From contig JAZLJP010000041.1 of NCBI GenBank assembly GCA_045617985.1, forward strand, positions 1,922 to 65,921: a DNA stretch of 64,000 bases. Reading direction: 5' to 3'. Positions within the stretch are counted from its first letter, which is position 1; every line of letters starts with the position of its first letter. The position numbers were made by a program, and so were the translations under genes. This document shows positions 1 through 64,000 of the stretch, one piece after another. The notes beneath the pieces were generated by a model that saw only the letters and a program-made list of their open reading frames with translations, ran no database searches and was not told the DNA's origin. The DNA is from Kiritimatiellia bacterium. GTDB taxonomy: Bacteria > Verrucomicrobiota > Kiritimatiellia > RFP12 > UBA1067.

Positions 1-1146
1 GATGCCCATTTCGTCGCAGAGTTCCAGCACCTGCGGGTCGCACGCGTTGTGCGACGTGCGAAGCGCGTTCACGCCCATGTCCTTCATGATGCGCAGCTGG
101 CGGCGCATGACGCTACGGTTGAAGGCCATGCCGAGCGGCCCGAGATCGGAATGCAGGTCAACGCCGTGGAGCTGCACGCGCCGGCCGTTGAGATGGAAGC
201 CGTCGTCCGGCGGGAAGGCGATCGTGCGGATACCGAAGCGCACCGTCTCCACATCCGCCACCTCGCCCAATTGCTCGGCTGCCACGCCGATACGCGCCAA
301 GTAGAGCGAGGGCGACTCGACGTCCCAAAGCCGCGGCTCGCGCACTTCCACGTCGAACGCGAACGACGCCGCACCATGCGGCGGAAGCGTGTACTTCGTG
401 CCATCCGCCGCAGCGGGCGCCCGCCACCGGCGCGGCGCGCTGTCGCCGGCCGAATCGATGCGGAAGCCGGCCTTGACCGCCGTCGCCACGGCAAGCCGGT
501 TCGTCACCGTGAACGTCACGTGCACGGTTGCGCTCTCCCGGGTCACGCCGGGCGTGGTGATGAACGCACTTCCGGGAACGATGTGCACCGCCGGCGCCGA
601 AACAAGGCGCACCGCGCGATAGAGGCCCGCGCCCGGATACCAGCGCGAACGATGGTCGCGCGTATCGGCCCGAACGGCGAGCGAATTCTCGCCCGCCTGC
701 ACGAACGGCGAAGCATCCACGCGGAAGCTCATGTAGCCGTATTGCCAGCCGCCGGCGCGCTTGCCGTTGATGAAGACCTGCGCATCCGCCATCACGCCGT
801 CGAACTCGAGCCAGAGCGCCCCGCCGGCTTCGACCTGCCGGAACTGCGCGCTCGAGAGGTTGAACGTGCGCCGGTACCAACCCACGCCCCGCCACGGAAG
901 GCGCCCCGTGTGCGTATCGCCCTCCGGCTCGAAGGGCCCGGCAATCGCCCAGTCGTGCGGCACTTCCACCTCGCTCCATCCGGAGTCGTTGAATTTCGCC
1001 GGATAGGCCTCGAGCGTGCCTTGTTCCGTCGTATCGCGCGTAAATTTCCAGCCGCCGCCGCAAAGCGAGGTCACCGTGCGGGCATTCTTCTCGTCGCAAC
1101 CGGCGACGAACGCAGCCAAAGCGAGGATGAGGAGGATTTTCTTCAT
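1..1146 (-). CDS. Glycoside hydrolase family 2-like lipoprotein (beta-galactosidase/glucuronidase type). Only the 5' part is present; the gene runs off the left edge.
   Basis: Not in the ORF track because there is no stop in the window. My own minus-strand translation from ATG 1146-1144 gives MKKILLILALAAFVAGCDEK (lipobox VAGC) ..FNDSGWSEVEVPHDWAIAGPF..WRGVGWYRRTF..LEFDGVMADAQVFINGKRAGGWQYGYMSFRVD..RWYPGAGLYRAVRL..LWDVESPSLY..FHLNGRRVQLHGV..MGVNALRTSHNA. This matches the typical GH2 domain order. The start overlaps the rmlD stop (ATGA). Confidence 0.75.
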   Translation of the reverse strand, partial: MKKILLILALAAFVAGCDEKNARTVTSLCGGGWKFTRDTTEQGTLEAYPAKFNDSGWSEVEVPHDWAIAGPFEPEGDTHTGRLPWRGVGWYRRTFNLSSAQFRQVEAGGALWLEFDGVMADAQVFINGKRAGGWQYGYMSFRVDASPFVQAGENSLAVRADTRDHRSRWYPGAGLYRAVRLVSAPAVHIVPGSAFITTPGVTRESATVHVTFTVTNRLAVATAVKAGFRIDSAGDSAPRRWRAPAAADGTKYTLPPHGAASFAFDVEVREPRLWDVESPSLYLARIGVAAEQLGEVADVETVRFGIRTIAFPPDDGFHLNGRRVQLHGVDLHSDLGPLGMAFNRSVMRRQLRIMKDMGVNALRTSHNACDPQVLELCDEMGI

Positions 1147-2054
1147 ACGTGTTCCATTGTCGTGTTAGGTGAAAGGGAGGCCGAAGGGAATTCCTTCGCC
1201 ACGAAATCCGCAAGAGCCGCCTGCCAGGCGGGCATCGTATAGCCGAGCTTTCCAAGAACGCCCTTCGCGAGCGCCGAGAACGCCGGCCGCGGCGCGGGGC
1301 GCGGAAAGTCCTCGGTGGTACAGGGCTTGAGGGCGCGCGTGAGCCCGAGGAGACGGAAGAGTTCAACCGTGAGGTCGTACCAGCTGCAAACGCCCGTACA
1401 GGTGCCATGCACGATGCCGTGCACCTCGGGATGGTCGAGGAGAAACGCAAGAAGGTCCGCCACCGCGTCCGTAGAGGTGGGATTGCCGCGCTGGTCGTCC
1501 ACCACCTTGAGCGCCTCGCCCGCCGCCCCGCCGAGGCGTGCCATCGTGTGAACGAAACTCGGCCCGCCCGCACCGTAGAGCCAGGCGATGCGTACGATCG
1601 TCGCCTCCGGCAAGAGGTCGAGCACCGACCGTTCGCCTGCGAGCTTGCTCGCGCCGTAGACGGTGCCCGGGTGGGGAAAATCCGTTTCGAGATACCCTTC
1701 TTCCGTCGAGGGCGAAAACGGCGTTTCGCCGGGCGCGGAACCCGCGAATACGTAGTCGGTGGAAATCGCGATGAGCCGCGCGCCGCACGCGCGCGCGGCC
1801 GTCGCCACATTTGCGCTGCCCATGCCGTTCAGGCGGTAGGCCTTTTCGCGTTCGGTTTCGCAGTCGTCAACGCGCGTCATCGCCGCGCAGTGGATCACCA
1901 CATCGGGCGCAAAGGCGGCAAAGGCCGCCGTGAGCGCGGCGCAATCAAGGATATCGGTTTCGGGCAGATCGGCAAGCGCAAGCGTGTGCGCGGCGAGGCG
2001 CCGCTGCAGCGTGCGCCCGAGCATGCCCTTTCCGCCGGTGATGAGAATGCGCAT
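1143..2054 (-). CDS. rmlD: dTDP-4-dehydrorhamnose reductase
   Basis: 303 aa. N-terminus is MRILITGGKGMLG (Rossmann fold), followed by STDYVF, YGASKLAGE (YxxxK) and the typical RmlD length. It lies adjacent to rmlA. Confidence 0.85.
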   Translation of the reverse strand: MRILITGGKGMLGRTLQRRLAAHTLALADLPETDILDCAALTAAFAAFAPDVVIHCAAMTRVDDCETEREKAYRLNGMGSANVATAARACGARLIAISTDYVFAGSAPGETPFSPSTEEGYLETDFPHPGTVYGASKLAGERSVLDLLPEATIVRIAWLYGAGGPSFVHTMARLGGAAGEALKVVDDQRGNPTSTDAVADLLAFLLDHPEVHGIVHGTCTGVCSWYDLTVELFRLLGLTRALKPCTTEDFPRPAPRPAFSALAKGVLGKLGYTMPAWQAALADFVAKEFPSASLSPNTTMEHV

Positions 2055-2060
2055 TCGGAT

Positions 2061-2924
2061 TTACCCCACAAGTTGACGAAGGTAGATGCCGTAGGACGAC
2101 TTGCCGTAGCCGTCAGCCAGGCGATGGAGCTGCGCATCGTCGATCCAGCCGCGCCGCCAGGCGATTTCCTCGATGCAGGAGAGCTGAAGGCCCTGCCGCT
2201 CGACGATTGCGCGCACGAAGTTCGTCGCGTCTGCAAGCGACTGGTGCGTGCCCGTATCGAGCCAGGCGAACCCGCGGCTCATCTGCTTCACCTGGAGGCG
2301 CCCTTGGCGCAGGTATTCGCGGTTGACATCCGTAATCTCATATTCGCCGCGGGCGGACGGCTTGAGCGCGGAAGCGATCTCCACAACGTCGTTCGGATAG
2401 AAGTAGAGCCCCACCACGGCATAGTTCGACTTCGGCTTCGCCGGTTTTTCCTCGATCGTTTCGGCGCGTCCGTCGGCCCCGAAGGAGACAACGCCATAGC
2501 GCTCGGGATCGGCCACACGATAGCCGAAAACGGTCGGCGCGGTACTCGCATTCGCCTCCTTGAGGAGATGCGGCAGCTCTGCCCCGTAGAAGATGTTATC
2601 GCCCAAAACGAGGCAGGCATCGTCGCCGCCGAGAAAGTCGCGCCCCAAAACGAACGCCTGGGCAAGCCCGTTCGGCACTTCCTGCACCTGGTAGGCGAAG
2701 CGCATCCCGAGGTCGGAACCATCGCCGAGAAGCCGCTGAAAATTCGGCAGGTCCTGCGGCGTTGAAATAATGAGCACCTCGCGGATTCCCGCCAGCATGA
2801 GCGTGGAAAGCGGGTAGAAAATCATCGGTTTGTCGTAAACGGGCAGAAGCTGCTTCGAGACAACGCGCGTGAGCGGATGCAAACGCGTTCCCGCACCACC
2901 GGCTAGAATAATGCCTTTTCTCAT
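2061..2924 (-). CDS. rmlA: Glucose-1-phosphate thymidylyltransferase
   Basis: [19 protein letters not shown]...[27 protein letters not shown] is a hallmark RmlA N-terminus. The start was moved to ATG 2924, which is preceded by GGAGGAA. The track ORF start at 3032 is a TTG-initiated extension. Confidence 0.9.
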
Positions 2925-2947
2925 TTTCGTTCCTCCACCTTCTTTTT

Positions 2948-3982
2948 TCACTTCGGCCAATGGCCCGTTTCCTGAAGAATCATCGCCGTCAAATAGACGA
3001 GGAAGCCAACGATCCAGATGGCCCCCTCCCAACGGACGATACGGCCGGGGCGCCCCGGCGCCCGCCAGTTCACGCCAAAGACCGCCAACGCAAGCGTGAA
3101 GAGCGCCATCGCAGGCAGATCACGCGAAATGATGTACCTGCTATAACCGTTGAACGGCGCAATCGTCCCCGCAAGGCCCACTACCGCGAGCATATTGAAA
3201 AGGTTCGAGCCCACGATGTTGCCGATGACGAACTCATGCTCTTTCCGCCGTGCGGAGGCAACCGCACTTGCGAGTTCCGGGAGCGACGTGCCCGCCGCCA
3301 CCACGGTAAGGCCGATGAGAAGCGGAGAGACGCCCAGCACGTCGCGCGCGAAGTCCACGCACCCCCACACGAGCACATGCGAAGAGGCAACGAGGAGCAC
3401 AAGCCCCACAACGAGCAGCGCGAAATCCCCAATACGCGCCTTCGGCCGTGCTGGCGGCGCGGCGGGTGGTTCGGAAGCCCCCCCTTCATCCTTCTTCTTC
3501 GCGCCTTTCACCTGATCGAACCAGCAGTAGAACGGCATGATCACGGCGAAGGCGACGAGAAGGATGACGCCGTTCAGCCGCGCGAAATCCATGTCACGCA
3601 CGAGAAGATACGACAGCGCCGTGACGCCCAAGAGAAGCGGAACGCCGAAAAAGGTCACGGACGGCTTCACCTTGATCGGCCAGATGAGCGCCGCAACGCC
3701 CAGAATCACCGCGAGATTGAACGAACACGAGCCATAGGCATTCCCGAGCGAGAGGTTCGACTGGCCGGCCAACCCCGAGAGAACCGACACCGCAAGCTCC
3801 GGCGCGCTCGTCCCAAAGCCGATGATCACCATGCCCACGATGAGGGGCGAAACGCCAAACGCCCGCGCGAGGCGCGCCGCCGCATCCACAAACCAGTCCG
3901 CACTCTTCGACAAAACGACGAGACCGCCCACAATGAAAACAAGCGAAAGAAAAAATGGAATATTCTGATTCAAATCAAACAT
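2948..3982 (-). CDS. Na+/Ca2+ exchanger family membrane protein (YrbG/CaCA type)
   Basis: 344 aa and polytopic. It has two alpha-repeat motifs, [13 protein letters not shown] and [13 protein letters not shown], plus [10 protein letters not shown], separated by a charged loop. Confidence 0.8.
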
Positions 3983-3985
3983 GGA

Positions 3986-4942
3986 TTAGACCTTTCCCGT
4001 CTGGAGCGTCGTCTTAAGAACTTTATCGAGTTTCGGCAACTGCGCGTGCTGAACGATCTTGAACGGCAGCTGCAAACCAAGCGGACGAATGAACCGCATC
4101 ATGCGGCGCGTACGCACATGGATTTCGCCCGGCACGCGCCCAAAGGCGAGAATGGCATCCAGAACGCGCTGCGCATGGTTCTCCCAAAGGCGCTCCAGCC
4201 CCCGCTCCCGACCATCCACGGAAAGCCGCTGCCACACGATCCGCTCGCCCGTCGCCTGATTGACCGCCACGAGCAAGTAGAGAAAACGAGACTTCGGCGG
4301 CGGCGTGTGGAAGTTCGGCAGAAGCACGTAATCAAGCTCCCACACGTCCTTTGGGAAGACGGGGAGCGCCTTCGCCTTCTCGCAGTCGGCCGTTTTGAGC
4401 GTAATGCGCTCCTGCAGCTGCACCACCTCTTCCTGCGGCAAGACGAGCGGCCCGTCGATCCAACGATCGTTCACCACTTCCTTACGCGCGAACATCGCCT
4501 TCTTCTCGACGTAGGCGAGCGGCAGCTCGGGATTCTCCGCAAGCCGCAGGAGGAACCCATAGCATTCGTAGAGAAGCGGCGCGTAGAACGCGCTCTGCTC
4601 CGGCGTGGGCGGTACGGGCAGATACCCCGGCTCGTACAGGAACACTTCAACCCGCCCCATACGCGTACCCACAACCTCGAAATGCGGAATTTCAAGCGGG
4701 CTCATGTAAACGCCGAAATCGGCCACCTGGCGCGAGAGCACATAATCGCGGAATACGTTCAGGCCGGGGAACAGCATCAACCGCCCTTCCACCATGCTCG
4801 GCGCCTTCTCGGCCACGACCGAAGCGATGTAGGGATGTTCGCTTGATTGCGACACGAGCGCCCAATTATGGCGCGCCGCCTTCTCCCAAAGCTTATGCGC
4901 CGCAATCGCCTGCGCGATGTCTCTCAGATTCGTCTTGTCCAT
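3986..4942 (-). CDS. Hypothetical cytoplasmic protein (318 aa)
   Basis: The track ORF 3986..5218 has an Arg-rich N-terminal part that overlaps trxB. The plausible start is ATG 4942 (MDKTNLRDIAQAIAAHKLWEK...). Composition is normal thereafter. No family recognised. Confidence 0.6.
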   Translation of the reverse strand: MDKTNLRDIAQAIAAHKLWEKAARHNWALVSQSSEHPYIASVVAEKAPSMVEGRLMLFPGLNVFRDYVLSRQVADFGVYMSPLEIPHFEVVGTRMGRVEVFLYEPGYLPVPPTPEQSAFYAPLLYECYGFLLRLAENPELPLAYVEKKAMFARKEVVNDRWIDGPLVLPQEEVVQLQERITLKTADCEKAKALPVFPKDVWELDYVLLPNFHTPPPKSRFLYLLVAVNQATGERIVWQRLSVDGRERGLERLWENHAQRVLDAILAFGRVPGEIHVRTRRMMRFIRPLGLQLPFKIVQHAQLPKLDKVLKTTLQTGKV

Positions 4943-4958
4943 CGCCGTTTCGCCCGCC

Positions 4959-5903
4959 TTACATCTCGCCCGAGGCCTGCAGATAGGCCTCGGCCTCCAG
5001 AGCCGCCGCCGCGCCCGCACCGGCCGCGATGACCGCCTGCTTGTAGTAGGGATCGGCGCAGTCGCCCGCTGCAAAGACACCTTCCACGCTCGTACGCTGC
5101 CGCGAAACGACCACATAGCCCGCCGCATCCAAATCGACCTTGCCGGCCAGGAACTTCGTCGTCGGGTCGTGGCCGATCGCCACAAAAGCCCCCGCCGCCG
5201 CCCGCTCCGCGCACTCACCCGTCAGCACGTTCTTGAGGCGCAGAGCCGAAAGCCGCTTCCCATCGCCGAGGAATTCATCTACCACCGTGTTCCAAAGAAC
5301 GGTGATGTTGGCCGTCGCCAAGACACGCTCCGCGAGCACCTTCGACGCCCGGAACCGATCGCGCCGATGGATCACCGTCACGCTCGCACAGAGCCGCGCG
5401 AGATAGAGCGCATCGGCCATCGCCGTATCGCCCCCGCCGATCACCACCACGTCCTTGCCCCTGTAAAAGGCGCCATCGCACGTTGCACATGCGCTGATGC
5501 CGCGGTTGCGGTACTTCGCCTCGCCCGCGAGGCCCGTCCAGCGCGCCGCCGCACCCGTCGCAATGATCAGGGCCCGCGCCGTGATCGTACTGCCCATCAT
5601 CGTCTCCAACCGCTTCGTCGCGCCGGCAAGATCAAGGCCCGTCACCTCGTCCATCAGGAATTGAACGCCGCACCGCTCGGCCTGCTGGCGCATCGCCCCC
5701 ATGAGCGCTGCGCCCCCCACGGGTTCGACAAACCCGGGATAGTTCTCCACGTCGGCCGTCTGAATCAACTGCCCGCCGCTTTGCAGGCCCTCGATGACGA
5801 GCGGCCGCAGATTCGCACGGGCAGCATAGATGGCGGCTGTGAGCCCCGCAGGCCCACTTCCCAAGATGACGACATTACGAACGTCCTGTTCACCAGATTG
5901 CAT
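4959..5903 (-). CDS. trxB: Thioredoxin-disulfide reductase
   Basis: VVILGSGPAGLTAAIYAARA (FAD GxGxxG), the redox-active CATCDG, and VVVIGGGDTAMADALYL (NADPH site). The start was set at MQSGEQD (ATG 5903). Confidence 0.9.
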   Translation of the reverse strand: MQSGEQDVRNVVILGSGPAGLTAAIYAARANLRPLVIEGLQSGGQLIQTADVENYPGFVEPVGGAALMGAMRQQAERCGVQFLMDEVTGLDLAGATKRLETMMGSTITARALIIATGAAARWTGLAGEAKYRNRGISACATCDGAFYRGKDVVVIGGGDTAMADALYLARLCASVTVIHRRDRFRASKVLAERVLATANITVLWNTVVDEFLGDGKRLSALRLKNVLTGECAERAAAGAFVAIGHDPTTKFLAGKVDLDAAGYVVVSRQRTSVEGVFAAGDCADPYYKQAVIAAGAGAAAALEAEAYLQASGEM

Positions 5904-5942
5904 ATTGTCTATTTCTTTTCTCTTCGCTCCAAAAACAGGAAC

Positions 5943-5972
5943 AGTATACCCTTTTCGCCCCAGAATTGTCAA
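5943..5972 (-). promoter_or_regulatory. Sigma70-like promoter candidate upstream of trxB
   Basis: The minus strand reads TTGACA (5972-5967), an 18-nt spacer, then TATACT (5948-5943). This lies about 40 nt upstream of the trxB ATG. Confidence 0.45.
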
Positions 5973-5985
5973 TGAGAAGTTATCG

Positions 5986-8094
5986 TCAGTCCTCGTCCGA
6001 TGCGTTCGGGTCCTTGAGCGAAATGCCCACGTCCTTCAGGCGCAGGGTCACAAGTTCCTCTGCGGACGGGTCCTTGAGCTCCGTCACGCGCAGCGCCTGG
6101 CGCTCTACCGCCTTCTCGAAGAGGTTCCGCGCCCACCGGGCATTCCCGAAGGTGGCCTTTTTCTCCCGCGTGAGCAGCCCAATGAACGGTTCGAGCCAAT
6201 GTTCGACGTCCGGCGAGAGCTTGTAGCGGCCCTTCTTCGCCATCGACCGAAAAATCGCCGCGAGTTCCTTCGTCGTATAATCGGGGAACTCGATCGTGCG
6301 ATTGAATCGGCTCTCAAGCCCCGAATTGATCGCCATGAACTTCTTCATCTCGTTCTTGTAGCCTGCGATGATCACCACCATCGAGCCACGCGCATCTTCC
6401 ATGCGCTTGAGAAGCGTTGCCACGGCCTCGGAACCGTATTGGTCGTGTTCGCCCTGGTTGAGCTGATAGGCCTCGTCGATGAAAAGGATGCCCCCCATCG
6501 CGGAATCGATGAGCTTGTTCGTCTTCGCGGCCGTCTGGCCCTCGTATTTGGCCACGAGCCCCGAACGGTCCGTCTCCACGAAATTCGCGCGGTCCAACAC
6601 GCCAAGCGCCCGAAACGCCTTCCCGAGGATCCGCGCCACCGTGGTCTTGCCCGTGCCGGGATTGCCCGTGAAGACGAAATTATAGCTCATCGTCACGTTA
6701 TTTTCGAGGCCCTTCTCCGCCCGCAGCTTGTTCACCCGCACCGTGGCGACGAGCTTGCGAACCTCCGCCTTGACGGGCCCGAGCCCCGTGAGCGCATCGA
6801 GTTCGGCCAGCACCTCGTCGATCGTCGGCGCGCGCACGTCCTTCTTCTCCTCCTTGAGCGCGAGGTCGGCCAAGGCAAGCGTCGTCAACGCCGCGGAATC
6901 GAGCGTTCCCGCCTTCGCGAGGCGATTGGCCTGGCGCCCCGTTGCATCCTCGAAGAGCTGGCGCACGAAGCGGGCGTTGCCGAACGTTCGATCGCGCTTC
7001 TTCGTGAGTTGCGCGATCGCCGCAGGGAGGCCGGCTTCGAGGTCGGGGGCGAGCGAGAACTGGTTCTTCTTCGCCATCGAACGGAAAATCTGCACGAGTT
7101 CGCCCGTCGTATAGTCGGCAAACTCGATCTGCTTCGCAAACCGGCTGCGCAGGCCCGAATTCGCATCGAGGAAGTCGCGCATTTCGTCCGTATAGCCCGC
7201 CGCGATGACGATGAGCTTGTCGCGCGCATCTTCCATGCGCTTCAAAACGGTGGCAATCGCCTCCTTGCCGTAGCTGTCGTTGTCGCCATTCACGAGCTGA
7301 TAGGCTTCGTCGATGAAAAGGACGCCGCCCGGCGCGCTGTCCATCGCCGCCTGGCGTTCGGCCTCCGTCAGTTCATCGATTTCACCGCGCGCGTTGCGTT
7401 TAAGGGGCAACCCGATCGCCTCGTCGATCTTCTGGTTCGTCTTGACCGCCGTCTCGCCCGTGTAGCGCCCTACAAGGCCCGAGCGGTCCACTTCCACGAG
7501 CCGTGGATTGTGGATGATCCCAAGCGCCACGAACGCCCGCGCGAGAAGGCGCGCAACCGTCGTCTTGCCCGTGCCGGGATTGCCCGTGAAGACCATGTGG
7601 AAGCTCATCGGCGGCACCTTGAGCCCCTGCTGCCGGCGCGCCTCGTTGACGCGCGCGAGGTTCACGAGCTGGTGCACTTCGGCCTTCACGCCCTCAAGGC
7701 CCACAAGCGCATCCAGCTCGGCCAAAACGTCTTCCACCTTTTCCGGCGGCCGCTCGGGCGCGGGTTTCGCAGGCTGTCCCCTCGCGGAGGCCTTTGACGT
7801 TTCCGGCACGTACCTCCTTGGATTTTTCACAAATTCGATCGGGAAAAGGAACGCGAGCGCAAGCGCAAGCACCGCGCCGAGCGGCCCCCATCCCACACGC
7901 AGCCATTTCGGCGTCGTCTCGCTGAAGAGCATCTTCCGCAAGACGTTCATCGGAATCGCCAGAAGCATCATGTTAAAAAGGAACTGCGCCCCCGTATTCG
8001 CCTTGCAACAAAAGAAGACAATCAGGAACAGAACGACCTCAACGCCGCACCCGATCCCCCAATTTTTCCACGTTGCCGTTTTCGCCATTTTCAT
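5986..8094 (-). CDS. Membrane-anchored protein with two tandem CbbX/SpoVK-type AAA+ ATPase domains
   Basis: Two Walker A motifs (FTGNPGTGKTTVARLLARAF and FTGNPGTGKTTVARILGKAF) and two Walker B motifs (LFIDEAYQL, twice). The N-terminal ~100 aa is hydrophobic (2-3 TM). The start is at MKMAK (ATG 8094), preceded by GGAGGAG. Confidence 0.8.
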   Translation of the reverse strand: MKMAKTATWKNWGIGCGVEVVLFLIVFFCCKANTGAQFLFNMMLLAIPMNVLRKMLFSETTPKWLRVGWGPLGAVLALALAFLFPIEFVKNPRRYVPETSKASARGQPAKPAPERPPEKVEDVLAELDALVGLEGVKAEVHQLVNLARVNEARRQQGLKVPPMSFHMVFTGNPGTGKTTVARLLARAFVALGIIHNPRLVEVDRSGLVGRYTGETAVKTNQKIDEAIGLPLKRNARGEIDELTEAERQAAMDSAPGGVLFIDEAYQLVNGDNDSYGKEAIATVLKRMEDARDKLIVIAAGYTDEMRDFLDANSGLRSRFAKQIEFADYTTGELVQIFRSMAKKNQFSLAPDLEAGLPAAIAQLTKKRDRTFGNARFVRQLFEDATGRQANRLAKAGTLDSAALTTLALADLALKEEKKDVRAPTIDEVLAELDALTGLGPVKAEVRKLVATVRVNKLRAEKGLENNVTMSYNFVFTGNPGTGKTTVARILGKAFRALGVLDRANFVETDRSGLVAKYEGQTAAKTNKLIDSAMGGILFIDEAYQLNQGEHDQYGSEAVATLLKRMEDARGSMVVIIAGYKNEMKKFMAINSGLESRFNRTIEFPDYTTKELAAIFRSMAKKGRYKLSPDVEHWLEPFIGLLTREKKATFGNARWARNLFEKAVERQALRVTELKDPSAEELVTLRLKDVGISLKDPNASDED

Positions 8095-8176
8095 TTTCTC
8101 CTCCCGAAATACGTTCCGCCTCAGGCCCAGTTCATTCACAACCTCCGCGGGCGGTCCGTTCAGCGCACGAAGATCG

Positions 8177-8878
8177 TCAGCCCGGACGCGCGAAAATAGA
8201 CGCCATCATCCCTGACGTACGACCGTCCACAAGGCCATAGGCACACCCCGAAACGGGCGTGCCGGTGATTGTCAGCGACTTCGGCGCCTGCGTGATCGGC
8301 GTCGTCGCCTTGATGGCGTAGCGATCGCTGGTCCGGTAGTTTCCCGTCACCGCATAGGCGGTATTCGTCAAATCAAAATAGATCTTGGCCTTGTCCATGT
8401 TGTCACCCCCCAAGGTGGGGGAAATGAGCCGACCGCCGCCCATTCGCAGCTCCGCGATCGCACATTTACGGAAATTGACCGCGGCCTCGCAGGTACCGCC
8501 GATCAACCACACGCGCCCGCCCACAGACGCTCCGCCGTCAAAGAGAAATCCTCCCCCGGTCAACGTCATCAACCCGGAATACACACGGCAGGTCGAGTAT
8601 TCGCCGCGCAGCGCCAGCACTTCCGACTGGACATAACCGCCCTCCACCCACAATTCGGCGGGCATCGCCGCGGTCGTCGCCAGAATTTCAATGTAGCAGT
8701 TGCCGCTGGACTTGTTCACCACCTCGGACCCGCCCGGTTCGACGTGGGTGATGTTGCCCCCGCCAATCGACCAGATGCCGCTGTGGGTTACAGGCGTCGT
8801 GATATGGTATTGCGCCGCCTCGACCGCCAACGCGCAAACAGCGCCAACGATCATCGAAACCATCTTTTTCAAATCCAT
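8177..8878 (-). CDS. Hypothetical secreted Gly-rich protein (233 aa)
   Basis: The start is set at MDLKKMVSMIVGAVCALAVEAAQ (signal-peptide-like). The protein is rich in repeated GGG-containing beta-strand-like segments. The track ORF N-terminal extension to 9064 looks non-coding. Confidence 0.55.
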   Translation of the reverse strand: MDLKKMVSMIVGAVCALAVEAAQYHITTPVTHSGIWSIGGGNITHVEPGGSEVVNKSSGNCYIEILATTAAMPAELWVEGGYVQSEVLALRGEYSTCRVYSGLMTLTGGGFLFDGGASVGGRVWLIGGTCEAAVNFRKCAIAELRMGGGRLISPTLGGDNMDKAKIYFDLTNTAYAVTGNYRTSDRYAIKATTPITQAPKSLTITGTPVSGCAYGLVDGRTSGMMASIFARPG

Positions 8879-9079
8879 TGACTTCCCCTTTCTGAATCGA
8901 ATTTCGTTCATTATATCCCAATACCTGCAGAAAAGCAAATCGAAAATCAATCGGTGGAAGATTCCCAAAGGAGGGGGCCGTTCGAGACGAAACATCCTCG
9001 GTCCGAAGGCGGTTTCGAACTCGAAAACGACGGCCGCTTGCCAACACCCGGCACCAGGTACCAAGCATCAGGCATCGAC

Positions 9080-10528
9080 TCATTTCCGGGCTTGACGCTG
9101 TGCCTCGTAGAGAGACTTCGGCATGACGGGGCGCCCGGGGGAAATCCATTCGCCCGCAGTTGCGCTTCTTCCCTGATTGGCCCGCCCCACGCAGCCGATG
9201 GCGGCGTTTTTGCCGGAAACCGGCGGACTGTGGCAGATGAGGCTCGAGGCCGTACAGTTCCAGAGAATGAAATTCGCCCCTGCCCAGCCATGCCCCGTGC
9301 CCATGTTGCTACGATTCTGGATATTGAGCGCACCATCCGTCCTCACGCCATCGTAGAGGCAGCCCGTCGCCCACCGCTGATGCGGCCCTATGTCGGCTTG
9401 CATGTGCGTGCCCGTGCAGCGCAGAAACACGTTCGGCCCCGGCGTACCGTGATTGGTCACGAAGCCGTGCCGGTCATAGTCCACCGAAGAGTCGCGCACC
9501 AAACACATCTCGCCGCCCGTGATATTGAATCCATAGCGCCGCCCACCCGTCACCTGGGAGACCGGCTCGCACACCCGGCAATCCGCCACCGTGCAGAGCC
9601 GCGCCCCGCCGTTGAGCCCCACGAGCGCAAAGCCGAAGTGGCGAGACGTCACCTTCCGCACCCAGCAGTTCTCGGCGTTCCGCACGTCGATCGCCGTCCA
9701 GCCATGCCGCTCGTCGATGAAGTTCCCCTTCTTGTCCCTTTGCGTAGCATCATACACGCTGTCGCACACGAGATCTTCCACCCCGCACTCCGTCACACGC
9801 GCCGAGGTACAGGCGATCAACCGACCACCGCCGTATTGCGCCTCAAGTGCCATCATGATCGGCGCGTCGAGGAAAATGCGCCGTCCCTTGACGGCCCGTA
9901 CCTCGCGTTCCCAAGAGAGCATATACCCTTTGGGCCTCCATTGGGAGACCTTGCGGCCGTCCTTGCGCGGCGGGATGCGGTCCATGCCCAAGTCGTGGAT
10001 CCAATTCTGCGTACCCGGGCGAAACACGCACACGCGCGCACCCGCTTTGAACGGCACCTCGCCGGTCGCCTCCACCCACATCTGCCCGACGGGAACCGGC
10101 GTCACGATATCGACGGCCGTCCGTTCGTTACGCAAGCACCCCTTCTCCCCGCCCATCCGAATGAGCGTCTGCTGCCGCCGCGCCGTTGCAAGAAAAACGG
10201 TCGTCGCGCCAGCACCCCGCAGCACGACACCTGGCCGATTGAGCCGAATCGTTCCCTCGATGTGATAGGTCCCCGCTTCAAGAAAGATTGCACCGGGCCC
10301 CGTCATCGCATCGATCGCCGCCTGAATGAGCCCTCCCGCATCAGCCCCGTCCACCGGGGCCGAGAGGCGTTTCACCACAGGCAAACGAGGCAAGGCCCTA
10401 TCGCCATGATGATACCCGACGGTGCTAAAATCCGGAAACGCCCCAATCGCCACCGCCCGTTCCACCGCCCCACCGCCGAAAGAGGCCATCATCGCCACAA
10501 AGGCGACAATCCGCACAAAACAATTCAT
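9080..10528 (-). CDS. Secreted right-handed beta-helix protein, pectate-lyase-superfamily-like
   Basis: 482 aa with an N-terminal signal. GADAGGLIQAAIDAMTGPGAIFLEAGTYHIEGTIRLNRPGVVLRGAG resembles the N-terminal signature of pectate_lyase_3-type glycosidases. This assignment is from memory, not an HMM. Confidence 0.6.
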   Translation of the reverse strand: MNCFVRIVAFVAMMASFGGGAVERAVAIGAFPDFSTVGYHHGDRALPRLPVVKRLSAPVDGADAGGLIQAAIDAMTGPGAIFLEAGTYHIEGTIRLNRPGVVLRGAGATTVFLATARRQQTLIRMGGEKGCLRNERTAVDIVTPVPVGQMWVEATGEVPFKAGARVCVFRPGTQNWIHDLGMDRIPPRKDGRKVSQWRPKGYMLSWEREVRAVKGRRIFLDAPIMMALEAQYGGGRLIACTSARVTECGVEDLVCDSVYDATQRDKKGNFIDERHGWTAIDVRNAENCWVRKVTSRHFGFALVGLNGGARLCTVADCRVCEPVSQVTGGRRYGFNITGGEMCLVRDSSVDYDRHGFVTNHGTPGPNVFLRCTGTHMQADIGPHQRWATGCLYDGVRTDGALNIQNRSNMGTGHGWAGANFILWNCTASSLICHSPPVSGKNAAIGCVGRANQGRSATAGEWISPGRPVMPKSLYEAQRQARK

Positions 10529-10658
10529 CTTCCCGTTCTCCTTTCTCCGTGAAGGGATAGTATATCAAAATTTCAACCGAAGAGGAATCGTCCCTACGTC
10601 TGGAGTTTACCCATTTCTCAGCCTCCTGCGCGCCGAGCGCTCCTGCCCCGTGCGGGTG

Positions 10659-10741
10659 GAGGCTCGCGCGGCTTCGGAGCCGTCAGCCGAACGTACCTCA
10701 CGCGGAGGGCGTACGCTTGCCCCCGAAGCCGCACGAGCCTC
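10659..10741. repeat. Imperfect inverted repeat (19-bp arms, 18/19 match, 45-nt loop) at the left junction of the low-GC island
   Basis: GAGGCTCGCGCGGCTTCGG (10659-10677) pairs with CCGAAGCCGCACGAGCCTC (10723-10741). The right arm abuts the first base of the segment shared with paralog D. The stop codon of truncated paralog A lies in the loop. Confidence 0.6.
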
Positions 10742-11225
10742 GGTCACCGCATGATCGATCATTGCAGAATTTCCGAAAGATGTCAACATCGATTGGGAAC
10801 GAATAGGGGTCGCGCGGGGGAACATATCGGCAGTCGAGCAGACACGCCTTCTCATCCAGAAGCTTTCGCAGAACAATGCGAAAGGGATTGGATTCAGAAT
10901 GTTCTTGCGGCGTGGCACATTCGGTCCGATTGGGATTTAGATAGTCCTCATATCTGTACCCTTTCTTGCCTGCGGCCTCAACATGACGGTCTTCATCTTC
11001 TTCAACTGGGGCGACAATCCTCCCGTTCTCCGTTGCCTGGAACCATTTCTCGTGAGGGACGGGATACGGGCTGCCGTCAGGCAAGTCCCACCACTTCAAT
11101 TTCACAAATGCACCGGGAACAGGATGCCCTTCCTGATCAGTGACCAGGAAGTGAACTGATCCGCCAAACAATTCTCCAAGGGACAGATAGGACAAACAAA
11201 CGACAATCATCTCTTTCAGTTTCAT
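10698..11225 (-). pseudogene. Truncated member (A, 175 aa) of the island paralog family. It keeps only the N-terminal third and ends in unrelated GC-rich sequence.
   Basis: MKLKEMIVVCLSYLSLGELFGGSVHFLVTDQEGHPVPGAFV... aligns with paralog D up to ...FCNDRSCGDR, then diverges (GSCGFGGKRTPSA*). GAGGAG precedes ATG 11225. The conserved TTN..G.IATTNRV and HRYPPRPD regions are missing. Confidence 0.6.
10741..10893. repeat. 153-bp segment about 97% identical to 14808..14960 (paralog A versus paralog D)
   Basis: Direct comparison of the two stretches shows only about 4 substitutions. The encoded peptide NPFRIVLRKLLDEKACLLDCRYVPPRDPYSFPIDVDIFRKFCNDRSCGDR is identical in both. Confidence 0.85.
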
Positions 11226-11370
11226 ACAAACTCCTCTTTCAGACATGACGACGTAGAAGTCTACCTTCGTATTTTGCATTGCGACATTTCCGTTCAGCAG
11301 GGAAGGACGAGTCAGAAACAGTCCTCTATGCCCAAACGCCTCCATCCCCGAACCCGTGAATCATACCACT

Positions 11371-12558
11371 CTATTCTGGAAGAGAAAGCGTATGAGCCTC
11401 ATTACACAATCGATCAAGCTCCAACGCCTTGTCGCGATAGAGAGAATGGGATGAATCAAGTTCCTTTTGATAAGGAGCAGTTGCACGCACAACCTCCTCC
11501 TTGGTCGCTTGAGGATGCGACTTGCGAAACTCTTCGATCTTCATGTTCAATTCATACCGGCGGACATGCCATTTCGAAATCTCATCCTCCAATATTCGGC
11601 GCCTTTCCAAGTTAGCGGCTCTTGCCTTCAGATCCGGATGGCGAGGATAAATGCGATCCAGCAATAACGAACGCCAGGCTTCCTGCGTCAAATCCCGAGC
11701 ACATTCACTTCCGATTTTCTCAATCCGGTCATCATATTCGAATTCCCTTCGACCATAGGGATTCAAAATCGAACGTGGAATGGAAATATGGAAACGCGGA
11801 TCTGACGGTTTAGTCCGCACAACGCCACTCTCGTTATCGAACGGCAGCATCATGAACACCTGGGGGGTCCGTGTGCGGAGATATAGCGTGAAGGACGAAT
11901 TGGTGTAGACCTCCTGCGAGACTTCGACATGTTTCACGTACCCTTTGTCTGGAGCGACAAACACCCGATTGGTCGTGGCAATAATACCAGAACATTCATT
12001 GGTCGTCCAGAATGCCACAGTCCAACAATTCGACTCGGCGTGAAAAGATGGGCAAACATGGAAATCCCGATACCCATCACCCTTTGAATCGTACGCTTCC
12101 CTTGATTCGGCATACATATCGACAGTGATCGGTTCGCACTTCCCACCATCGCAATAATAGGGATTACTATAATTGCAAACAAGGCAGAAGGAACGAGCCG
12201 GCTCTTTCTTTCGCAGGACAATCCGATAGGGGTTATCCTGCGGAGCTCGACTGGGGATCAGCACCTTGTTTCTGCCAGGATTCAAATATCTTTCATACAC
12301 ATAACCATCCTTTTTCGCATCGAGAATCTCAACCCATCGCTTTAACGACATATTCGTATCGGCACGACCATCGCGAGCAGATTTCAAAGTTTCCCTTTTA
12401 GGAGGCAAGAGACTTCCTGAAAAGTTTTTTTCGTAGTAACCAATACTGATTTCACAATCTTCGACAGGAACACCAAATTGGTCCACGACCATCAAATTAA
12501 CCGTAGGGCGAGAGAGAAGAAGCCACGGCATCAACAACAGAAGGACACACGATTTCAT
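11371..12558 (-). CDS. Secreted island paralog B (395 aa), unrecognised family
   Basis: Signal peptide MKSCVLLLLMPWLLLS. The family motifs are all present: NPYRIVLRK, TTNECSGIIATTNRVFVAP..GY, FTLYLRTRTPQ, NPYGRREFEYDD and RIYPRHPD. The C-terminal charged heptad-like tail ends in HTLSLPE. GGGAGGTG precedes the ATG. Confidence 0.8.
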   Translation of the reverse strand: MKSCVLLLLMPWLLLSRPTVNLMVVDQFGVPVEDCEISIGYYEKNFSGSLLPPKRETLKSARDGRADTNMSLKRWVEILDAKKDGYVYERYLNPGRNKVLIPSRAPQDNPYRIVLRKKEPARSFCLVCNYSNPYYCDGGKCEPITVDMYAESREAYDSKGDGYRDFHVCPSFHAESNCWTVAFWTTNECSGIIATTNRVFVAPDKGYVKHVEVSQEVYTNSSFTLYLRTRTPQVFMMLPFDNESGVVRTKPSDPRFHISIPRSILNPYGRREFEYDDRIEKIGSECARDLTQEAWRSLLLDRIYPRHPDLKARAANLERRRILEDEISKWHVRRYELNMKIEEFRKSHPQATKEEVVRATAPYQKELDSSHSLYRDKALELDRLCNEAHTLSLPE

Positions 12559-12591
12559 TATTCACCTCCCTGGAAACAAACCGGGGACTCA

Positions 12592-13854
12592 TCATTTGCT
12601 TTCAAGGAAGAGGGTATGAACCTCCTTGTCCAAACGAACGCATTCCTGCCCTCTTGCGCTGGCCAGACCTTGAATGCGCTCGTCTTCCGTCCGCAGCGCC
12701 TTCGTCGCCTCCTCTATTTGCGCAGGCGAGCTTCCGGCCATTTTAGACTTGATTTGTTTTATCTGTTGCTTCAATTCCCGACTTTTATCCTCCAACTCCA
12801 TTAACTCTTTCAAAAGAATCTTTTTGGCTTTTCGATTCCTGATGCGCGCGGGCACGTCGGGCGGGCGAGGATAACGGTGCTCGAACAGAAAATCGTCCCA
12901 TGCATCAAAACGTATCGTATCCGCGACACTTCCACCCATCACTGCCTCGTCCAGGGAATCATCCTCCTCGAAAGTCCGCCCGCCTGTCGGATTGATCAAA
13001 ACGTTCTCAAAACCAAATTCGAAATACGGTGCTTCAGAATCATTACCTGCATATCCCTTTATGCCAAAATATTCTCCAGAGGCAAATGGAATCATGGCAT
13101 GGACACGGGGCGTTCGCGTGCGAAAATAGAGCGTGAAGCAGGGATGGGCGTAAAGTTCTGGAGACACCTTTACTTGTTGACTATACCCCTTTTCCGGAGC
13201 CATGAACACGCGATTGGTCGTCGCAATGATTCCGCAGCCGGAATTAGTCGTCATGAGCGTGAACGACCATCGTCGCGAACTGGAATCGAAATGTGGTTCA
13301 ACGGAAAAATCCGTATATCGCAGATGGTTCCGCTCGGGTTTAGCTTCGCTAACCCTACGGAAGAAGTCGATGTCTGCTCGCTTTCTTCCGTTTCTCTGGC
13401 TGAAACGATAATGGCAATCCTCAATATTCCTCCATCCAGCAGGGAACTTGACACCAATTGGGTTCAACATGCAAGTCTTTTCGTCCTCCAATTTTCGCAA
13501 TACGAATTTATGAGGATTCTCGAGCGTGTCCTTCACGGTGATGTAGCTGTGAATCGCGGGATTTTGGAACTCCTCAAATTTGTATCCGTCTTTCCATAGC
13601 TTTTGAAGAGAGCCATAACTACCCTCGCCGAGTTTGATTTCCACTCGGCCGGACTCATCTGACTGTACAAAGACATCATAACCATCACGTTCCTTGATTG
13701 CCGGCGAATTGCGTATCTCCAATCCAAACAACACCAAGTTGGCGCCGGCGACCGGCCGCCCCACGTGATCGACAACAAGGATGTGGGCACTCTCCGCTTC
13801 CCCACCCCAAACCGAGGCAGCGAGCGACATAAGAACAAAAAACATTTTCATCAT
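12592..13854 (-). CDS. Secreted island paralog C (420 aa)
   Basis: Signal peptide MMKMFFVLMSLAASVWG. It carries HILVVDHVGRPVAGANL (Ig-like/CarboxypepD_reg-like start), NPHKFVLRK, TTNSGCGIIATTNRVFMAP..GY, FTLYFRTRTPR, NPTGGRTFEEDD, HRYPRPPD and a coiled-coil-like tail. Confidence 0.8.
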   Translation of the reverse strand: MMKMFFVLMSLAASVWGGEAESAHILVVDHVGRPVAGANLVLFGLEIRNSPAIKERDGYDVFVQSDESGRVEIKLGEGSYGSLQKLWKDGYKFEEFQNPAIHSYITVKDTLENPHKFVLRKLEDEKTCMLNPIGVKFPAGWRNIEDCHYRFSQRNGRKRADIDFFRRVSEAKPERNHLRYTDFSVEPHFDSSSRRWSFTLMTTNSGCGIIATTNRVFMAPEKGYSQQVKVSPELYAHPCFTLYFRTRTPRVHAMIPFASGEYFGIKGYAGNDSEAPYFEFGFENVLINPTGGRTFEEDDSLDEAVMGGSVADTIRFDAWDDFLFEHRYPRPPDVPARIRNRKAKKILLKELMELEDKSRELKQQIKQIKSKMAGSSPAQIEEATKALRTEDERIQGLASARGQECVRLDKEVHTLFLESK

Positions 13855-13875
13855 CTGTTCCTTTCGTCGTTAAAA

Positions 13876-13927
13876 CTCAATGGGGACTGTCCCCACGCGA
13901 ACTCAATGTGGACTGTCCCCACGCGAA
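13876..13927. repeat. Two tandem 26-nt direct repeats in the D-C spacer, each containing the GGACTGTCCCCACGCGAA motif
   Basis: CTCAATGGGGACTGTCCCCACGCGAA (13876-13901) is followed by CTCAATGTGGACTGTCCCCACGCGAA (13902-13927), with one mismatch. GGGGAC-T-GTCCCC is itself an inverted repeat. Confidence 0.85.
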
Positions 13928-14062
13928 GCAAGACGGGGACGGCGATATTGTACCAAACGCCCGAAACTGATGGAAGACAAAATAAGGCTAAAGTTCACCC
14001 ATTTTTCAACCTCCCGCTCGACGAGCGACGCTCCACTCCACACGAATGTCCTCGTGAAATCG

Positions 14063-15283
14063 TCATCGCTCATCGTTTGGCTGGACAACATTGGCAGGTT
14101 TGGACTCCGGCAGCACAAGCGTCAATATCTCCTTGTCCAACTCTTCAAGCTTGCATTGAAGTGGTCGCATTTGATCGCGGATCTTCCAGACTTTTCGTCG
14201 TGCAGGTTCTAATATCTTATCCAGCTCTTCTGTCGACAATCCTTTGTTTTTATCCCGAAGCGGTTTGATTTCCAGTCGATAGCATTCGTCAGCTCTGTCC
14301 TGTAACAGTTTCAACTCCTTTTCAACCGCCGACCTCCGCTTGCGGTTCTCGACACGAGCCCGAATGTCCGGTCGAGGAGGATAGCGGTGGTCGAACAGCA
14401 ACGATTCCAGTGCATTGATACAAATGGACTCGGCTATGTCCATGGCCTTGAGTTCGTCGTCGTTTTCAAGGCTACGTCCTCCCGTCGGATTGACGAGGGC
14501 CATGTCATACCTAAATCGGAAAAACGCCTTGGGCGAATCATCAAAATCGAAGTCATGAGCCGGTCTAAAAGCAATCATACAATATATCTGCGGGTCTCGC
14601 GTTCGACAATAGAGGGTGAACGCCTCGTTGGTATAAAACTCCCGAGAAATGTCCACCTGTTGTGCATATCCCGTCTCAGGAGCGCAATAGACGCGGTTTG
14701 TCGTAGCGATGAGGCCACAATTGGCATTCGTCGTGACAATTGTCAACGTCCAGTTCTTCGTCGCCTGATCGAAATGCGGTTTGACGGTAAAGTCCGTATA
14801 ACTGTATCGGTCACCGCATGATCGATCATTGCAGAATTTCCGAAAGATGTCAACATCGATTGGGAACGAATAGGGGTCGCGCGGAGGGACATATCGACAG
14901 TCAAGCAGACACGCCTTCTCATCCAGAAGCTTTCGCAGAACAATGCGAAAGGGATTGGCTTCCGTGCATTTTTCTTCGGTGCAATCACTCAGGCGATTTG
15001 GATTCAAGAATTTCTCGTATCGATACCCCTGTCTCACGGCGGCTTTGACCTCATAAGTGCGCTGTTCCTCCGATGTCACTACGAGTCGTCCCATTGCGTC
15101 TGTTTTCTGCCACTGCTTTCGCTCGACGAAGTAGTCGTTTTCAACATCCCCCCAGCCGTACTGCACGAACGCTTCCGGAACCGATCGTCCTTCCTGATCT
15201 GTGACCAGAAAGTGAACCGATCCACACAACGCGTATCTTGACAACAAACACCCAAAGCAAGCAACTATCATTGCGATTTTCAT
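14063..15283 (-). CDS. Secreted island paralog D (406 aa), coupled to the orphan tip fragment
   Basis: Signal peptide MKIAMIVACFGCLLSRYALCG, followed by all the family motifs (TTNANCGLIATTNRVYCAP..GY, HRYPPRPD). It ends ...LPESKPANVVQPNDER. Its ATG 15283 lies 2 nt after the stop of the 15286..15852 ORF, with GGAGGA just upstream. Confidence 0.8.
   Translation of the reverse strand: MKIAMIVACFGCLLSRYALCGSVHFLVTDQEGRSVPEAFVQYGWGDVENDYFVERKQWQKTDAMGRLVVTSEEQRTYEVKAAVRQGYRYEKFLNPNRLSDCTEEKCTEANPFRIVLRKLLDEKACLLDCRYVPPRDPYSFPIDVDIFRKFCNDRSCGDRYSYTDFTVKPHFDQATKNWTLTIVTTNANCGLIATTNRVYCAPETGYAQQVDISREFYTNEAFTLYCRTRDPQIYCMIAFRPAHDFDFDDSPKAFFRFRYDMALVNPTGGRSLENDDELKAMDIAESICINALESLLFDHRYPPRPDIRARVENRKRRSAVEKELKLLQDRADECYRLEIKPLRDKNKGLSTEELDKILEPARRKVWKIRDQMRPLQCKLEELDKEILTLVLPESKPANVVQPNDER
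14808..14960. repeat. Partner copy of the 153-bp near-identical segment (see 10741..10893)
   Basis: Same comparison as for 10741..10893. Confidence 0.85.
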
Positions 15284-15285
15284 GG

Positions 15286-15852
15286 TTAGTCCTCCACTGA
15301 ATTTACATTCTGGTTTTGATCTGGCATGAAAGGTCTCTCGATTTCATCTTTGACGATGGACCAAATCTCAAACACATCTGTTATGTTCGAACGGAACTGC
15401 CGGCTGTGCCCATAGTGGTCATTGCCATACCCATAATCCTTTAAAGACACCTTACGGTTCACGACACCATTCATGTCAAGCTGACCAAAAGCGAGAGAAC
15501 GCGTTGGCGTTACGAACGAAAACACACACCAGCGAGCCCATTCATCGCCAACAGGGTCGATACACAATTTCCCCAATGTTTCAGTATGTCGATAGAAACC
15601 TACTTGGGTTTGTCTGGTCTCAGAACCCTCGTCGACTATCTCAGACGATCCATAGTTGAAACTCGTGTCATGTTTAAACACGCCTTCCAGATTGTCTGGC
15701 TTTGAACAGTTGTTCATGACCCAGATGTTGAGCGCGTAGTCCTTACGGTTAAAGAAATTGACAGTACGGACATTAGCCAAAACATTGGTCAGATAGGGCT
15801 TCCCATTGCCAGACAATGCGAAATTTCCTTGTAAATCGGGAATGTTACTCAT
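15286..15852 (-). CDS. Orphan fragment (188 aa) homologous only to the C-terminal ~217 aa of the giant protein
   Basis: MSNIPDLQGNFALSGNGKPYLTNVLANVRTVNFFNRKDYALNIWVMNNCSKPDNL...WARWCVFSFVTPTRSLAFGQLDM...HYGHSRQFRSNI aligns with the giant protein APDIMGNFPRKDGPARPYLENVLTGLRNTANFYNRQDYALNVWLGNNATKPDNL...CAKWCAFSFVVQSRSLAIGQLNM...HYDHSHEFRSSI. The start is taken at the first in-frame ATG at the homology boundary. The track ORF extends to 16116 without homology. Confidence 0.6.
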   Translation of the reverse strand: MSNIPDLQGNFALSGNGKPYLTNVLANVRTVNFFNRKDYALNIWVMNNCSKPDNLEGVFKHDTSFNYGSSEIVDEGSETRQTQVGFYRHTETLGKLCIDPVGDEWARWCVFSFVTPTRSLAFGQLDMNGVVNRKVSLKDYGYGNDHYGHSRQFRSNITDVFEIWSIVKDEIERPFMPDQNQNVNSVED

Positions 15853-16248
15853 CTTGATCTTATTCCATGAACGGCCCCCAAATCCTGCAATTTTTTTCAA
15901 GGGTTCTTCAAACGACAGTTGAATCCGTGGAGGACAGTCCCCACGGCAACGTCGAGGCGATGAACGCCGAAATGTTTTCCAGATGTCTGCCATGGCAATC
16001 CGCCACCTCCTTTGAACCAACCGCGCCGACCACACAACCATTTTACCAAAGACGCCCCCGCCGGTAAAGCCAAAACTCCGACTAGGAAACAATCGGCCAG
16101 CAAGCGGGGGACGCATCCGCTGCCACGGGCTTCACGCAGGAGGAGTGGAGACGAGGGGAAGAGATTGAAGAGTCGCTTCGAATCGCACGGGGGCCGACCT
16201 CGTGGGCCACTTGAGGATTCGCACGGGGACAGACCCCAGCATCAGGGA

Positions 16249-16289
16249 CGAAGATTTCGGCTCGCAACCATTCCGCACCGAAATCTTCG
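16249..16289. repeat. Perfect 12-bp stem / 17-nt loop hairpin in the 533-nt spacer between paralog E and the orphan fragment
   Basis: CGAAGATTTCGG (16249-16260) pairs with CCGAAATCTTCG (16278-16289). It is flanked by GGGGACAGACCCC (16225-16237) and GGGACTGTCCCCC (16292-16304). Confidence 0.7.
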
Positions 16290-16385
16290 CAGGGACTGTC
16301 CCCCGTGGATTATGCAGAACACGCCGAAACTCGCTTCGCGGGACGCGGAAAACCCGCTCGAAGGAATGTCCACGCGAAATCGTCA

Positions 16386-25292: not shown

Positions 25293-25301
25293 TGCTATAA
25301 T
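25293..25301 (+). promoter_or_regulatory. Extended -10 promoter element (TGCTATAAT) upstream of the 25350 gene
   Basis: A perfect TGnTATAAT lies 48 nt upstream of the ATG. A weak -35-like TTCACA is at 25271-25276 (19-nt spacing). Confidence 0.45.
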
Positions 25302-25349
25302 AAATGATTTATTCAAACCGATTGTTCTTCGTCTGCCTGAAAGGAATCC

Positions 25350-27650
25350 ATGAGCTCGTCTTTCAACCGTTTCCGCCACGCCCTTCTCCGTGAGGCGATT
25401 TTCTGCGTCATTTCAGCCGTTGGCTTATTCTGCCAGGCCGCCGAGGTCCTCGGCGGTTCCTCCGCCGCCTGGCAGGCGATAGCGAACGGCGCTCCGGTGC
25501 GCGTGGCCGTTTTCATGGATAAAGGCGCGCGCAACCAAGGGGCCTTCTACCATCTTTGGCTCGCGACGATCGCGCGCAATGTCAACGGTTTTCCCGTCGA
25601 TGCCCAGATGATCCGCGACGGCATCCTCGATAAAACCGATGTACTCGTCATCCCCGGCGGCTCATCGGTCACCGAAGCGAAAACGCTCGGTTCTCTTGGT
25701 GCACGGAAAATCAAGGATTTCATCTTCCGCGGCGGCGGTTACATCGGCACCTGTGCCGGTTGCGTGATTCTTTCCGAATCAACAAAATCGCATCCGAACA
25801 TGTTCGGCATTCTCCCGTTCAAGAGCATCTTCTCGCGCGAACGCGCCGACATCTCGATCACGTTCAACGCCGACGCCCAGAGAATCGTGGGCATCAAGCC
25901 GGGCAAATCCCTCATCCGCTATTCGCTCGGTCCCGTTTTCGTGCCCGCGCATCCCGTTTCCAACGCGCAATTCACCGTGATCGGCACCTACAACGGATTT
26001 ATCGATTTCCACGCGAAAGGTCCGCGCGAGCTGATGAACGGGAAAGCGGCCGCGTTCGCCGGCACATACGGTGCCGGCCGCGTGTTCGCCTCGGCCGTCC
26101 ATCCCGAATACGCCCCCGCGACGCGTCACCTTCTACAGGACGCCTTCCGCTATGTCACCCGCGGCCGCGCCCTCGAATGGGTTCTTCCCCAACGCAAGCG
26201 CGGCCAGCTCGTCGTGGGGATTCAAACGGACAACACCTTCGGCGTTGCCGCCGCACGTTTCGTGCAAGACCTGATCCGCAAACAGGAGTTCGATCTCATC
26301 GGCGTCAATGAAGCCGCCATCGGCGACGGCGCCCTGCGGAAACTCGACGCCCTTCTCGTTGGAGACGTCGCCGACTTCCAATCCGGCAAAGGCTGCCTCT
26401 CCCTTCTCCAGCGTGCGCGCGTCAACGAATTTCTCGCCCGCGGCGGCCGCCTCATCGCCTGGGGCTCTGCCGCAAAGCCCTGCCGCGAGAAACTCGGCCC
26501 CGCCGTGCGCGTTGTCGAAAACGGCGAAGCCGCCTGTACGGCCCTTCGCGCCTTCGCCGCAGAGCCGCTCCCCGCCGCCGAAAAGGTCGTCGTGAAAAAG
26601 ATCGCCAAGCCCGTGCGCGCCGCCGTGTATACGGACACCGCCGGCTCGAACTACCTTCTCGCGGGTTCCCTCCTTCTTTCTCCCGACTATGAAGTAACCT
26701 TCGTCACCGGCAAGCAGATCGCCGAAGGCGCCCTTAACGGCATGGATCTTCTCCTCCAGCCCGGCGGCGGTTGCCATCGCCAAATCCTCACGCTCGGCGA
26801 AAAAGGAACCGCTGCGATTACGAACTTCGTCTACAACGGCGGCCGCTTCTACGGCGTCTGTGCGGGCGCCTTCATGGCGAGCCAGCCGCTCGATCCCGCT
26901 ACGCGCCCGCGCCTTGGCCTCGTTCCCTGGAAGAACGACGCCGATAAACCCTATCGCGGTACCGCCGAGCTTCCGCTCGCCATCACCCCCGAGGGCCGCG
27001 CCATCTTCGGCCCATCCGCCCATCGCAAGGTACAATACTATGGAGGCCCCGTCCTTGTTCCGGGAACGCCGATTCCCGATACCGATATCCACGTCTTCGC
27101 GACGTACGATGCCTACAATATCAGCACGTTCTCGGCCGCAGAGCCCACTCCCATGCGCGGAAAGGCGGCCCTTCTGGGCGGGCGAGTGGGCAAGGGGAAA
27201 GTTTTCGTCTCCTGTCCGCACCCGGAATTTCACGAGTATTCCTACGATATCGCCCTTTCCGGCCTTGGCTACCTGACAGGCCATAAGCCCGTTCTGCCCA
27301 CGCTCGATCGCGTGCGTGGCGCGTTGGAAGTCGGCTTCAAGCTCCATGTCGACAACGGCGAGGAAACCCGTTTCTACTTCATGGATCTGATGGCGGACCG
27401 CCGTTTCCACATCAATACGGGCATCACCACGGGCTCGGGCTTGAGCCATAAGGATGTCGTCGTACTGCCCCATCCCACCAAGAACGACGTCAGCTACCTC
27501 ATCAAGCGGTTCGCCCAAACGAAGCCGGTGATCGCGCTTGCCTCGACGGCCGAAGAACGCGAACATGTGAAGGCGCTCGCCAACGTTCAAATCGTGAGCA
27601 CGTACGCGGAGATCATTCAGCGTCTGGCCGCCCTTCGAGACGCGCCTTGA
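25350..27650 (+). CDS. Secreted protein with repeated class-I glutamine-amidotransferase-like / BPL_N-like domains (766 aa)
   Basis: Signal-like N-terminus. Two clear copies of the pattern (V)AV(F/Y)..G....LL(V/Q)PGG.....L...G...I..F...GG.Y.G.CAG: VLVIPGGSSVTEAKTLGSLGARKIKDFIFRGGGYIGTCAG and LLLQPGGGCHRQILTLGEKGTAAITNFVYNGGRFYGVCAG. Two shorter related segments are also present. Confidence 0.6.
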   Translation: MSSSFNRFRHALLREAIFCVISAVGLFCQAAEVLGGSSAAWQAIANGAPVRVAVFMDKGARNQGAFYHLWLATIARNVNGFPVDAQMIRDGILDKTDVLVIPGGSSVTEAKTLGSLGARKIKDFIFRGGGYIGTCAGCVILSESTKSHPNMFGILPFKSIFSRERADISITFNADAQRIVGIKPGKSLIRYSLGPVFVPAHPVSNAQFTVIGTYNGFIDFHAKGPRELMNGKAAAFAGTYGAGRVFASAVHPEYAPATRHLLQDAFRYVTRGRALEWVLPQRKRGQLVVGIQTDNTFGVAAARFVQDLIRKQEFDLIGVNEAAIGDGALRKLDALLVGDVADFQSGKGCLSLLQRARVNEFLARGGRLIAWGSAAKPCREKLGPAVRVVENGEAACTALRAFAAEPLPAAEKVVVKKIAKPVRAAVYTDTAGSNYLLAGSLLLSPDYEVTFVTGKQIAEGALNGMDLLLQPGGGCHRQILTLGEKGTAAITNFVYNGGRFYGVCAGAFMASQPLDPATRPRLGLVPWKNDADKPYRGTAELPLAITPEGRAIFGPSAHRKVQYYGGPVLVPGTPIPDTDIHVFATYDAYNISTFSAAEPTPMRGKAALLGGRVGKGKVFVSCPHPEFHEYSYDIALSGLGYLTGHKPVLPTLDRVRGALEVGFKLHVDNGEETRFYFMDLMADRRFHINTGITTGSGLSHKDVVVLPHPTKNDVSYLIKRFAQTKPVIALASTAEEREHVKALANVQIVSTYAEIIQRLAALRDAP

Positions 27651-28281
27651 ACGACGCCAACACGCGCGGCGGCGGCCCATCCGCGACAAGGCGGCCATTC
27701 TCGAAAAGGACCGCCCGCGTAAAGAAATCAGGCGGGAGAGCAAGTTCATGAACCGTCATGACAACCGTTCGGCCGCATGCGCGCAAGAGCGCGTAGACAA
27801 GCCGGCGCGTTGCCTGATCGAGATGGGCCATCGGCTCATCGAGCAAAAGAACGGGTGCCTCGGTTGCAAAGGCAAAGGCAAGCGCAAGGCGGCGGCGCTC
27901 GCCGCTTGAAAGCGCATTGAGCCGCCGTGCCGAAAACGCCGTTACACCCACCAGCGCCATGGCACGCTCGACCGCCGCTTCATCTTCGGCTGTTGGGCGC
28001 CGCCAGGCGCTTAAATGCGGCGTACGCCCGAGCATCACGTAATCGCGGCAGGAAAGGACGAGATCGTCGGGGTCGTCCGCCGGCACGAAGACACACCCCG
28101 GCGTACCGTTCTTCGATGGCCGCACCGCCTCCTGAAGCGCCGAGAGAAAGGTGGATTTCCCCGCGCCATTCGTTCCGAATACGGCCACCCGTTCTCCTTC
28201 GACGAGCGAAAAAGAGACATCGTCAAGCGCCGCCTGCGAACGCCCGGGATAGAATTTCGTGTGGTGGGTGAGCGCTAGCAT
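27613..28281 (-). CDS. ABC transporter ATP-binding protein (FecE/BtuD-like)
   Basis: Walker A GTNGAGKSTFL, signature LSSGERRRLALA and Walker B LLLDEP. The start is set at MLALTHH (ATG 28281), 1 nt after the permease stop. The 3' end overlaps the convergent 25350 gene by about 38 nt. Confidence 0.8.
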   Translation of the reverse strand: MLALTHHTKFYPGRSQAALDDVSFSLVEGERVAVFGTNGAGKSTFLSALQEAVRPSKNGTPGCVFVPADDPDDLVLSCRDYVMLGRTPHLSAWRRPTAEDEAAVERAMALVGVTAFSARRLNALSSGERRRLALAFAFATEAPVLLLDEPMAHLDQATRRLVYALLRACGRTVVMTVHELALPPDFFTRAVLFENGRLVADGPPPRVLASFKARLEGRPDAE

Positions 28282-29117
28282 TTCGAAGGCCGAGTTAAAA
28301 GATAAAGAAAGAACGGCGCTCCGGTGAGCGCACACACGATCCCCACCGGCAACGTTCCAGGGAAAAGACCGGCGAGCGCATCGGCGGCGACAAGGAAAAT
28401 CGCCCCGCCCAGCGCACTCAGCGGCAGATAAAGCCGATGATTCATGCCCGCCAGACGCCGCACCACATGCGGCACGACAAGGCCGAGGAAACCCACCGCC
28501 CCCGCAAGCGAAACGCTTGCCGCCGTAGCGATTGACGTTGCGGCAAGAACCACCAACTGGGTACGCCGCACATTCACCCCAAGCGCTTGGGCCACCTGAT
28601 CGCCCAACACCAACGCATTGAGCGCGCGATTACGCGAATAGATGAGGACAAACGCCACCAACGCCGCACCCGCCGCCCATGGAACGGCCGTAGGCGAAGC
28701 GTGATGCAAATCCCCCCACACCCATTTGAAAGCGGCGGCAGACTGCTCCGGGGTGGCATAGGCAAGGGCCAGCATCTGAAGCGAAGTCGTGAACGATCCC
28801 GCAACAAACCCCGCAACAATCACCGTTCCTCCCGAAAGCCCCTGCCGCCCCGACCGCCGAGCTGCAAGATACGACACGGCACAGACGAGCAAAAGCGAAA
28901 GACACGCGCCGAGAAAGGCCGCCAACGGCACCACCACCGCACTTGCCGCAGCCCAGCCAAAGAGAAATACGAGCGCGACCCCCAGCGACGCTCCGCCGAC
29001 AATACCGAGAATGTACGGCTCGGCAAGCGGATTGCGCAACACGCTCTGCAACGTCGCCCCCGCCGTTCCAAGCGACGCGCCTACAACGAGGCCGACAACA
29101 ATCTGAAGGGCAGTCAT
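28275..29117 (-). CDS. FecCD-family ABC permease, N-terminally short (280 aa)
   Basis: GASLGTAGATLQSVLRNPLAEPYILGIVGGASLG is the conserved FecCD/BtuC TM2-3 motif, but it starts at residue ~13. In family members as I recall them it starts at about residue 60. Only 23 nt separate the start from the upstream gene. Confidence 0.7.
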   Translation of the reverse strand: MTALQIVVGLVVGASLGTAGATLQSVLRNPLAEPYILGIVGGASLGVALVFLFGWAAASAVVVPLAAFLGACLSLLLVCAVSYLAARRSGRQGLSGGTVIVAGFVAGSFTTSLQMLALAYATPEQSAAAFKWVWGDLHHASPTAVPWAAGAALVAFVLIYSRNRALNALVLGDQVAQALGVNVRRTQLVVLAATSIATAASVSLAGAVGFLGLVVPHVVRRLAGMNHRLYLPLSALGGAIFLVAADALAGLFPGTLPVGIVCALTGAPFFLYLLTRPSKC

Positions 29118-29140
29118 CTTCTTCCATCCTCGGAGACCGC

Positions 29141-30469
29141 CTACCCCACCACAAGTTCTTCCTTGGGATAGCGAATCGTCAAGCGCTCTTCCTGACCGCC
29201 AATGAGAAGCACCACGGCAAGCGCCCCCAAACGCCCGCAGAACATGCAGATCATCATCACAACACGCCCCACGGTTGAAAGCTGCGCCGTTGTGGAACCA
29301 CAGCTCAACCCCGTCGTCGAAACCGCCGATACCGTTTCGAAAAGCAGATTCTCGAACGCAAACTTCTCGCTACCGCCCTCGCTGACAAGCAACACCGTCA
29401 TCCCCAAGGCAATCAACGCAGTAAACACCATCACAATCACGATCGATTCGCGAACGATCGCTTCGGAAACCGTGCGCTTGAACATCACCGTTTCACGGCG
29501 GCCTCGGCAGATGGCATAAATCGTAACCAGAAATACGGCGAGCGTCGTCACCTTGATCCCCCCGCCCGCACCGCCAGGCGCCGCCCCGATGAACATCAAG
29601 ACCATCGAAACAAACCGTGTGGCCGGATGGAGCTCATGCACCGGCACGACCGTAAAACCGCAGGTTCGCGGCGAAACCGATTGAAAGAGCGCGATCGCCC
29701 CCTTTTCCAATAGCGAAAACGGTTCAAGCGTCGTCTTCCACTCAAGCGCCAATACAAAGGCGAACATCCCCACGAGAAAGAGGAGCGTGAACCAAAGCAC
29801 CACGCGCGAATGAAGCGAAAGGCGCCCGCGTTTCACCAGATTACGCCGCCAGAACTGAATCGTACAGAGATTGTAGATGACGAGAAATCCAAGACCGCCG
29901 AAAATCACCAAGATCGCCATGACCACCAAGACCAGCGGCTTGCCCTGGAACGTGGCAAGCGAACCGGGATCCAACGAAAAGCCCGCATTGCAAAACGCCA
30001 TCACCGCATAGAAATAGGCGCGGAACCAGGAAAGAGCCGGATAAACGGCATGCAACACCCACATGCCGATCAATTCGATGACCATCATGGAAAGGACAAC
30101 CCAAAGCACAAGCCCCCGCCAACCGCGAACACCGGAAACACCATAGGCGTTCATCAACGAAAACTCGCTCGTAAGCGAAAGGCGGCGCCCCACCACGACA
30201 AGAAAAAACGTTCCGAGCGTCATAATCCCCATGCAGCCGAGCTGGACAAGCGCCAAGAGCACACAGTGCCCGAACCGCGAAAGCTGCGTGCCAACGTCGA
30301 TCACCGTCAATCCGGTAATGCACACGGCCGAACACGCCGTGAACAGGGCATCCATCGGCTTCATCCACGTGTGGGACGGCGACGAGGCGGGCAGCATCAA
30401 AAGAAACGCCCCCGCCAGAATCGCGCCGAGAAAGCCCAAGACGATCAGGAAACGGGACTTCTTCATCAC
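29141..30469 (-). CDS. TrkH/KtrB-family K+ transporter membrane subunit
   Basis: 442 aa and polytopic. It has repeated pore-loop-like motifs (SAVCITGLTV, FCNAGFSL, PRTCGFTVV, VSTTGLS) typical of the family. Confidence 0.8.
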   Translation of the reverse strand: MMKKSRFLIVLGFLGAILAGAFLLMLPASSPSHTWMKPMDALFTACSAVCITGLTVIDVGTQLSRFGHCVLLALVQLGCMGIMTLGTFFLVVVGRRLSLTSEFSLMNAYGVSGVRGWRGLVLWVVLSMMVIELIGMWVLHAVYPALSWFRAYFYAVMAFCNAGFSLDPGSLATFQGKPLVLVVMAILVIFGGLGFLVIYNLCTIQFWRRNLVKRGRLSLHSRVVLWFTLLFLVGMFAFVLALEWKTTLEPFSLLEKGAIALFQSVSPRTCGFTVVPVHELHPATRFVSMVLMFIGAAPGGAGGGIKVTTLAVFLVTIYAICRGRRETVMFKRTVSEAIVRESIVIVMVFTALIALGMTVLLVSEGGSEKFAFENLLFETVSAVSTTGLSCGSTTAQLSTVGRVVMMICMFCGRLGALAVVLLIGGQEERLTIRYPKEELVVG

Positions 30470-31284
30470 TTGGTTTCCGACTCGGATTTCGGCGCGTCAT
30501 CCTTCTTCGCCGAACCATCACCCGAGCAGATCTCCTTGAAACGCACCCCCCAGATGCTCAATTCATAAAGCAGGCAGAGCGGCAGGGCCATGAGAATCTG
30601 GCTCATCGGATCCGGCGGCGTGAGAACCATGCCCAAGAAGAACGCCGCGACAATCGCAAAACGACGCCACGCACGAAGCGAGGCACTTGTGATGACACCC
30701 AGCCACCCCAAGACAAACAACAGGAGCGGCACTTGGAAGACAAGCCCAAACGCCAACACCAGTTTCAGAATCAACGGCACGTAGTTTTCAATCTGCACCT
30801 GCGTGACCGAAAGCCCAAGCCAGTGGTTCACCACATCGAAGAAATGCACCACGTTCGGCGCAAGCTGCCCGTATGAGAACGCCACGCCAAAACCAAAAAG
30901 CCCCGCTCCCACAAGAAGGAAGAACAAGATGGCCGCCTTTTCACTCTTCGTGAGCGCCGGAAAGACAAAGCGCAGAATGAAATACATGACGAACGGAAAA
31001 CTCAACGCCGTTCCACCCCACATGGCGATGGACATGATCTGCGCGAATCCGCCCGTGATGTTGAGGCTCACGATCTCAAGCTTGCCCGCCTTGACAAGCG
31101 CTTCGGCCGGCTCCTTCAGCCAGCGGAGAACCGTCGGCGAAAAGACGCCCACAACGACACAGCAAATCACCCAAGCAAGAACCGCCTGGATCAAACAAGC
31201 CCGCAACGCGACAATATGTTCGAAGAACGGCCGCGGCGGATCATTGTATTCGTCGGGGTTCTTCAGGAGGGGACGCATCTTCAT
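30466..31284 (-). CDS. tatC: Twin-arginine translocase subunit TatC
   Basis: 272 aa and 6-TM. PFFEHIVALRACLI is the TatC N-terminal motif (hL.ELR..l). It is adjacent to the tatA-like gene and overlaps the downstream gene by 4 nt. Confidence 0.85.
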   Translation of the reverse strand: MKMRPLLKNPDEYNDPPRPFFEHIVALRACLIQAVLAWVICCVVVGVFSPTVLRWLKEPAEALVKAGKLEIVSLNITGGFAQIMSIAMWGGTALSFPFVMYFILRFVFPALTKSEKAAILFFLLVGAGLFGFGVAFSYGQLAPNVVHFFDVVNHWLGLSVTQVQIENYVPLILKLVLAFGLVFQVPLLLFVLGWLGVITSASLRAWRRFAIVAAFFLGMVLTPPDPMSQILMALPLCLLYELSIWGVRFKEICSGDGSAKKDDAPKSESETK

Positions 31285-31288
31285 GAAC

Positions 31289-31870
31289 CTACTTCTTCCC
31301 CTTATCGGCCGCCGTTGAAACCGTGATCTTCACGGCGTATGGATCGACTTTGAGTTTTTCGGGATTGACTTTGAGCTTCTCCGGCTTCACCGTCGGCTCC
31401 GGCATCTCCGGCTCCGGCGGCGGCTCCGATTCGGGACCCGTTGCCTCGCCCGTCCCCATTTCCGGGCCCGCATCCGACGATCCCGCCTGATAGTTCGTTT
31501 CGTCGTAATAGTCATGCCCCGGATAAGGGCTGTTATAATCGTAGGCCGAACCTTCGTCTTCTGCACGGTCTTCGGAATCCGGCACCGTTGACGGATCGTC
31601 TTCTGGCGGCGGCATCGCCGACGACGAATCCGACGGCGTTGACGACGAATCGTCGCTCACCGCGTCATTCACCGCCTTGTTGAATTCTTCATCCATTGAC
31701 AGCAGCTGTCGCTTGAACTCGTCCGCCGCACGGCGCAAGGTCGACATGATGTTGCCGAGCTTACGCGCCGCAGACGGCAGATTTTTCGGCCCTACGACAA
31801 TAAGAACGACACCGAGCAGAACGAGCCACTCGGTGCCTCCAACAGATTCCAGAATGAACGCAAACGCCAT
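31289..31870 (-). CDS. tatA: TatA/TatB/TatE-family protein with a long acidic tail
   Basis: The N-terminus EWLVLLGVVLIVVGPKNLPSAARKLG shows the TM plus hinge plus amphipathic helix signature. It is followed by about 130 aa rich in D/E/S/P. Confidence 0.75.
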   Translation of the reverse strand: MAFAFILESVGGTEWLVLLGVVLIVVGPKNLPSAARKLGNIMSTLRRAADEFKRQLLSMDEEFNKAVNDAVSDDSSSTPSDSSSAMPPPEDDPSTVPDSEDRAEDEGSAYDYNSPYPGHDYYDETNYQAGSSDAGPEMGTGEATGPESEPPPEPEMPEPTVKPEKLKVNPEKLKVDPYAVKITVSTAADKGKK

Positions 31871-31898
31871 CTCGAGAACCGTCAGTCTTCCGTCTTAA

Positions 31899-32561
31899 TT
31901 AGCGCTTGGGCTGAAACACCGCGAACTCGCCACGGCGGTTCTTCGACCAAGCAGCTTCTCCCGACCCCGTCACCGCCGGCTTCTCTTCGCCGTAGCTCTT
32001 CGTTTGCATGCGCGCTTCTTCGATACCCTGCCTCACAAGATAATCGTGGATCTTGATCGCACGCTGCTCGCCGAGCGCGAGGTTGTATTCGTTGGAACCG
32101 CGTTCGTCGCAGTTGCCTTCAATCATCACCTTGCGCTCCGGATGCTGCTTCAGATGCTGCGCCACCGCTTCGATCTTCGCAAGTTCAGAGGCCACGAGCG
32201 CATCGGCGTCAAAGCCGAAGTACACCGGCAGAAAATCGACATCCGTGCACCGCATCAGGTTTTGATCCTGATCGAACGGAAGACCCGTCGCCTGGTCCAG
32301 CGAAACCGAATCGGCGTTCTTCTGGGCTTCAAGCGCCGCCCGCTCGGCCGCGAGCTCGGCCGCACGCCGCGCCGCTTCGTCATCCTGCTGCGAGGCAAGA
32401 TCCTTACCCGCATTCGCATTGTTGAGATCATCGACGTTCGAATCGACGAGCGTCGCGTTGCTCATGACATCCGCGCCTTCGGAATCGTCGTACTTGCAAC
32501 CCGTGAGCGAAACCGCAAGGGCACCGCAAACAACCAGGGCGAAGAGGGTGGAACTTTTCAT
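31899..32561 (-). CDS. pal: Peptidoglycan-associated lipoprotein (OmpA-family C-terminal domain)
   Basis: Lipobox LTGC. The C-terminus VYFGFDADAL...IEGNCDERGSNEYNLALGEQRA...G..E...RRGEF is the OmpA_C/Pal signature. Confidence 0.85.
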   Translation of the reverse strand: MKSSTLFALVVCGALAVSLTGCKYDDSEGADVMSNATLVDSNVDDLNNANAGKDLASQQDDEAARRAAELAAERAALEAQKNADSVSLDQATGLPFDQDQNLMRCTDVDFLPVYFGFDADALVASELAKIEAVAQHLKQHPERKVMIEGNCDERGSNEYNLALGEQRAIKIHDYLVRQGIEEARMQTKSYGEEKPAVTGSGEAAWSKNRRGEFAVFQPKR

Positions 32562-32681
32562 TTCTTTTTTACTCCTTATGGATGAAATTCTTCTCTGTCG
32601 TTAGAGTGTCTACTATGATACAGAATTAGGGGTGAAAAAGCAAGCCGAAAGAGGAAAAATCTATCAGCTCCCCCCCCTTCC

Positions 32682-33560
32682 TTAAGCCTGATCGGCGAGC
32701 CCGCGCATCACGCGAAGCGCCTTTTCGAGGTTTTTCCGCAGATCCTGCTTCTTGCCCCAGCCGCATTCGCACGAAACGCCGCCCGTGTAGCCGATCTTCT
32801 TGAGCGCGGCGAAGTAGGGCCGAAACTCGGCCCCGTCGGCCGACATGCCCGGCGCCGTGCGCGGCCCCTTCTCGGCGATGTGACAATGGAGCAGCAGCTG
32901 CGCCCCCGCCTTCTCAATGGACGAAGCGGATTCCCCGCCCTGCTCCATGTGAAAGATGTCCGCAAGGAGCCGCAGACGCGGCGAACCCACGCGCCGGCAG
33001 ATTTCCTGCCCCTCCGAAACGAAGTTGAGGAAGTTCGCCTCCTTCGGCTGGAGCGGCTCGAGGATCACGCACACCTTGCAATCGGCAATGCGCGCGGCAA
33101 GGCGCTTGCAGAAATCGGTGAACTGCTCAACGGCCTTCTCCTTCGGAAAACCCTTGGGCGCATTACGTGCACCGCCCGAGCCGAACACGATGACCTTGAG
33201 CCCCACTTCATCCGCCCGCCGACATGCCTTCTCGGCATAGGCGAGCGGAGCCTCGAAGCTCGCCTTCTCGCCGGTGAGGCGGAACTTGCCCGGCAGAAAA
33301 CCGTTGCAGGACCGCAATGGAATCGGGAGCGCCCGCACGATGTCGCGCTGCTTCTTCCACGGCTCTTCTCCCTTGTCGGGCATGAGCGCGCTCGCAACGC
33401 CGTTCTCGATGAAATCGTAGCCGACCTCCTTGAGCAGCTTCGCATCGTTCAACCCGCGGCAGGCGCCGAAGAGAATGCGCCCGTTCTCTTCGCCCGCCGC
33501 ACCGGCGGCGATTCCCGCCGCCGCAAGGCCCCCTAGGAACTCTCTCCGCGTCACCATCAT
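32682..33560 (-). CDS. TAT-signal sugar-phosphate isomerase/epimerase (xylose-isomerase-like TIM barrel)
   Basis: MMVTRREFLGGLAAAGIAAGAAG is a twin-arginine signal. The length of 292 aa and motifs (VILEPL, HCHIAE) are typical of the AP_endonuc_2 family. Confidence 0.65.
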   Translation of the reverse strand: MMVTRREFLGGLAAAGIAAGAAGEENGRILFGACRGLNDAKLLKEVGYDFIENGVASALMPDKGEEPWKKQRDIVRALPIPLRSCNGFLPGKFRLTGEKASFEAPLAYAEKACRRADEVGLKVIVFGSGGARNAPKGFPKEKAVEQFTDFCKRLAARIADCKVCVILEPLQPKEANFLNFVSEGQEICRRVGSPRLRLLADIFHMEQGGESASSIEKAGAQLLLHCHIAEKGPRTAPGMSADGAEFRPYFAALKKIGYTGGVSCECGWGKKQDLRKNLEKALRVMRGLADQA

Positions 33561-33584
33561 ACCCTCCTCTTCATGACCACAACG

Positions 33585-34799
33585 TTAACGGCACCACGCC
33601 GGGTTCATCCAATGACCCTGATTGCGGAAGAGCTGCTGCGGCCGATCAAGCGGGCTGCCCTTGAGCCCCGATGTCACGACCTCCGGATCCGTATCCACGA
33701 GATAGAGCGCACCATTGTTCTCCGCCACCACGTGGCGCCCATCCACCGACCAGCTCGGATGCTCCCAGCCGCCCGGCGCCGTCACCTCGCGAGCCGATGC
33801 CTCGCCCTTCGCAGGATCCATCACCACAAGCACATTCTGCCCAAGGCGCTTCGACGCGTACACGATGCGCCCGTCCGGACCCCAATCGGGATTCGTGTTC
33901 TGGGTTCCCTTGTACGTGATGCGCGTGGACTTCTTCGTGGCCACGTCCAACACATACAACTGCGGCTGACGGGCCTCATCGCTCACATAGACGATCTTCG
34001 TGCCCGTCTTGTTCCAGCACGGCGACGCCTCGCTCGCCCGCGCCGTACGCGTCATGCGATTGATGGTCTTTCCCGGCATGTCGTAGACGTAGAGCTCCGG
34101 ATTTCCCTGGAACGAAAGGATGATCGCGCACCGCCGCCCATCCGGCGCAATCGCGGCCCCCGTCGCGAGGCCCTTGAAGGACGCAAGGAGACTGCGCGCA
34201 CCCGTCGAAGCCGCAAGACGGTAGACAAGCGGGGACTTCTGCAAGAAGCCCGTGTAGTAGATGTCTTCCTTGTTCGGCGCCCAACGCGGCCCCACCACGG
34301 CATGATGATCGGCCGTCAGCTGACGGATGTCATACCCGTCAGGATAGCACATGAACAGCTCGCCGTCGTCCTTACCCTTGCGCTGCGCAAAGGCAATGCG
34401 CTCACAGGCAAACCCCTTCGTCCCCGTCTGCACATTCACGATGGCGTCTGAAAGCTGGCGCGCCGCCATCCGCCCGGCTTTCGCATCGACAAAGGGCGTC
34501 GCGATCGACACATTCATGCGCTGCTTGCCCACATTGCTCGCCGTGACCTTGCCCCCCGGCGTACCCGTAATCTGAATCGCCGCATTGGGCTGCAGGGAAA
34601 AGTAGCCGCTCAACGTGAGATTGCGGCGCAGCGAGGCATTGAACGCCGCCTGTGCGGGCGTCGCGCTCGCCGTCGCCACCGTCACGGGGATGCGTTCAAC
34701 GCCCTTCACGCCAACATGAACGACCCGTGCCGGCGCCGCCGCTGCGAGGGAAAACGCCAAAGCAAAGGCGCAGGAAAAGGAAAGAAGACAACGCTTCAT
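33585..34799 (-). CDS. tolB: TolB-like periplasmic beta-propeller protein
   Basis: Signal peptide, then an N-terminal TolB-like domain, then repeated WD40-like P.W.PDG..I.Y blades (PRWAPNKEDIYY, AIAPDGRRCAIIL, PCWNKTGTKIVYVS, NPDWGPDGRIVYAS, HPSWSVDGRHVV). Confidence 0.8.
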   Translation of the reverse strand: MKRCLLSFSCAFALAFSLAAAAPARVVHVGVKGVERIPVTVATASATPAQAAFNASLRRNLTLSGYFSLQPNAAIQITGTPGGKVTASNVGKQRMNVSIATPFVDAKAGRMAARQLSDAIVNVQTGTKGFACERIAFAQRKGKDDGELFMCYPDGYDIRQLTADHHAVVGPRWAPNKEDIYYTGFLQKSPLVYRLAASTGARSLLASFKGLATGAAIAPDGRRCAIILSFQGNPELYVYDMPGKTINRMTRTARASEASPCWNKTGTKIVYVSDEARQPQLYVLDVATKKSTRITYKGTQNTNPDWGPDGRIVYASKRLGQNVLVVMDPAKGEASAREVTAPGGWEHPSWSVDGRHVVAENNGALYLVDTDPEVVTSGLKGSPLDRPQQLFRNQGHWMNPAWCR

Positions 34800-34889
34800 A
34801 AAGACTCCGAATTCTGATTGATTTTCTGTTGAAATGTTTTGACTAGATTATACCGATTCTCGCGTTGAGAAGCAAGACGAAAGAACAAG

Positions 34890-36293
34890 TTAAAATTGCC
34901 TGAAGGCGGAAACGAGCCGAGCCCCCTTGTTGCCGAAGCAATCGATCGGGCGCACCTCGAAGCGCACATGCCCCGCCGGCGGAAATTCGCTCTTCGCAAA
35001 CCAGCATTCGCTCACGCGCCCCGCCTTCGCAAGCGGCAGATAGAAGTCCGCCGCCATCACGCGCTTCGCCTTGAGCGGCAGCTCCACATCGTCCTCCACC
35101 AGCACCGGCAGCACCTCGAATTCGAAGGCGCGGCGCGCGCGATCAAGAATGACGGAGGGAAACGCCACGCGCACGCACGGCACTTTCTTTTTCGTGACGA
35201 CGTCGTCGAGCGCCACCTGCGCCCCCGGCGCAAATTCCGGCGCCTTACGCTGAGAGGCACGCGTCTTGAAATTCATCGGCCCGTTCACGCTCGCCTTCAC
35301 CGGCACCACCCAGTCGTCACCCAGCGACTGATTGTACACGAACTCGCGCCGGGCAATCCGCAGCGCCTCGTCCGTCACCGTGAAGACCATTCCCTGACGC
35401 CCGTCGCCCGTGGGGAGATTCGGCGTCACATGGCCGCCGTTCGCCTTGCGGTAGCCGCCCGAGTTGCCCGGCATATTGTCGCGCAGATTGTAGTCCGTCG
35501 AGGAATACCGCAGCGAGCTCGTGTTGACGGACGTGAAGGCCCCCTGCCACACGGTGCGCTCGTCGGTGAGCGTGTAATGCGAATGCCCCGAGCAAACGAT
35601 GCAGTTCGGAAACTTTTCGAACACCGCGTTGAGCTCGTTCATCGCCCCCCACGCCCACGCGCCCATGCACGAATTTTTCGGATGCGGATGCATCACGAAG
35701 AAGAACGGCTTCTCTTTGCCGAGCTCGGCTTCATGTGCCTTGAAAAACGCCGCCACCTGATTGAACGCGCCCCAGTGCGCGCCGATGACCTTATAGCCTT
35801 TGACCTCTTTCATCCACACGGGATGATACTCTTCATGGAAGCAGTCGCGCCAGGCCTTCGCCGGGTCGGGCCCGATGCACTGCGCCCGATAGGCCGGATC
35901 GTTGCGCTTCTTCGCGTCCGCCCCCCACGTCCAACCGCCCACGCAGTGGTTGCCGTAAACGAAAAGCTGTTCGACGGGCCGCCCGTCCGGCGCCTTGCCG
36001 TGGGGGAAGACCTTGAACCAGGTATCGGCACACCGCTTGAGCTGCGCCACGCGCCCCGTATCGGCGATGTCGCCCGCGATGATCACCCCGTCCACACCCG
36101 CATCACGGAAGTAGGTGAGCGCATTGAGGAACGTATCCTCATCGCCCGGGCGGTTCAGATGCACGTCGCTGAGTACGCCGAACTTGACGCGCGCGGTCCC
36201 CGCGAGCGGCGCCTCGGCCGGAATCGCGAAAACGCCGGTCGGCAACAAGGACGCAACCGTTGAACCAAGAAAGAGACGTCGAGAAAGAGTCAT
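34890..36293 (-). CDS. TAT-signal calcineurin-like metallophosphoesterase
   Basis: MTLSRRLFLGSTVASL is a twin-arginine signal. The phosphoesterase motifs are present: GVLSDVHL, IIAGDIAD, YGNH and GHSH. Confidence 0.75.
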   Translation of the reverse strand: MTLSRRLFLGSTVASLLPTGVFAIPAEAPLAGTARVKFGVLSDVHLNRPGDEDTFLNALTYFRDAGVDGVIIAGDIADTGRVAQLKRCADTWFKVFPHGKAPDGRPVEQLFVYGNHCVGGWTWGADAKKRNDPAYRAQCIGPDPAKAWRDCFHEEYHPVWMKEVKGYKVIGAHWGAFNQVAAFFKAHEAELGKEKPFFFVMHPHPKNSCMGAWAWGAMNELNAVFEKFPNCIVCSGHSHYTLTDERTVWQGAFTSVNTSSLRYSSTDYNLRDNMPGNSGGYRKANGGHVTPNLPTGDGRQGMVFTVTDEALRIARREFVYNQSLGDDWVVPVKASVNGPMNFKTRASQRKAPEFAPGAQVALDDVVTKKKVPCVRVAFPSVILDRARRAFEFEVLPVLVEDDVELPLKAKRVMAADFYLPLAKAGRVSECWFAKSEFPPAGHVRFEVRPIDCFGNKGARLVSAFRQF

Positions 36294-36320
36294 GATGAAT
36301 TCCTTTTTGAAAATCGAAGA

Positions 36321-37148
36321 TCAGGCAAATGCCTGGAGTGTTTCAAGGTAGCCGGCGGGATTGCCGATATCGTGGCGGCGGCCCGGATAGCGATAGCCGT
36401 AGACGGGCTTTTCGCCGAGCAGGCGCCGAATCGCGTCCGTGAGCTGAATCTCGCCGCCCTGCCCCGGCTGCTGCGTGGCGAGGAGCGCGAAGATCTGCGG
36501 ATCGAGGAGATAGCGCCCCGCAATCGCAAGGCGCGAGGGAGCCACTTCGGGCTGCGGCTTTTCAACGAGATCGGCAAGATTTAGAACGCGCGATGCCTCC
36601 ACGCCCGGTGCCGCCAAAGTCGCAACGGGCGAGCCGGCCACAATGCCGTAGCGAGACACCTTTTCAAGCGGCACCTCTTCAAGGCCCACCACGGACGCCC
36701 CGCCGCAGGCCCGCGAAATCGCCACCATCGCCTGCGACGGCGCCTCGCCCGAAACGAGCGCATCGCCCAGCAAGACGAGGATCGGCTCCGTTTCGCCGCG
36801 CAGCACGTCGGCCGCCTGCAACACGGCATGCCCCAGCCCCCTCTGCTCCGTCTGATACGTCCACACAAGGCGCTTTCCGATCTCCTCGAGATGCGCGAGC
36901 TCGGCGGCGATCTCCGGCTTCTTCGCACACCGCGCGTGCCACACGGGATCGACCTCGAAGTGGCGCTTCAACGAGGGCTTATCGGGGGAGGTGACGATCA
37001 CGACTTCGTTCACCCCCGCCTGAAGCGCCTCTTCAACGATCAGCTGAAGCGCAGGCTTCGCCCCCACGGGCAGCATTTCCTTCGGCACCGTTTTCGTGGC
37101 GGGCAGGAAACGCGTGCCATAACCGGCGGCGGGAATAAGAGCCTTCAT
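36321..37148 (-). CDS. galU: UTP--glucose-1-phosphate uridylyltransferase
   Basis: MKALIPAAGYGTRFLPATKTVPKEMLPV is the GalU N-terminal signature. LLGD and AIAGRY are also present. Confidence 0.85.
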   Translation of the reverse strand: MKALIPAAGYGTRFLPATKTVPKEMLPVGAKPALQLIVEEALQAGVNEVVIVTSPDKPSLKRHFEVDPVWHARCAKKPEIAAELAHLEEIGKRLVWTYQTEQRGLGHAVLQAADVLRGETEPILVLLGDALVSGEAPSQAMVAISRACGGASVVGLEEVPLEKVSRYGIVAGSPVATLAAPGVEASRVLNLADLVEKPQPEVAPSRLAIAGRYLLDPQIFALLATQQPGQGGEIQLTDAIRRLLGEKPVYGYRYPGRRHDIGNPAGYLETLQAFA

Positions 37149-37163
37149 CGGTCACGGCCCTCG

Positions 37164-38483
37164 TCAATCGGCGAAGTAGGCCTTGTAGGCCTTCTTCGTG
37201 TGATAGCAGTCGTGGCGCGAGGCGAGTTCCCACGGCGCGTGCATGTTGAAAAGGGGCGTACCGAAATCGATCACGTCCATGCCGAAACGCGCCATGAACT
37301 TCGCGATCGTACCGCCGCCGCCCTTCTCGGCGCGCCCGAGCTCGCCCATCTGCCAATCGACCTTCGCGCCATCCATGATGCGGCGCACCTCGGCCACGAA
37401 CTCCGCCCGCGCGTCGGACGCGCCGCTCTTCGAAGCCGCGCCCGTATACTTGATCGCCGCCGGGCCCTTCCCCATCTTCGCCTCGTTGCCGGTCGAATCG
37501 GCATCGGGGAAGTGCGGGTCGCTCGCCGCACACACGTCCGCACTCAGCATCGAGGATCGCTCGAGCGCACGGCGCACGTCGATGTCACGCGCGTTCTTCG
37601 TCTGGCGATCGAGGAGCTCGGCCACCGTGTTCTCGAAGAACGAGCTATCCATGCCCGAGGCGCCCACGCTGCCGATTTCCTCCTTGTCGCAAAGAACAAC
37701 GGCACACGTCTTCTTGGGCGTCTTGCCGTCCTTCGCGAAATCGATGAGCGCGCTCAGGCCCGCGTAGGCGCACACGCGGTCGTCATGGCCGTAGGCCGCG
37801 ATGAGCGCGCGGTCAAGGCCCACTTCGCGCGGAGCGCCCGCCGGCACGATTTCGAGTTCGGCGCTGAGGAGGTCGTCCTTCTCAACGCCGTAGGTCTTCT
37901 CGAGGAGCGCCTCGATGTCGCCCAAGCCCGCGATCACGTCGAGATCTTCCGCCGCCACCAGGTCCTTCGCCGGCTTCTCCAGCTGGTCCTTGCCGAAATG
38001 CGGCAGGATGTCGCTGATCATGAACACGGGGTCGCCCGGCTTGTCGCCAACGGCGATATCGACCGTCGTGCCATTCTTCTTCACCACGGTTCCGTAGAGC
38101 GCGAGCGGCAGTACGAGCCACTGGTACTTCTTGATGCCGCCGTAGATGCGCGTATCGAAGTAGGTGATGTCGTTCTTCTTGTAGAGCGGCCGGGGTTTGA
38201 GATCGAGCCGCGGCGCATCGGTGTGGCCGCCCACCACGCGAATGCCCTCCGCCACCGGCGCACGGCCGGCAATCGCGGCAAAGAGCGTCTTCCCATGATA
38301 GCCGCGATAGATGCGATCGCCCGGCTTGAAGGCCTTCGTCGTATCGAGATTCTTGAACCCGCACGCTTCGAGAAGGCGCACCGCCTCCTGATAGCACCGG
38401 CGCTCCGTCTTGCCCTTCGCGAGAAAGTCCATGTAGGCGGCGCAATACGCATCAATTTCCTTGAGTTCTTTGTCTTGCTTCAT
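37164..38483 (-). CDS. M18-family aminopeptidase
   Basis: The start is set at MKQDKELKEI (ATG 38483, preceded by AAGGAG). VVGGHTDAPRLDLKP matches the M18 HTDSP.L..KP motif. AAYGHDDR, CDKEEIGS and NMHAP are also consistent. Confidence 0.75.
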   Translation of the reverse strand: MKQDKELKEIDAYCAAYMDFLAKGKTERRCYQEAVRLLEACGFKNLDTTKAFKPGDRIYRGYHGKTLFAAIAGRAPVAEGIRVVGGHTDAPRLDLKPRPLYKKNDITYFDTRIYGGIKKYQWLVLPLALYGTVVKKNGTTVDIAVGDKPGDPVFMISDILPHFGKDQLEKPAKDLVAAEDLDVIAGLGDIEALLEKTYGVEKDDLLSAELEIVPAGAPREVGLDRALIAAYGHDDRVCAYAGLSALIDFAKDGKTPKKTCAVVLCDKEEIGSVGASGMDSSFFENTVAELLDRQTKNARDIDVRRALERSSMLSADVCAASDPHFPDADSTGNEAKMGKGPAAIKYTGAASKSGASDARAEFVAEVRRIMDGAKVDWQMGELGRAEKGGGGTIAKFMARFGMDVIDFGTPLFNMHAPWELASRHDCYHTKKAYKAYFAD

Positions 38484-38526
38484 CTCGGTCACTCCTTTGA
38501 AATCCGATTTCGAAATTCCGCTTCGC

Positions 38527-39804
38527 CTACGCGTTTTCCGCAAGCGGCTTACGGCGCACGATCGCCGCCGCAGCCGCAAGCAAAGCCGCCGGAAGCGCAA
38601 CGACGTTCAAGAGCACGCACTTCGCGAGCGCCCCCCATTCCACACACCGATCGGTTGCAAGGTCGGAGAGCGGCGCGGATTCGCTCACCGTCGAAGTGAG
38701 CCCGCAAATGACGCGCGACACCGCAAGGCCAAAGCGCTCGGTCAACTTCGTATCCATTTCGTCGGGAAACTGCGATACGACGCTCGGCGCCATGAGCGTG
38801 ACCATCACGGCCACGAAGGCCGTGAAGAGCGCCACCGGGCGCGACACCGCCGCCGAGAGGAAAAGGCCGAACGCCGCCAGCAAGGCGATCGTCGCAAACA
38901 TCTCGCCGCTCGCACGCGCCAGATTGCAGACGAACGCATCGGCGGGCGTGAGGATCTCCAAATCGCGCCGCGGGCGCAGCATCACCGTTTCCTTCCCCGT
39001 GTTCGCAAAGGACAATTCAAACACCCCGTTCGTCGCCACCGACAGCGCCGGCGCCTTCTCGTCCTTCACGAGCGGCACGTCGATCGCCGTTTGCGTGCTG
39101 TGCTTGACATCGCTTTTGAGCGACGCGAAGAAGAACGTGCCCTCAAACGGCGAGCGCAGCTCGAATTGCGTGGCGAAACGCGCCCGCACGAGCGGCTTGA
39201 GCGCCGGATCGGCGAGGCCCGCCGCAAACGGCCAGGCCATTTTCCCTCCCGGGCGCACAACGTCGTACCGGTCAAGTTCCTTGTTCGTCAAGAGCGCCAA
39301 GACCGCCGCCTTCGGCGCCTTCTTCACGTTCTCCGGCGTTTTCGGATCGGCAAGATAGGCCGCAAGCGCCCCCCGCGCGCACACGGCCGGCGACGGCAGC
39401 TGCGGAACATGATGATGCAGGCACTGCGGCGCCGCGGAGAGCCGGCAGAACGTCAACGCGCCGGAAAAGAACAACGCCATCGCCGCCACCGCCGAGAGCG
39501 CCAGCCACTTGCCGCACGCGACGCCGAAAGCCGAACTCGGCCGCACGACCGTCAGCGAAAGCCGAAACCGCTCGCGCTCCTGGGCGAAGAGGCCGCACGC
39601 GCAGGCGAGAATCGTCACCGCAATGAACGAATAGGCCGCACCCGGCACGGCGCGAACGAACATCTCCCGCCACCCGTTCGCCGTACCGTCGCTCCGCACG
39701 AGCGCCGGCAGAAACGCATGCGCAAGCGCCGTTGCCACCAGAAGCAGCGTGAGAACATGGCCGCGCACAAGCGCCCGCCAGGTGAGGATGAACGAAGCTT
39801 TCAC
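38527..39804 (-). CDS. ABC-2-type transporter-associated polytopic membrane protein
   Basis: 425 aa with multiple TM segments and a large extracytoplasmic loop. Its ATG overlaps the stop of the upstream ATPase gene (ATGA). Confidence 0.6.
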   Translation of the reverse strand: MKASFILTWRALVRGHVLTLLLVATALAHAFLPALVRSDGTANGWREMFVRAVPGAAYSFIAVTILACACGLFAQERERFRLSLTVVRPSSAFGVACGKWLALSAVAAMALFFSGALTFCRLSAAPQCLHHHVPQLPSPAVCARGALAAYLADPKTPENVKKAPKAAVLALLTNKELDRYDVVRPGGKMAWPFAAGLADPALKPLVRARFATQFELRSPFEGTFFFASLKSDVKHSTQTAIDVPLVKDEKAPALSVATNGVFELSFANTGKETVMLRPRRDLEILTPADAFVCNLARASGEMFATIALLAAFGLFLSAAVSRPVALFTAFVAVMVTLMAPSVVSQFPDEMDTKLTERFGLAVSRVICGLTSTVSESAPLSDLATDRCVEWGALAKCVLLNVVALPAALLAAAAAIVRRKPLAENA

Positions 39805-40559
39805 GATGTCAACCCCAAACGTGCCACAAAGTAGTCTTCAAGGGCGTGACGCTTGTCTTCGGCGGCCTCGACGATATCCGCCACGCGCCCCGCCCCCACG
39901 ACCTTCCCGTGCGAAAGGATCGCCACGCGCGAACACACATCCTGCATGTCGAAGAGCTGATGCGAAGTGACGAGAATCGTGAGCCCCTCCGCCGCAAGCC
40001 GGCGAATGAGCTCCTTCACCTCGCGCGTTCCGATCGGATCAAGCCCCGAGGTCGGTTCATCGAGGATGAGGAGTTCGGGCTGCGAAACAAGGGCGCTCGC
40101 AAACGCGACGCGCCGCGCCATGCCCTTCGAGAAGCCGCCCACAGGACGATTCTCGTTTCCCGTAAGCCCCACGCGCGCCAGCAACTCCGCCGTACGCGCC
40201 TTCGCCGTCTTGCGGTCGAGATTCGAGAGCCCCGCATAGTACATCACCGTTTCGCGCGCCGTGAGGAACGGATGGAGATAGGAAAGTTCGGGCAGGTACC
40301 CAAGCCGCGCACGCGCCGCGCGCGACCTGGGCGGCAACCCGAAGAGCTTGACGGATCCCCCCGTCGGCGCCAGAAGCCCGAGAATCATCTTGATCGTCGT
40401 CGACTTTCCCGAACCATTCGGGCCGAGAAGCCCAAACACGTCGCCACGTTCAACCGTGAGATCGACACCGTTCACAGCCTCGGCCACAGGACGAAACCAG
40501 AAGTCGCGGAACGTTTTCTTCAACCCGCAAATTTCAATGACCGGTGCGCTCTCGCTCAC
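39801..40559 (-). CDS. ABC transporter ATP-binding protein
   Basis: Walker A GPNGSGKSTT, signature FSKGMARRVAFA and Walker B LILDEPTSGLD. GTG start 40559 (VSESAPVIEICGL) overlaps the upstream permease stop (GTGA). The 512-aa track ORF is an artefactual extension. Confidence 0.8.
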   Translation of the reverse strand: MSESAPVIEICGLKKTFRDFWFRPVAEAVNGVDLTVERGDVFGLLGPNGSGKSTTIKMILGLLAPTGGSVKLFGLPPRSRAARARLGYLPELSYLHPFLTARETVMYYAGLSNLDRKTAKARTAELLARVGLTGNENRPVGGFSKGMARRVAFASALVSQPELLILDEPTSGLDPIGTREVKELIRRLAAEGLTILVTSHQLFDMQDVCSRVAILSHGKVVGAGRVADIVEAAEDKRHALEDYFVARLGLTS

Positions 40560-41494
40560 GGCAGCTCCCTTCTCTGCAACAATAAAGAACCGGCAATCAG
40601 CCAGAAGGCCACCAGACAAACGGCAGCCCCCGCAGCCGCGCCAACCTCGCTCCACGGCAGGGCGCCACCGCCCGCCAGGCGATCCACAAGCCAGAACCGA
40701 TTGATTTCCGGCAACAACGCCCGAATCGGCCAAACGAACGAGGTGATGACCGCCCCCGCCACAAGCGCCGCCGTGGGCGCCGGCTTGAGCCGCACCGCAA
40801 GCGCCCCCGCGAACGCGATGAACACGCAACACCCGCATGCCAAAACGCCGAGGGCCGGTACGATCGCCCACGGCATCGCCCGAGCCGTCGCCACGAGGCC
40901 CTCGTGCCCGAACGGGAAGGAAACGACAAGAGCGAGCGGCTGCGCCACGGCCATCAGCACACAGGCCGATACGCAAAAACGCGCACGGATGAAGCGATTG
41001 AGCAACGCCGCGAGAATGAACGCACCGAGCGTGAAGCCGATTCCGGCGGCAAGCCCCGGCGCCCAAATCCGAGAGGCCGGCCCTTCGCAACAATCGGCCA
41101 ACTGCGCCCCCACGGCCGATGAATAGGTGGCAAGCACCGTCGCACTCGCAACGGCAATGAGAAAGAATCCAAAGGCGGCTCCCACGCCCGCCGTCTTCGC
41201 ACAGAAGAAAAGCGCCCGCGGCACCGGCCGCGCCAAGGCCGCCGCCGCCGTGCCGGAAGCAATCTCCCCTCCAATGGCCCGCACCGCCGCCGCCGTCGCA
41301 AAAACGAGGCCGAAGACGAGCAATGCGGAAAAACCGCATTCGCGCGCCAGGCGCCCCGCCTCGCCAAACTGGTGGTAGTGAAACACCGGCGCGAGATGCA
41401 CCGTTCCAAGCGCAACGAGAAAGAGAATCGCAGAAAGAGGTTCGGCCAACGCTTCAAGCGTGGCCGAACGTGCAAGTGCGAAAAACCGACGCAT
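40556..41494 (-). CDS. ABC-2-type permease
   Basis: 312 aa with about 6-7 TM segments. It is the first gene of a coupled permease-ATPase-permease set. Confidence 0.6.
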   Translation of the reverse strand: MRRFFALARSATLEALAEPLSAILFLVALGTVHLAPVFHYHQFGEAGRLARECGFSALLVFGLVFATAAAVRAIGGEIASGTAAAALARPVPRALFFCAKTAGVGAAFGFFLIAVASATVLATYSSAVGAQLADCCEGPASRIWAPGLAAGIGFTLGAFILAALLNRFIRARFCVSACVLMAVAQPLALVVSFPFGHEGLVATARAMPWAIVPALGVLACGCCVFIAFAGALAVRLKPAPTAALVAGAVITSFVWPIRALLPEINRFWLVDRLAGGGALPWSEVGAAAGAAVCLVAFWLIAGSLLLQRRELP

Positions 41495-41506
41495 GGCGCG
41501 TCGTCC

Positions 41507-42481
41507 TCACGCTTCAGTATGGATGAACGGCATCGCGTTCGCCCCGGCATCCGGGCCACAACCTTCCAAATAGAAGAAGTAGGCCACCGCGCCGATGACG
41601 AGCAGAGCCGCCAACGTCGTGATGAGCGACAACACCGCCACGGTCTTCGGCACACCCGCGCATTCATCCTTCGCCGAAACCGGCGCGAGCGGCTTGAGAT
41701 CGCCAACCGGCATTTCCGGAATATCGGCCACTTCCGATTCCGCCGCCGGCTCGGCCTTCTTCACGCCCAACGTCGGCTTCTTGACGCCCGCCCCCGGCAA
41801 ACCCGGCCGGTGCAGCTTCAAGGTCTTCTTCTGCGTCTCGCTCGCATCCGGCTCGGCCGCAGGTTCCGCCGCCGCGAGCGGCGCCGGGGCCTTAAGCGCA
41901 TCGGCAGATCCCGGAGCCGGCATAGGCGCAGGAGCCGGAGCTGCCGTCTTGAGATCGGCCGGCCGACGAAGACGAATCGTCTTGAGCGGCGCCGGGCCTT
42001 CCTTCGCAGGGGCAACGCCGATTGCGGATTCAAGGGAAATTCGCGAGGTCTTCGACTTCGCCGCCTGCTGCTGCGCCGGCGTAATGATGCCTTCGGCGAT
42101 GATACCCGTCTTGCGGAGCGTCGCCTGCACCGGAATCGGGCCCGTGACGGACTTGAGGTTCTGCGTCGCCCGCTTGAGCGTTGGCGGAACGGCGGCGGCA
42201 GGGGCCGCCGGTTGGGCCGGCGCCGGCTCAGATGCCGCCGGCTGGGGTGCCGGCTTCGGCGCAACCGGCGCAAGCGGCTTCGGCCCGCCGATCGTGGGCT
42301 TGTGAATCATCGGCTTGCGAATCACCGGTTTGAGCTTGATTGTGGATGCACCGCCCTCGGCCGCAGGTGCCGCAGGCGCAGACGCCGCCGGCGCGGGAGA
42401 CGCACCGAACGGAGCAACTTTCGGAGGAACGCTTCCGCCTTCCGCCGGGGTAATGGGGGTCATCTCAACTTCTTCCGCCAT
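41507..42481 (-). CDS. Pro/Ala-rich low-complexity protein with a C-terminal TM anchor
   Basis: The start is set at MAEEVEMTPI (ATG 42481, preceded by GGAGAG). It has recurrent basic motifs (TIKLKPVIRKP, TIRLRRPADLK, TLKLHRPGLP, TLGVKKAEP). The C-terminal segment VAVLSLITTLAALLVIGAVAYFFYL is a TM helix. Confidence 0.6.
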   Translation of the reverse strand: MAEEVEMTPITPAEGGSVPPKVAPFGASPAPAASAPAAPAAEGGASTIKLKPVIRKPMIHKPTIGGPKPLAPVAPKPAPQPAASEPAPAQPAAPAAAVPPTLKRATQNLKSVTGPIPVQATLRKTGIIAEGIITPAQQQAAKSKTSRISLESAIGVAPAKEGPAPLKTIRLRRPADLKTAAPAPAPMPAPGSADALKAPAPLAAAEPAAEPDASETQKKTLKLHRPGLPGAGVKKPTLGVKKAEPAAESEVADIPEMPVGDLKPLAPVSAKDECAGVPKTVAVLSLITTLAALLVIGAVAYFFYLEGCGPDAGANAMPFIHTEA

Positions 42482-42532
42482 GATTCTCTCCAATCCAACT
42501 TGTCCTAAAAATACGTTTGAACGGCCCGTTCG

Positions 42533-43096
42533 TTAAACGGCCATCACTTCCTTTTCCTTGGCCTTGAGCTCGGCGTCGATTTTGGCAATGCCGTCATCGG
42601 TCGCCTTCTGGACCTTGTCAAGGCCCTGCTTGAGGTCGTCTTCGGAAATCTTCTTGTCCTTCTCGAGCTTCTTGAGCGCTTCGTTCGCATCGCGGCGCAC
42701 ATTGCGCATCGCGATCTTCTGATCTTCGGCCTGCTTCTTCGCGAGCTTCACGATCTCCTTGCGGCGCTCTTCGTTGAGCTCGGGAATCGTAATGCGCAGC
42801 ACCTTGCCATCCGTCTGCGGCGTCACGCCGAGGTTGGCCGCGAGAATCGCCTTGTTCATTTCGGCGAGCACCGTAGGATCGAACGGCGTGATCTTGATCT
42901 GGCGCGGCTCCGGCGTCGAGATCGTGCCGAGGTTCTTGATGGGCGTAGGCGCACCGTAATAATCGACCTTGATGCCGTCGACCAGCGCAGGCGAAGCCTT
43001 GCCCGTACGGAGGCCCGCAAACTGCGCCTTAAGCGCGTCAAAACTCTTGGCGATCTTCGCCGATGTGTCGTTCAGAACTTCAGAAACCGTTTCCAT
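42533..43096 (-). CDS. frr: Ribosome recycling factor
   Basis: 187 aa. LRTGKASPALVDGIKVDYYGAPTPIKNLGTISTPEPRQIKITPFD is a canonical RRF sequence. Confidence 0.9.
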   Translation of the reverse strand: METVSEVLNDTSAKIAKSFDALKAQFAGLRTGKASPALVDGIKVDYYGAPTPIKNLGTISTPEPRQIKITPFDPTVLAEMNKAILAANLGVTPQTDGKVLRITIPELNEERRKEIVKLAKKQAEDQKIAMRNVRRDANEALKKLEKDKKISEDDLKQGLDKVQKATDDGIAKIDAELKAKEKEVMAV

Positions 43097-43163
43097 GAAA
43101 AATCCTCTTAAGGGTTGTTGCGTGAATTATAGCAAAAAAAAGAGGAATGCGCCAATGAAAAAT

Positions 43164-43172
43164 TGGTATAAT
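43164..43172 (+). promoter_or_regulatory. Extended -10 element (TGGTATAAT) only 10 nt upstream of the U32 peptidase ATG
   Basis: TGGTATAAT lies at 43164-43172 and the ATG at 43183. No Shine-Dalgarno sequence sits between them. Confidence 0.35.
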
Positions 43173-43182
43173 ACTTGGCGCA

Positions 43183-45582
43183 ATGACACACGATTCCGAC
43201 ATCGAACTCCTCGCTCCGGCAGGATCCTTTGAAACCGCGCTCGCCGCGTTCGCGGCCGGCGCCAACGCCGTCTACCTCGGCCTCGCGAGTTTCTCCGCCC
43301 GCGCCGAAGCCGTGAACTTCACGCCGGACGAGCTGCGCGACCTCATCGCCTACGCCCGCGCCGCCACCCCGCGCCGCGCCGTGTACGTGACGTTCAACAC
43401 GGTTCTCGACGACGCACAGCTTCCCGCCGCGATCGAAACGCTCGCCCTCCTCGACGAGCTACGGCCCAACGCGCTCATCGTTCAGGATCTCGGTGTCGCG
43501 CGCCTCGTGAAGCGCCACTTCCCCCATCTCGCCCTTCACGCCTCCACCCAGCTCGTCGCCCACAACCTCGAAGGCGTGCTCGCCCTGAAGGAGCTCGGCT
43601 TCACCCGCGTCGTCCTCGCACGCGAACTGCCGCTTGAGGATATCCGCTCGATCGCCCTCCGCAGCGGCGTAGAAATCGAAGTGTTCGTGCACGGCGCCCT
43701 TTGCTATTCCCTTTCCGGGCTCTGCCTTTTCTCCGCGATGGAAAAGGACCGCAGCGGCAACCGCGGCAAATGCGCCTACTGCTGCCGCCTCGCCTACACG
43801 GACGCCCTCGGCGCGCGCGCGCTCCCCTTTTCGATGCGCGACTTGCGGCTCGACGATTCGCTCGCCGCCCTCCGCGACGCCGGCGTCGCCTCGCTCAAGA
43901 TCGAGGGCCGCATGAAGTCCGCCCTCTACGTTTCCACCGTCACCTCGCACTACCGCGAACTTCTCGACGGCCGCCCCTCCACGACGACGCGCGCCGATCT
44001 CGAAACGGTGTTCTCGCGCCGCACCACCCAGCTCTACTTCGCCGGCTACCCGAAGAGCGCCACGCACCAATCGCCCACGAACGTCATCGACCCCTCTTCG
44101 CTCGGCCACCTCGGCACCCCCATCGGCACCGTGAAGCGCCTCACGAAAGACCGCGAAGGACGCACCTGGCTGCGCCTTCATACTTCGCGCGCGCTCGAGC
44201 GCCACGACGGTCTCCAGTTCCTCGCCGAAGGCGGCAAGCCCTTCGGTTTCGGCATCACCGATCTCCGCGTGGCTCTCTCGCGCACCACCGTCTTTTCCGT
44301 GCGCGCCGGAAGCGATGTCGAAATCCTCGTTCCTTCGGTGCGCCCGGGCGACAGGGCCGCCGTCGATCCGCTCACGCACATCGTTCCCGGCGCGACGGTG
44401 TTCTGCTCGGCCTCGAACGAAGTGAAGCGCCGCTTCCCCGTGCCCTCTTTCCGTCCAAGCGACTACGAGGCCGGCACCCCGATCGATCTCACCGTCACGC
44501 TCGCACCAAGCGGCATCTCCCTCGTCGCGCGCGTCCCCGACCTCGCTCTGGAAGCGACGCATTCCGTTCCGCTTGCGCTCACGCCCTCGCAACATCCCGA
44601 ACGTACCGAAGAGGCCGTGCGCCGCGCCTTCGCGCGCCTCGGCGGCACGAACTGGTCGCTCGGCGCGTTCACGCTTGTCGATCCGGGCCACCTCTTTGCG
44701 CCCGCCTCCATGCTCAACGACGCCCGCCGCCTCCTCGTCGAAAAGCTCGACGCCGCCCGCCTCGCCGCACGCGCCGCCACCGTGAGGGACGCGCTTCTGG
44801 ACATTCGTAGCGCCGCTCCCGCCCCCTCCACCGCCGCCCGGGAGGACGCGCTTCTGCGCGTTCGCGACCTCCCGCCGCCGCCCGCGCGCGTTCTCAAGCT
44901 GCGGCTCGACCAGGCCCTCCCCGAGGACGCAACCTCCTACGACGAACTCGTCATCGCGCTCGGCCATCGCTCCGGAAAGGACGCCGAGGCCGCTCTTCTC
45001 GCACGCGCCTCCGCCCTTCGCGCCCAAGCCGAAGCGGCGGGCGACGCCGCCCCCGCCCTTCGCCTCGCGCTCCCCGTCTTCACCCGCGAACGTGAATTCA
45101 ACGCGCTCCGTACAACCGTGAAACACCTCGTAAAAGCCGGCCTCACCGCCTGGGAAGCGGCCGACCTCGCGACCCTCCGCCTCCTCCGCACACTCGGCCT
45201 CGACGACCTCACGGCGGATTGGACGCTCTACGGCTTCAACTCCGCCGCCCGCGCCACCCTCGCCGAACTCGGCGTGAAACGCGTCGTCCTTTCGCCCGAG
45301 AATTCGTTCGAAAATCTCACGGCCGCCGCCGCCGAACACACGCCGCTCCCCGCGCCCGAATTCCTCGACCGTCAATCGACCCCGCTCTTCCTTTCGCTCA
45401 CGCGCCCCGCAACAGACGCTCCCTCACACCTCACCGGCCTCAAGGGCGATGAGTTCACGAGCTTCGCGATCGACGACCTCTGGGTGACAACCCGCCTCGC
45501 CCCCCGCACGTTCCCGGTTCCCGAGACCGCACAGACCATTCGCACCGATCTCAGCTGGAACGCTGCGCCGATACCCTCTTAA
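43183..45582 (+). CDS. U32-family peptidase with a long C-terminal extension
   Basis: IELLAPAGSFETALAAFAAGANAVYLG, then EVFVHGALCYSLSGLCLFS...RSGNRGKCAYCCR, which is the U32 signature region. 799 aa. Confidence 0.8.
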   Translation: MTHDSDIELLAPAGSFETALAAFAAGANAVYLGLASFSARAEAVNFTPDELRDLIAYARAATPRRAVYVTFNTVLDDAQLPAAIETLALLDELRPNALIVQDLGVARLVKRHFPHLALHASTQLVAHNLEGVLALKELGFTRVVLARELPLEDIRSIALRSGVEIEVFVHGALCYSLSGLCLFSAMEKDRSGNRGKCAYCCRLAYTDALGARALPFSMRDLRLDDSLAALRDAGVASLKIEGRMKSALYVSTVTSHYRELLDGRPSTTTRADLETVFSRRTTQLYFAGYPKSATHQSPTNVIDPSSLGHLGTPIGTVKRLTKDREGRTWLRLHTSRALERHDGLQFLAEGGKPFGFGITDLRVALSRTTVFSVRAGSDVEILVPSVRPGDRAAVDPLTHIVPGATVFCSASNEVKRRFPVPSFRPSDYEAGTPIDLTVTLAPSGISLVARVPDLALEATHSVPLALTPSQHPERTEEAVRRAFARLGGTNWSLGAFTLVDPGHLFAPASMLNDARRLLVEKLDAARLAARAATVRDALLDIRSAAPAPSTAAREDALLRVRDLPPPPARVLKLRLDQALPEDATSYDELVIALGHRSGKDAEAALLARASALRAQAEAAGDAAPALRLALPVFTREREFNALRTTVKHLVKAGLTAWEAADLATLRLLRTLGLDDLTADWTLYGFNSAARATLAELGVKRVVLSPENSFENLTAAAAEHTPLPAPEFLDRQSTPLFLSLTRPATDAPSHLTGLKGDEFTSFAIDDLWVTTRLAPRTFPVPETAQTIRTDLSWNAAPIPS

Positions 45583-48500
45583 CGCAGGAAAATCGCCGTT
45601 CCGGCGCTATCGACGCGCAAACGCTGGTTGCGCACCGTAATCGCAAGCCCCGCGCGTTCCTCGCCGTTCACGACGACCTTCCAGTCCCTGAACGAGCCTG
45701 CGGCATTCTGTACGACAAGCGGCAAGGTGAAGTGCGAGCCGAGATCTTCAGGCGCGTTCACCACCTCCAAGACGCCCCCCGCCTGCGTCGCAAGAAGCGT
45801 CACCGTGCCCGCACTCGTCCAATCCACCTTCACGCCCGCCACCTTCAGCTGCGGCGTGGAGACGGCCAAGGTCGCCCCCTCCGCCACCTCCACCATGCCA
45901 AGCATGCCCGCTTCATCGCTCGCGGGCGAGGCGAGCGGCACGAGCGGATACGCGCTGCCCCCGTTGAAGGCCGTCGTCACCGTGTGGGGCGTTGCGGCGT
46001 TCGCGCGCGCATCCACCGTCATCCAATTCACGCCGTCCGCACTCGCTTCGAGTTTCCACGTGTTCGGATTGCGCTGCCAGAAATTGGCGGCATGGATCGT
46101 CGTTGTAAGCAAATAGCCCGTCACGGGCGCGGCCGCATCCGCCAGGCGCATGGTGACGACAAGCCACGTATCCGCCTTGTCCGGCGCATTGAGCTTATGA
46201 TCCGTCACGCACCATTTCGTTTGCGGATTCCCGTCAAATAGCTTATCCACCGTTTCGCCATTGCCATGAGCATACCCTTTCGCCTGGGCAAAGGTGCCAG
46301 CCCTGAGCGCCGTCGCCGCCGTGCCGTCGCTCATCATCTGCAAGCCCTGGTTCACCCGGTTTCCGGCGGCATCGAAGAGGGAGAGTTCGGAGGTTTCCAT
46401 GATTTCATTCGACTCCGTCTTCTGGAACGACATGCGGAACCACTTCCAGCCGTTGGAGGGGAACGGCGCCACCGAGAGGCGGCCGCCCGCCACGCGCAAA
46501 TCGCCCGCGAAGTTCGGCGTGCCCACGAGCGCGGCCTCGCCCGCGCCGCTCTTGACGATCGTGCCCGAGCCGATGACGGACGCATTCGCGAAACCGTCCG
46601 TGAGGCGCAGCTCGCCGCCGTTCGTGAGGGCAAGCGTCTCCACGTTCACACCGGCCGCCTTGAGCGGCATGCCGTCCATCGTGAGCGACGAGCCCGGCGC
46701 GCCCCACACGTTCACCGGGGTGTTGGCGGAGGGAATGTCAAACGGCCCCGCCCAGGTCCAGCGCGCCGCCGGCGCCGTGAAATTGAGGCGTTTGTCGAGG
46801 GTCACCCAGGTTTCGCCGTCGTTGCTGCCCTGCAGGAGCCAGTCCGCCGGGTCGCGCGACTCTTTCGTCCCAGCCCCCATGTTAGACGTCGCCCAGTTGT
46901 AGGAGGTCACGCGCTGGGGCTCGGCGTAGTCGATCTGCAGGCGAATGAGGCCCTTGTTCGCCGCCGCCTTCGTGGCCGCGCAGCGGAAGTCGAGATACTT
47001 CGTCGAGAGCGAACCGTCGAGCGCATACTTCGGCTGTTCGGCCGTCGGGGAATTGCTGTCGGCATTGTTCGCCTGCGTCGAGGAGAAGCCGCTGCGCTTC
47101 CCGGTTACGTCTTCATCGCCGTCCATCAGCTTCAATTCGGCGAACTCCATGCTGTTGCAGGCGGAACCGCACGCACGCAGCACCACGAACCGATAGTGGC
47201 GATAGACGGGGGCACGGCACACCGCCGCGCCCGCGAGGACGAGATCGCCGCCAAACGACCCGTTCACCGTGAGCGTGCCCGCGCCTTCCTTGCGAAGCGC
47301 CACGTTCGTGACCGGCGCAAAACCAAGCTCGGCATCTCCGTCGCCGCGGCCCACCACGACCGTCGCCTTCGTTGCCGAGGTGTTGACGAGCGCGCCATTG
47401 TCGTAGGCGGTGTTGAAGACTACGGTATGGCCGTTAAGGTCGAGCGTGGCCGGATACTCGGCACGCACGTCGCCCGTGTTCACCCCCGTCGGGAACGCCA
47501 CATCCGAAGTGAACGTGGTCGTACCGGCCGTGAAGCGCGTATCGCCCGCGTATTCAAGCGTTGTCGACGTTCCAAGACCGAAGTTGAGAGCACCTGCACC
47601 CGTTCGCGTGAAACCGCCCTCGCCCATAAAGCGCGCCGTCACCGTATTGCCCGACATGAAGGTATTCGCATTCGCCGGGAAATCGAAGACGATGTCGTGC
47701 CCCGCCGGGGCGATGAAATCCATCCTGCCGTTCTGGTTAAGCGAGAGAAAGTTCTTACCGGATCCCGTGGCCGAGACGCGGCCGCCCGCGAACACCATCT
47801 GCACGACAGGATCGTCGTTCTTGGAGAACTGGGCCACCTTGAGCGAAGTCCCTTCGCCGAGCGTGATTGCGGCACGCACGGTTTCACGATCGGCGCCGTC
47901 AACCGGCCCGTAGGGCGTGAAAGTGAAGGTATTGCCCGTCACCGTCGCGCCATCCTGCAAGACGAGCGCCCCCGTCGTCATCCGGCGCGCCTCCCCCACG
48001 TCGCCCGCAAGAGTGATGTTGCCGAGGTTCATCGTGGCGTTGGAGACGACGAGCGTACCCGCATCGCCGCTCTTGCCCACATAGGTTGTGCCCGTCACCT
48101 TCACCGTTCCGCTCGTCACGGCAAAAGTCGCCGCCGTTTCGCCGGCGCCAGCAACGTCGAGAGAGGCGAAGCTCGCCGTCGCGCCCGGCTCCACGGAAAG
48201 GGCCGCGCTCGCGGGATCGAGCGACACCGCTCGCCCGTCCGTGAAGTGGGCCGTACCCTTGCCCGCCACAGAGAGCGGCGCATTCCCTAGCCCCGTATTG
48301 GCGAGGTTGAACGTGGTTCCCGCAAGCGTCGTCACCAGGAACGGATGCGCGGGCGAAATCGCGCCCGGCGTCACCACGCCGGTCAGCGTCGCGGTGCCCG
48401 CAGCCGGCCCCATCAACTGCGTATCGTAATAGAACGCGTTCAGGCCAACGAGGTCGAGATCCTGCGCCATGTCGAAGTTCACCTGGAAGACCGCCTTCTC

Positions 48501-50258
48501 GGCAGGTGCCTCTTCCCAGGTGATTTTCTCGATATCGGCCGGCGAACACACGAGAAAATGCGCACCGGCGGCCACACGAAGCGTTTGATCGGTGGCAAGG
48601 GGGTTTTTAAGGTAGAGCGTGCCTTCGTCGACAAAGACCGTGGTCGCGCCAACGATCTCACCGAGAACGACCAGCGTGCCCGCGCCCGTCTTGTGGAATT
48701 CGGAAGGTCCGGTCTGCCCCTCGGCCGGCGTCACCTGAATGGGACTTTCAACCTGCGCCGTCACTCCATCAGGAACACCCACCGAACCGCGCCCTTCTAC
48801 GGCCACGCGAGCAAGGTTCTTAATCGACCCCGAGGAAAGGTTGAGGGTTCCGCCCGTCAATTTGAGCACGCTCAGATTCGCCGATGCCGCATCGTAGGGC
48901 GCAACGCCAGGTGCCGTCACCACGCCGCCCGCCAGGATGTCGAGCGTTCCCGTTCCGCCCTTTTCGCCGAGATTCAAAATAGCGGTCGTCGTGAGCGAGC
49001 CCGCCACCGTGCCCGTGCCCGTACCGCTGTTCGGCCCGAGAATGACCCGTGAGCACGTCACCGTGCCGCCTTGATCGATTTGCAGTGTACCCATACCGAA
49101 ATAGTCGCCGAAACGCAGCCAGCTGGTCGAATCGACCGTGCCGCCGGCAGCGACGACAAGCCGCCCAGAGCCGCCCGGCCGCGGCCCGAACGCGAGCGAG
49201 GTCGTGGCAACGATAGTCCCACCTTCTCCCACCGTCAACCCGCCCACGTTCCCCGCGCCATAGCCAAAGGTTTGGTAATTAAGAACATCCGAAAAGGTCA
49301 GCTTGCCGTTCTGCACCGTGAGGAAACCGTTGTCGGCCTGCACGCCGTTGACGGTTGTCGTAACCCCGTCCAGAACGAGCGGCGTCGCACCGGCCACATC
49401 AAGCGTTTGATTGCCAGCGAAGGTCTGCCCCTTCCACGCGCCATCTTTCCAATACGGCGCAAGCGTGGTCACATCGCGCTGGAAGACGGCGTTCTCCTCT
49501 TCGAAGTTCGCGAGCACCTGCGCCGCCGTGAGGCAGCCATCGTGCACGCGCACCTTGGCGATGTCGCCCACGAATCCGTTCGTGTAGGTTTTCGACGAAC
49601 GGCTCCACACGCCGCCCACCGTGCAGAAGGCGGTATCGCTCGAGAGGTTCAACGTCTGCCACACCGACGAGACGCGCCGCCCGTCCACGTAGAGGCAGGT
49701 GTTCGTGCCGTCGACCGTATTGACGAGGTAATGCCATTCGCCGGGCGTCGGGTACGTCACCCCCGCCGGTGCATTGGCTCCCGTCCGACCATACCACGTG
49801 AGGTTGCCGTTACCATAATATTCTACGGCGTTCTTGACATCCGTCGAATAGCGCATTTCGCACACCGTGCCGTTGTTGTTGCTGAGGCCCTCGCGCGCCG
49901 TCGTCGCGAACATCGTATGCGTGCCTGTGGGCGTAGAGGAACACACCCAGAGTTCGATGGAGTAGTCGTTTGCGCCGAGAATGCCGTTGGGCGTCGCCAC
50001 CGGGCACCGGAGCGCCGTCCCCGCGCCGTTGAAGCGCACCACGGGAATGCCGCCCCGCGTCTGGCGCGTGGGCGGTGTGGACGCATTGACGGCCTCGAAG
50101 TCGCCGAGCGTGTTCCCGCCGTTCCAGGAAAGGACCCCTGCCCCGTCGGCGAGCGCGAGCGTAGAGGCATCGAGTTCGACAATCATATTTCCCGCCCGTT
50201 CCAGTCCCCACGCGAACAAAACAGGCATAAGACAAACCGACAGAACAAGTTTCTTCAT
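45579..50258 (-). CDS. Giant secreted protein (1,559 aa): LamG-like N-terminal domain, autotransporter-associated beta-strand (PATR-like) repeats and two discoidin-like modules
   Basis: Signal peptide MKKLVLSVCLMPVLFAWG, with GGGAGG upstream. Repeated K(T/S/E)GAGTL.. motifs are followed by GTLYLKN-type strands. The discoidin-like assignment (YRHYRFVVL..MEFAELKL, WKWFRMSF..TSELSLF) is tentative. The protein ends in GTAIFLR. Confidence 0.75.
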   Translation of the reverse strand: MKKLVLSVCLMPVLFAWGLERAGNMIVELDASTLALADGAGVLSWNGGNTLGDFEAVNASTPPTRQTRGGIPVVRFNGAGTALRCPVATPNGILGANDYSIELWVCSSTPTGTHTMFATTAREGLSNNNGTVCEMRYSTDVKNAVEYYGNGNLTWYGRTGANAPAGVTYPTPGEWHYLVNTVDGTNTCLYVDGRRVSSVWQTLNLSSDTAFCTVGGVWSRSSKTYTNGFVGDIAKVRVHDGCLTAAQVLANFEEENAVFQRDVTTLAPYWKDGAWKGQTFAGNQTLDVAGATPLVLDGVTTTVNGVQADNGFLTVQNGKLTFSDVLNYQTFGYGAGNVGGLTVGEGGTIVATTSLAFGPRPGGSGRLVVAAGGTVDSTSWLRFGDYFGMGTLQIDQGGTVTCSRVILGPNSGTGTGTVAGSLTTTAILNLGEKGGTGTLDILAGGVVTAPGVAPYDAASANLSVLKLTGGTLNLSSGSIKNLARVAVEGRGSVGVPDGVTAQVESPIQVTPAEGQTGPSEFHKTGAGTLVVLGEIVGATTVFVDEGTLYLKNPLATDQTLRVAAGAHFLVCSPADIEKITWEEAPAEKAVFQVNFDMAQDLDLVGLNAFYYDTQLMGPAAGTATLTGVVTPGAISPAHPFLVTTLAGTTFNLANTGLGNAPLSVAGKGTAHFTDGRAVSLDPASAALSVEPGATASFASLDVAGAGETAATFAVTSGTVKVTGTTYVGKSGDAGTLVVSNATMNLGNITLAGDVGEARRMTTGALVLQDGATVTGNTFTFTPYGPVDGADRETVRAAITLGEGTSLKVAQFSKNDDPVVQMVFAGGRVSATGSGKNFLSLNQNGRMDFIAPAGHDIVFDFPANANTFMSGNTVTARFMGEGGFTRTGAGALNFGLGTSTTLEYAGDTRFTAGTTTFTSDVAFPTGVNTGDVRAEYPATLDLNGHTVVFNTAYDNGALVNTSATKATVVVGRGDGDAELGFAPVTNVALRKEGAGTLTVNGSFGGDLVLAGAAVCRAPVYRHYRFVVLRACGSACNSMEFAELKLMDGDEDVTGKRSGFSSTQANNADSNSPTAEQPKYALDGSLSTKYLDFRCAATKAAANKGLIRLQIDYAEPQRVTSYNWATSNMGAGTKESRDPADWLLQGSNDGETWVTLDKRLNFTAPAARWTWAGPFDIPSANTPVNVWGAPGSSLTMDGMPLKAAGVNVETLALTNGGELRLTDGFANASVIGSGTIVKSGAGEAALVGTPNFAGDLRVAGGRLSVAPFPSNGWKWFRMSFQKTESNEIMETSELSLFDAAGNRVNQGLQMMSDGTAATALRAGTFAQAKGYAHGNGETVDKLFDGNPQTKWCVTDHKLNAPDKADTWLVVTMRLADAAAPVTGYLLTTTIHAANFWQRNPNTWKLEASADGVNWMTVDARANAATPHTVTTAFNGGSAYPLVPLASPASDEAGMLGMVEVAEGATLAVSTPQLKVAGVKVDWTSAGTVTLLATQAGGVLEVVNAPEDLGSHFTLPLVVQNAAGSFRDWKVVVNGEERAGLAITVRNQRLRVDSAGTAIFLR

Positions 50259-50293
50259 GCATGACCTCCCAGTTGATTAAAATCGTCGCGCTC

Positions 50294-50328
50294 GATCTGC
50301 CCCCGCAGAACAAACGCGAGGGCAGATC
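50294..50328 (-). terminator. Stem-loop between the two giant exoprotein genes (weak terminator candidate)
   Basis: GATCTGCCC (50294-50302) pairs with GGGCAGATC (50320-50328) around a 17-nt loop, 10 nt after the stop of the 1,274-aa gene. No clear U-tract follows. Confidence 0.3.
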
Positions 50329-50337
50329 ACAAGGGCC

Positions 50338-53300
50338 TCAGCGAAGGATGATCTTCGTGCCACGTACGACATTGAGGAAAAGGCCTTGATCCTCAAGCTT
50401 GATCAGACAATACTTCGCGTCGTCGCCCGTCAGAGCGAACTCCACCCCCTCGGGGATCGCCGACCAGGCAATGAGCTGATCGCCGTTACGAGGCCGCCGC
50501 GAACCAAGATTTACCGTCACCGTTGACCCCGTCTGGAACGTGAGATCCGTACTGTCGAAGGCTCCGGTGAAGAGCGCGAGGTCAAGCGCCGTCTCCAGAT
50601 CCGTTGCCGTACCAAGCGTTACGATTGGATGCACCGCCTTCGAGCCGGAGGTCGTGTTCAGATTCGGCGCGTAGGTATTCCGCACGACAAACTGCGGCCG
50701 CGTATCCCACGGATTGTTGAAGGAACCGGTTTCCGTGAAGATGAGCGACTTGACGGTAGAGAGCGCCCCGTCATGCTGCTGTAGCGTGCCGCGTACTTCC
50801 ACTGTCGCATCGCTCGCCGCAGACGACGACGTATAGAATTCCACTGTGCAGTTGTTCGTGATTACGACCATACCCTCACCCGCATACGCCGTATTGACGG
50901 TGTAAAGCGACGGCCCCGCAAAGGTGAGCGTATGGCCGTTGAGGGTCATCGTGTTCGCGGCGTTGTTGTAGGCCATCACACCCCAGGTCTGCGTACCGCC
51001 GATCACCGCATCGGCGCCGAGGGACAGGTTGCGCACATAACCCGCGTTGCTGGCGGTCCAGGGACTGGAAACGGAAGCGGAGTTGACCAGCGCGCCCGAG
51101 CCGTCCGGCCCCGTACCCGCAATTTCATAGTCGTAGTACGAGTAGCTGCGTCCGTTCACATCGAACTGGCCGCCGTCTTCCACGGCAATGCGCGCATATT
51201 GCGTACCGCATGTCGCGTCATTCGCATTCGCGGACTTCACGACCACGCCTTCCTTGACGATAAGCGACTCCCAGCCGGCAATGGCGTTCGCGGCGCCGAA
51301 GCCGTTGTTGACCTTCGACATGACAAGCCTGCCCTTACCGCTCTTCCACACCTGAAGGCTGGCGCCGCCACCCAAGAGAAGCCCCGCCGTCGTCATCTCC
51401 TCCCCTTCGGGTACGACAAGTTCAAGAATGCTCTTGCGATTCACATAGTTCGCCACGGGCACAACCGAAACGTTCTCAAACGAGTTGCCCGTATTATTGT
51501 AATTCTCCCCGTGGCCGATGGTCAGGGTATACGTGCCGGGATTCAAGTGTTTGGTATACGTTTGTGTTTGATTGTGCCATGACGCCTCGGCCCGATAGAG
51601 ATCCTGGCCGGCCAAAGAAGCAAAACCGACGCTTCGCATCCAGGCAGAAGACCAGCTCTTCGACGAGACGCCGAAGGAGACTTTATAGTCGCCCTCCTGG
51701 ACGATCGTAAAAGTTTGCGAGGCCGACTGCCGACTCCCGAAATAAAGGCGGTTGGAATTATTTCGGTCGTCATACGCATAGTCAACACTATTGTTGAGGA
51801 GCAGACACCCCCCCGACACGACCCAGCCCTTCGGCGCCAATGACACGGCCGAGCCTGAAGCGATAACGTCGGTATCAAAACCGCCATTGGCAATGAAATC
51901 GCCGCTTGACGTAACTGCGCCCGTTCCCAGGAACTTGCCCAGCTTGAGATGGCTGCCGGCGAGGGTGATCACATGGCCATCCATATTGAAATCGAACGCC
52001 GTCCAATCGGCATCCGCCGTTAGAACGCTATTCGTCTCCAATGCCACGCGCTTCGCCTGCGCGAGGAGCGAGGTGACCTGGCCGAGCGCCTGATATTCGG
52101 CATCCGTCGAGAAGCGTACTTCAACATCCCCCGTCACGCCCTCCTCCCAGGTCGTAACCGGCTTGCCGGACATGGAGAAGAAGGACCATTCCCCCGTCGA
52201 CGGGGTAATCTTTGCGTATGCCGGGATGGCGGCGATGTAGAGGCCGTCGTCCTTCGCCTTAAGCGAGAAATCTTCCGCCGCGACGCCCGCGATGTGGAAA
52301 TCCTCCACCGCGGGCTTCTGAGCCCAAGCGACAACCTTCTCGCCATCGTTGAACGTTCGCGAACCGAGATTCACGGTCACGATCGACCCCGGCTGGAACG
52401 TCAGCGTTGAACAATCGTAGACACCGGCGTGAAGCGAAAGGTCGAGCGTCGTATTCAGGTCAGTCGCCGTGCCGAGCGTCACGGTGGGCTGCATCGCGAG
52501 CGACGAGGCTGCCGTATTCACGTTTGGCGCGTAGGTATTCCGCACGACAAACTGCGGCCGCGTATCCCACGGGTTGTTGAACGACCCCGTTTCCGTGAAG
52601 ATGAGCGACTTGACGGGGGTGAGCGCATTGCCGTGCTGCTGCAGCGTGCCGCGAACTTCCAATGTCACGTCCCGCGCCGAGGGCGTTGCATTGTAATATT
52701 CCACCGTACAGTTGTTCGTGATGACAACCGTCCCCTCGCCCGAGTACGACATGTTGCCGCCGTAAAGCAACGCACCCGAATAGGTGAGCGTGTGGCCGTT
52801 CAGGGTCATCGTGTTCGCACCGTAATTGTAGAAGATCGTGCCCCAGCTCTGGGAACCGCCGATGGTCGCATCCGCGGTCAGCTCGATGTTGCGAAGGAAA
52901 CCATCCGTACTCTGCCGCCAGGGGTCCGTCACACCATTCGCCGCATGGTAGAGCGCACCGGCGCCGTCCGGTCCCGCGCCGGCGATTGCATAGTCGTAGT
53001 CCCAATATTCGCGCCCCGTCACCTCGTATCGCGCCCCGTCCTCAACGCCGATACGCGAATATTGCACGCCGCATGTCGCACTGGTCGTCGCTTTCGTCAA
53101 TATGCCTTCCTTGACGACAATCGACTCCCATCCGGCAATGGCGTTCGCCGCGCCGAACCCGTTGTTGAGTTTCGACATGACAAGCTTGCCCTTACCGCTC
53201 TTCCACACCTGAAGGCTGGCGCCTCCCCCCAGGAGAACGCCCGTATTCTCCACCACTTCCCCTTCCGGGACGACGATTTCGAGAATGCTCGTGCGATTGA

Positions 53301-54162
53301 CGAAATTCGCAACGGGTTGAACCGACACATTTTCAAACGAGTTGCCCGTATTGTTATAATTCTCCCCGTGGCCAATGGTCAGGGTGTACGTGCCGGGATT
53401 CAGATGCTTGGTGAACGTTTGAGTTTGGTTCTTATACGACGGCTCGGCGCGATAGAGATCCTGACCGGCCAAAGAAGCAAAAGCGACGCTTCGCATCCAG
53501 GAAGAAGCCCAGCTCTTCGACGAAACTCCGAAGGTGATCTTGAAGTCACCCTCCTGGACGATCGTAAAGGTTTGCGAGGCCGACTGTTTGCTCCCGAAAT
53601 AAAGACGATTGGAATTATTGCGGTCGTCATACGCGTAGTCGACGTTGTTCTTGAGGAGCAGGCATCCCCCCGACACAACCCAACCTTTCGGCGCGAGCGA
53701 CACAGCCGCACCGGAGTCGATCACGTCGGTATCAAAGCCGCCATTCGCGATATATTCGCCGCTTGACGTAACCGCACCCGTCCCCGAAAGCCTGCCCATC
53801 TTGAGATGGCTGCCGGCAAGGGTGATCACATGACCGTTCAAATCGAAATCCTGCGCCGTCCAGTCGGCATCCGCCGTCAAGACGACATCCGTTTCAAGTA
53901 CGGCACCTTTGGAAAGCGCCACGCGTTCAGGCGCCGCAACGAGTTCCTGGTATTCGGCGTCGTCGGCGAACGCGAGCGGAATCTGCAGCGTGAGGCCGCC
54001 CTCTGGAGCTGCAACTTCCTGACCGGTTGTGTCGTAGAACTTATAACCCTCGCCGTCGAGTTTGGCATAGGCCACGTTCCCCACATCAGCGAACGCCCCC
54101 AAACCCAAAACACCTGCGGTACACGCCGCAAGTATCCCTTTGATCTTCTGTGATGTCTTCAT
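50338..54162 (-). CDS. Secreted protein (1,274 aa) made of two ~620-aa tandem copies; carbohydrate-binding-module-like plus beta-helix-like content
   Basis: Signal-like N-terminus, with AAGGAAAG upstream. Both halves contain LTADADWTA.DF...GHVITLAGSHLK.G...GTGAVTSSG..IANGGFDTDV...APKGWVVSGGCLLL.N.VDYAYDDRNNSNRLYFGS.QSASQTFTIVQEGD.K. The protein ends in GTKIILR. Confidence 0.75.
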   Translation of the reverse strand: MKTSQKIKGILAACTAGVLGLGAFADVGNVAYAKLDGEGYKFYDTTGQEVAAPEGGLTLQIPLAFADDAEYQELVAAPERVALSKGAVLETDVVLTADADWTAQDFDLNGHVITLAGSHLKMGRLSGTGAVTSSGEYIANGGFDTDVIDSGAAVSLAPKGWVVSGGCLLLKNNVDYAYDDRNNSNRLYFGSKQSASQTFTIVQEGDFKITFGVSSKSWASSWMRSVAFASLAGQDLYRAEPSYKNQTQTFTKHLNPGTYTLTIGHGENYNNTGNSFENVSVQPVANFVNRTSILEIVVPEGEVVENTGVLLGGGASLQVWKSGKGKLVMSKLNNGFGAANAIAGWESIVVKEGILTKATTSATCGVQYSRIGVEDGARYEVTGREYWDYDYAIAGAGPDGAGALYHAANGVTDPWRQSTDGFLRNIELTADATIGGSQSWGTIFYNYGANTMTLNGHTLTYSGALLYGGNMSYSGEGTVVITNNCTVEYYNATPSARDVTLEVRGTLQQHGNALTPVKSLIFTETGSFNNPWDTRPQFVVRNTYAPNVNTAASSLAMQPTVTLGTATDLNTTLDLSLHAGVYDCSTLTFQPGSIVTVNLGSRTFNDGEKVVAWAQKPAVEDFHIAGVAAEDFSLKAKDDGLYIAAIPAYAKITPSTGEWSFFSMSGKPVTTWEEGVTGDVEVRFSTDAEYQALGQVTSLLAQAKRVALETNSVLTADADWTAFDFNMDGHVITLAGSHLKLGKFLGTGAVTSSGDFIANGGFDTDVIASGSAVSLAPKGWVVSGGCLLLNNSVDYAYDDRNNSNRLYFGSRQSASQTFTIVQEGDYKVSFGVSSKSWSSAWMRSVGFASLAGQDLYRAEASWHNQTQTYTKHLNPGTYTLTIGHGENYNNTGNSFENVSVVPVANYVNRKSILELVVPEGEEMTTAGLLLGGGASLQVWKSGKGRLVMSKVNNGFGAANAIAGWESLIVKEGVVVKSANANDATCGTQYARIAVEDGGQFDVNGRSYSYYDYEIAGTGPDGSGALVNSASVSSPWTASNAGYVRNLSLGADAVIGGTQTWGVMAYNNAANTMTLNGHTLTFAGPSLYTVNTAYAGEGMVVITNNCTVEFYTSSSAASDATVEVRGTLQQHDGALSTVKSLIFTETGSFNNPWDTRPQFVVRNTYAPNLNTTSGSKAVHPIVTLGTATDLETALDLALFTGAFDSTDLTFQTGSTVTVNLGSRRPRNGDQLIAWSAIPEGVEFALTGDDAKYCLIKLEDQGLFLNVVRGTKIILR
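50341..54084 (-). repeat. In-gene tandem duplication with a period of about 1,860 nt (620 aa)
   Basis: Near-identical DNA blocks, for example 50671-50755 versus 52531-52615 (GGTATTCCGCACGACAAACTGCGGCCGCGTATCCCACGG...). The duplicated shadow ORFs in the track (51543..51893 versus 53400..53711) reflect the same duplication. Confidence 0.85.
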
Positions 54163-54349
54163 GATCGCTTTCCTTTAGAGGTGTCGGAAAGAGGAAACCC
54201 TCCTCGCTCCTCACGCCTTGAGACACCCAAATCAAGGCGGCTCCGATATTTTAACACATGTAAGCGCGCTCCGTCTAGCCCCATTTTTCTGACGCTACGG
54301 GCGCTCTTCTTTTGGCGCGGGAAGATTACCGAGATCACCGATTCCGTGT

Positions 54350-54377
54350 TTGAATTGGGGTGTTATTTTGCTATAAT
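54350..54377 (+). promoter_or_regulatory. Sigma70-like promoter candidate for the S51 peptidase gene
   Basis: TTGAAT (54350-54355), a 16-nt spacer, then TATAAT (54372-54377) with TGC immediately upstream (extended -10). It lies 50 nt upstream of ATG 54427. Confidence 0.5.
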
Positions 54378-54426
54378 ACGCATACGTCTCGCCACTTCAG
54401 GCGGAATCAACAAGGAGAACCGGATC

Positions 54427-55386
54427 ATGACCAGCAAAGTGCCTATCGAAACATCCGCCGATGGCGGCAACATTGGCGTTAAACCCATTCTCATGCGGAA
54501 AATCAGGCACACTCTTGTTTCCTTGGCGATCACGCTGCTTGCGGGATTGGCGCAGGCCGCTTCGCTGCCCCGGGGGCACCTCGTCATCATCGGCGGCGGG
54601 GCCACCCCGCCTTCCATCCGGCGGACAATGGTCGACCTGGCCGGCGGCACCAACGCCGTGTTGCTGGCGATCACCACCGCCGGCGGCGAGACCGGCGCCA
54701 AGGCCGGCGAGAGTTTCGTCAAGACTTTTTCCGCCATGGGCGTTTCCACCGTCAAGTGGGCGCAACCCACCCGCGCGCAAAGCGACGATCCCACCTACGT
54801 CGAATCGCTGCTCAAGGGCGTGACGGGCATCTTTTTCACGGGAGGCAGCCAGCGGCTCATCGTCGCCGAACATCGTGGCACGCTGTTACACGGCAAACTG
54901 CAGGAGATGTATGAAAACGGCGCGTTGATCAGCGGCTCGAGCGCCGGCGCGGCCATGATGAGCGACCCCATGATCACCGGCACCGCCAAGGGCAAGGCCT
55001 TGCCCCCGCCGAACAAGAACGGCACGTTCGGGTCGGACACGTTCAACGCCATCGCCAAAAACCTCGTTGACACCATCGGCGGCATGGGGTTCATCAAGGG
55101 CGCCATCATCGACCAGCATTTCATCAAACGCAAACGCGAGAACCGGCTGTTCTCCACCGCCCTCGATCATCCCGAATACACCTGCTTCGGCATCGATGAA
55201 TCCACCGCCCTCGTGGTTTCCCAGGGCTACAGGATCCGCGTGCAGGGCAACAGCAGCGTGATGGTGATCGAACCCGCCCCCCGATCCGTCAAGACGAACA
55301 ACCGGGGCGACTTCGGCGCTCGGAACATGAAGGTGTCACTGCTGCTGGACGGCGACACGTACGAACTGAAGCCGCAGCAGCAATGA
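54427..55386 (+). CDS. Cyanophycinase-like peptidase (family S51)
   Basis: The start is set at MTSKVPIE (preceded by AAGGAG). An alternative start is MRKIRHTLVSLAITLLAGLAQA (54493), which gives a signal peptide. GHLVIIGGG, IFFTGGSQ and ISGSSAGAAMMS (the nucleophile Ser context) match S51. Confidence 0.75.
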   Translation: MTSKVPIETSADGGNIGVKPILMRKIRHTLVSLAITLLAGLAQAASLPRGHLVIIGGGATPPSIRRTMVDLAGGTNAVLLAITTAGGETGAKAGESFVKTFSAMGVSTVKWAQPTRAQSDDPTYVESLLKGVTGIFFTGGSQRLIVAEHRGTLLHGKLQEMYENGALISGSSAGAAMMSDPMITGTAKGKALPPPNKNGTFGSDTFNAIAKNLVDTIGGMGFIKGAIIDQHFIKRKRENRLFSTALDHPEYTCFGIDESTALVVSQGYRIRVQGNSSVMVIEPAPRSVKTNNRGDFGARNMKVSLLLDGDTYELKPQQQ

Positions 55387-55401
55387 CCCCCTTGACGGAC
55401 C

Positions 55402-56676
55402 TTACGCGAGCGCCCACGGGCCGCGCGGCGCACGGCCGAGCATCTTCGTCGCCTCCGCATCGCCGATGATCGTTTCGTTCTCCGGATTCCACCGGATCTT
55501 GCGATGCGTCTTGAGCGCAATCTGGCAGAGGTGGCCGATGCTCGCCGAGCGGTGCGCGACTTCGGCCGGCGCGATCGCCTGAGTGCGGTTCTTGATGCCG
55601 TCGAGGAAGTTGCGCACATGGCCAGGGCTCTTCAGGCGCAGCTCGCCCGCCTCGAGACGCGCGTTCTTGATTTCGGGCCTCGACGCCTCAAGCCGGCCGC
55701 GATCCACCCACACCCAGTCGCCATTCTCGCCGATCCACTTCGTGCCGCCGCGCACGTACGTGCCGTCCGCCACGAGCATCTTGATGCCGCTAGCGTATTC
55801 GCATTCGATGCGATAGGACTTCGGCGAATCGTAGATGCCCTCGCGGTCGTCCGGGCAGGACCCTTCGAAGCTCACCGGCCCCGACCGGTCGCAGCCAAGC
55901 CCCCACTGCGCGATGTCGCCATGGTGGCCGATCCAGTCCATGAGCTGCCCGCCGCCCCAGTCGAGCACCCAGCGCCACTGGATATCGTACACGCCCTGGA
56001 ACGGGCGGTACGGCGCCGGCCCGAGCCAGAAGTCCCAATCAAGCCCCGCCGGAATCTGCGCGTTCGGATTCGCGGCCGGGCCACGACCGCCCGAAGGCAA
56101 ACCCACTTCCACGCGCACGACCTTGCCGATGCGGCCGTTGCGAACGAGCTCGACGGCGCGGCGCATCTCGCCGCTCGAGCGCTGCCAGCTGCCCGTCTGC
56201 CAAATCCGGCCGTTGCGCTCGACGGCGCTCACGAGGGCGCGGCCTTCGAGAAGGTCGTGCGTGAACGGCTTTTCGCCGTAGATGTCCTTACCGTGGTTCG
56301 CCGCGAAGGTGCCCACGTAGGCGTGCCAGTGGTCGGGCGTCGCGATCATCACGGCATCGATATCGCCGCGCGAACAGACCTCGCGGAAGTCGCGGATCAT
56401 GCGGCAGTCGTGGTTTCCATAACGTTTATCGACTCTGTCCTTGGCGCTCTCCATCTTCTTCGTGTTAACGTCGCACACCGCCAAAACCTGCACGTCATCG
56501 CAGGAAAGGAACGAATTCATGTTGCCTCCGCCCTGCCAACCGATTCCGATCATCGCCATCGCCACGCGGTTCGAGGGGGCCGTGGCGCCCAAAACGCGCG
56601 ACGGCACGAGGTTGAAGAGCCCGAATCCGGCTCCGGCCGCGAGAAAACCGCGACGCGAAAGAGTTGTCTGTTCCAT
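55402..56676 (-). CDS. TAT-signal Gfo/Idh/MocA-family oxidoreductase
   Basis: MEQTTLSRRGFLAAGAGFG is a twin-arginine signal. VAMAMIGIGWQGGGN is the Rossmann motif. The 424-aa length is typical of the glycoside-hydrolase-109-like/oxidoreductase group. Confidence 0.75.
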   Translation of the reverse strand: MEQTTLSRRGFLAAGAGFGLFNLVPSRVLGATAPSNRVAMAMIGIGWQGGGNMNSFLSCDDVQVLAVCDVNTKKMESAKDRVDKRYGNHDCRMIRDFREVCSRGDIDAVMIATPDHWHAYVGTFAANHGKDIYGEKPFTHDLLEGRALVSAVERNGRIWQTGSWQRSSGEMRRAVELVRNGRIGKVVRVEVGLPSGGRGPAANPNAQIPAGLDWDFWLGPAPYRPFQGVYDIQWRWVLDWGGGQLMDWIGHHGDIAQWGLGCDRSGPVSFEGSCPDDREGIYDSPKSYRIECEYASGIKMLVADGTYVRGGTKWIGENGDWVWVDRGRLEASRPEIKNARLEAGELRLKSPGHVRNFLDGIKNRTQAIAPAEVAHRSASIGHLCQIALKTHRKIRWNPENETIIGDAEATKMLGRAPRGPWALA

Positions 56677-56761
56677 TTGTTTTCCTTTCTAAATCAATGA
56701 TAACCACCGCGCAAGAGCGGGTAAAAATACGATCTGGATTTTCGGTTTCATCCTTCCTGTC

Positions 56762-59700
56762 TTAGCGGAGGAGAATGAGCGTTCCCGGGAGAATGATACG
56801 AACGGTTGCCGAGGCGCTCTGGACCGAGCCGTTCTTGTTGTAGGCGATGACGGTGTAGGTGCCCATGTCGCCCTTCGTCGCCTTATCGACCTGATAGGCC
56901 GCCTGTACGGCGCCGGGAATCGCAACGCCGTTGCGGAACCACTGGAAGCGCGTTGCGCCACCGGCCGCCACGGCGAGCGCGAACGGTTCGCCGAAGTGGC
57001 CGACCGTATCGACCGGGTCGTTGAAAAGCGACGGACCGTTCACGCCCGCAAGCGGCTGGGCCGTTTCGCGCACGTAGACCGAAAGGCGCCGGACCGTGAA
57101 GTCCTCGGCATTGTAGGCATGCGTCCAGTCGCGCCCGATCGACGAGCTCGGGCTCGGGTAATTGCCAATGCCCACGCACAGCTTGTCACTTGAATTCGAA
57201 CCGAAGCTGTTGATGGCGAAGAGCGTTTCGCCCGCGCCGTAGTTGTGCACCTGCATCGAACCGTAGCCGGTCCCCGTCGACCCGCCCGTGTCGTCCCAAT
57301 CGAAGAGCGCGTCGTCGCCGCCGAGATTGAGGGTCTTTCCGGACGAATAGTTCGAGGACCAGAATTCGATGTTGCCCGTCTGGATGCCGTCTCCCGTCAC
57401 CTGTACGCCCGCGTTCGACGACGCCCGCACGTTCAGATTCGCGATCTTCTGCTGGAACATCGCGCCACGATCGGCAGTAGGCAGCGGCAGATTCCGCAGC
57501 GACGGCGTAAAGGCATCCATCGACACCCATACCCACTTCGAGACGCCGCCCGAAACGAGTTCAAGCGAATACGCCACCCGGTCGAACGGTACGCCGCGGA
57601 AGAACTCTTCATCGACGAGATACGGCGTATCCGACCACACCCCCGCACGCGTGGTGGGAAGATCGATCTTGTAGGCGAGCCGATAATTGGCCGCTTCGGG
57701 GACATCGGCAAGGTAGGCCGGCTTCGCCACGTCGGCCGCAGCGGGCACGGCCAGATTCACCGTGCCGGGCGTCGAGCCGCCGGCGGCGCCCTCTACGCCC
57801 GAATAGGAAATCACGTATGTGCGGCCGGCCGCGAGGCCCGTCACCGTCAAGATCACCCACTGGTTGTCGTAGGGATGCACCCCCGTCACCTGCGCTCCGC
57901 CGTCGATCGTAAACTCGGCATGCGCGAGCGCCGCCGTCACCAGTGCACGATTGAAGCGCACCGCCACCTGGTCGCGATCAAGCGCGGCCACGGCGCGCGA
58001 TGCCGCCGGCGCCGGACGCGCCGCCAAATCACACGTCGTGCGCGGCAACACGAAACAGCAGAAGCGCGAAATCTTGTACTTCGTCGCATTCGCCGTATGC
58101 GTGTAGTCGATATCGGCCGTCGAGGTGATGTAGAGGTTCTTGCCCACACCCAACCCGGGTTCATTGCCCTTGTTGAAACGGTTGAACGCGAAGAGTATCT
58201 CGCCCTTCCCCCAGTTGTGGAGCTGCATGGAGCCGTGGCCGTTCGTGCCCGTACTGAAGCCGGAATCGTTCCAGTCGAAGGACGACCCCGATCCGCCCCA
58301 GGGATTCGAAGAGTTGCCGGCCGCATAGTTCGACGCCCAGAACTCCACGCACCCCGTCGAAGAACCGCGAACCGGCGTGATGTTCGGATCGTTCGAGTAG
58401 ACGTCCATGTTCCCCACGCCCGTCTGATACGCATAGCCGCCGATCGGAATGCCCAGTTCATGCGCCTTCGGCGAGAACGGATCGATCACGGCAAGCACGT
58501 AGCGCGGCCCCGAATCGCGGGCCGAATCGGAATACTGCACTTCCATGAAGTAGGCGACGCGCGCAATGGACCCCTTCGGATAGCGGCCCGTGTTGTCGAC
58601 CTCGTAGAGGTTTTCGCGCAACCAGGCCGCGTTGTTGTCGGCCACATACGTCTTGTCGGGCACCTTCCCGATGGACCACATGAGCTCGAAACCGTCCAAC
58701 ACGCCCGAACCCGCAAGGTTCTCGATATGCATCTTGAGACTCGCTTCACGGTCCCTGACGAGCGCCACCACGCGCACGTTCTGCAATGTGCCGCCCGTGC
58801 CCGTGAAGGTCCAGTCGAGATCGCTGTTCGACGGTTTGGGATTCGTGCCGATGCCAAAGCCCGGCTGGTTGCCGTTGTTGAACCGGCTGAGCGACCAGAT
58901 GACGTGCGGATGGTCCGCACTGACGTTGTGCACCTGCATCGACCCGTGGCCCACGGCCGTCGTGTAGTCCTTGTCGTCCCAGTCGTAGAGCGACGCGGAG
59001 CCGTTCCAGTTGCTCACCGTGCCCTGGCCATAGTTCGAGGCCCAGAACTCGATCGCACCCGTCGAAAGGCCCGTGCCGTTATCAACGCCCGGATCGTTCG
59101 AAATGACGTCGAGATTCTTGACCGGCAACTTGAAGTAGTAGCCGCCGAACGGTACGCCCACGCACTTCGCGTTCGGCGTAAAGGCGTCCATCGCCGTCCA
59201 CACATAGCGCGGCGCCGCATCGCCCGCGGCCTGCAACTGGATGAAGTACGCCACGCGATCGAAGGAGCCGTGCTTCACCGTGTCGCGGAGATCGACCGTG
59301 TAGAAGTTCTGCGCCGCCCAATTGGCGTCGCTTAGGTAGACCTTCGCCGGCATGGTATTAGCCGCCGCCACGACGCGGTACCCTTCCACGGCTTCGGATC
59401 CGATCACGCCCGCGATTTCGTCCTTGAACTGTTCGGCACGCTGCTCCTGCGTGGCGTCAGGCGCACGCTCCGCTTTCGGGCGCACGAACACGAACAGGCG
59501 GCGGCGCCAGTAATTGCCGCCGTTCGCACCGAACGTCCAGTCCTTCGCATCCGTATGGCCAGAAATGCTGCTGTTGCCGAAGCCGAGGCCGAGCGACTGG
59601 TTGTCCGTTCCCATGTTCGTGATCGACCAGAGCGTGAGGCCGCCGAGCCAATAGTTCACCTGCATCGACCCGTGGCCGGCCACATCCGGATTCTGCGTGA

Positions 59701-62119
59701 AGCGGTCGCCCACGTCGTAGTTCGCATCTGTTCCGTTGACGAGCTTCGGACTATTCTCCTTTCCGTACGAGGTGCTCCAGAACTCGATCGAACACCCGTC
59801 CGGGACATTGCCGAGATTGCACCCCGAAACATTCGAGGCCACATAGGCGTTGGCCACCTTCTGCTGCATCGCAATGCTATTCGCCGCGAGCGGCACGCCA
59901 AGCGCGCGCCGGTACTGCGTGGGCGCGTCGAAGGAGGTGAAACAATAGGTGGGGATGCCGCCGTAGGCATCGAGTTCCATGTAGTACGCCACGCGATCGA
60001 TCGCGCCGGTGGCGGACGATTGATCATACCAATAGGGATAGTCGCCGCTCACGAAGTTGCCCGTGGCCGGGAAATCCGTCGCGTAGACGAGTTCGTAGCC
60101 CTCCAGCTGCGCCGCCGCCACGCTGGAGGCGACATCCGCCGGAATGCCGTACGGCACCGTGGTCATCTCGGTGGGCGCACAGGCGTTCCCCGAAAGATCG
60201 CGCACGCCCGAAACCGTAATCGTATTGCCTCCGTATGGATTAAGCGCGGATGCGAGCGTCACGCACACGGTTCTCCGGTCGTCAAGAAGCCGCACCGACA
60301 CCTTTTCAACGCCCACCGAGAACGCATCGCTCGCCAGCGTCATTTCGTCAAGCGGCTCGTTGAAGTCGAGGAAAAGCTGCGTGCCGGCCGAACCGATCTT
60401 CGCGGAAGCCGGCACGGGCGGCGTCGTATCGCGCACGGGGCGCACGAACACCTTGAGGCGGCGAACGTCGAACTTCGCGCCGTTGTTCTCATGCGTCCAG
60501 TCGGGACGGTTCGCCGTCGGACAGGTGCCGATGCCGATGCAGGTATTGGCCTTCGGGTCATGGAAATGGTTGAAGGCAAAGACCGTCTTCTTCGACGTCA
60601 GGTCATGTACCTGCATCGACCCGAAACTGCCGTCCTTCGCCATCGTGTCGTCGAAGTCGAAGGCATTGGACGTCGTCGTATAGCCGCTCGTGGGCGGTTC
60701 ACTGTAGTTGTTGGGCCAGAACTCGATGCAGCCTGCGTGCCCCGTGCCCGTCTCGACATCCGCCACGTTGCTCCACACGCTGAGGCTCTTGACGGCACAC
60801 TTCCAGTTGAAGTTCGCGGCAAAGAACGGCACGCCGATTTTCTTCGCATCGTCCGTCCAGGCGTCCATCGACACCCACACCCACTGCGGTGTGCCGCCCG
60901 CTTCACGGATTTCCATGTAGTAGGCCACACGGTCGAAGGCCGAGCAGCGGTCCGAATTGTCAACCTTGTAGAACGCCTGCAGGTCGGCCGGCGTGGCCAG
61001 CGTCCCCGTGGCGGGCAGGTCGGCCGCATAGACGAGCCGGTAGTCGCGCCACGCCTCCTCGGGCACGTTCGCCTCATGGCCCCACATGAACACGTTGAAA
61101 TCGAGGGACAGGTTCGTGCTCGTATGGACCGGTTCCGTGAGGTCGCTCACCGAAGTGAGGGTAATCGTATGGTTGCCGGGCACAATCGGCGTATCAAGGG
61201 TCAAGGTCACGAAGTGGCAGTCGTCCGACAACACTGCCCCCGTCACCGCCGGCGAGGAGGCACCCGAAAGACGCCAGTTCGCCGCCGTCTCCACGCTCGC
61301 TGCCGCCACGGGCTTCGAGAAGACGACCTTCAATTGCCGGGGATTCTCCTCCAGATTCTCGGCACGCGCGAGAACCGGCGGATTCGCGTCGCCGTTCGGC
61401 TGAAAGATCTGTGTAATCACGCCATACCAGCCCGTCGCCATCTTCGCATAGCCAGCCGCATTCGGGTGAAGGCCGTCCGAGAAGTCGGCATTCGTCTTGT
61501 TGAGCGTCGCCGGGTCGATGTCAAGATCGAGGAGCGCGTGCATGTCGAGGAAATGGACGCGATGGCCCGCCTGCTGGTGGCGCTCGACGAGCGGCTTCAC
61601 GTAGGGGTTGAACTGGCTCGTGATCGCATTGTAGCGATCGAGGTTGCCGTCGCTGTTGCGCTTCATGAGCGTGGAAACGACGATGTGCGCGTACGGCCGC
61701 TTCTCGACGATGCGCGTGACGAGAGCATCGAGCTTGTCGATGCGGTTTGCGAAATCGCTCGCGCCGGAATCGTTCGTGCCGATATGGATGAGTACGACAT
61801 CGGGATCTTCGATCGCGTTGAGCCAGCCGTCGATCTTTTCATAAAGGCCGCTCGAGGCATTGGAAATCACCCAGCCGCTATGCCCTTCGTGCTGAATTTC
61901 AGGTTTCAGCTCATCGGCGGGGTTCGCCGTTTCATTGCCCACCATGTCCACGCGGTAGTGCGCACTCGTGAGCATCTGATAAAGCGGCAGACGGTAGCCG
62001 CCCGCCACGGGGGTTCCATGCGTGATCGAATCGCCAAGCGGCATCACACGCAACGTCGGTATGCCCGCGAAAAGCGAGCCCACGAAACCTAAAGACAACG
62101 CCAACACTGCCTTTTTCAT
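56762..62119 (-). CDS. Giant secreted protein (1,785 aa): N-terminal SGNH/GDSL hydrolase, Ig-like spacers, five copies of an unrecognised ~215-aa module and a C-terminal Ig-like domain
   Basis: The start is set at MKKAVLALSLGFVGSLFAG (ATG 62119, preceded by AAGGAG). The SGNH blocks are present: PLGDSITHG, HEGHSGW, GTNDS and DGLHPN. See the finding for the five modules. The protein ends in GTLILLR. Confidence 0.8.
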   Translation of the reverse strand: MKKAVLALSLGFVGSLFAGIPTLRVMPLGDSITHGTPVAGGYRLPLYQMLTSAHYRVDMVGNETANPADELKPEIQHEGHSGWVISNASSGLYEKIDGWLNAIEDPDVVLIHIGTNDSGASDFANRIDKLDALVTRIVEKRPYAHIVVSTLMKRNSDGNLDRYNAITSQFNPYVKPLVERHQQAGHRVHFLDMHALLDLDIDPATLNKTNADFSDGLHPNAAGYAKMATGWYGVITQIFQPNGDANPPVLARAENLEENPRQLKVVFSKPVAAASVETAANWRLSGASSPAVTGAVLSDDCHFVTLTLDTPIVPGNHTITLTSVSDLTEPVHTSTNLSLDFNVFMWGHEANVPEEAWRDYRLVYAADLPATGTLATPADLQAFYKVDNSDRCSAFDRVAYYMEIREAGGTPQWVWVSMDAWTDDAKKIGVPFFAANFNWKCAVKSLSVWSNVADVETGTGHAGCIEFWPNNYSEPPTSGYTTTSNAFDFDDTMAKDGSFGSMQVHDLTSKKTVFAFNHFHDPKANTCIGIGTCPTANRPDWTHENNGAKFDVRRLKVFVRPVRDTTPPVPASAKIGSAGTQLFLDFNEPLDEMTLASDAFSVGVEKVSVRLLDDRRTVCVTLASALNPYGGNTITVSGVRDLSGNACAPTEMTTVPYGIPADVASSVAAAQLEGYELVYATDFPATGNFVSGDYPYWYDQSSATGAIDRVAYYMELDAYGGIPTYCFTSFDAPTQYRRALGVPLAANSIAMQQKVANAYVASNVSGCNLGNVPDGCSIEFWSTSYGKENSPKLVNGTDANYDVGDRFTQNPDVAGHGSMQVNYWLGGLTLWSITNMGTDNQSLGLGFGNSSISGHTDAKDWTFGANGGNYWRRRLFVFVRPKAERAPDATQEQRAEQFKDEIAGVIGSEAVEGYRVVAAANTMPAKVYLSDANWAAQNFYTVDLRDTVKHGSFDRVAYFIQLQAAGDAAPRYVWTAMDAFTPNAKCVGVPFGGYYFKLPVKNLDVISNDPGVDNGTGLSTGAIEFWASNYGQGTVSNWNGSASLYDWDDKDYTTAVGHGSMQVHNVSADHPHVIWSLSRFNNGNQPGFGIGTNPKPSNSDLDWTFTGTGGTLQNVRVVALVRDREASLKMHIENLAGSGVLDGFELMWSIGKVPDKTYVADNNAAWLRENLYEVDNTGRYPKGSIARVAYFMEVQYSDSARDSGPRYVLAVIDPFSPKAHELGIPIGGYAYQTGVGNMDVYSNDPNITPVRGSSTGCVEFWASNYAAGNSSNPWGGSGSSFDWNDSGFSTGTNGHGSMQLHNWGKGEILFAFNRFNKGNEPGLGVGKNLYITSTADIDYTHTANATKYKISRFCCFVLPRTTCDLAARPAPAASRAVAALDRDQVAVRFNRALVTAALAHAEFTIDGGAQVTGVHPYDNQWVILTVTGLAAGRTYVISYSGVEGAAGGSTPGTVNLAVPAAADVAKPAYLADVPEAANYRLAYKIDLPTTRAGVWSDTPYLVDEEFFRGVPFDRVAYSLELVSGGVSKWVWVSMDAFTPSLRNLPLPTADRGAMFQQKIANLNVRASSNAGVQVTGDGIQTGNIEFWSSNYSSGKTLNLGGDDALFDWDDTGGSTGTGYGSMQVHNYGAGETLFAINSFGSNSSDKLCVGIGNYPSPSSSIGRDWTHAYNAEDFTVRRLSVYVRETAQPLAGVNGPSLFNDPVDTVGHFGEPFALAVAAGGATRFQWFRNGVAIPGAVQAAYQVDKATKGDMGTYTVIAYNKNGSVQSASATVRIILPGTLILLR

Positions 62120-62283
62120 ATTCGAACTCCTTGCTCTTGCTGAAGATAAACACACTTTCCAAATGCTGGTACTATTTTACCACGTATCGCCTCCGATTGT
62201 CAATAAGGTTGCGGCCGAAACTCAACCAAGGCCACTCGCCAAAGCCCCCGCTAAAAGAGGCTTTTAAGCAAGCGGACCAGGAG

Positions 62284-64000: not shown

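Follow-up and report, generated by a model that had tools for sequence, protein, structure and literature searches.

A truncated hydrolase gene with its own downstream partner as the probable 3' remnant of a second effector allele in a Kiritimatiellae-like bacterium

In the CDI and Rhs systems, promoter-less 3' pieces of the effector gene, each with its own partner gene, are found behind the full-length pair (Poole et al. 2011, reviewed in PMC9086364). These orphans are read as older pairs that newer ones have displaced, and the orphan immunity genes are probably kept for protection (PMC9086364). The rAID-1 clusters of Bacteroidales are arrays of orphan immunity-like genes with skewed GC and repetitive intergenic sequences (bioRxiv 10.1101/471110). 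With regard to the enzyme to be discussed, one of the described proteins close to it is cinquedea of Haloferax, reported as a bactericidal secreted phospholipase of DUF900 type (bioRxiv 10.64898/2026.06.10.730825).

The locus that we describe lies in a stretch of 64,000 nucleotides, the whole of which is here called the window. The order is giant gene, partner gene E, spacer, orphan hydrolase fragment and partner gene D, with all genes of the locus on the minus strand. We consider it probable, at about 70%, that the orphan is what remains of the 3' part of a second hydrolase allele, derived from a once-complete hydrolase-D module in a polymorphic effector/partner locus. The arrangement is ordinary in kind; the family is new, large and uncharacterised. 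The coding features are as follows.

17630..25279, minus strand: giant gene, an ORF of 2549 aa from TTG, probably 2494 aa from ATG M56
17633..19012, minus strand: C-terminal hydrolase domain of the giant protein, aa 2090-2549
18562-18560, 18175-18173 and 17713-17711, minus strand: codons for the putative triad Ser2240, Asp2369 and His2523 of the giant protein
16386..17630, minus strand: partner E, 414 aa, true start possibly the second ATG (MKFKLL), partner HMM E 5e-152
15286..15921, minus strand: orphan, a 5'-truncated hydrolase fragment of 211 codons plus stop, frame intact
15741-15739, minus strand: Asp codon of the orphan (in DYALN)
15408-15406, minus strand: His codon of the orphan (in HSRQFRS)
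14063..15283, minus strand: partner D, 406 aa, which pairs by synteny with the orphan-type hydrolase
12592..13854, minus strand: partner paralog C, 420 aa
11371..12558, minus strand: partner paralog B, 395 aa
10698..11345, minus strand: A', a partner paralog cut down to its N-terminal ~170 aa, at the edge of the low-GC island

The original prediction took the orphan to be a homolog of the C-terminus of the giant protein and of nothing else, and this is borne out. The ORF at 15286-16116 (minus strand) is of 276 aa, and by BLASTP against the giant ORF its aa 84-261 align with giant aa 2323-2547 in a single strong alignment (35% identity, E 2e-33) that covers only the C-terminal ~225 aa of the giant protein. 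The tail HMM matches the orphan ORF with an E value of 3e-83. All of the motif blocks listed in the prediction are present, and PDxxGNF, PYL, NFxNRxDYALNxW, KPDNL, WCxFSFV..RSLAxGQLxM and HSxxFRS are common to the two proteins. Residue numbers given here for the giant protein are TTG-based and thus 55 above the M56 (ATG) numbers used earlier. The alignment also confirms that the orphan has nothing upstream of the matched part, the elbow HSQGN included. Partner D follows as predicted, with the orphan stop TAA at 15288-15286, a gap of 2 nt and the D ATG at 15283, the Shine-Dalgarno sequence GGAGGA for D being within the last codons of the orphan. At the other pair the stop codon of the giant gene overlaps the start of E as TAATG. 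Both tips and both partners were said to be diverged, and the alignments give 33% identity for D and E (E 4e-54) beside the 35% for orphan and giant. We have set aside the correlation between tail and partner identities as evidence for specificity, since any two linked genes show such a correlation.

The giant protein has a signal-like N-terminus, followed by OCRE-type repeats (Pfam E 8e-44), bacterial TSP3 repeats (TSP3_bac, E 4e-22), a conserved pre-domain and the C-terminal alpha/beta-hydrolase domain. OCRE and TSP3_bac are its only Pfam matches, the C-terminal domain matching no Pfam family even at E values up to 10; our head and tail HMMs match the protein at aa 2095-2553. Five of six aligned family members match DUF900 (PF05990; best E 5.9e-7), and among the weaker Pfam matches of these relatives are DUF676, Abhydrolase_6 and Tle3, the last weakly and in two of the six. 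Searches of PDB sequences with the domain or its profile gave chance or elbow-only matches. In an alignment of 46 sequences HSxGN and N..D are invariant and HSxxFRS is near-invariant; D2369 is invariant and H2523 near-invariant or invariant, both being in the tail, while S2240 is upstream of it. An AF2 model of the domain built on this alignment has pLDDT 75 and pTM 0.79 (a 6-sequence alignment gave pLDDT 39 only) and has the order strand-Ser-helix, strand-Asp, strand-His. In the model Ser2240 of the nucleophile elbow THSQGN lies between strand 144-150 and helix 153-163, Asp2369 is just past strand 271-276 and His2523 is past strand 417-420, giving the chain order Ser-Asp-His. Conservation and topology together point to Ser2240, Asp2369 and His2523 as the predicted catalytic triad. 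Foldseek matches to the model were to alpha/beta hydrolases only, including Tle3, PlaB and lipases, with a best E of 6e-3 and TM of 0.23 or below. We suggest that the domain is a DUF900-like alpha/beta hydrolase of lipase/esterase type.

The model bears on one claim that has to be given up. The last ~217 aa had been treated as a tip module, and in the AlphaFold model the orphan breakpoint separates strand 6 from strand 7 within one alpha/beta-hydrolase domain, so that the tail is the back half of that single domain. The length of 217 aa is incidental, because the truncation points differ among relatives. The original prediction had named, as one finding that would count against it, a tail that is an invariant structural part of the hydrolase with no link to partner specificity: the tail is indeed a structural part of the hydrolase, but it is not invariant and it travels with the partner. 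As neither the Ser nucleophile nor strands 1-6 are present in the orphan, on its own it should be catalytically dead.

The full-length counterpart of the orphan is found in a metagenome contig, L058, where a full-length hydrolase with HSQGN has a tail 78% identical to the orphan and is followed after 2 nt by a D ortholog (77%). A full-length gene with the orphan-type tail is what the original prediction had proposed to look for in relatives, and its reading of the orphan as the remnant of a displaced pair gains from the find. DNA homology between the window and L058 is collinear over 1886 nt (78.7%) with an abrupt onset at window position 15921. D has the orthologs P0157 (77%) and P0158 (71%). 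Comparison of the giant protein with L058-type hydrolases gives divergence that, without any sharp boundary, extends through pre-domain, head and tail. We considered and rejected a local duplication of the giant gene's tail, there being no DNA similarity between the two and a far closer full-length relative in L058.

The D type is thus known in three states: with a complete gene in L058, with a fragment of 211 codons in the window and with none in L057, where the palindrome discussed below is ~45 nt upstream. For the C type there are two, as the C ortholog of L006 (62%) has a 169-aa hydrolase tail fragment in front of it and C of the window has none. L057 and L058 also carry still shorter hydrolase fragments, and in all the sizes in relatives are 211, 169, ~90, ~26 and ~25 codons, or none, with truncation points at tail-HMM positions 2, 38, 107, 137 and 169. 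We read the progression before the partners, from full gene through fragments of several lengths to nothing, as a probable erosion series. A tail-only ORF in Geothrix (L018) was rejected as a further orphan, as it is due to an ISL3 insertion right behind the nucleophile elbow. Two scans of metagenome contigs, in which the query was either the orphan or an alignment of the two orphans, gave no matches.

The contig is probably metagenome-derived, with MAGs as its nearest relatives, and the join is located at a repeated element, so a chimeric join of two related loci during metagenome assembly has to be considered. Comparable junctions of spacer with fragment or partner are present in three other assemblies (L006, L057 and L058), the window genes are all on one 103-kb contig and the flanks are coherent, and we regard an artefact of this kind as scarcely credible.

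The layout is like that of CDI/Rhs orphan arrays (PMC9086364), and the intact 3' coding end kept together with a partner, and conserved spacers that could serve as a single crossover site, would also suit a silent cassette which by recombination with the giant gene swaps the enzyme C-terminus and partner, in programmed or frequent allele switching of the kind proposed for orphan cdiA-CT or rhs-CT modules. However at the DNA level the longest exact match between the orphan and the giant C-terminal domain is 9 nt, and there is no BLASTN match with E below 0.03. There is therefore no substrate for RecA-type exchange, and switching by homologous recombination within the genome is unlikely. The breakpoint is also inside the catalytic domain and away from a conserved motif, and a hybrid of head and tail that are 38% identical may fail to fold. 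We hold this reading to be very improbable.

With regard to the partners, these are proteins of ~400 aa that are exported, that of E having a signal-peptide-like N-terminus, with a long helical C-terminal part and no match to any Pfam family. Hydrolase and partner occur as a conserved pair in 40+ loci belonging to several phyla, where tandem sets of two or three partner paralogs are frequent, and the DUF900-like hydrolase forms the C-terminus of very different large proteins, always with a ~400-aa exported partner. Some 3033 clusters (at 50% identity) match the hydrolase domain, with a spread over Verrucomicrobiota/Kiritimatiellota, Desulfobacterota, Acidobacteriota, Planctomycetota and others. 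The ORFs flanking the locus in the window are pectate-lyase-like, AAA ATPase, BPL_N-like, transporters and TatC.

The tight coupling of a large, exported, helical partner directly 3' of a lipase-like gene in many phyla would be as expected if the partners were dedicated foldases, chaperones or export adaptors, comparable to the Lif proteins of family I lipases, and the array a set of duplicated helper genes. However the paralogs in these arrays are highly diverged (28-36% identity) beside a single hydrolase, and partners persist after truncation or loss of the hydrolase gene. Partner alleles are also mosaic: nt 10740-10895 of A' are 97% identical to D 14807-14962, in mosaic with D-type alleles, and 422 nt of A' are 89% identical to the D ortholog of L057. 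Finally, hydrolase and partner form a divergent cassette within conserved flanks. In the MAG RGIG3692 there are two loci in which the hydrolase and first partner have 46-91% DNA identity and the flanks 97-100%, which supports the view that tail and partner are inherited together. In this MAG the last ~60 aa of the hydrolase are where divergence is greatest. Paralog divergence, retention of partners, mosaicism and a divergent cassette are typical of conflict (immunity) genes and not of helpers, and we think a helper role unlikely.

The region between E and the orphan had been described as 533 nt of non-coding DNA, more GC-rich than the island, and structured. The GC content is as stated (0.60 in the gap, 0.50 in the island and 0.62 in the genome flanks), but the extent is not, as hydrolase homology reaches nt 15921, which is 23 codons 5' of ATG 15852, and the part without such homology is 15922-16385 (464 nt). 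Structure is present locally, as a hairpin and inverted repeats, but not for the gap as a whole, for which the folding z of -1.37 is not significant and there is no Rfam match. The features of this region and of the spacer between D and C are as follows.

16312..16385, minus strand: conserved post-partner spacer, its first ~37 nt common to the sequence after D
15922..16311, minus strand: GC-rich 390-bp element, bounded by 20-nt inverted repeats
16249-16289: hairpin within the element
16225-16237: second palindrome within the element
16068-16040: sigma-70-like -35/-10, a candidate promoter within the element
15993: ATG with Shine-Dalgarno sequence, within the element
13855..14062, minus strand: D-C spacer, with the conserved start, tttggtacaat and two tandem 26-nt units

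The block 16317-16367 of the first spacer is 88-93% identical to spacers of L057 and L058. The inverted repeats of the element are 85% complementary and contain the palindrome GGGGACAGTCCC, and the downstream end of the element is the orphan truncation breakpoint (15921/15922). The palindrome GGGGACAGTCCCC has five sites, all within the two spacers, and on both strands there are 11 occurrences against 1.35 expected, 10 of the 11 coming from those five sites; it is also written CACGGGGACAGTCCCC. Each 26-nt unit of the D-C spacer holds a palindrome (13882-13894 and 13908-13920), and that spacer has no hydrolase fragment and no tail-HMM match. In every case the fixed junction is at the palindrome, on either side of the fragment. 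Partial homologs of the element are present in L006, 5' of its orphan and 3' of its partner, and there is no match to it elsewhere in the window. With regard to the properties of a MITE, there are the 20-nt terminal inverted repeats, no target-site duplication is visible, and related copies are found within these arrays only.

It is conceivable that such GC-rich palindrome-bounded spacers are parts of an attC-like system of cassette capture or shuffling, using a recombinase encoded elsewhere, that assembles arrays of hydrolase 3' ends plus partners in PVC bacteria, or else that intact fragments are selected for a role of their own; we would give this proposal only a small chance. The sharp palindrome-bounded junctions are in any case a tractable lead on how the arrays are constructed.

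The question of an independent role arises directly for the orphan of the window. Its frame is open as far as ATG 16116, with possible starts at ATG 15993, ATG 15852 and TTG 15816 (the gene call in the sequence collection, of 176 aa, is from the last), and the promoter-like site together with AAGGAGG 12 nt 5' of the in-frame ATG 15993 suggests that it may be expressed. The 211 open codons retain every family-invariant residue of the tail and are coupled in translation to D, and L006 has a second intact tail-only ORF. When the fragment is compared with the tail of the full-length L058 hydrolase, dN/dS is 0.16 (CI 0.10-0.27, dS 0.94), the same as that for D (0.19). The fragment could then be a functional stand-alone protein kept by selection, for example a D-binding regulator or decoy, or a scaffold. 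However a low dN/dS is to be expected anyway if truncation was recent relative to a dS of 0.94, and recent truncation and continued selection on the fragment would fit the value equally well. Fragment length is very variable in relatives, the start codon is not conserved, the upstream ATG of L006 is out of frame, and with six of the eight core strands missing the fragment is unlikely to fold alone. On balance a stand-alone function appears improbable. We also rejected ATG 15993 as the start of a small conserved peptide, as a 2-nt indel shifts the frame of the L006 copy.

We return to the reading of the orphan as the remnant of a second allele, which can be put together as follows. The locus would be of the polymorphic effector/partner type, in a Kiritimatiellae-like (PVC) bacterium. 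The giant gene would encode an exported protein ending in a hydrolase, and the translationally coupled, signal-peptide-bearing partner E next to it most likely serves as its cognate inhibitor or immunity protein. A second hydrolase allele, anciently diverged, would once have formed a complete module with D, and would have lost its 5' part at the junction that coincides with the end of the 390-bp palindrome-bounded element. The remnant, without the nucleophile and most of the fold, would have no hydrolase activity. D, C and B would have been retained for protection against, or inhibition of, non-self hydrolase variants, and the fragment would be a hitch-hiker that is eroded step by step. Both the toxin/immunity function of the pair and the direction and mechanism of the rearrangement are what we infer from the comparisons above.

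The fragment itself is then a by-product, its value being that it marks the locus as of conflict type, with a polymorphic effector and partner, and exposes a large unannotated family of ~3000 clusters at 50% identity. If the pair is toxin plus immunity protein, phyla without a described delivery system of such kind would have an interbacterial weapon. The array also supplies cognate and non-cognate pairs as a natural panel for specificity tests: giant domain with E, L058-type hydrolase with D and L006-type with C.

In comparison with known systems, the locus is like cdiA-CT/cdiI and rhs-CT/rhsI in having an orphan 3' of a full-length effector-partner pair and without the N-terminal delivery region, and in the presence elsewhere (L058) of a full-length gene with the same C-terminus and same partner. 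It differs in that CDI orphans typically start at the VENN pre-toxin motif and include a whole active toxin domain (PMC9086364), whereas here the catalytic domain itself is cut, with loss of the nucleophile and at variable positions. The carrier protein has OCRE and TSP3_bac repeats in place of TPS/FHA or YD repeats, recombination with the resident gene would find no homology to act on, and no TPS/CdiA, Rhs/YD or T6SS delivery features were found in the giant protein or the ORFs scanned.

In the case of the T6SS effectors Tle1-5 and their Tli partners (for example Tle3/Tli3, PDB 8BOZ), the likeness is in an effector of alpha/beta-hydrolase fold whose elbow is of GxSxG type, in an exported partner whose gene comes directly downstream and in tandem partner paralogs, and Tle3 is among both the Foldseek matches and the weak Pfam matches of two of the six family members. 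However the resemblance is at fold level only (TM ~0.2), the present hydrolase forms the C-terminal end of a protein of 2500 aa with Sec-type export, and the partner family, with no Pfam match, is unrelated in sequence to Tli. Among 28 window ORFs scanned against Pfam there were no T6SS components (VgrG, Hcp or PAAR).

The likeness to DUF900 proteins lies in the five of six family members that match PF05990 (best E about 6e-7), although the giant protein's own domain matches no Pfam model; cinquedea differs also in being a single-gene unit with no partner gene (bioRxiv 10.64898/2026.06.10.730825). The rAID-1 clusters are matched in the repeated spacers and in the GC of 0.50 against 0.62 in the flanks. 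An adjacent tyrosine recombinase is a trait of rAID-1, and among the flanking ORFs scanned within ~10 kb on either side of the array no such recombinase or integrase was found; the array here differs from rAID-1 in being directly behind a resident effector gene.

The genes relevant to the orphan, a tail-only hydrolase ORF, are in a low-GC island at about 10.7-25.3 kb (GC 0.50, against 0.62 for the genome) and all are on the minus strand. They include the giant, a large exported protein gene with a C-terminal alpha/beta-hydrolase domain, and five paralogous partner genes, whose products are putative immunity proteins.

Genes and gaps of the island
17630-25279, minus strand: giant ORF, 2549 aa from TTG or 2494 aa from ATG at M56, where the numbering of the original prediction starts
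16386-17630, minus strand: partner E
between partner E and the orphan ORF: GC-rich gap
15286-16116, minus strand: orphan ORF, the subject of the finding
14063-15283, minus strand: partner D
between D and C: gap of 208 nt
12592-13854, minus strand: partner paralog C
11371-12558, minus strand: partner paralog B
10698-11345, minus strand: truncated partner paralog A', at the island edge

In Pfam the N-terminal two thirds of the giant has nine OCRE-type (Tyr/Asp-rich) repeats (E 8e-44) and bacterial TSP3 repeats (TSP3_bac). The pre-hydrolase region that follows (FWVNxDxD ... RDLEDFxRL ... NLFxAV ... FLxEGxxxGxG) is conserved and common to family members but has no Pfam model, the last ~450 aa have zero Pfam matches, and the partners and the orphan gave no significant match. 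Further very large, exported-looking proteins, unrelated to the orphan, are encoded at 56762-62155 and 45579-50258, among them a 1797-aa protein in which a GDSL lipase domain is combined with Big_5 and a 1559-aa protein carrying Laminin_G_3 and F5/8 type C domains.

The original prediction took the orphan to be a homolog of the C-terminal end of the giant, and BLASTP confirms this (orphan aa 84-261 against giant aa 2323-2547, 35% identity, E 2e-33). D aligns with E over the full length (33% identity, E 4e-54). The orphan-D junction is also as described, with D starting 2 nt past the orphan stop and GGAGGA within the last orphan codons; in the giant-E pair the stop and start overlap as TAATG. 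Hydrolase homology extends to nt 15921, which is 23 codons upstream of ATG 15852.

The C-terminal 500 aa of the giant have five relatives in the indexed database, all from Kiritimatiellae-type MAGs or metagenomes, and an exhaustive profile search with the domain gave 3033 clusters at 50% identity, 1130 of them at E <= 1e-30. The domain is at or near the C-terminus in all of the best 150 of the 3033 clusters, in proteins of 289-4008 aa. Three motifs stand out in a 46-sequence alignment.

Conserved motifs of the hydrolase domain (giant numbering)
H-S-x-G-N: invariant, key residue Ser2240
N..D (in NxxDYAL): invariant, key residue Asp2369
H-S-x-x-F-R-S: near-invariant, key residue His2523

DUF900 (PF05990) is an alpha/beta-hydrolase family, and is matched by five of the six relatives (best E-value 6e-7), with weaker matches to DUF676, Abhydrolase_6 and Tle3 among the six; the giant's own C-terminal domain has no Pfam match at all. 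An AlphaFold model from the same alignment (pLDDT 75, pTM 0.79) has the canonical order of elements, with strand-Ser-helix (144-163), strand 6 (172-177), strand 7 then Asp (271-280), strand 8 then the His-bearing region (417-434), and last a helix. Foldseek against the PDB found alpha/beta hydrolases only (esterases, cutinases, lipases, Tle3 and PlaB), all of them weak matches (best E 6e-3, TM at most 0.23). In the model the orphan starts at domain position ~206, within the loop (of low confidence) that separates strands 6 and 7, so the tail is the rear half of a single catalytic domain and not, as had been proposed, a separable tip module. It keeps the Asp and His but lacks the Ser and six of the eight core strands, and we infer that alone it should be inactive.

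The proposal that a newer hydrolase end with E displaced an older one, leaving its 3' end and D behind, is supported by relatives of D. A search with D gave two orthologs (77% and 71% identity), and in one of the related metagenome contigs, L058, the gene 2 nt upstream of the ortholog encodes a hydrolase (663 aa or more) that comprises the pre-domain, a head bearing AHSQGN, and a tail with 78% identity to the orphan (200 aa, E 2e-115). Positions 1351-3228 of L058 are collinear with 15921-14047 of the window (78.7% DNA identity over 1886 nt) and the similarity ends abruptly upstream of 15921. There is thus a full-length gene with an orphan-type tail, a positive outcome for the check suggested with the original prediction, and the breakpoint is placed to the base. 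Local duplication as the source of the orphan is rejected, as there is no detectable DNA similarity between orphan and giant C-terminal domain, with the longest exact match 9 nt. The two hydrolase alleles are anciently diverged and were probably brought together by insertion or transfer.

The same partner types are found in differing states from contig to contig.

Hydrolase sequence preceding partners in the window and related contigs
L058, D-type partner: complete hydrolase gene
window, D: 211-codon fragment
L057, D-type partner: hydrolase absent, palindrome CACGGGGACAGTCCCC ~45 nt before the start
L006, C-type partner (62% to window C): 169-aa tail-only ORF
window, C: no fragment
L057, next partner (450 aa): ~90-position tail fragment
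L058, next partner (at contig end): ~25-aa tail remnant

The L006 orphan is cut 37 codons further in than that of the window, and L057 has another tail remnant, of ~26 positions, downstream of its 450-aa partner; no partner match follows this remnant. Truncation points are at positions 2, 38, 107, 137 and 169 of the tail HMM, and the 217-aa length given to the tail thus has no special meaning. The L006 C-type partner is spread over two frames (671-1750 and 1587-1943, affecting 1545-1943), and is a frameshift pseudogene or else reflects misassembly of the Logan contig.

Tail-only pieces are rare outside the clade, with one in an Opitutia MAG and one in Geothrix fermentans against about 50 complete domains in 48 genome loci. 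The Opitutia locus, from a second lineage (JACRHS010000022.1, 8400-11500 of L030), has in this order a hydrolase, a partner-like gene, an IS110-like transposase fragment, a 173-aa tail-only ORF and a partner. In the cultured isolate G. fermentans DSM 14018 (NZ_AUAU01000037.1, 1-460 of L018) an ISL3-type transposase C-terminus ends at ~nt 280 and the hydrolase frame restarts at 'NVVMGEAL', directly past the nucleophile elbow, so the family gene has been split by an ISL3 copy.

The orphan frame is intact and keeps every family-invariant tail residue. Against the L058 full-length tail dN/dS is 0.16 (95% CI 0.10-0.27, dS 0.94), indistinguishable from the 0.19 for D and its ortholog, where neutral drift since the split would give near 0.5-0.6; this points either to truncation that is young compared with the divergence or to continuing selection on the orphan. 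We favour recent truncation, since relatives have fragments of very different lengths, no start codon is conserved and the orphan lacks most of the fold.

The gap had been described as GC-rich and structured. The first holds (GC 0.60), but the whole-gap RNA fold has no global structure (z = -1.37) and an Rfam search of the gap gave no match.

Features of the inter-cassette spacers
16385-16312: conserved post-partner spacer, 74 nt long and directly after E, its start shared with the sequence after D (repeat D10)
16311-15922: GC-rich element of 390 bp with terminal inverted repeats of 20 nt, AATCCGTGGAGGACAGTCCC and GGGACTGTCCCCCGTGGATT (85% complementary)
16249-16289: hairpin in the element, 90% conserved downstream of the L006 partner
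16068-16040: sigma-70-like site in the element
15993: ATG with SD in the element, in the orphan frame
13882-13894, 13908-13920, 15930-15942, 16225-16237, 16291-16303: core palindrome GGGGACAGTCCCC

Block 16317-16367 is 88-93% identical to the L057 and L058 spacers, exceeding coding-region identity. The post-partner spacers of L057 (1335-1516) and L058 (3251-3429) have 40-nt inverted repeats ~100 nt apart that would pair as a long hairpin; only the right arm is retained in the window, in this block. The five palindrome sites (<= 2 mismatches), all in the two inter-cassette spacers, account for 10 of the 11 matches counted over both strands (1.35 expected), and the remaining one is at 18257 within the giant gene. 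The palindrome is also present in L006 and L057, where spacers meet fragments or partners, once on the 3' side of a fragment.

The palindrome-bounded spacer is to us the most interesting loose end of the locus. The hydrolase truncation breakpoint is exactly the downstream end of the 390-bp element, and the spacer or element may be a recombination site or could be a small, MITE-like mobile element; a target-site duplication was not seen, nor any recombinase or transposase in the flanking ~10 kb on each side. The element could also be a regulatory block, and the spacer may be a promoter/operator kept by selection, in which case deletions would always end just past it. The -10 region of the sigma-70-like site is also found ahead of window C and the L006 orphan. 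As the counterpart of ATG 15993 is out of frame in L006, conservation there is at the DNA and not the peptide level.

The hydrolase-partner pair is conserved in Verrucomicrobiota/Kiritimatiellota, Desulfobacterota, Acidobacteriota, Planctomycetota and others, with the partner usually abutting or overlapping the hydrolase stop and two or three tandem partner paralogs common. Verrucomicrobia bacterium UBA1200 has a second hydrolase gene (815 aa) directly after the first partner; the order (1-6917 of L010) is hydrolase, partner, hydrolase, partner, stop and start codons overlap, and the downstream hydrolase has the pre-domain without a giant N-terminal region. In two loci of MAG RGIG3692 the contig 5' ends are 100% and the second partners 97-99% identical, the hydrolase domains only 77-91%, and the last ~200 nt of the hydrolase with the first partner 46-70% (84% in one 100-nt window), a divergent cassette between conserved flanks. 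There is a hint that the fastest-evolving part of the hydrolase is the last ~60 aa, not 217.

Partner N-termini look signal-peptide-like by eye, and the window partners differ from one another by about 70%. A' is a mosaic, with 156 nt 97% identical to D (14807-14962) and 422 nt 89% identical to the L057 D ortholog, which suggests recombination among partner alleles. Diverged arrays, partners outliving the enzyme, mosaic alleles and atypical GC together form the pattern characteristic of effector/immunity conflict loci, and such a function is predicted here. A DUF900-type secreted hydrolase of Haloferax is reported to have bactericidal phospholipase activity (bioRxiv 10.64898/2026.06.10.730825).

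The orphan and D are a genuine orphan fragment and its partner as these terms are used for the CDI/Rhs orphan modules (PMC9086364), which consist of an orphan piece of a toxin gene with its partner. They differ from these in that the cut is inside the catalytic domain, and in belonging to an unannotated effector/partner family without a recognised delivery system.
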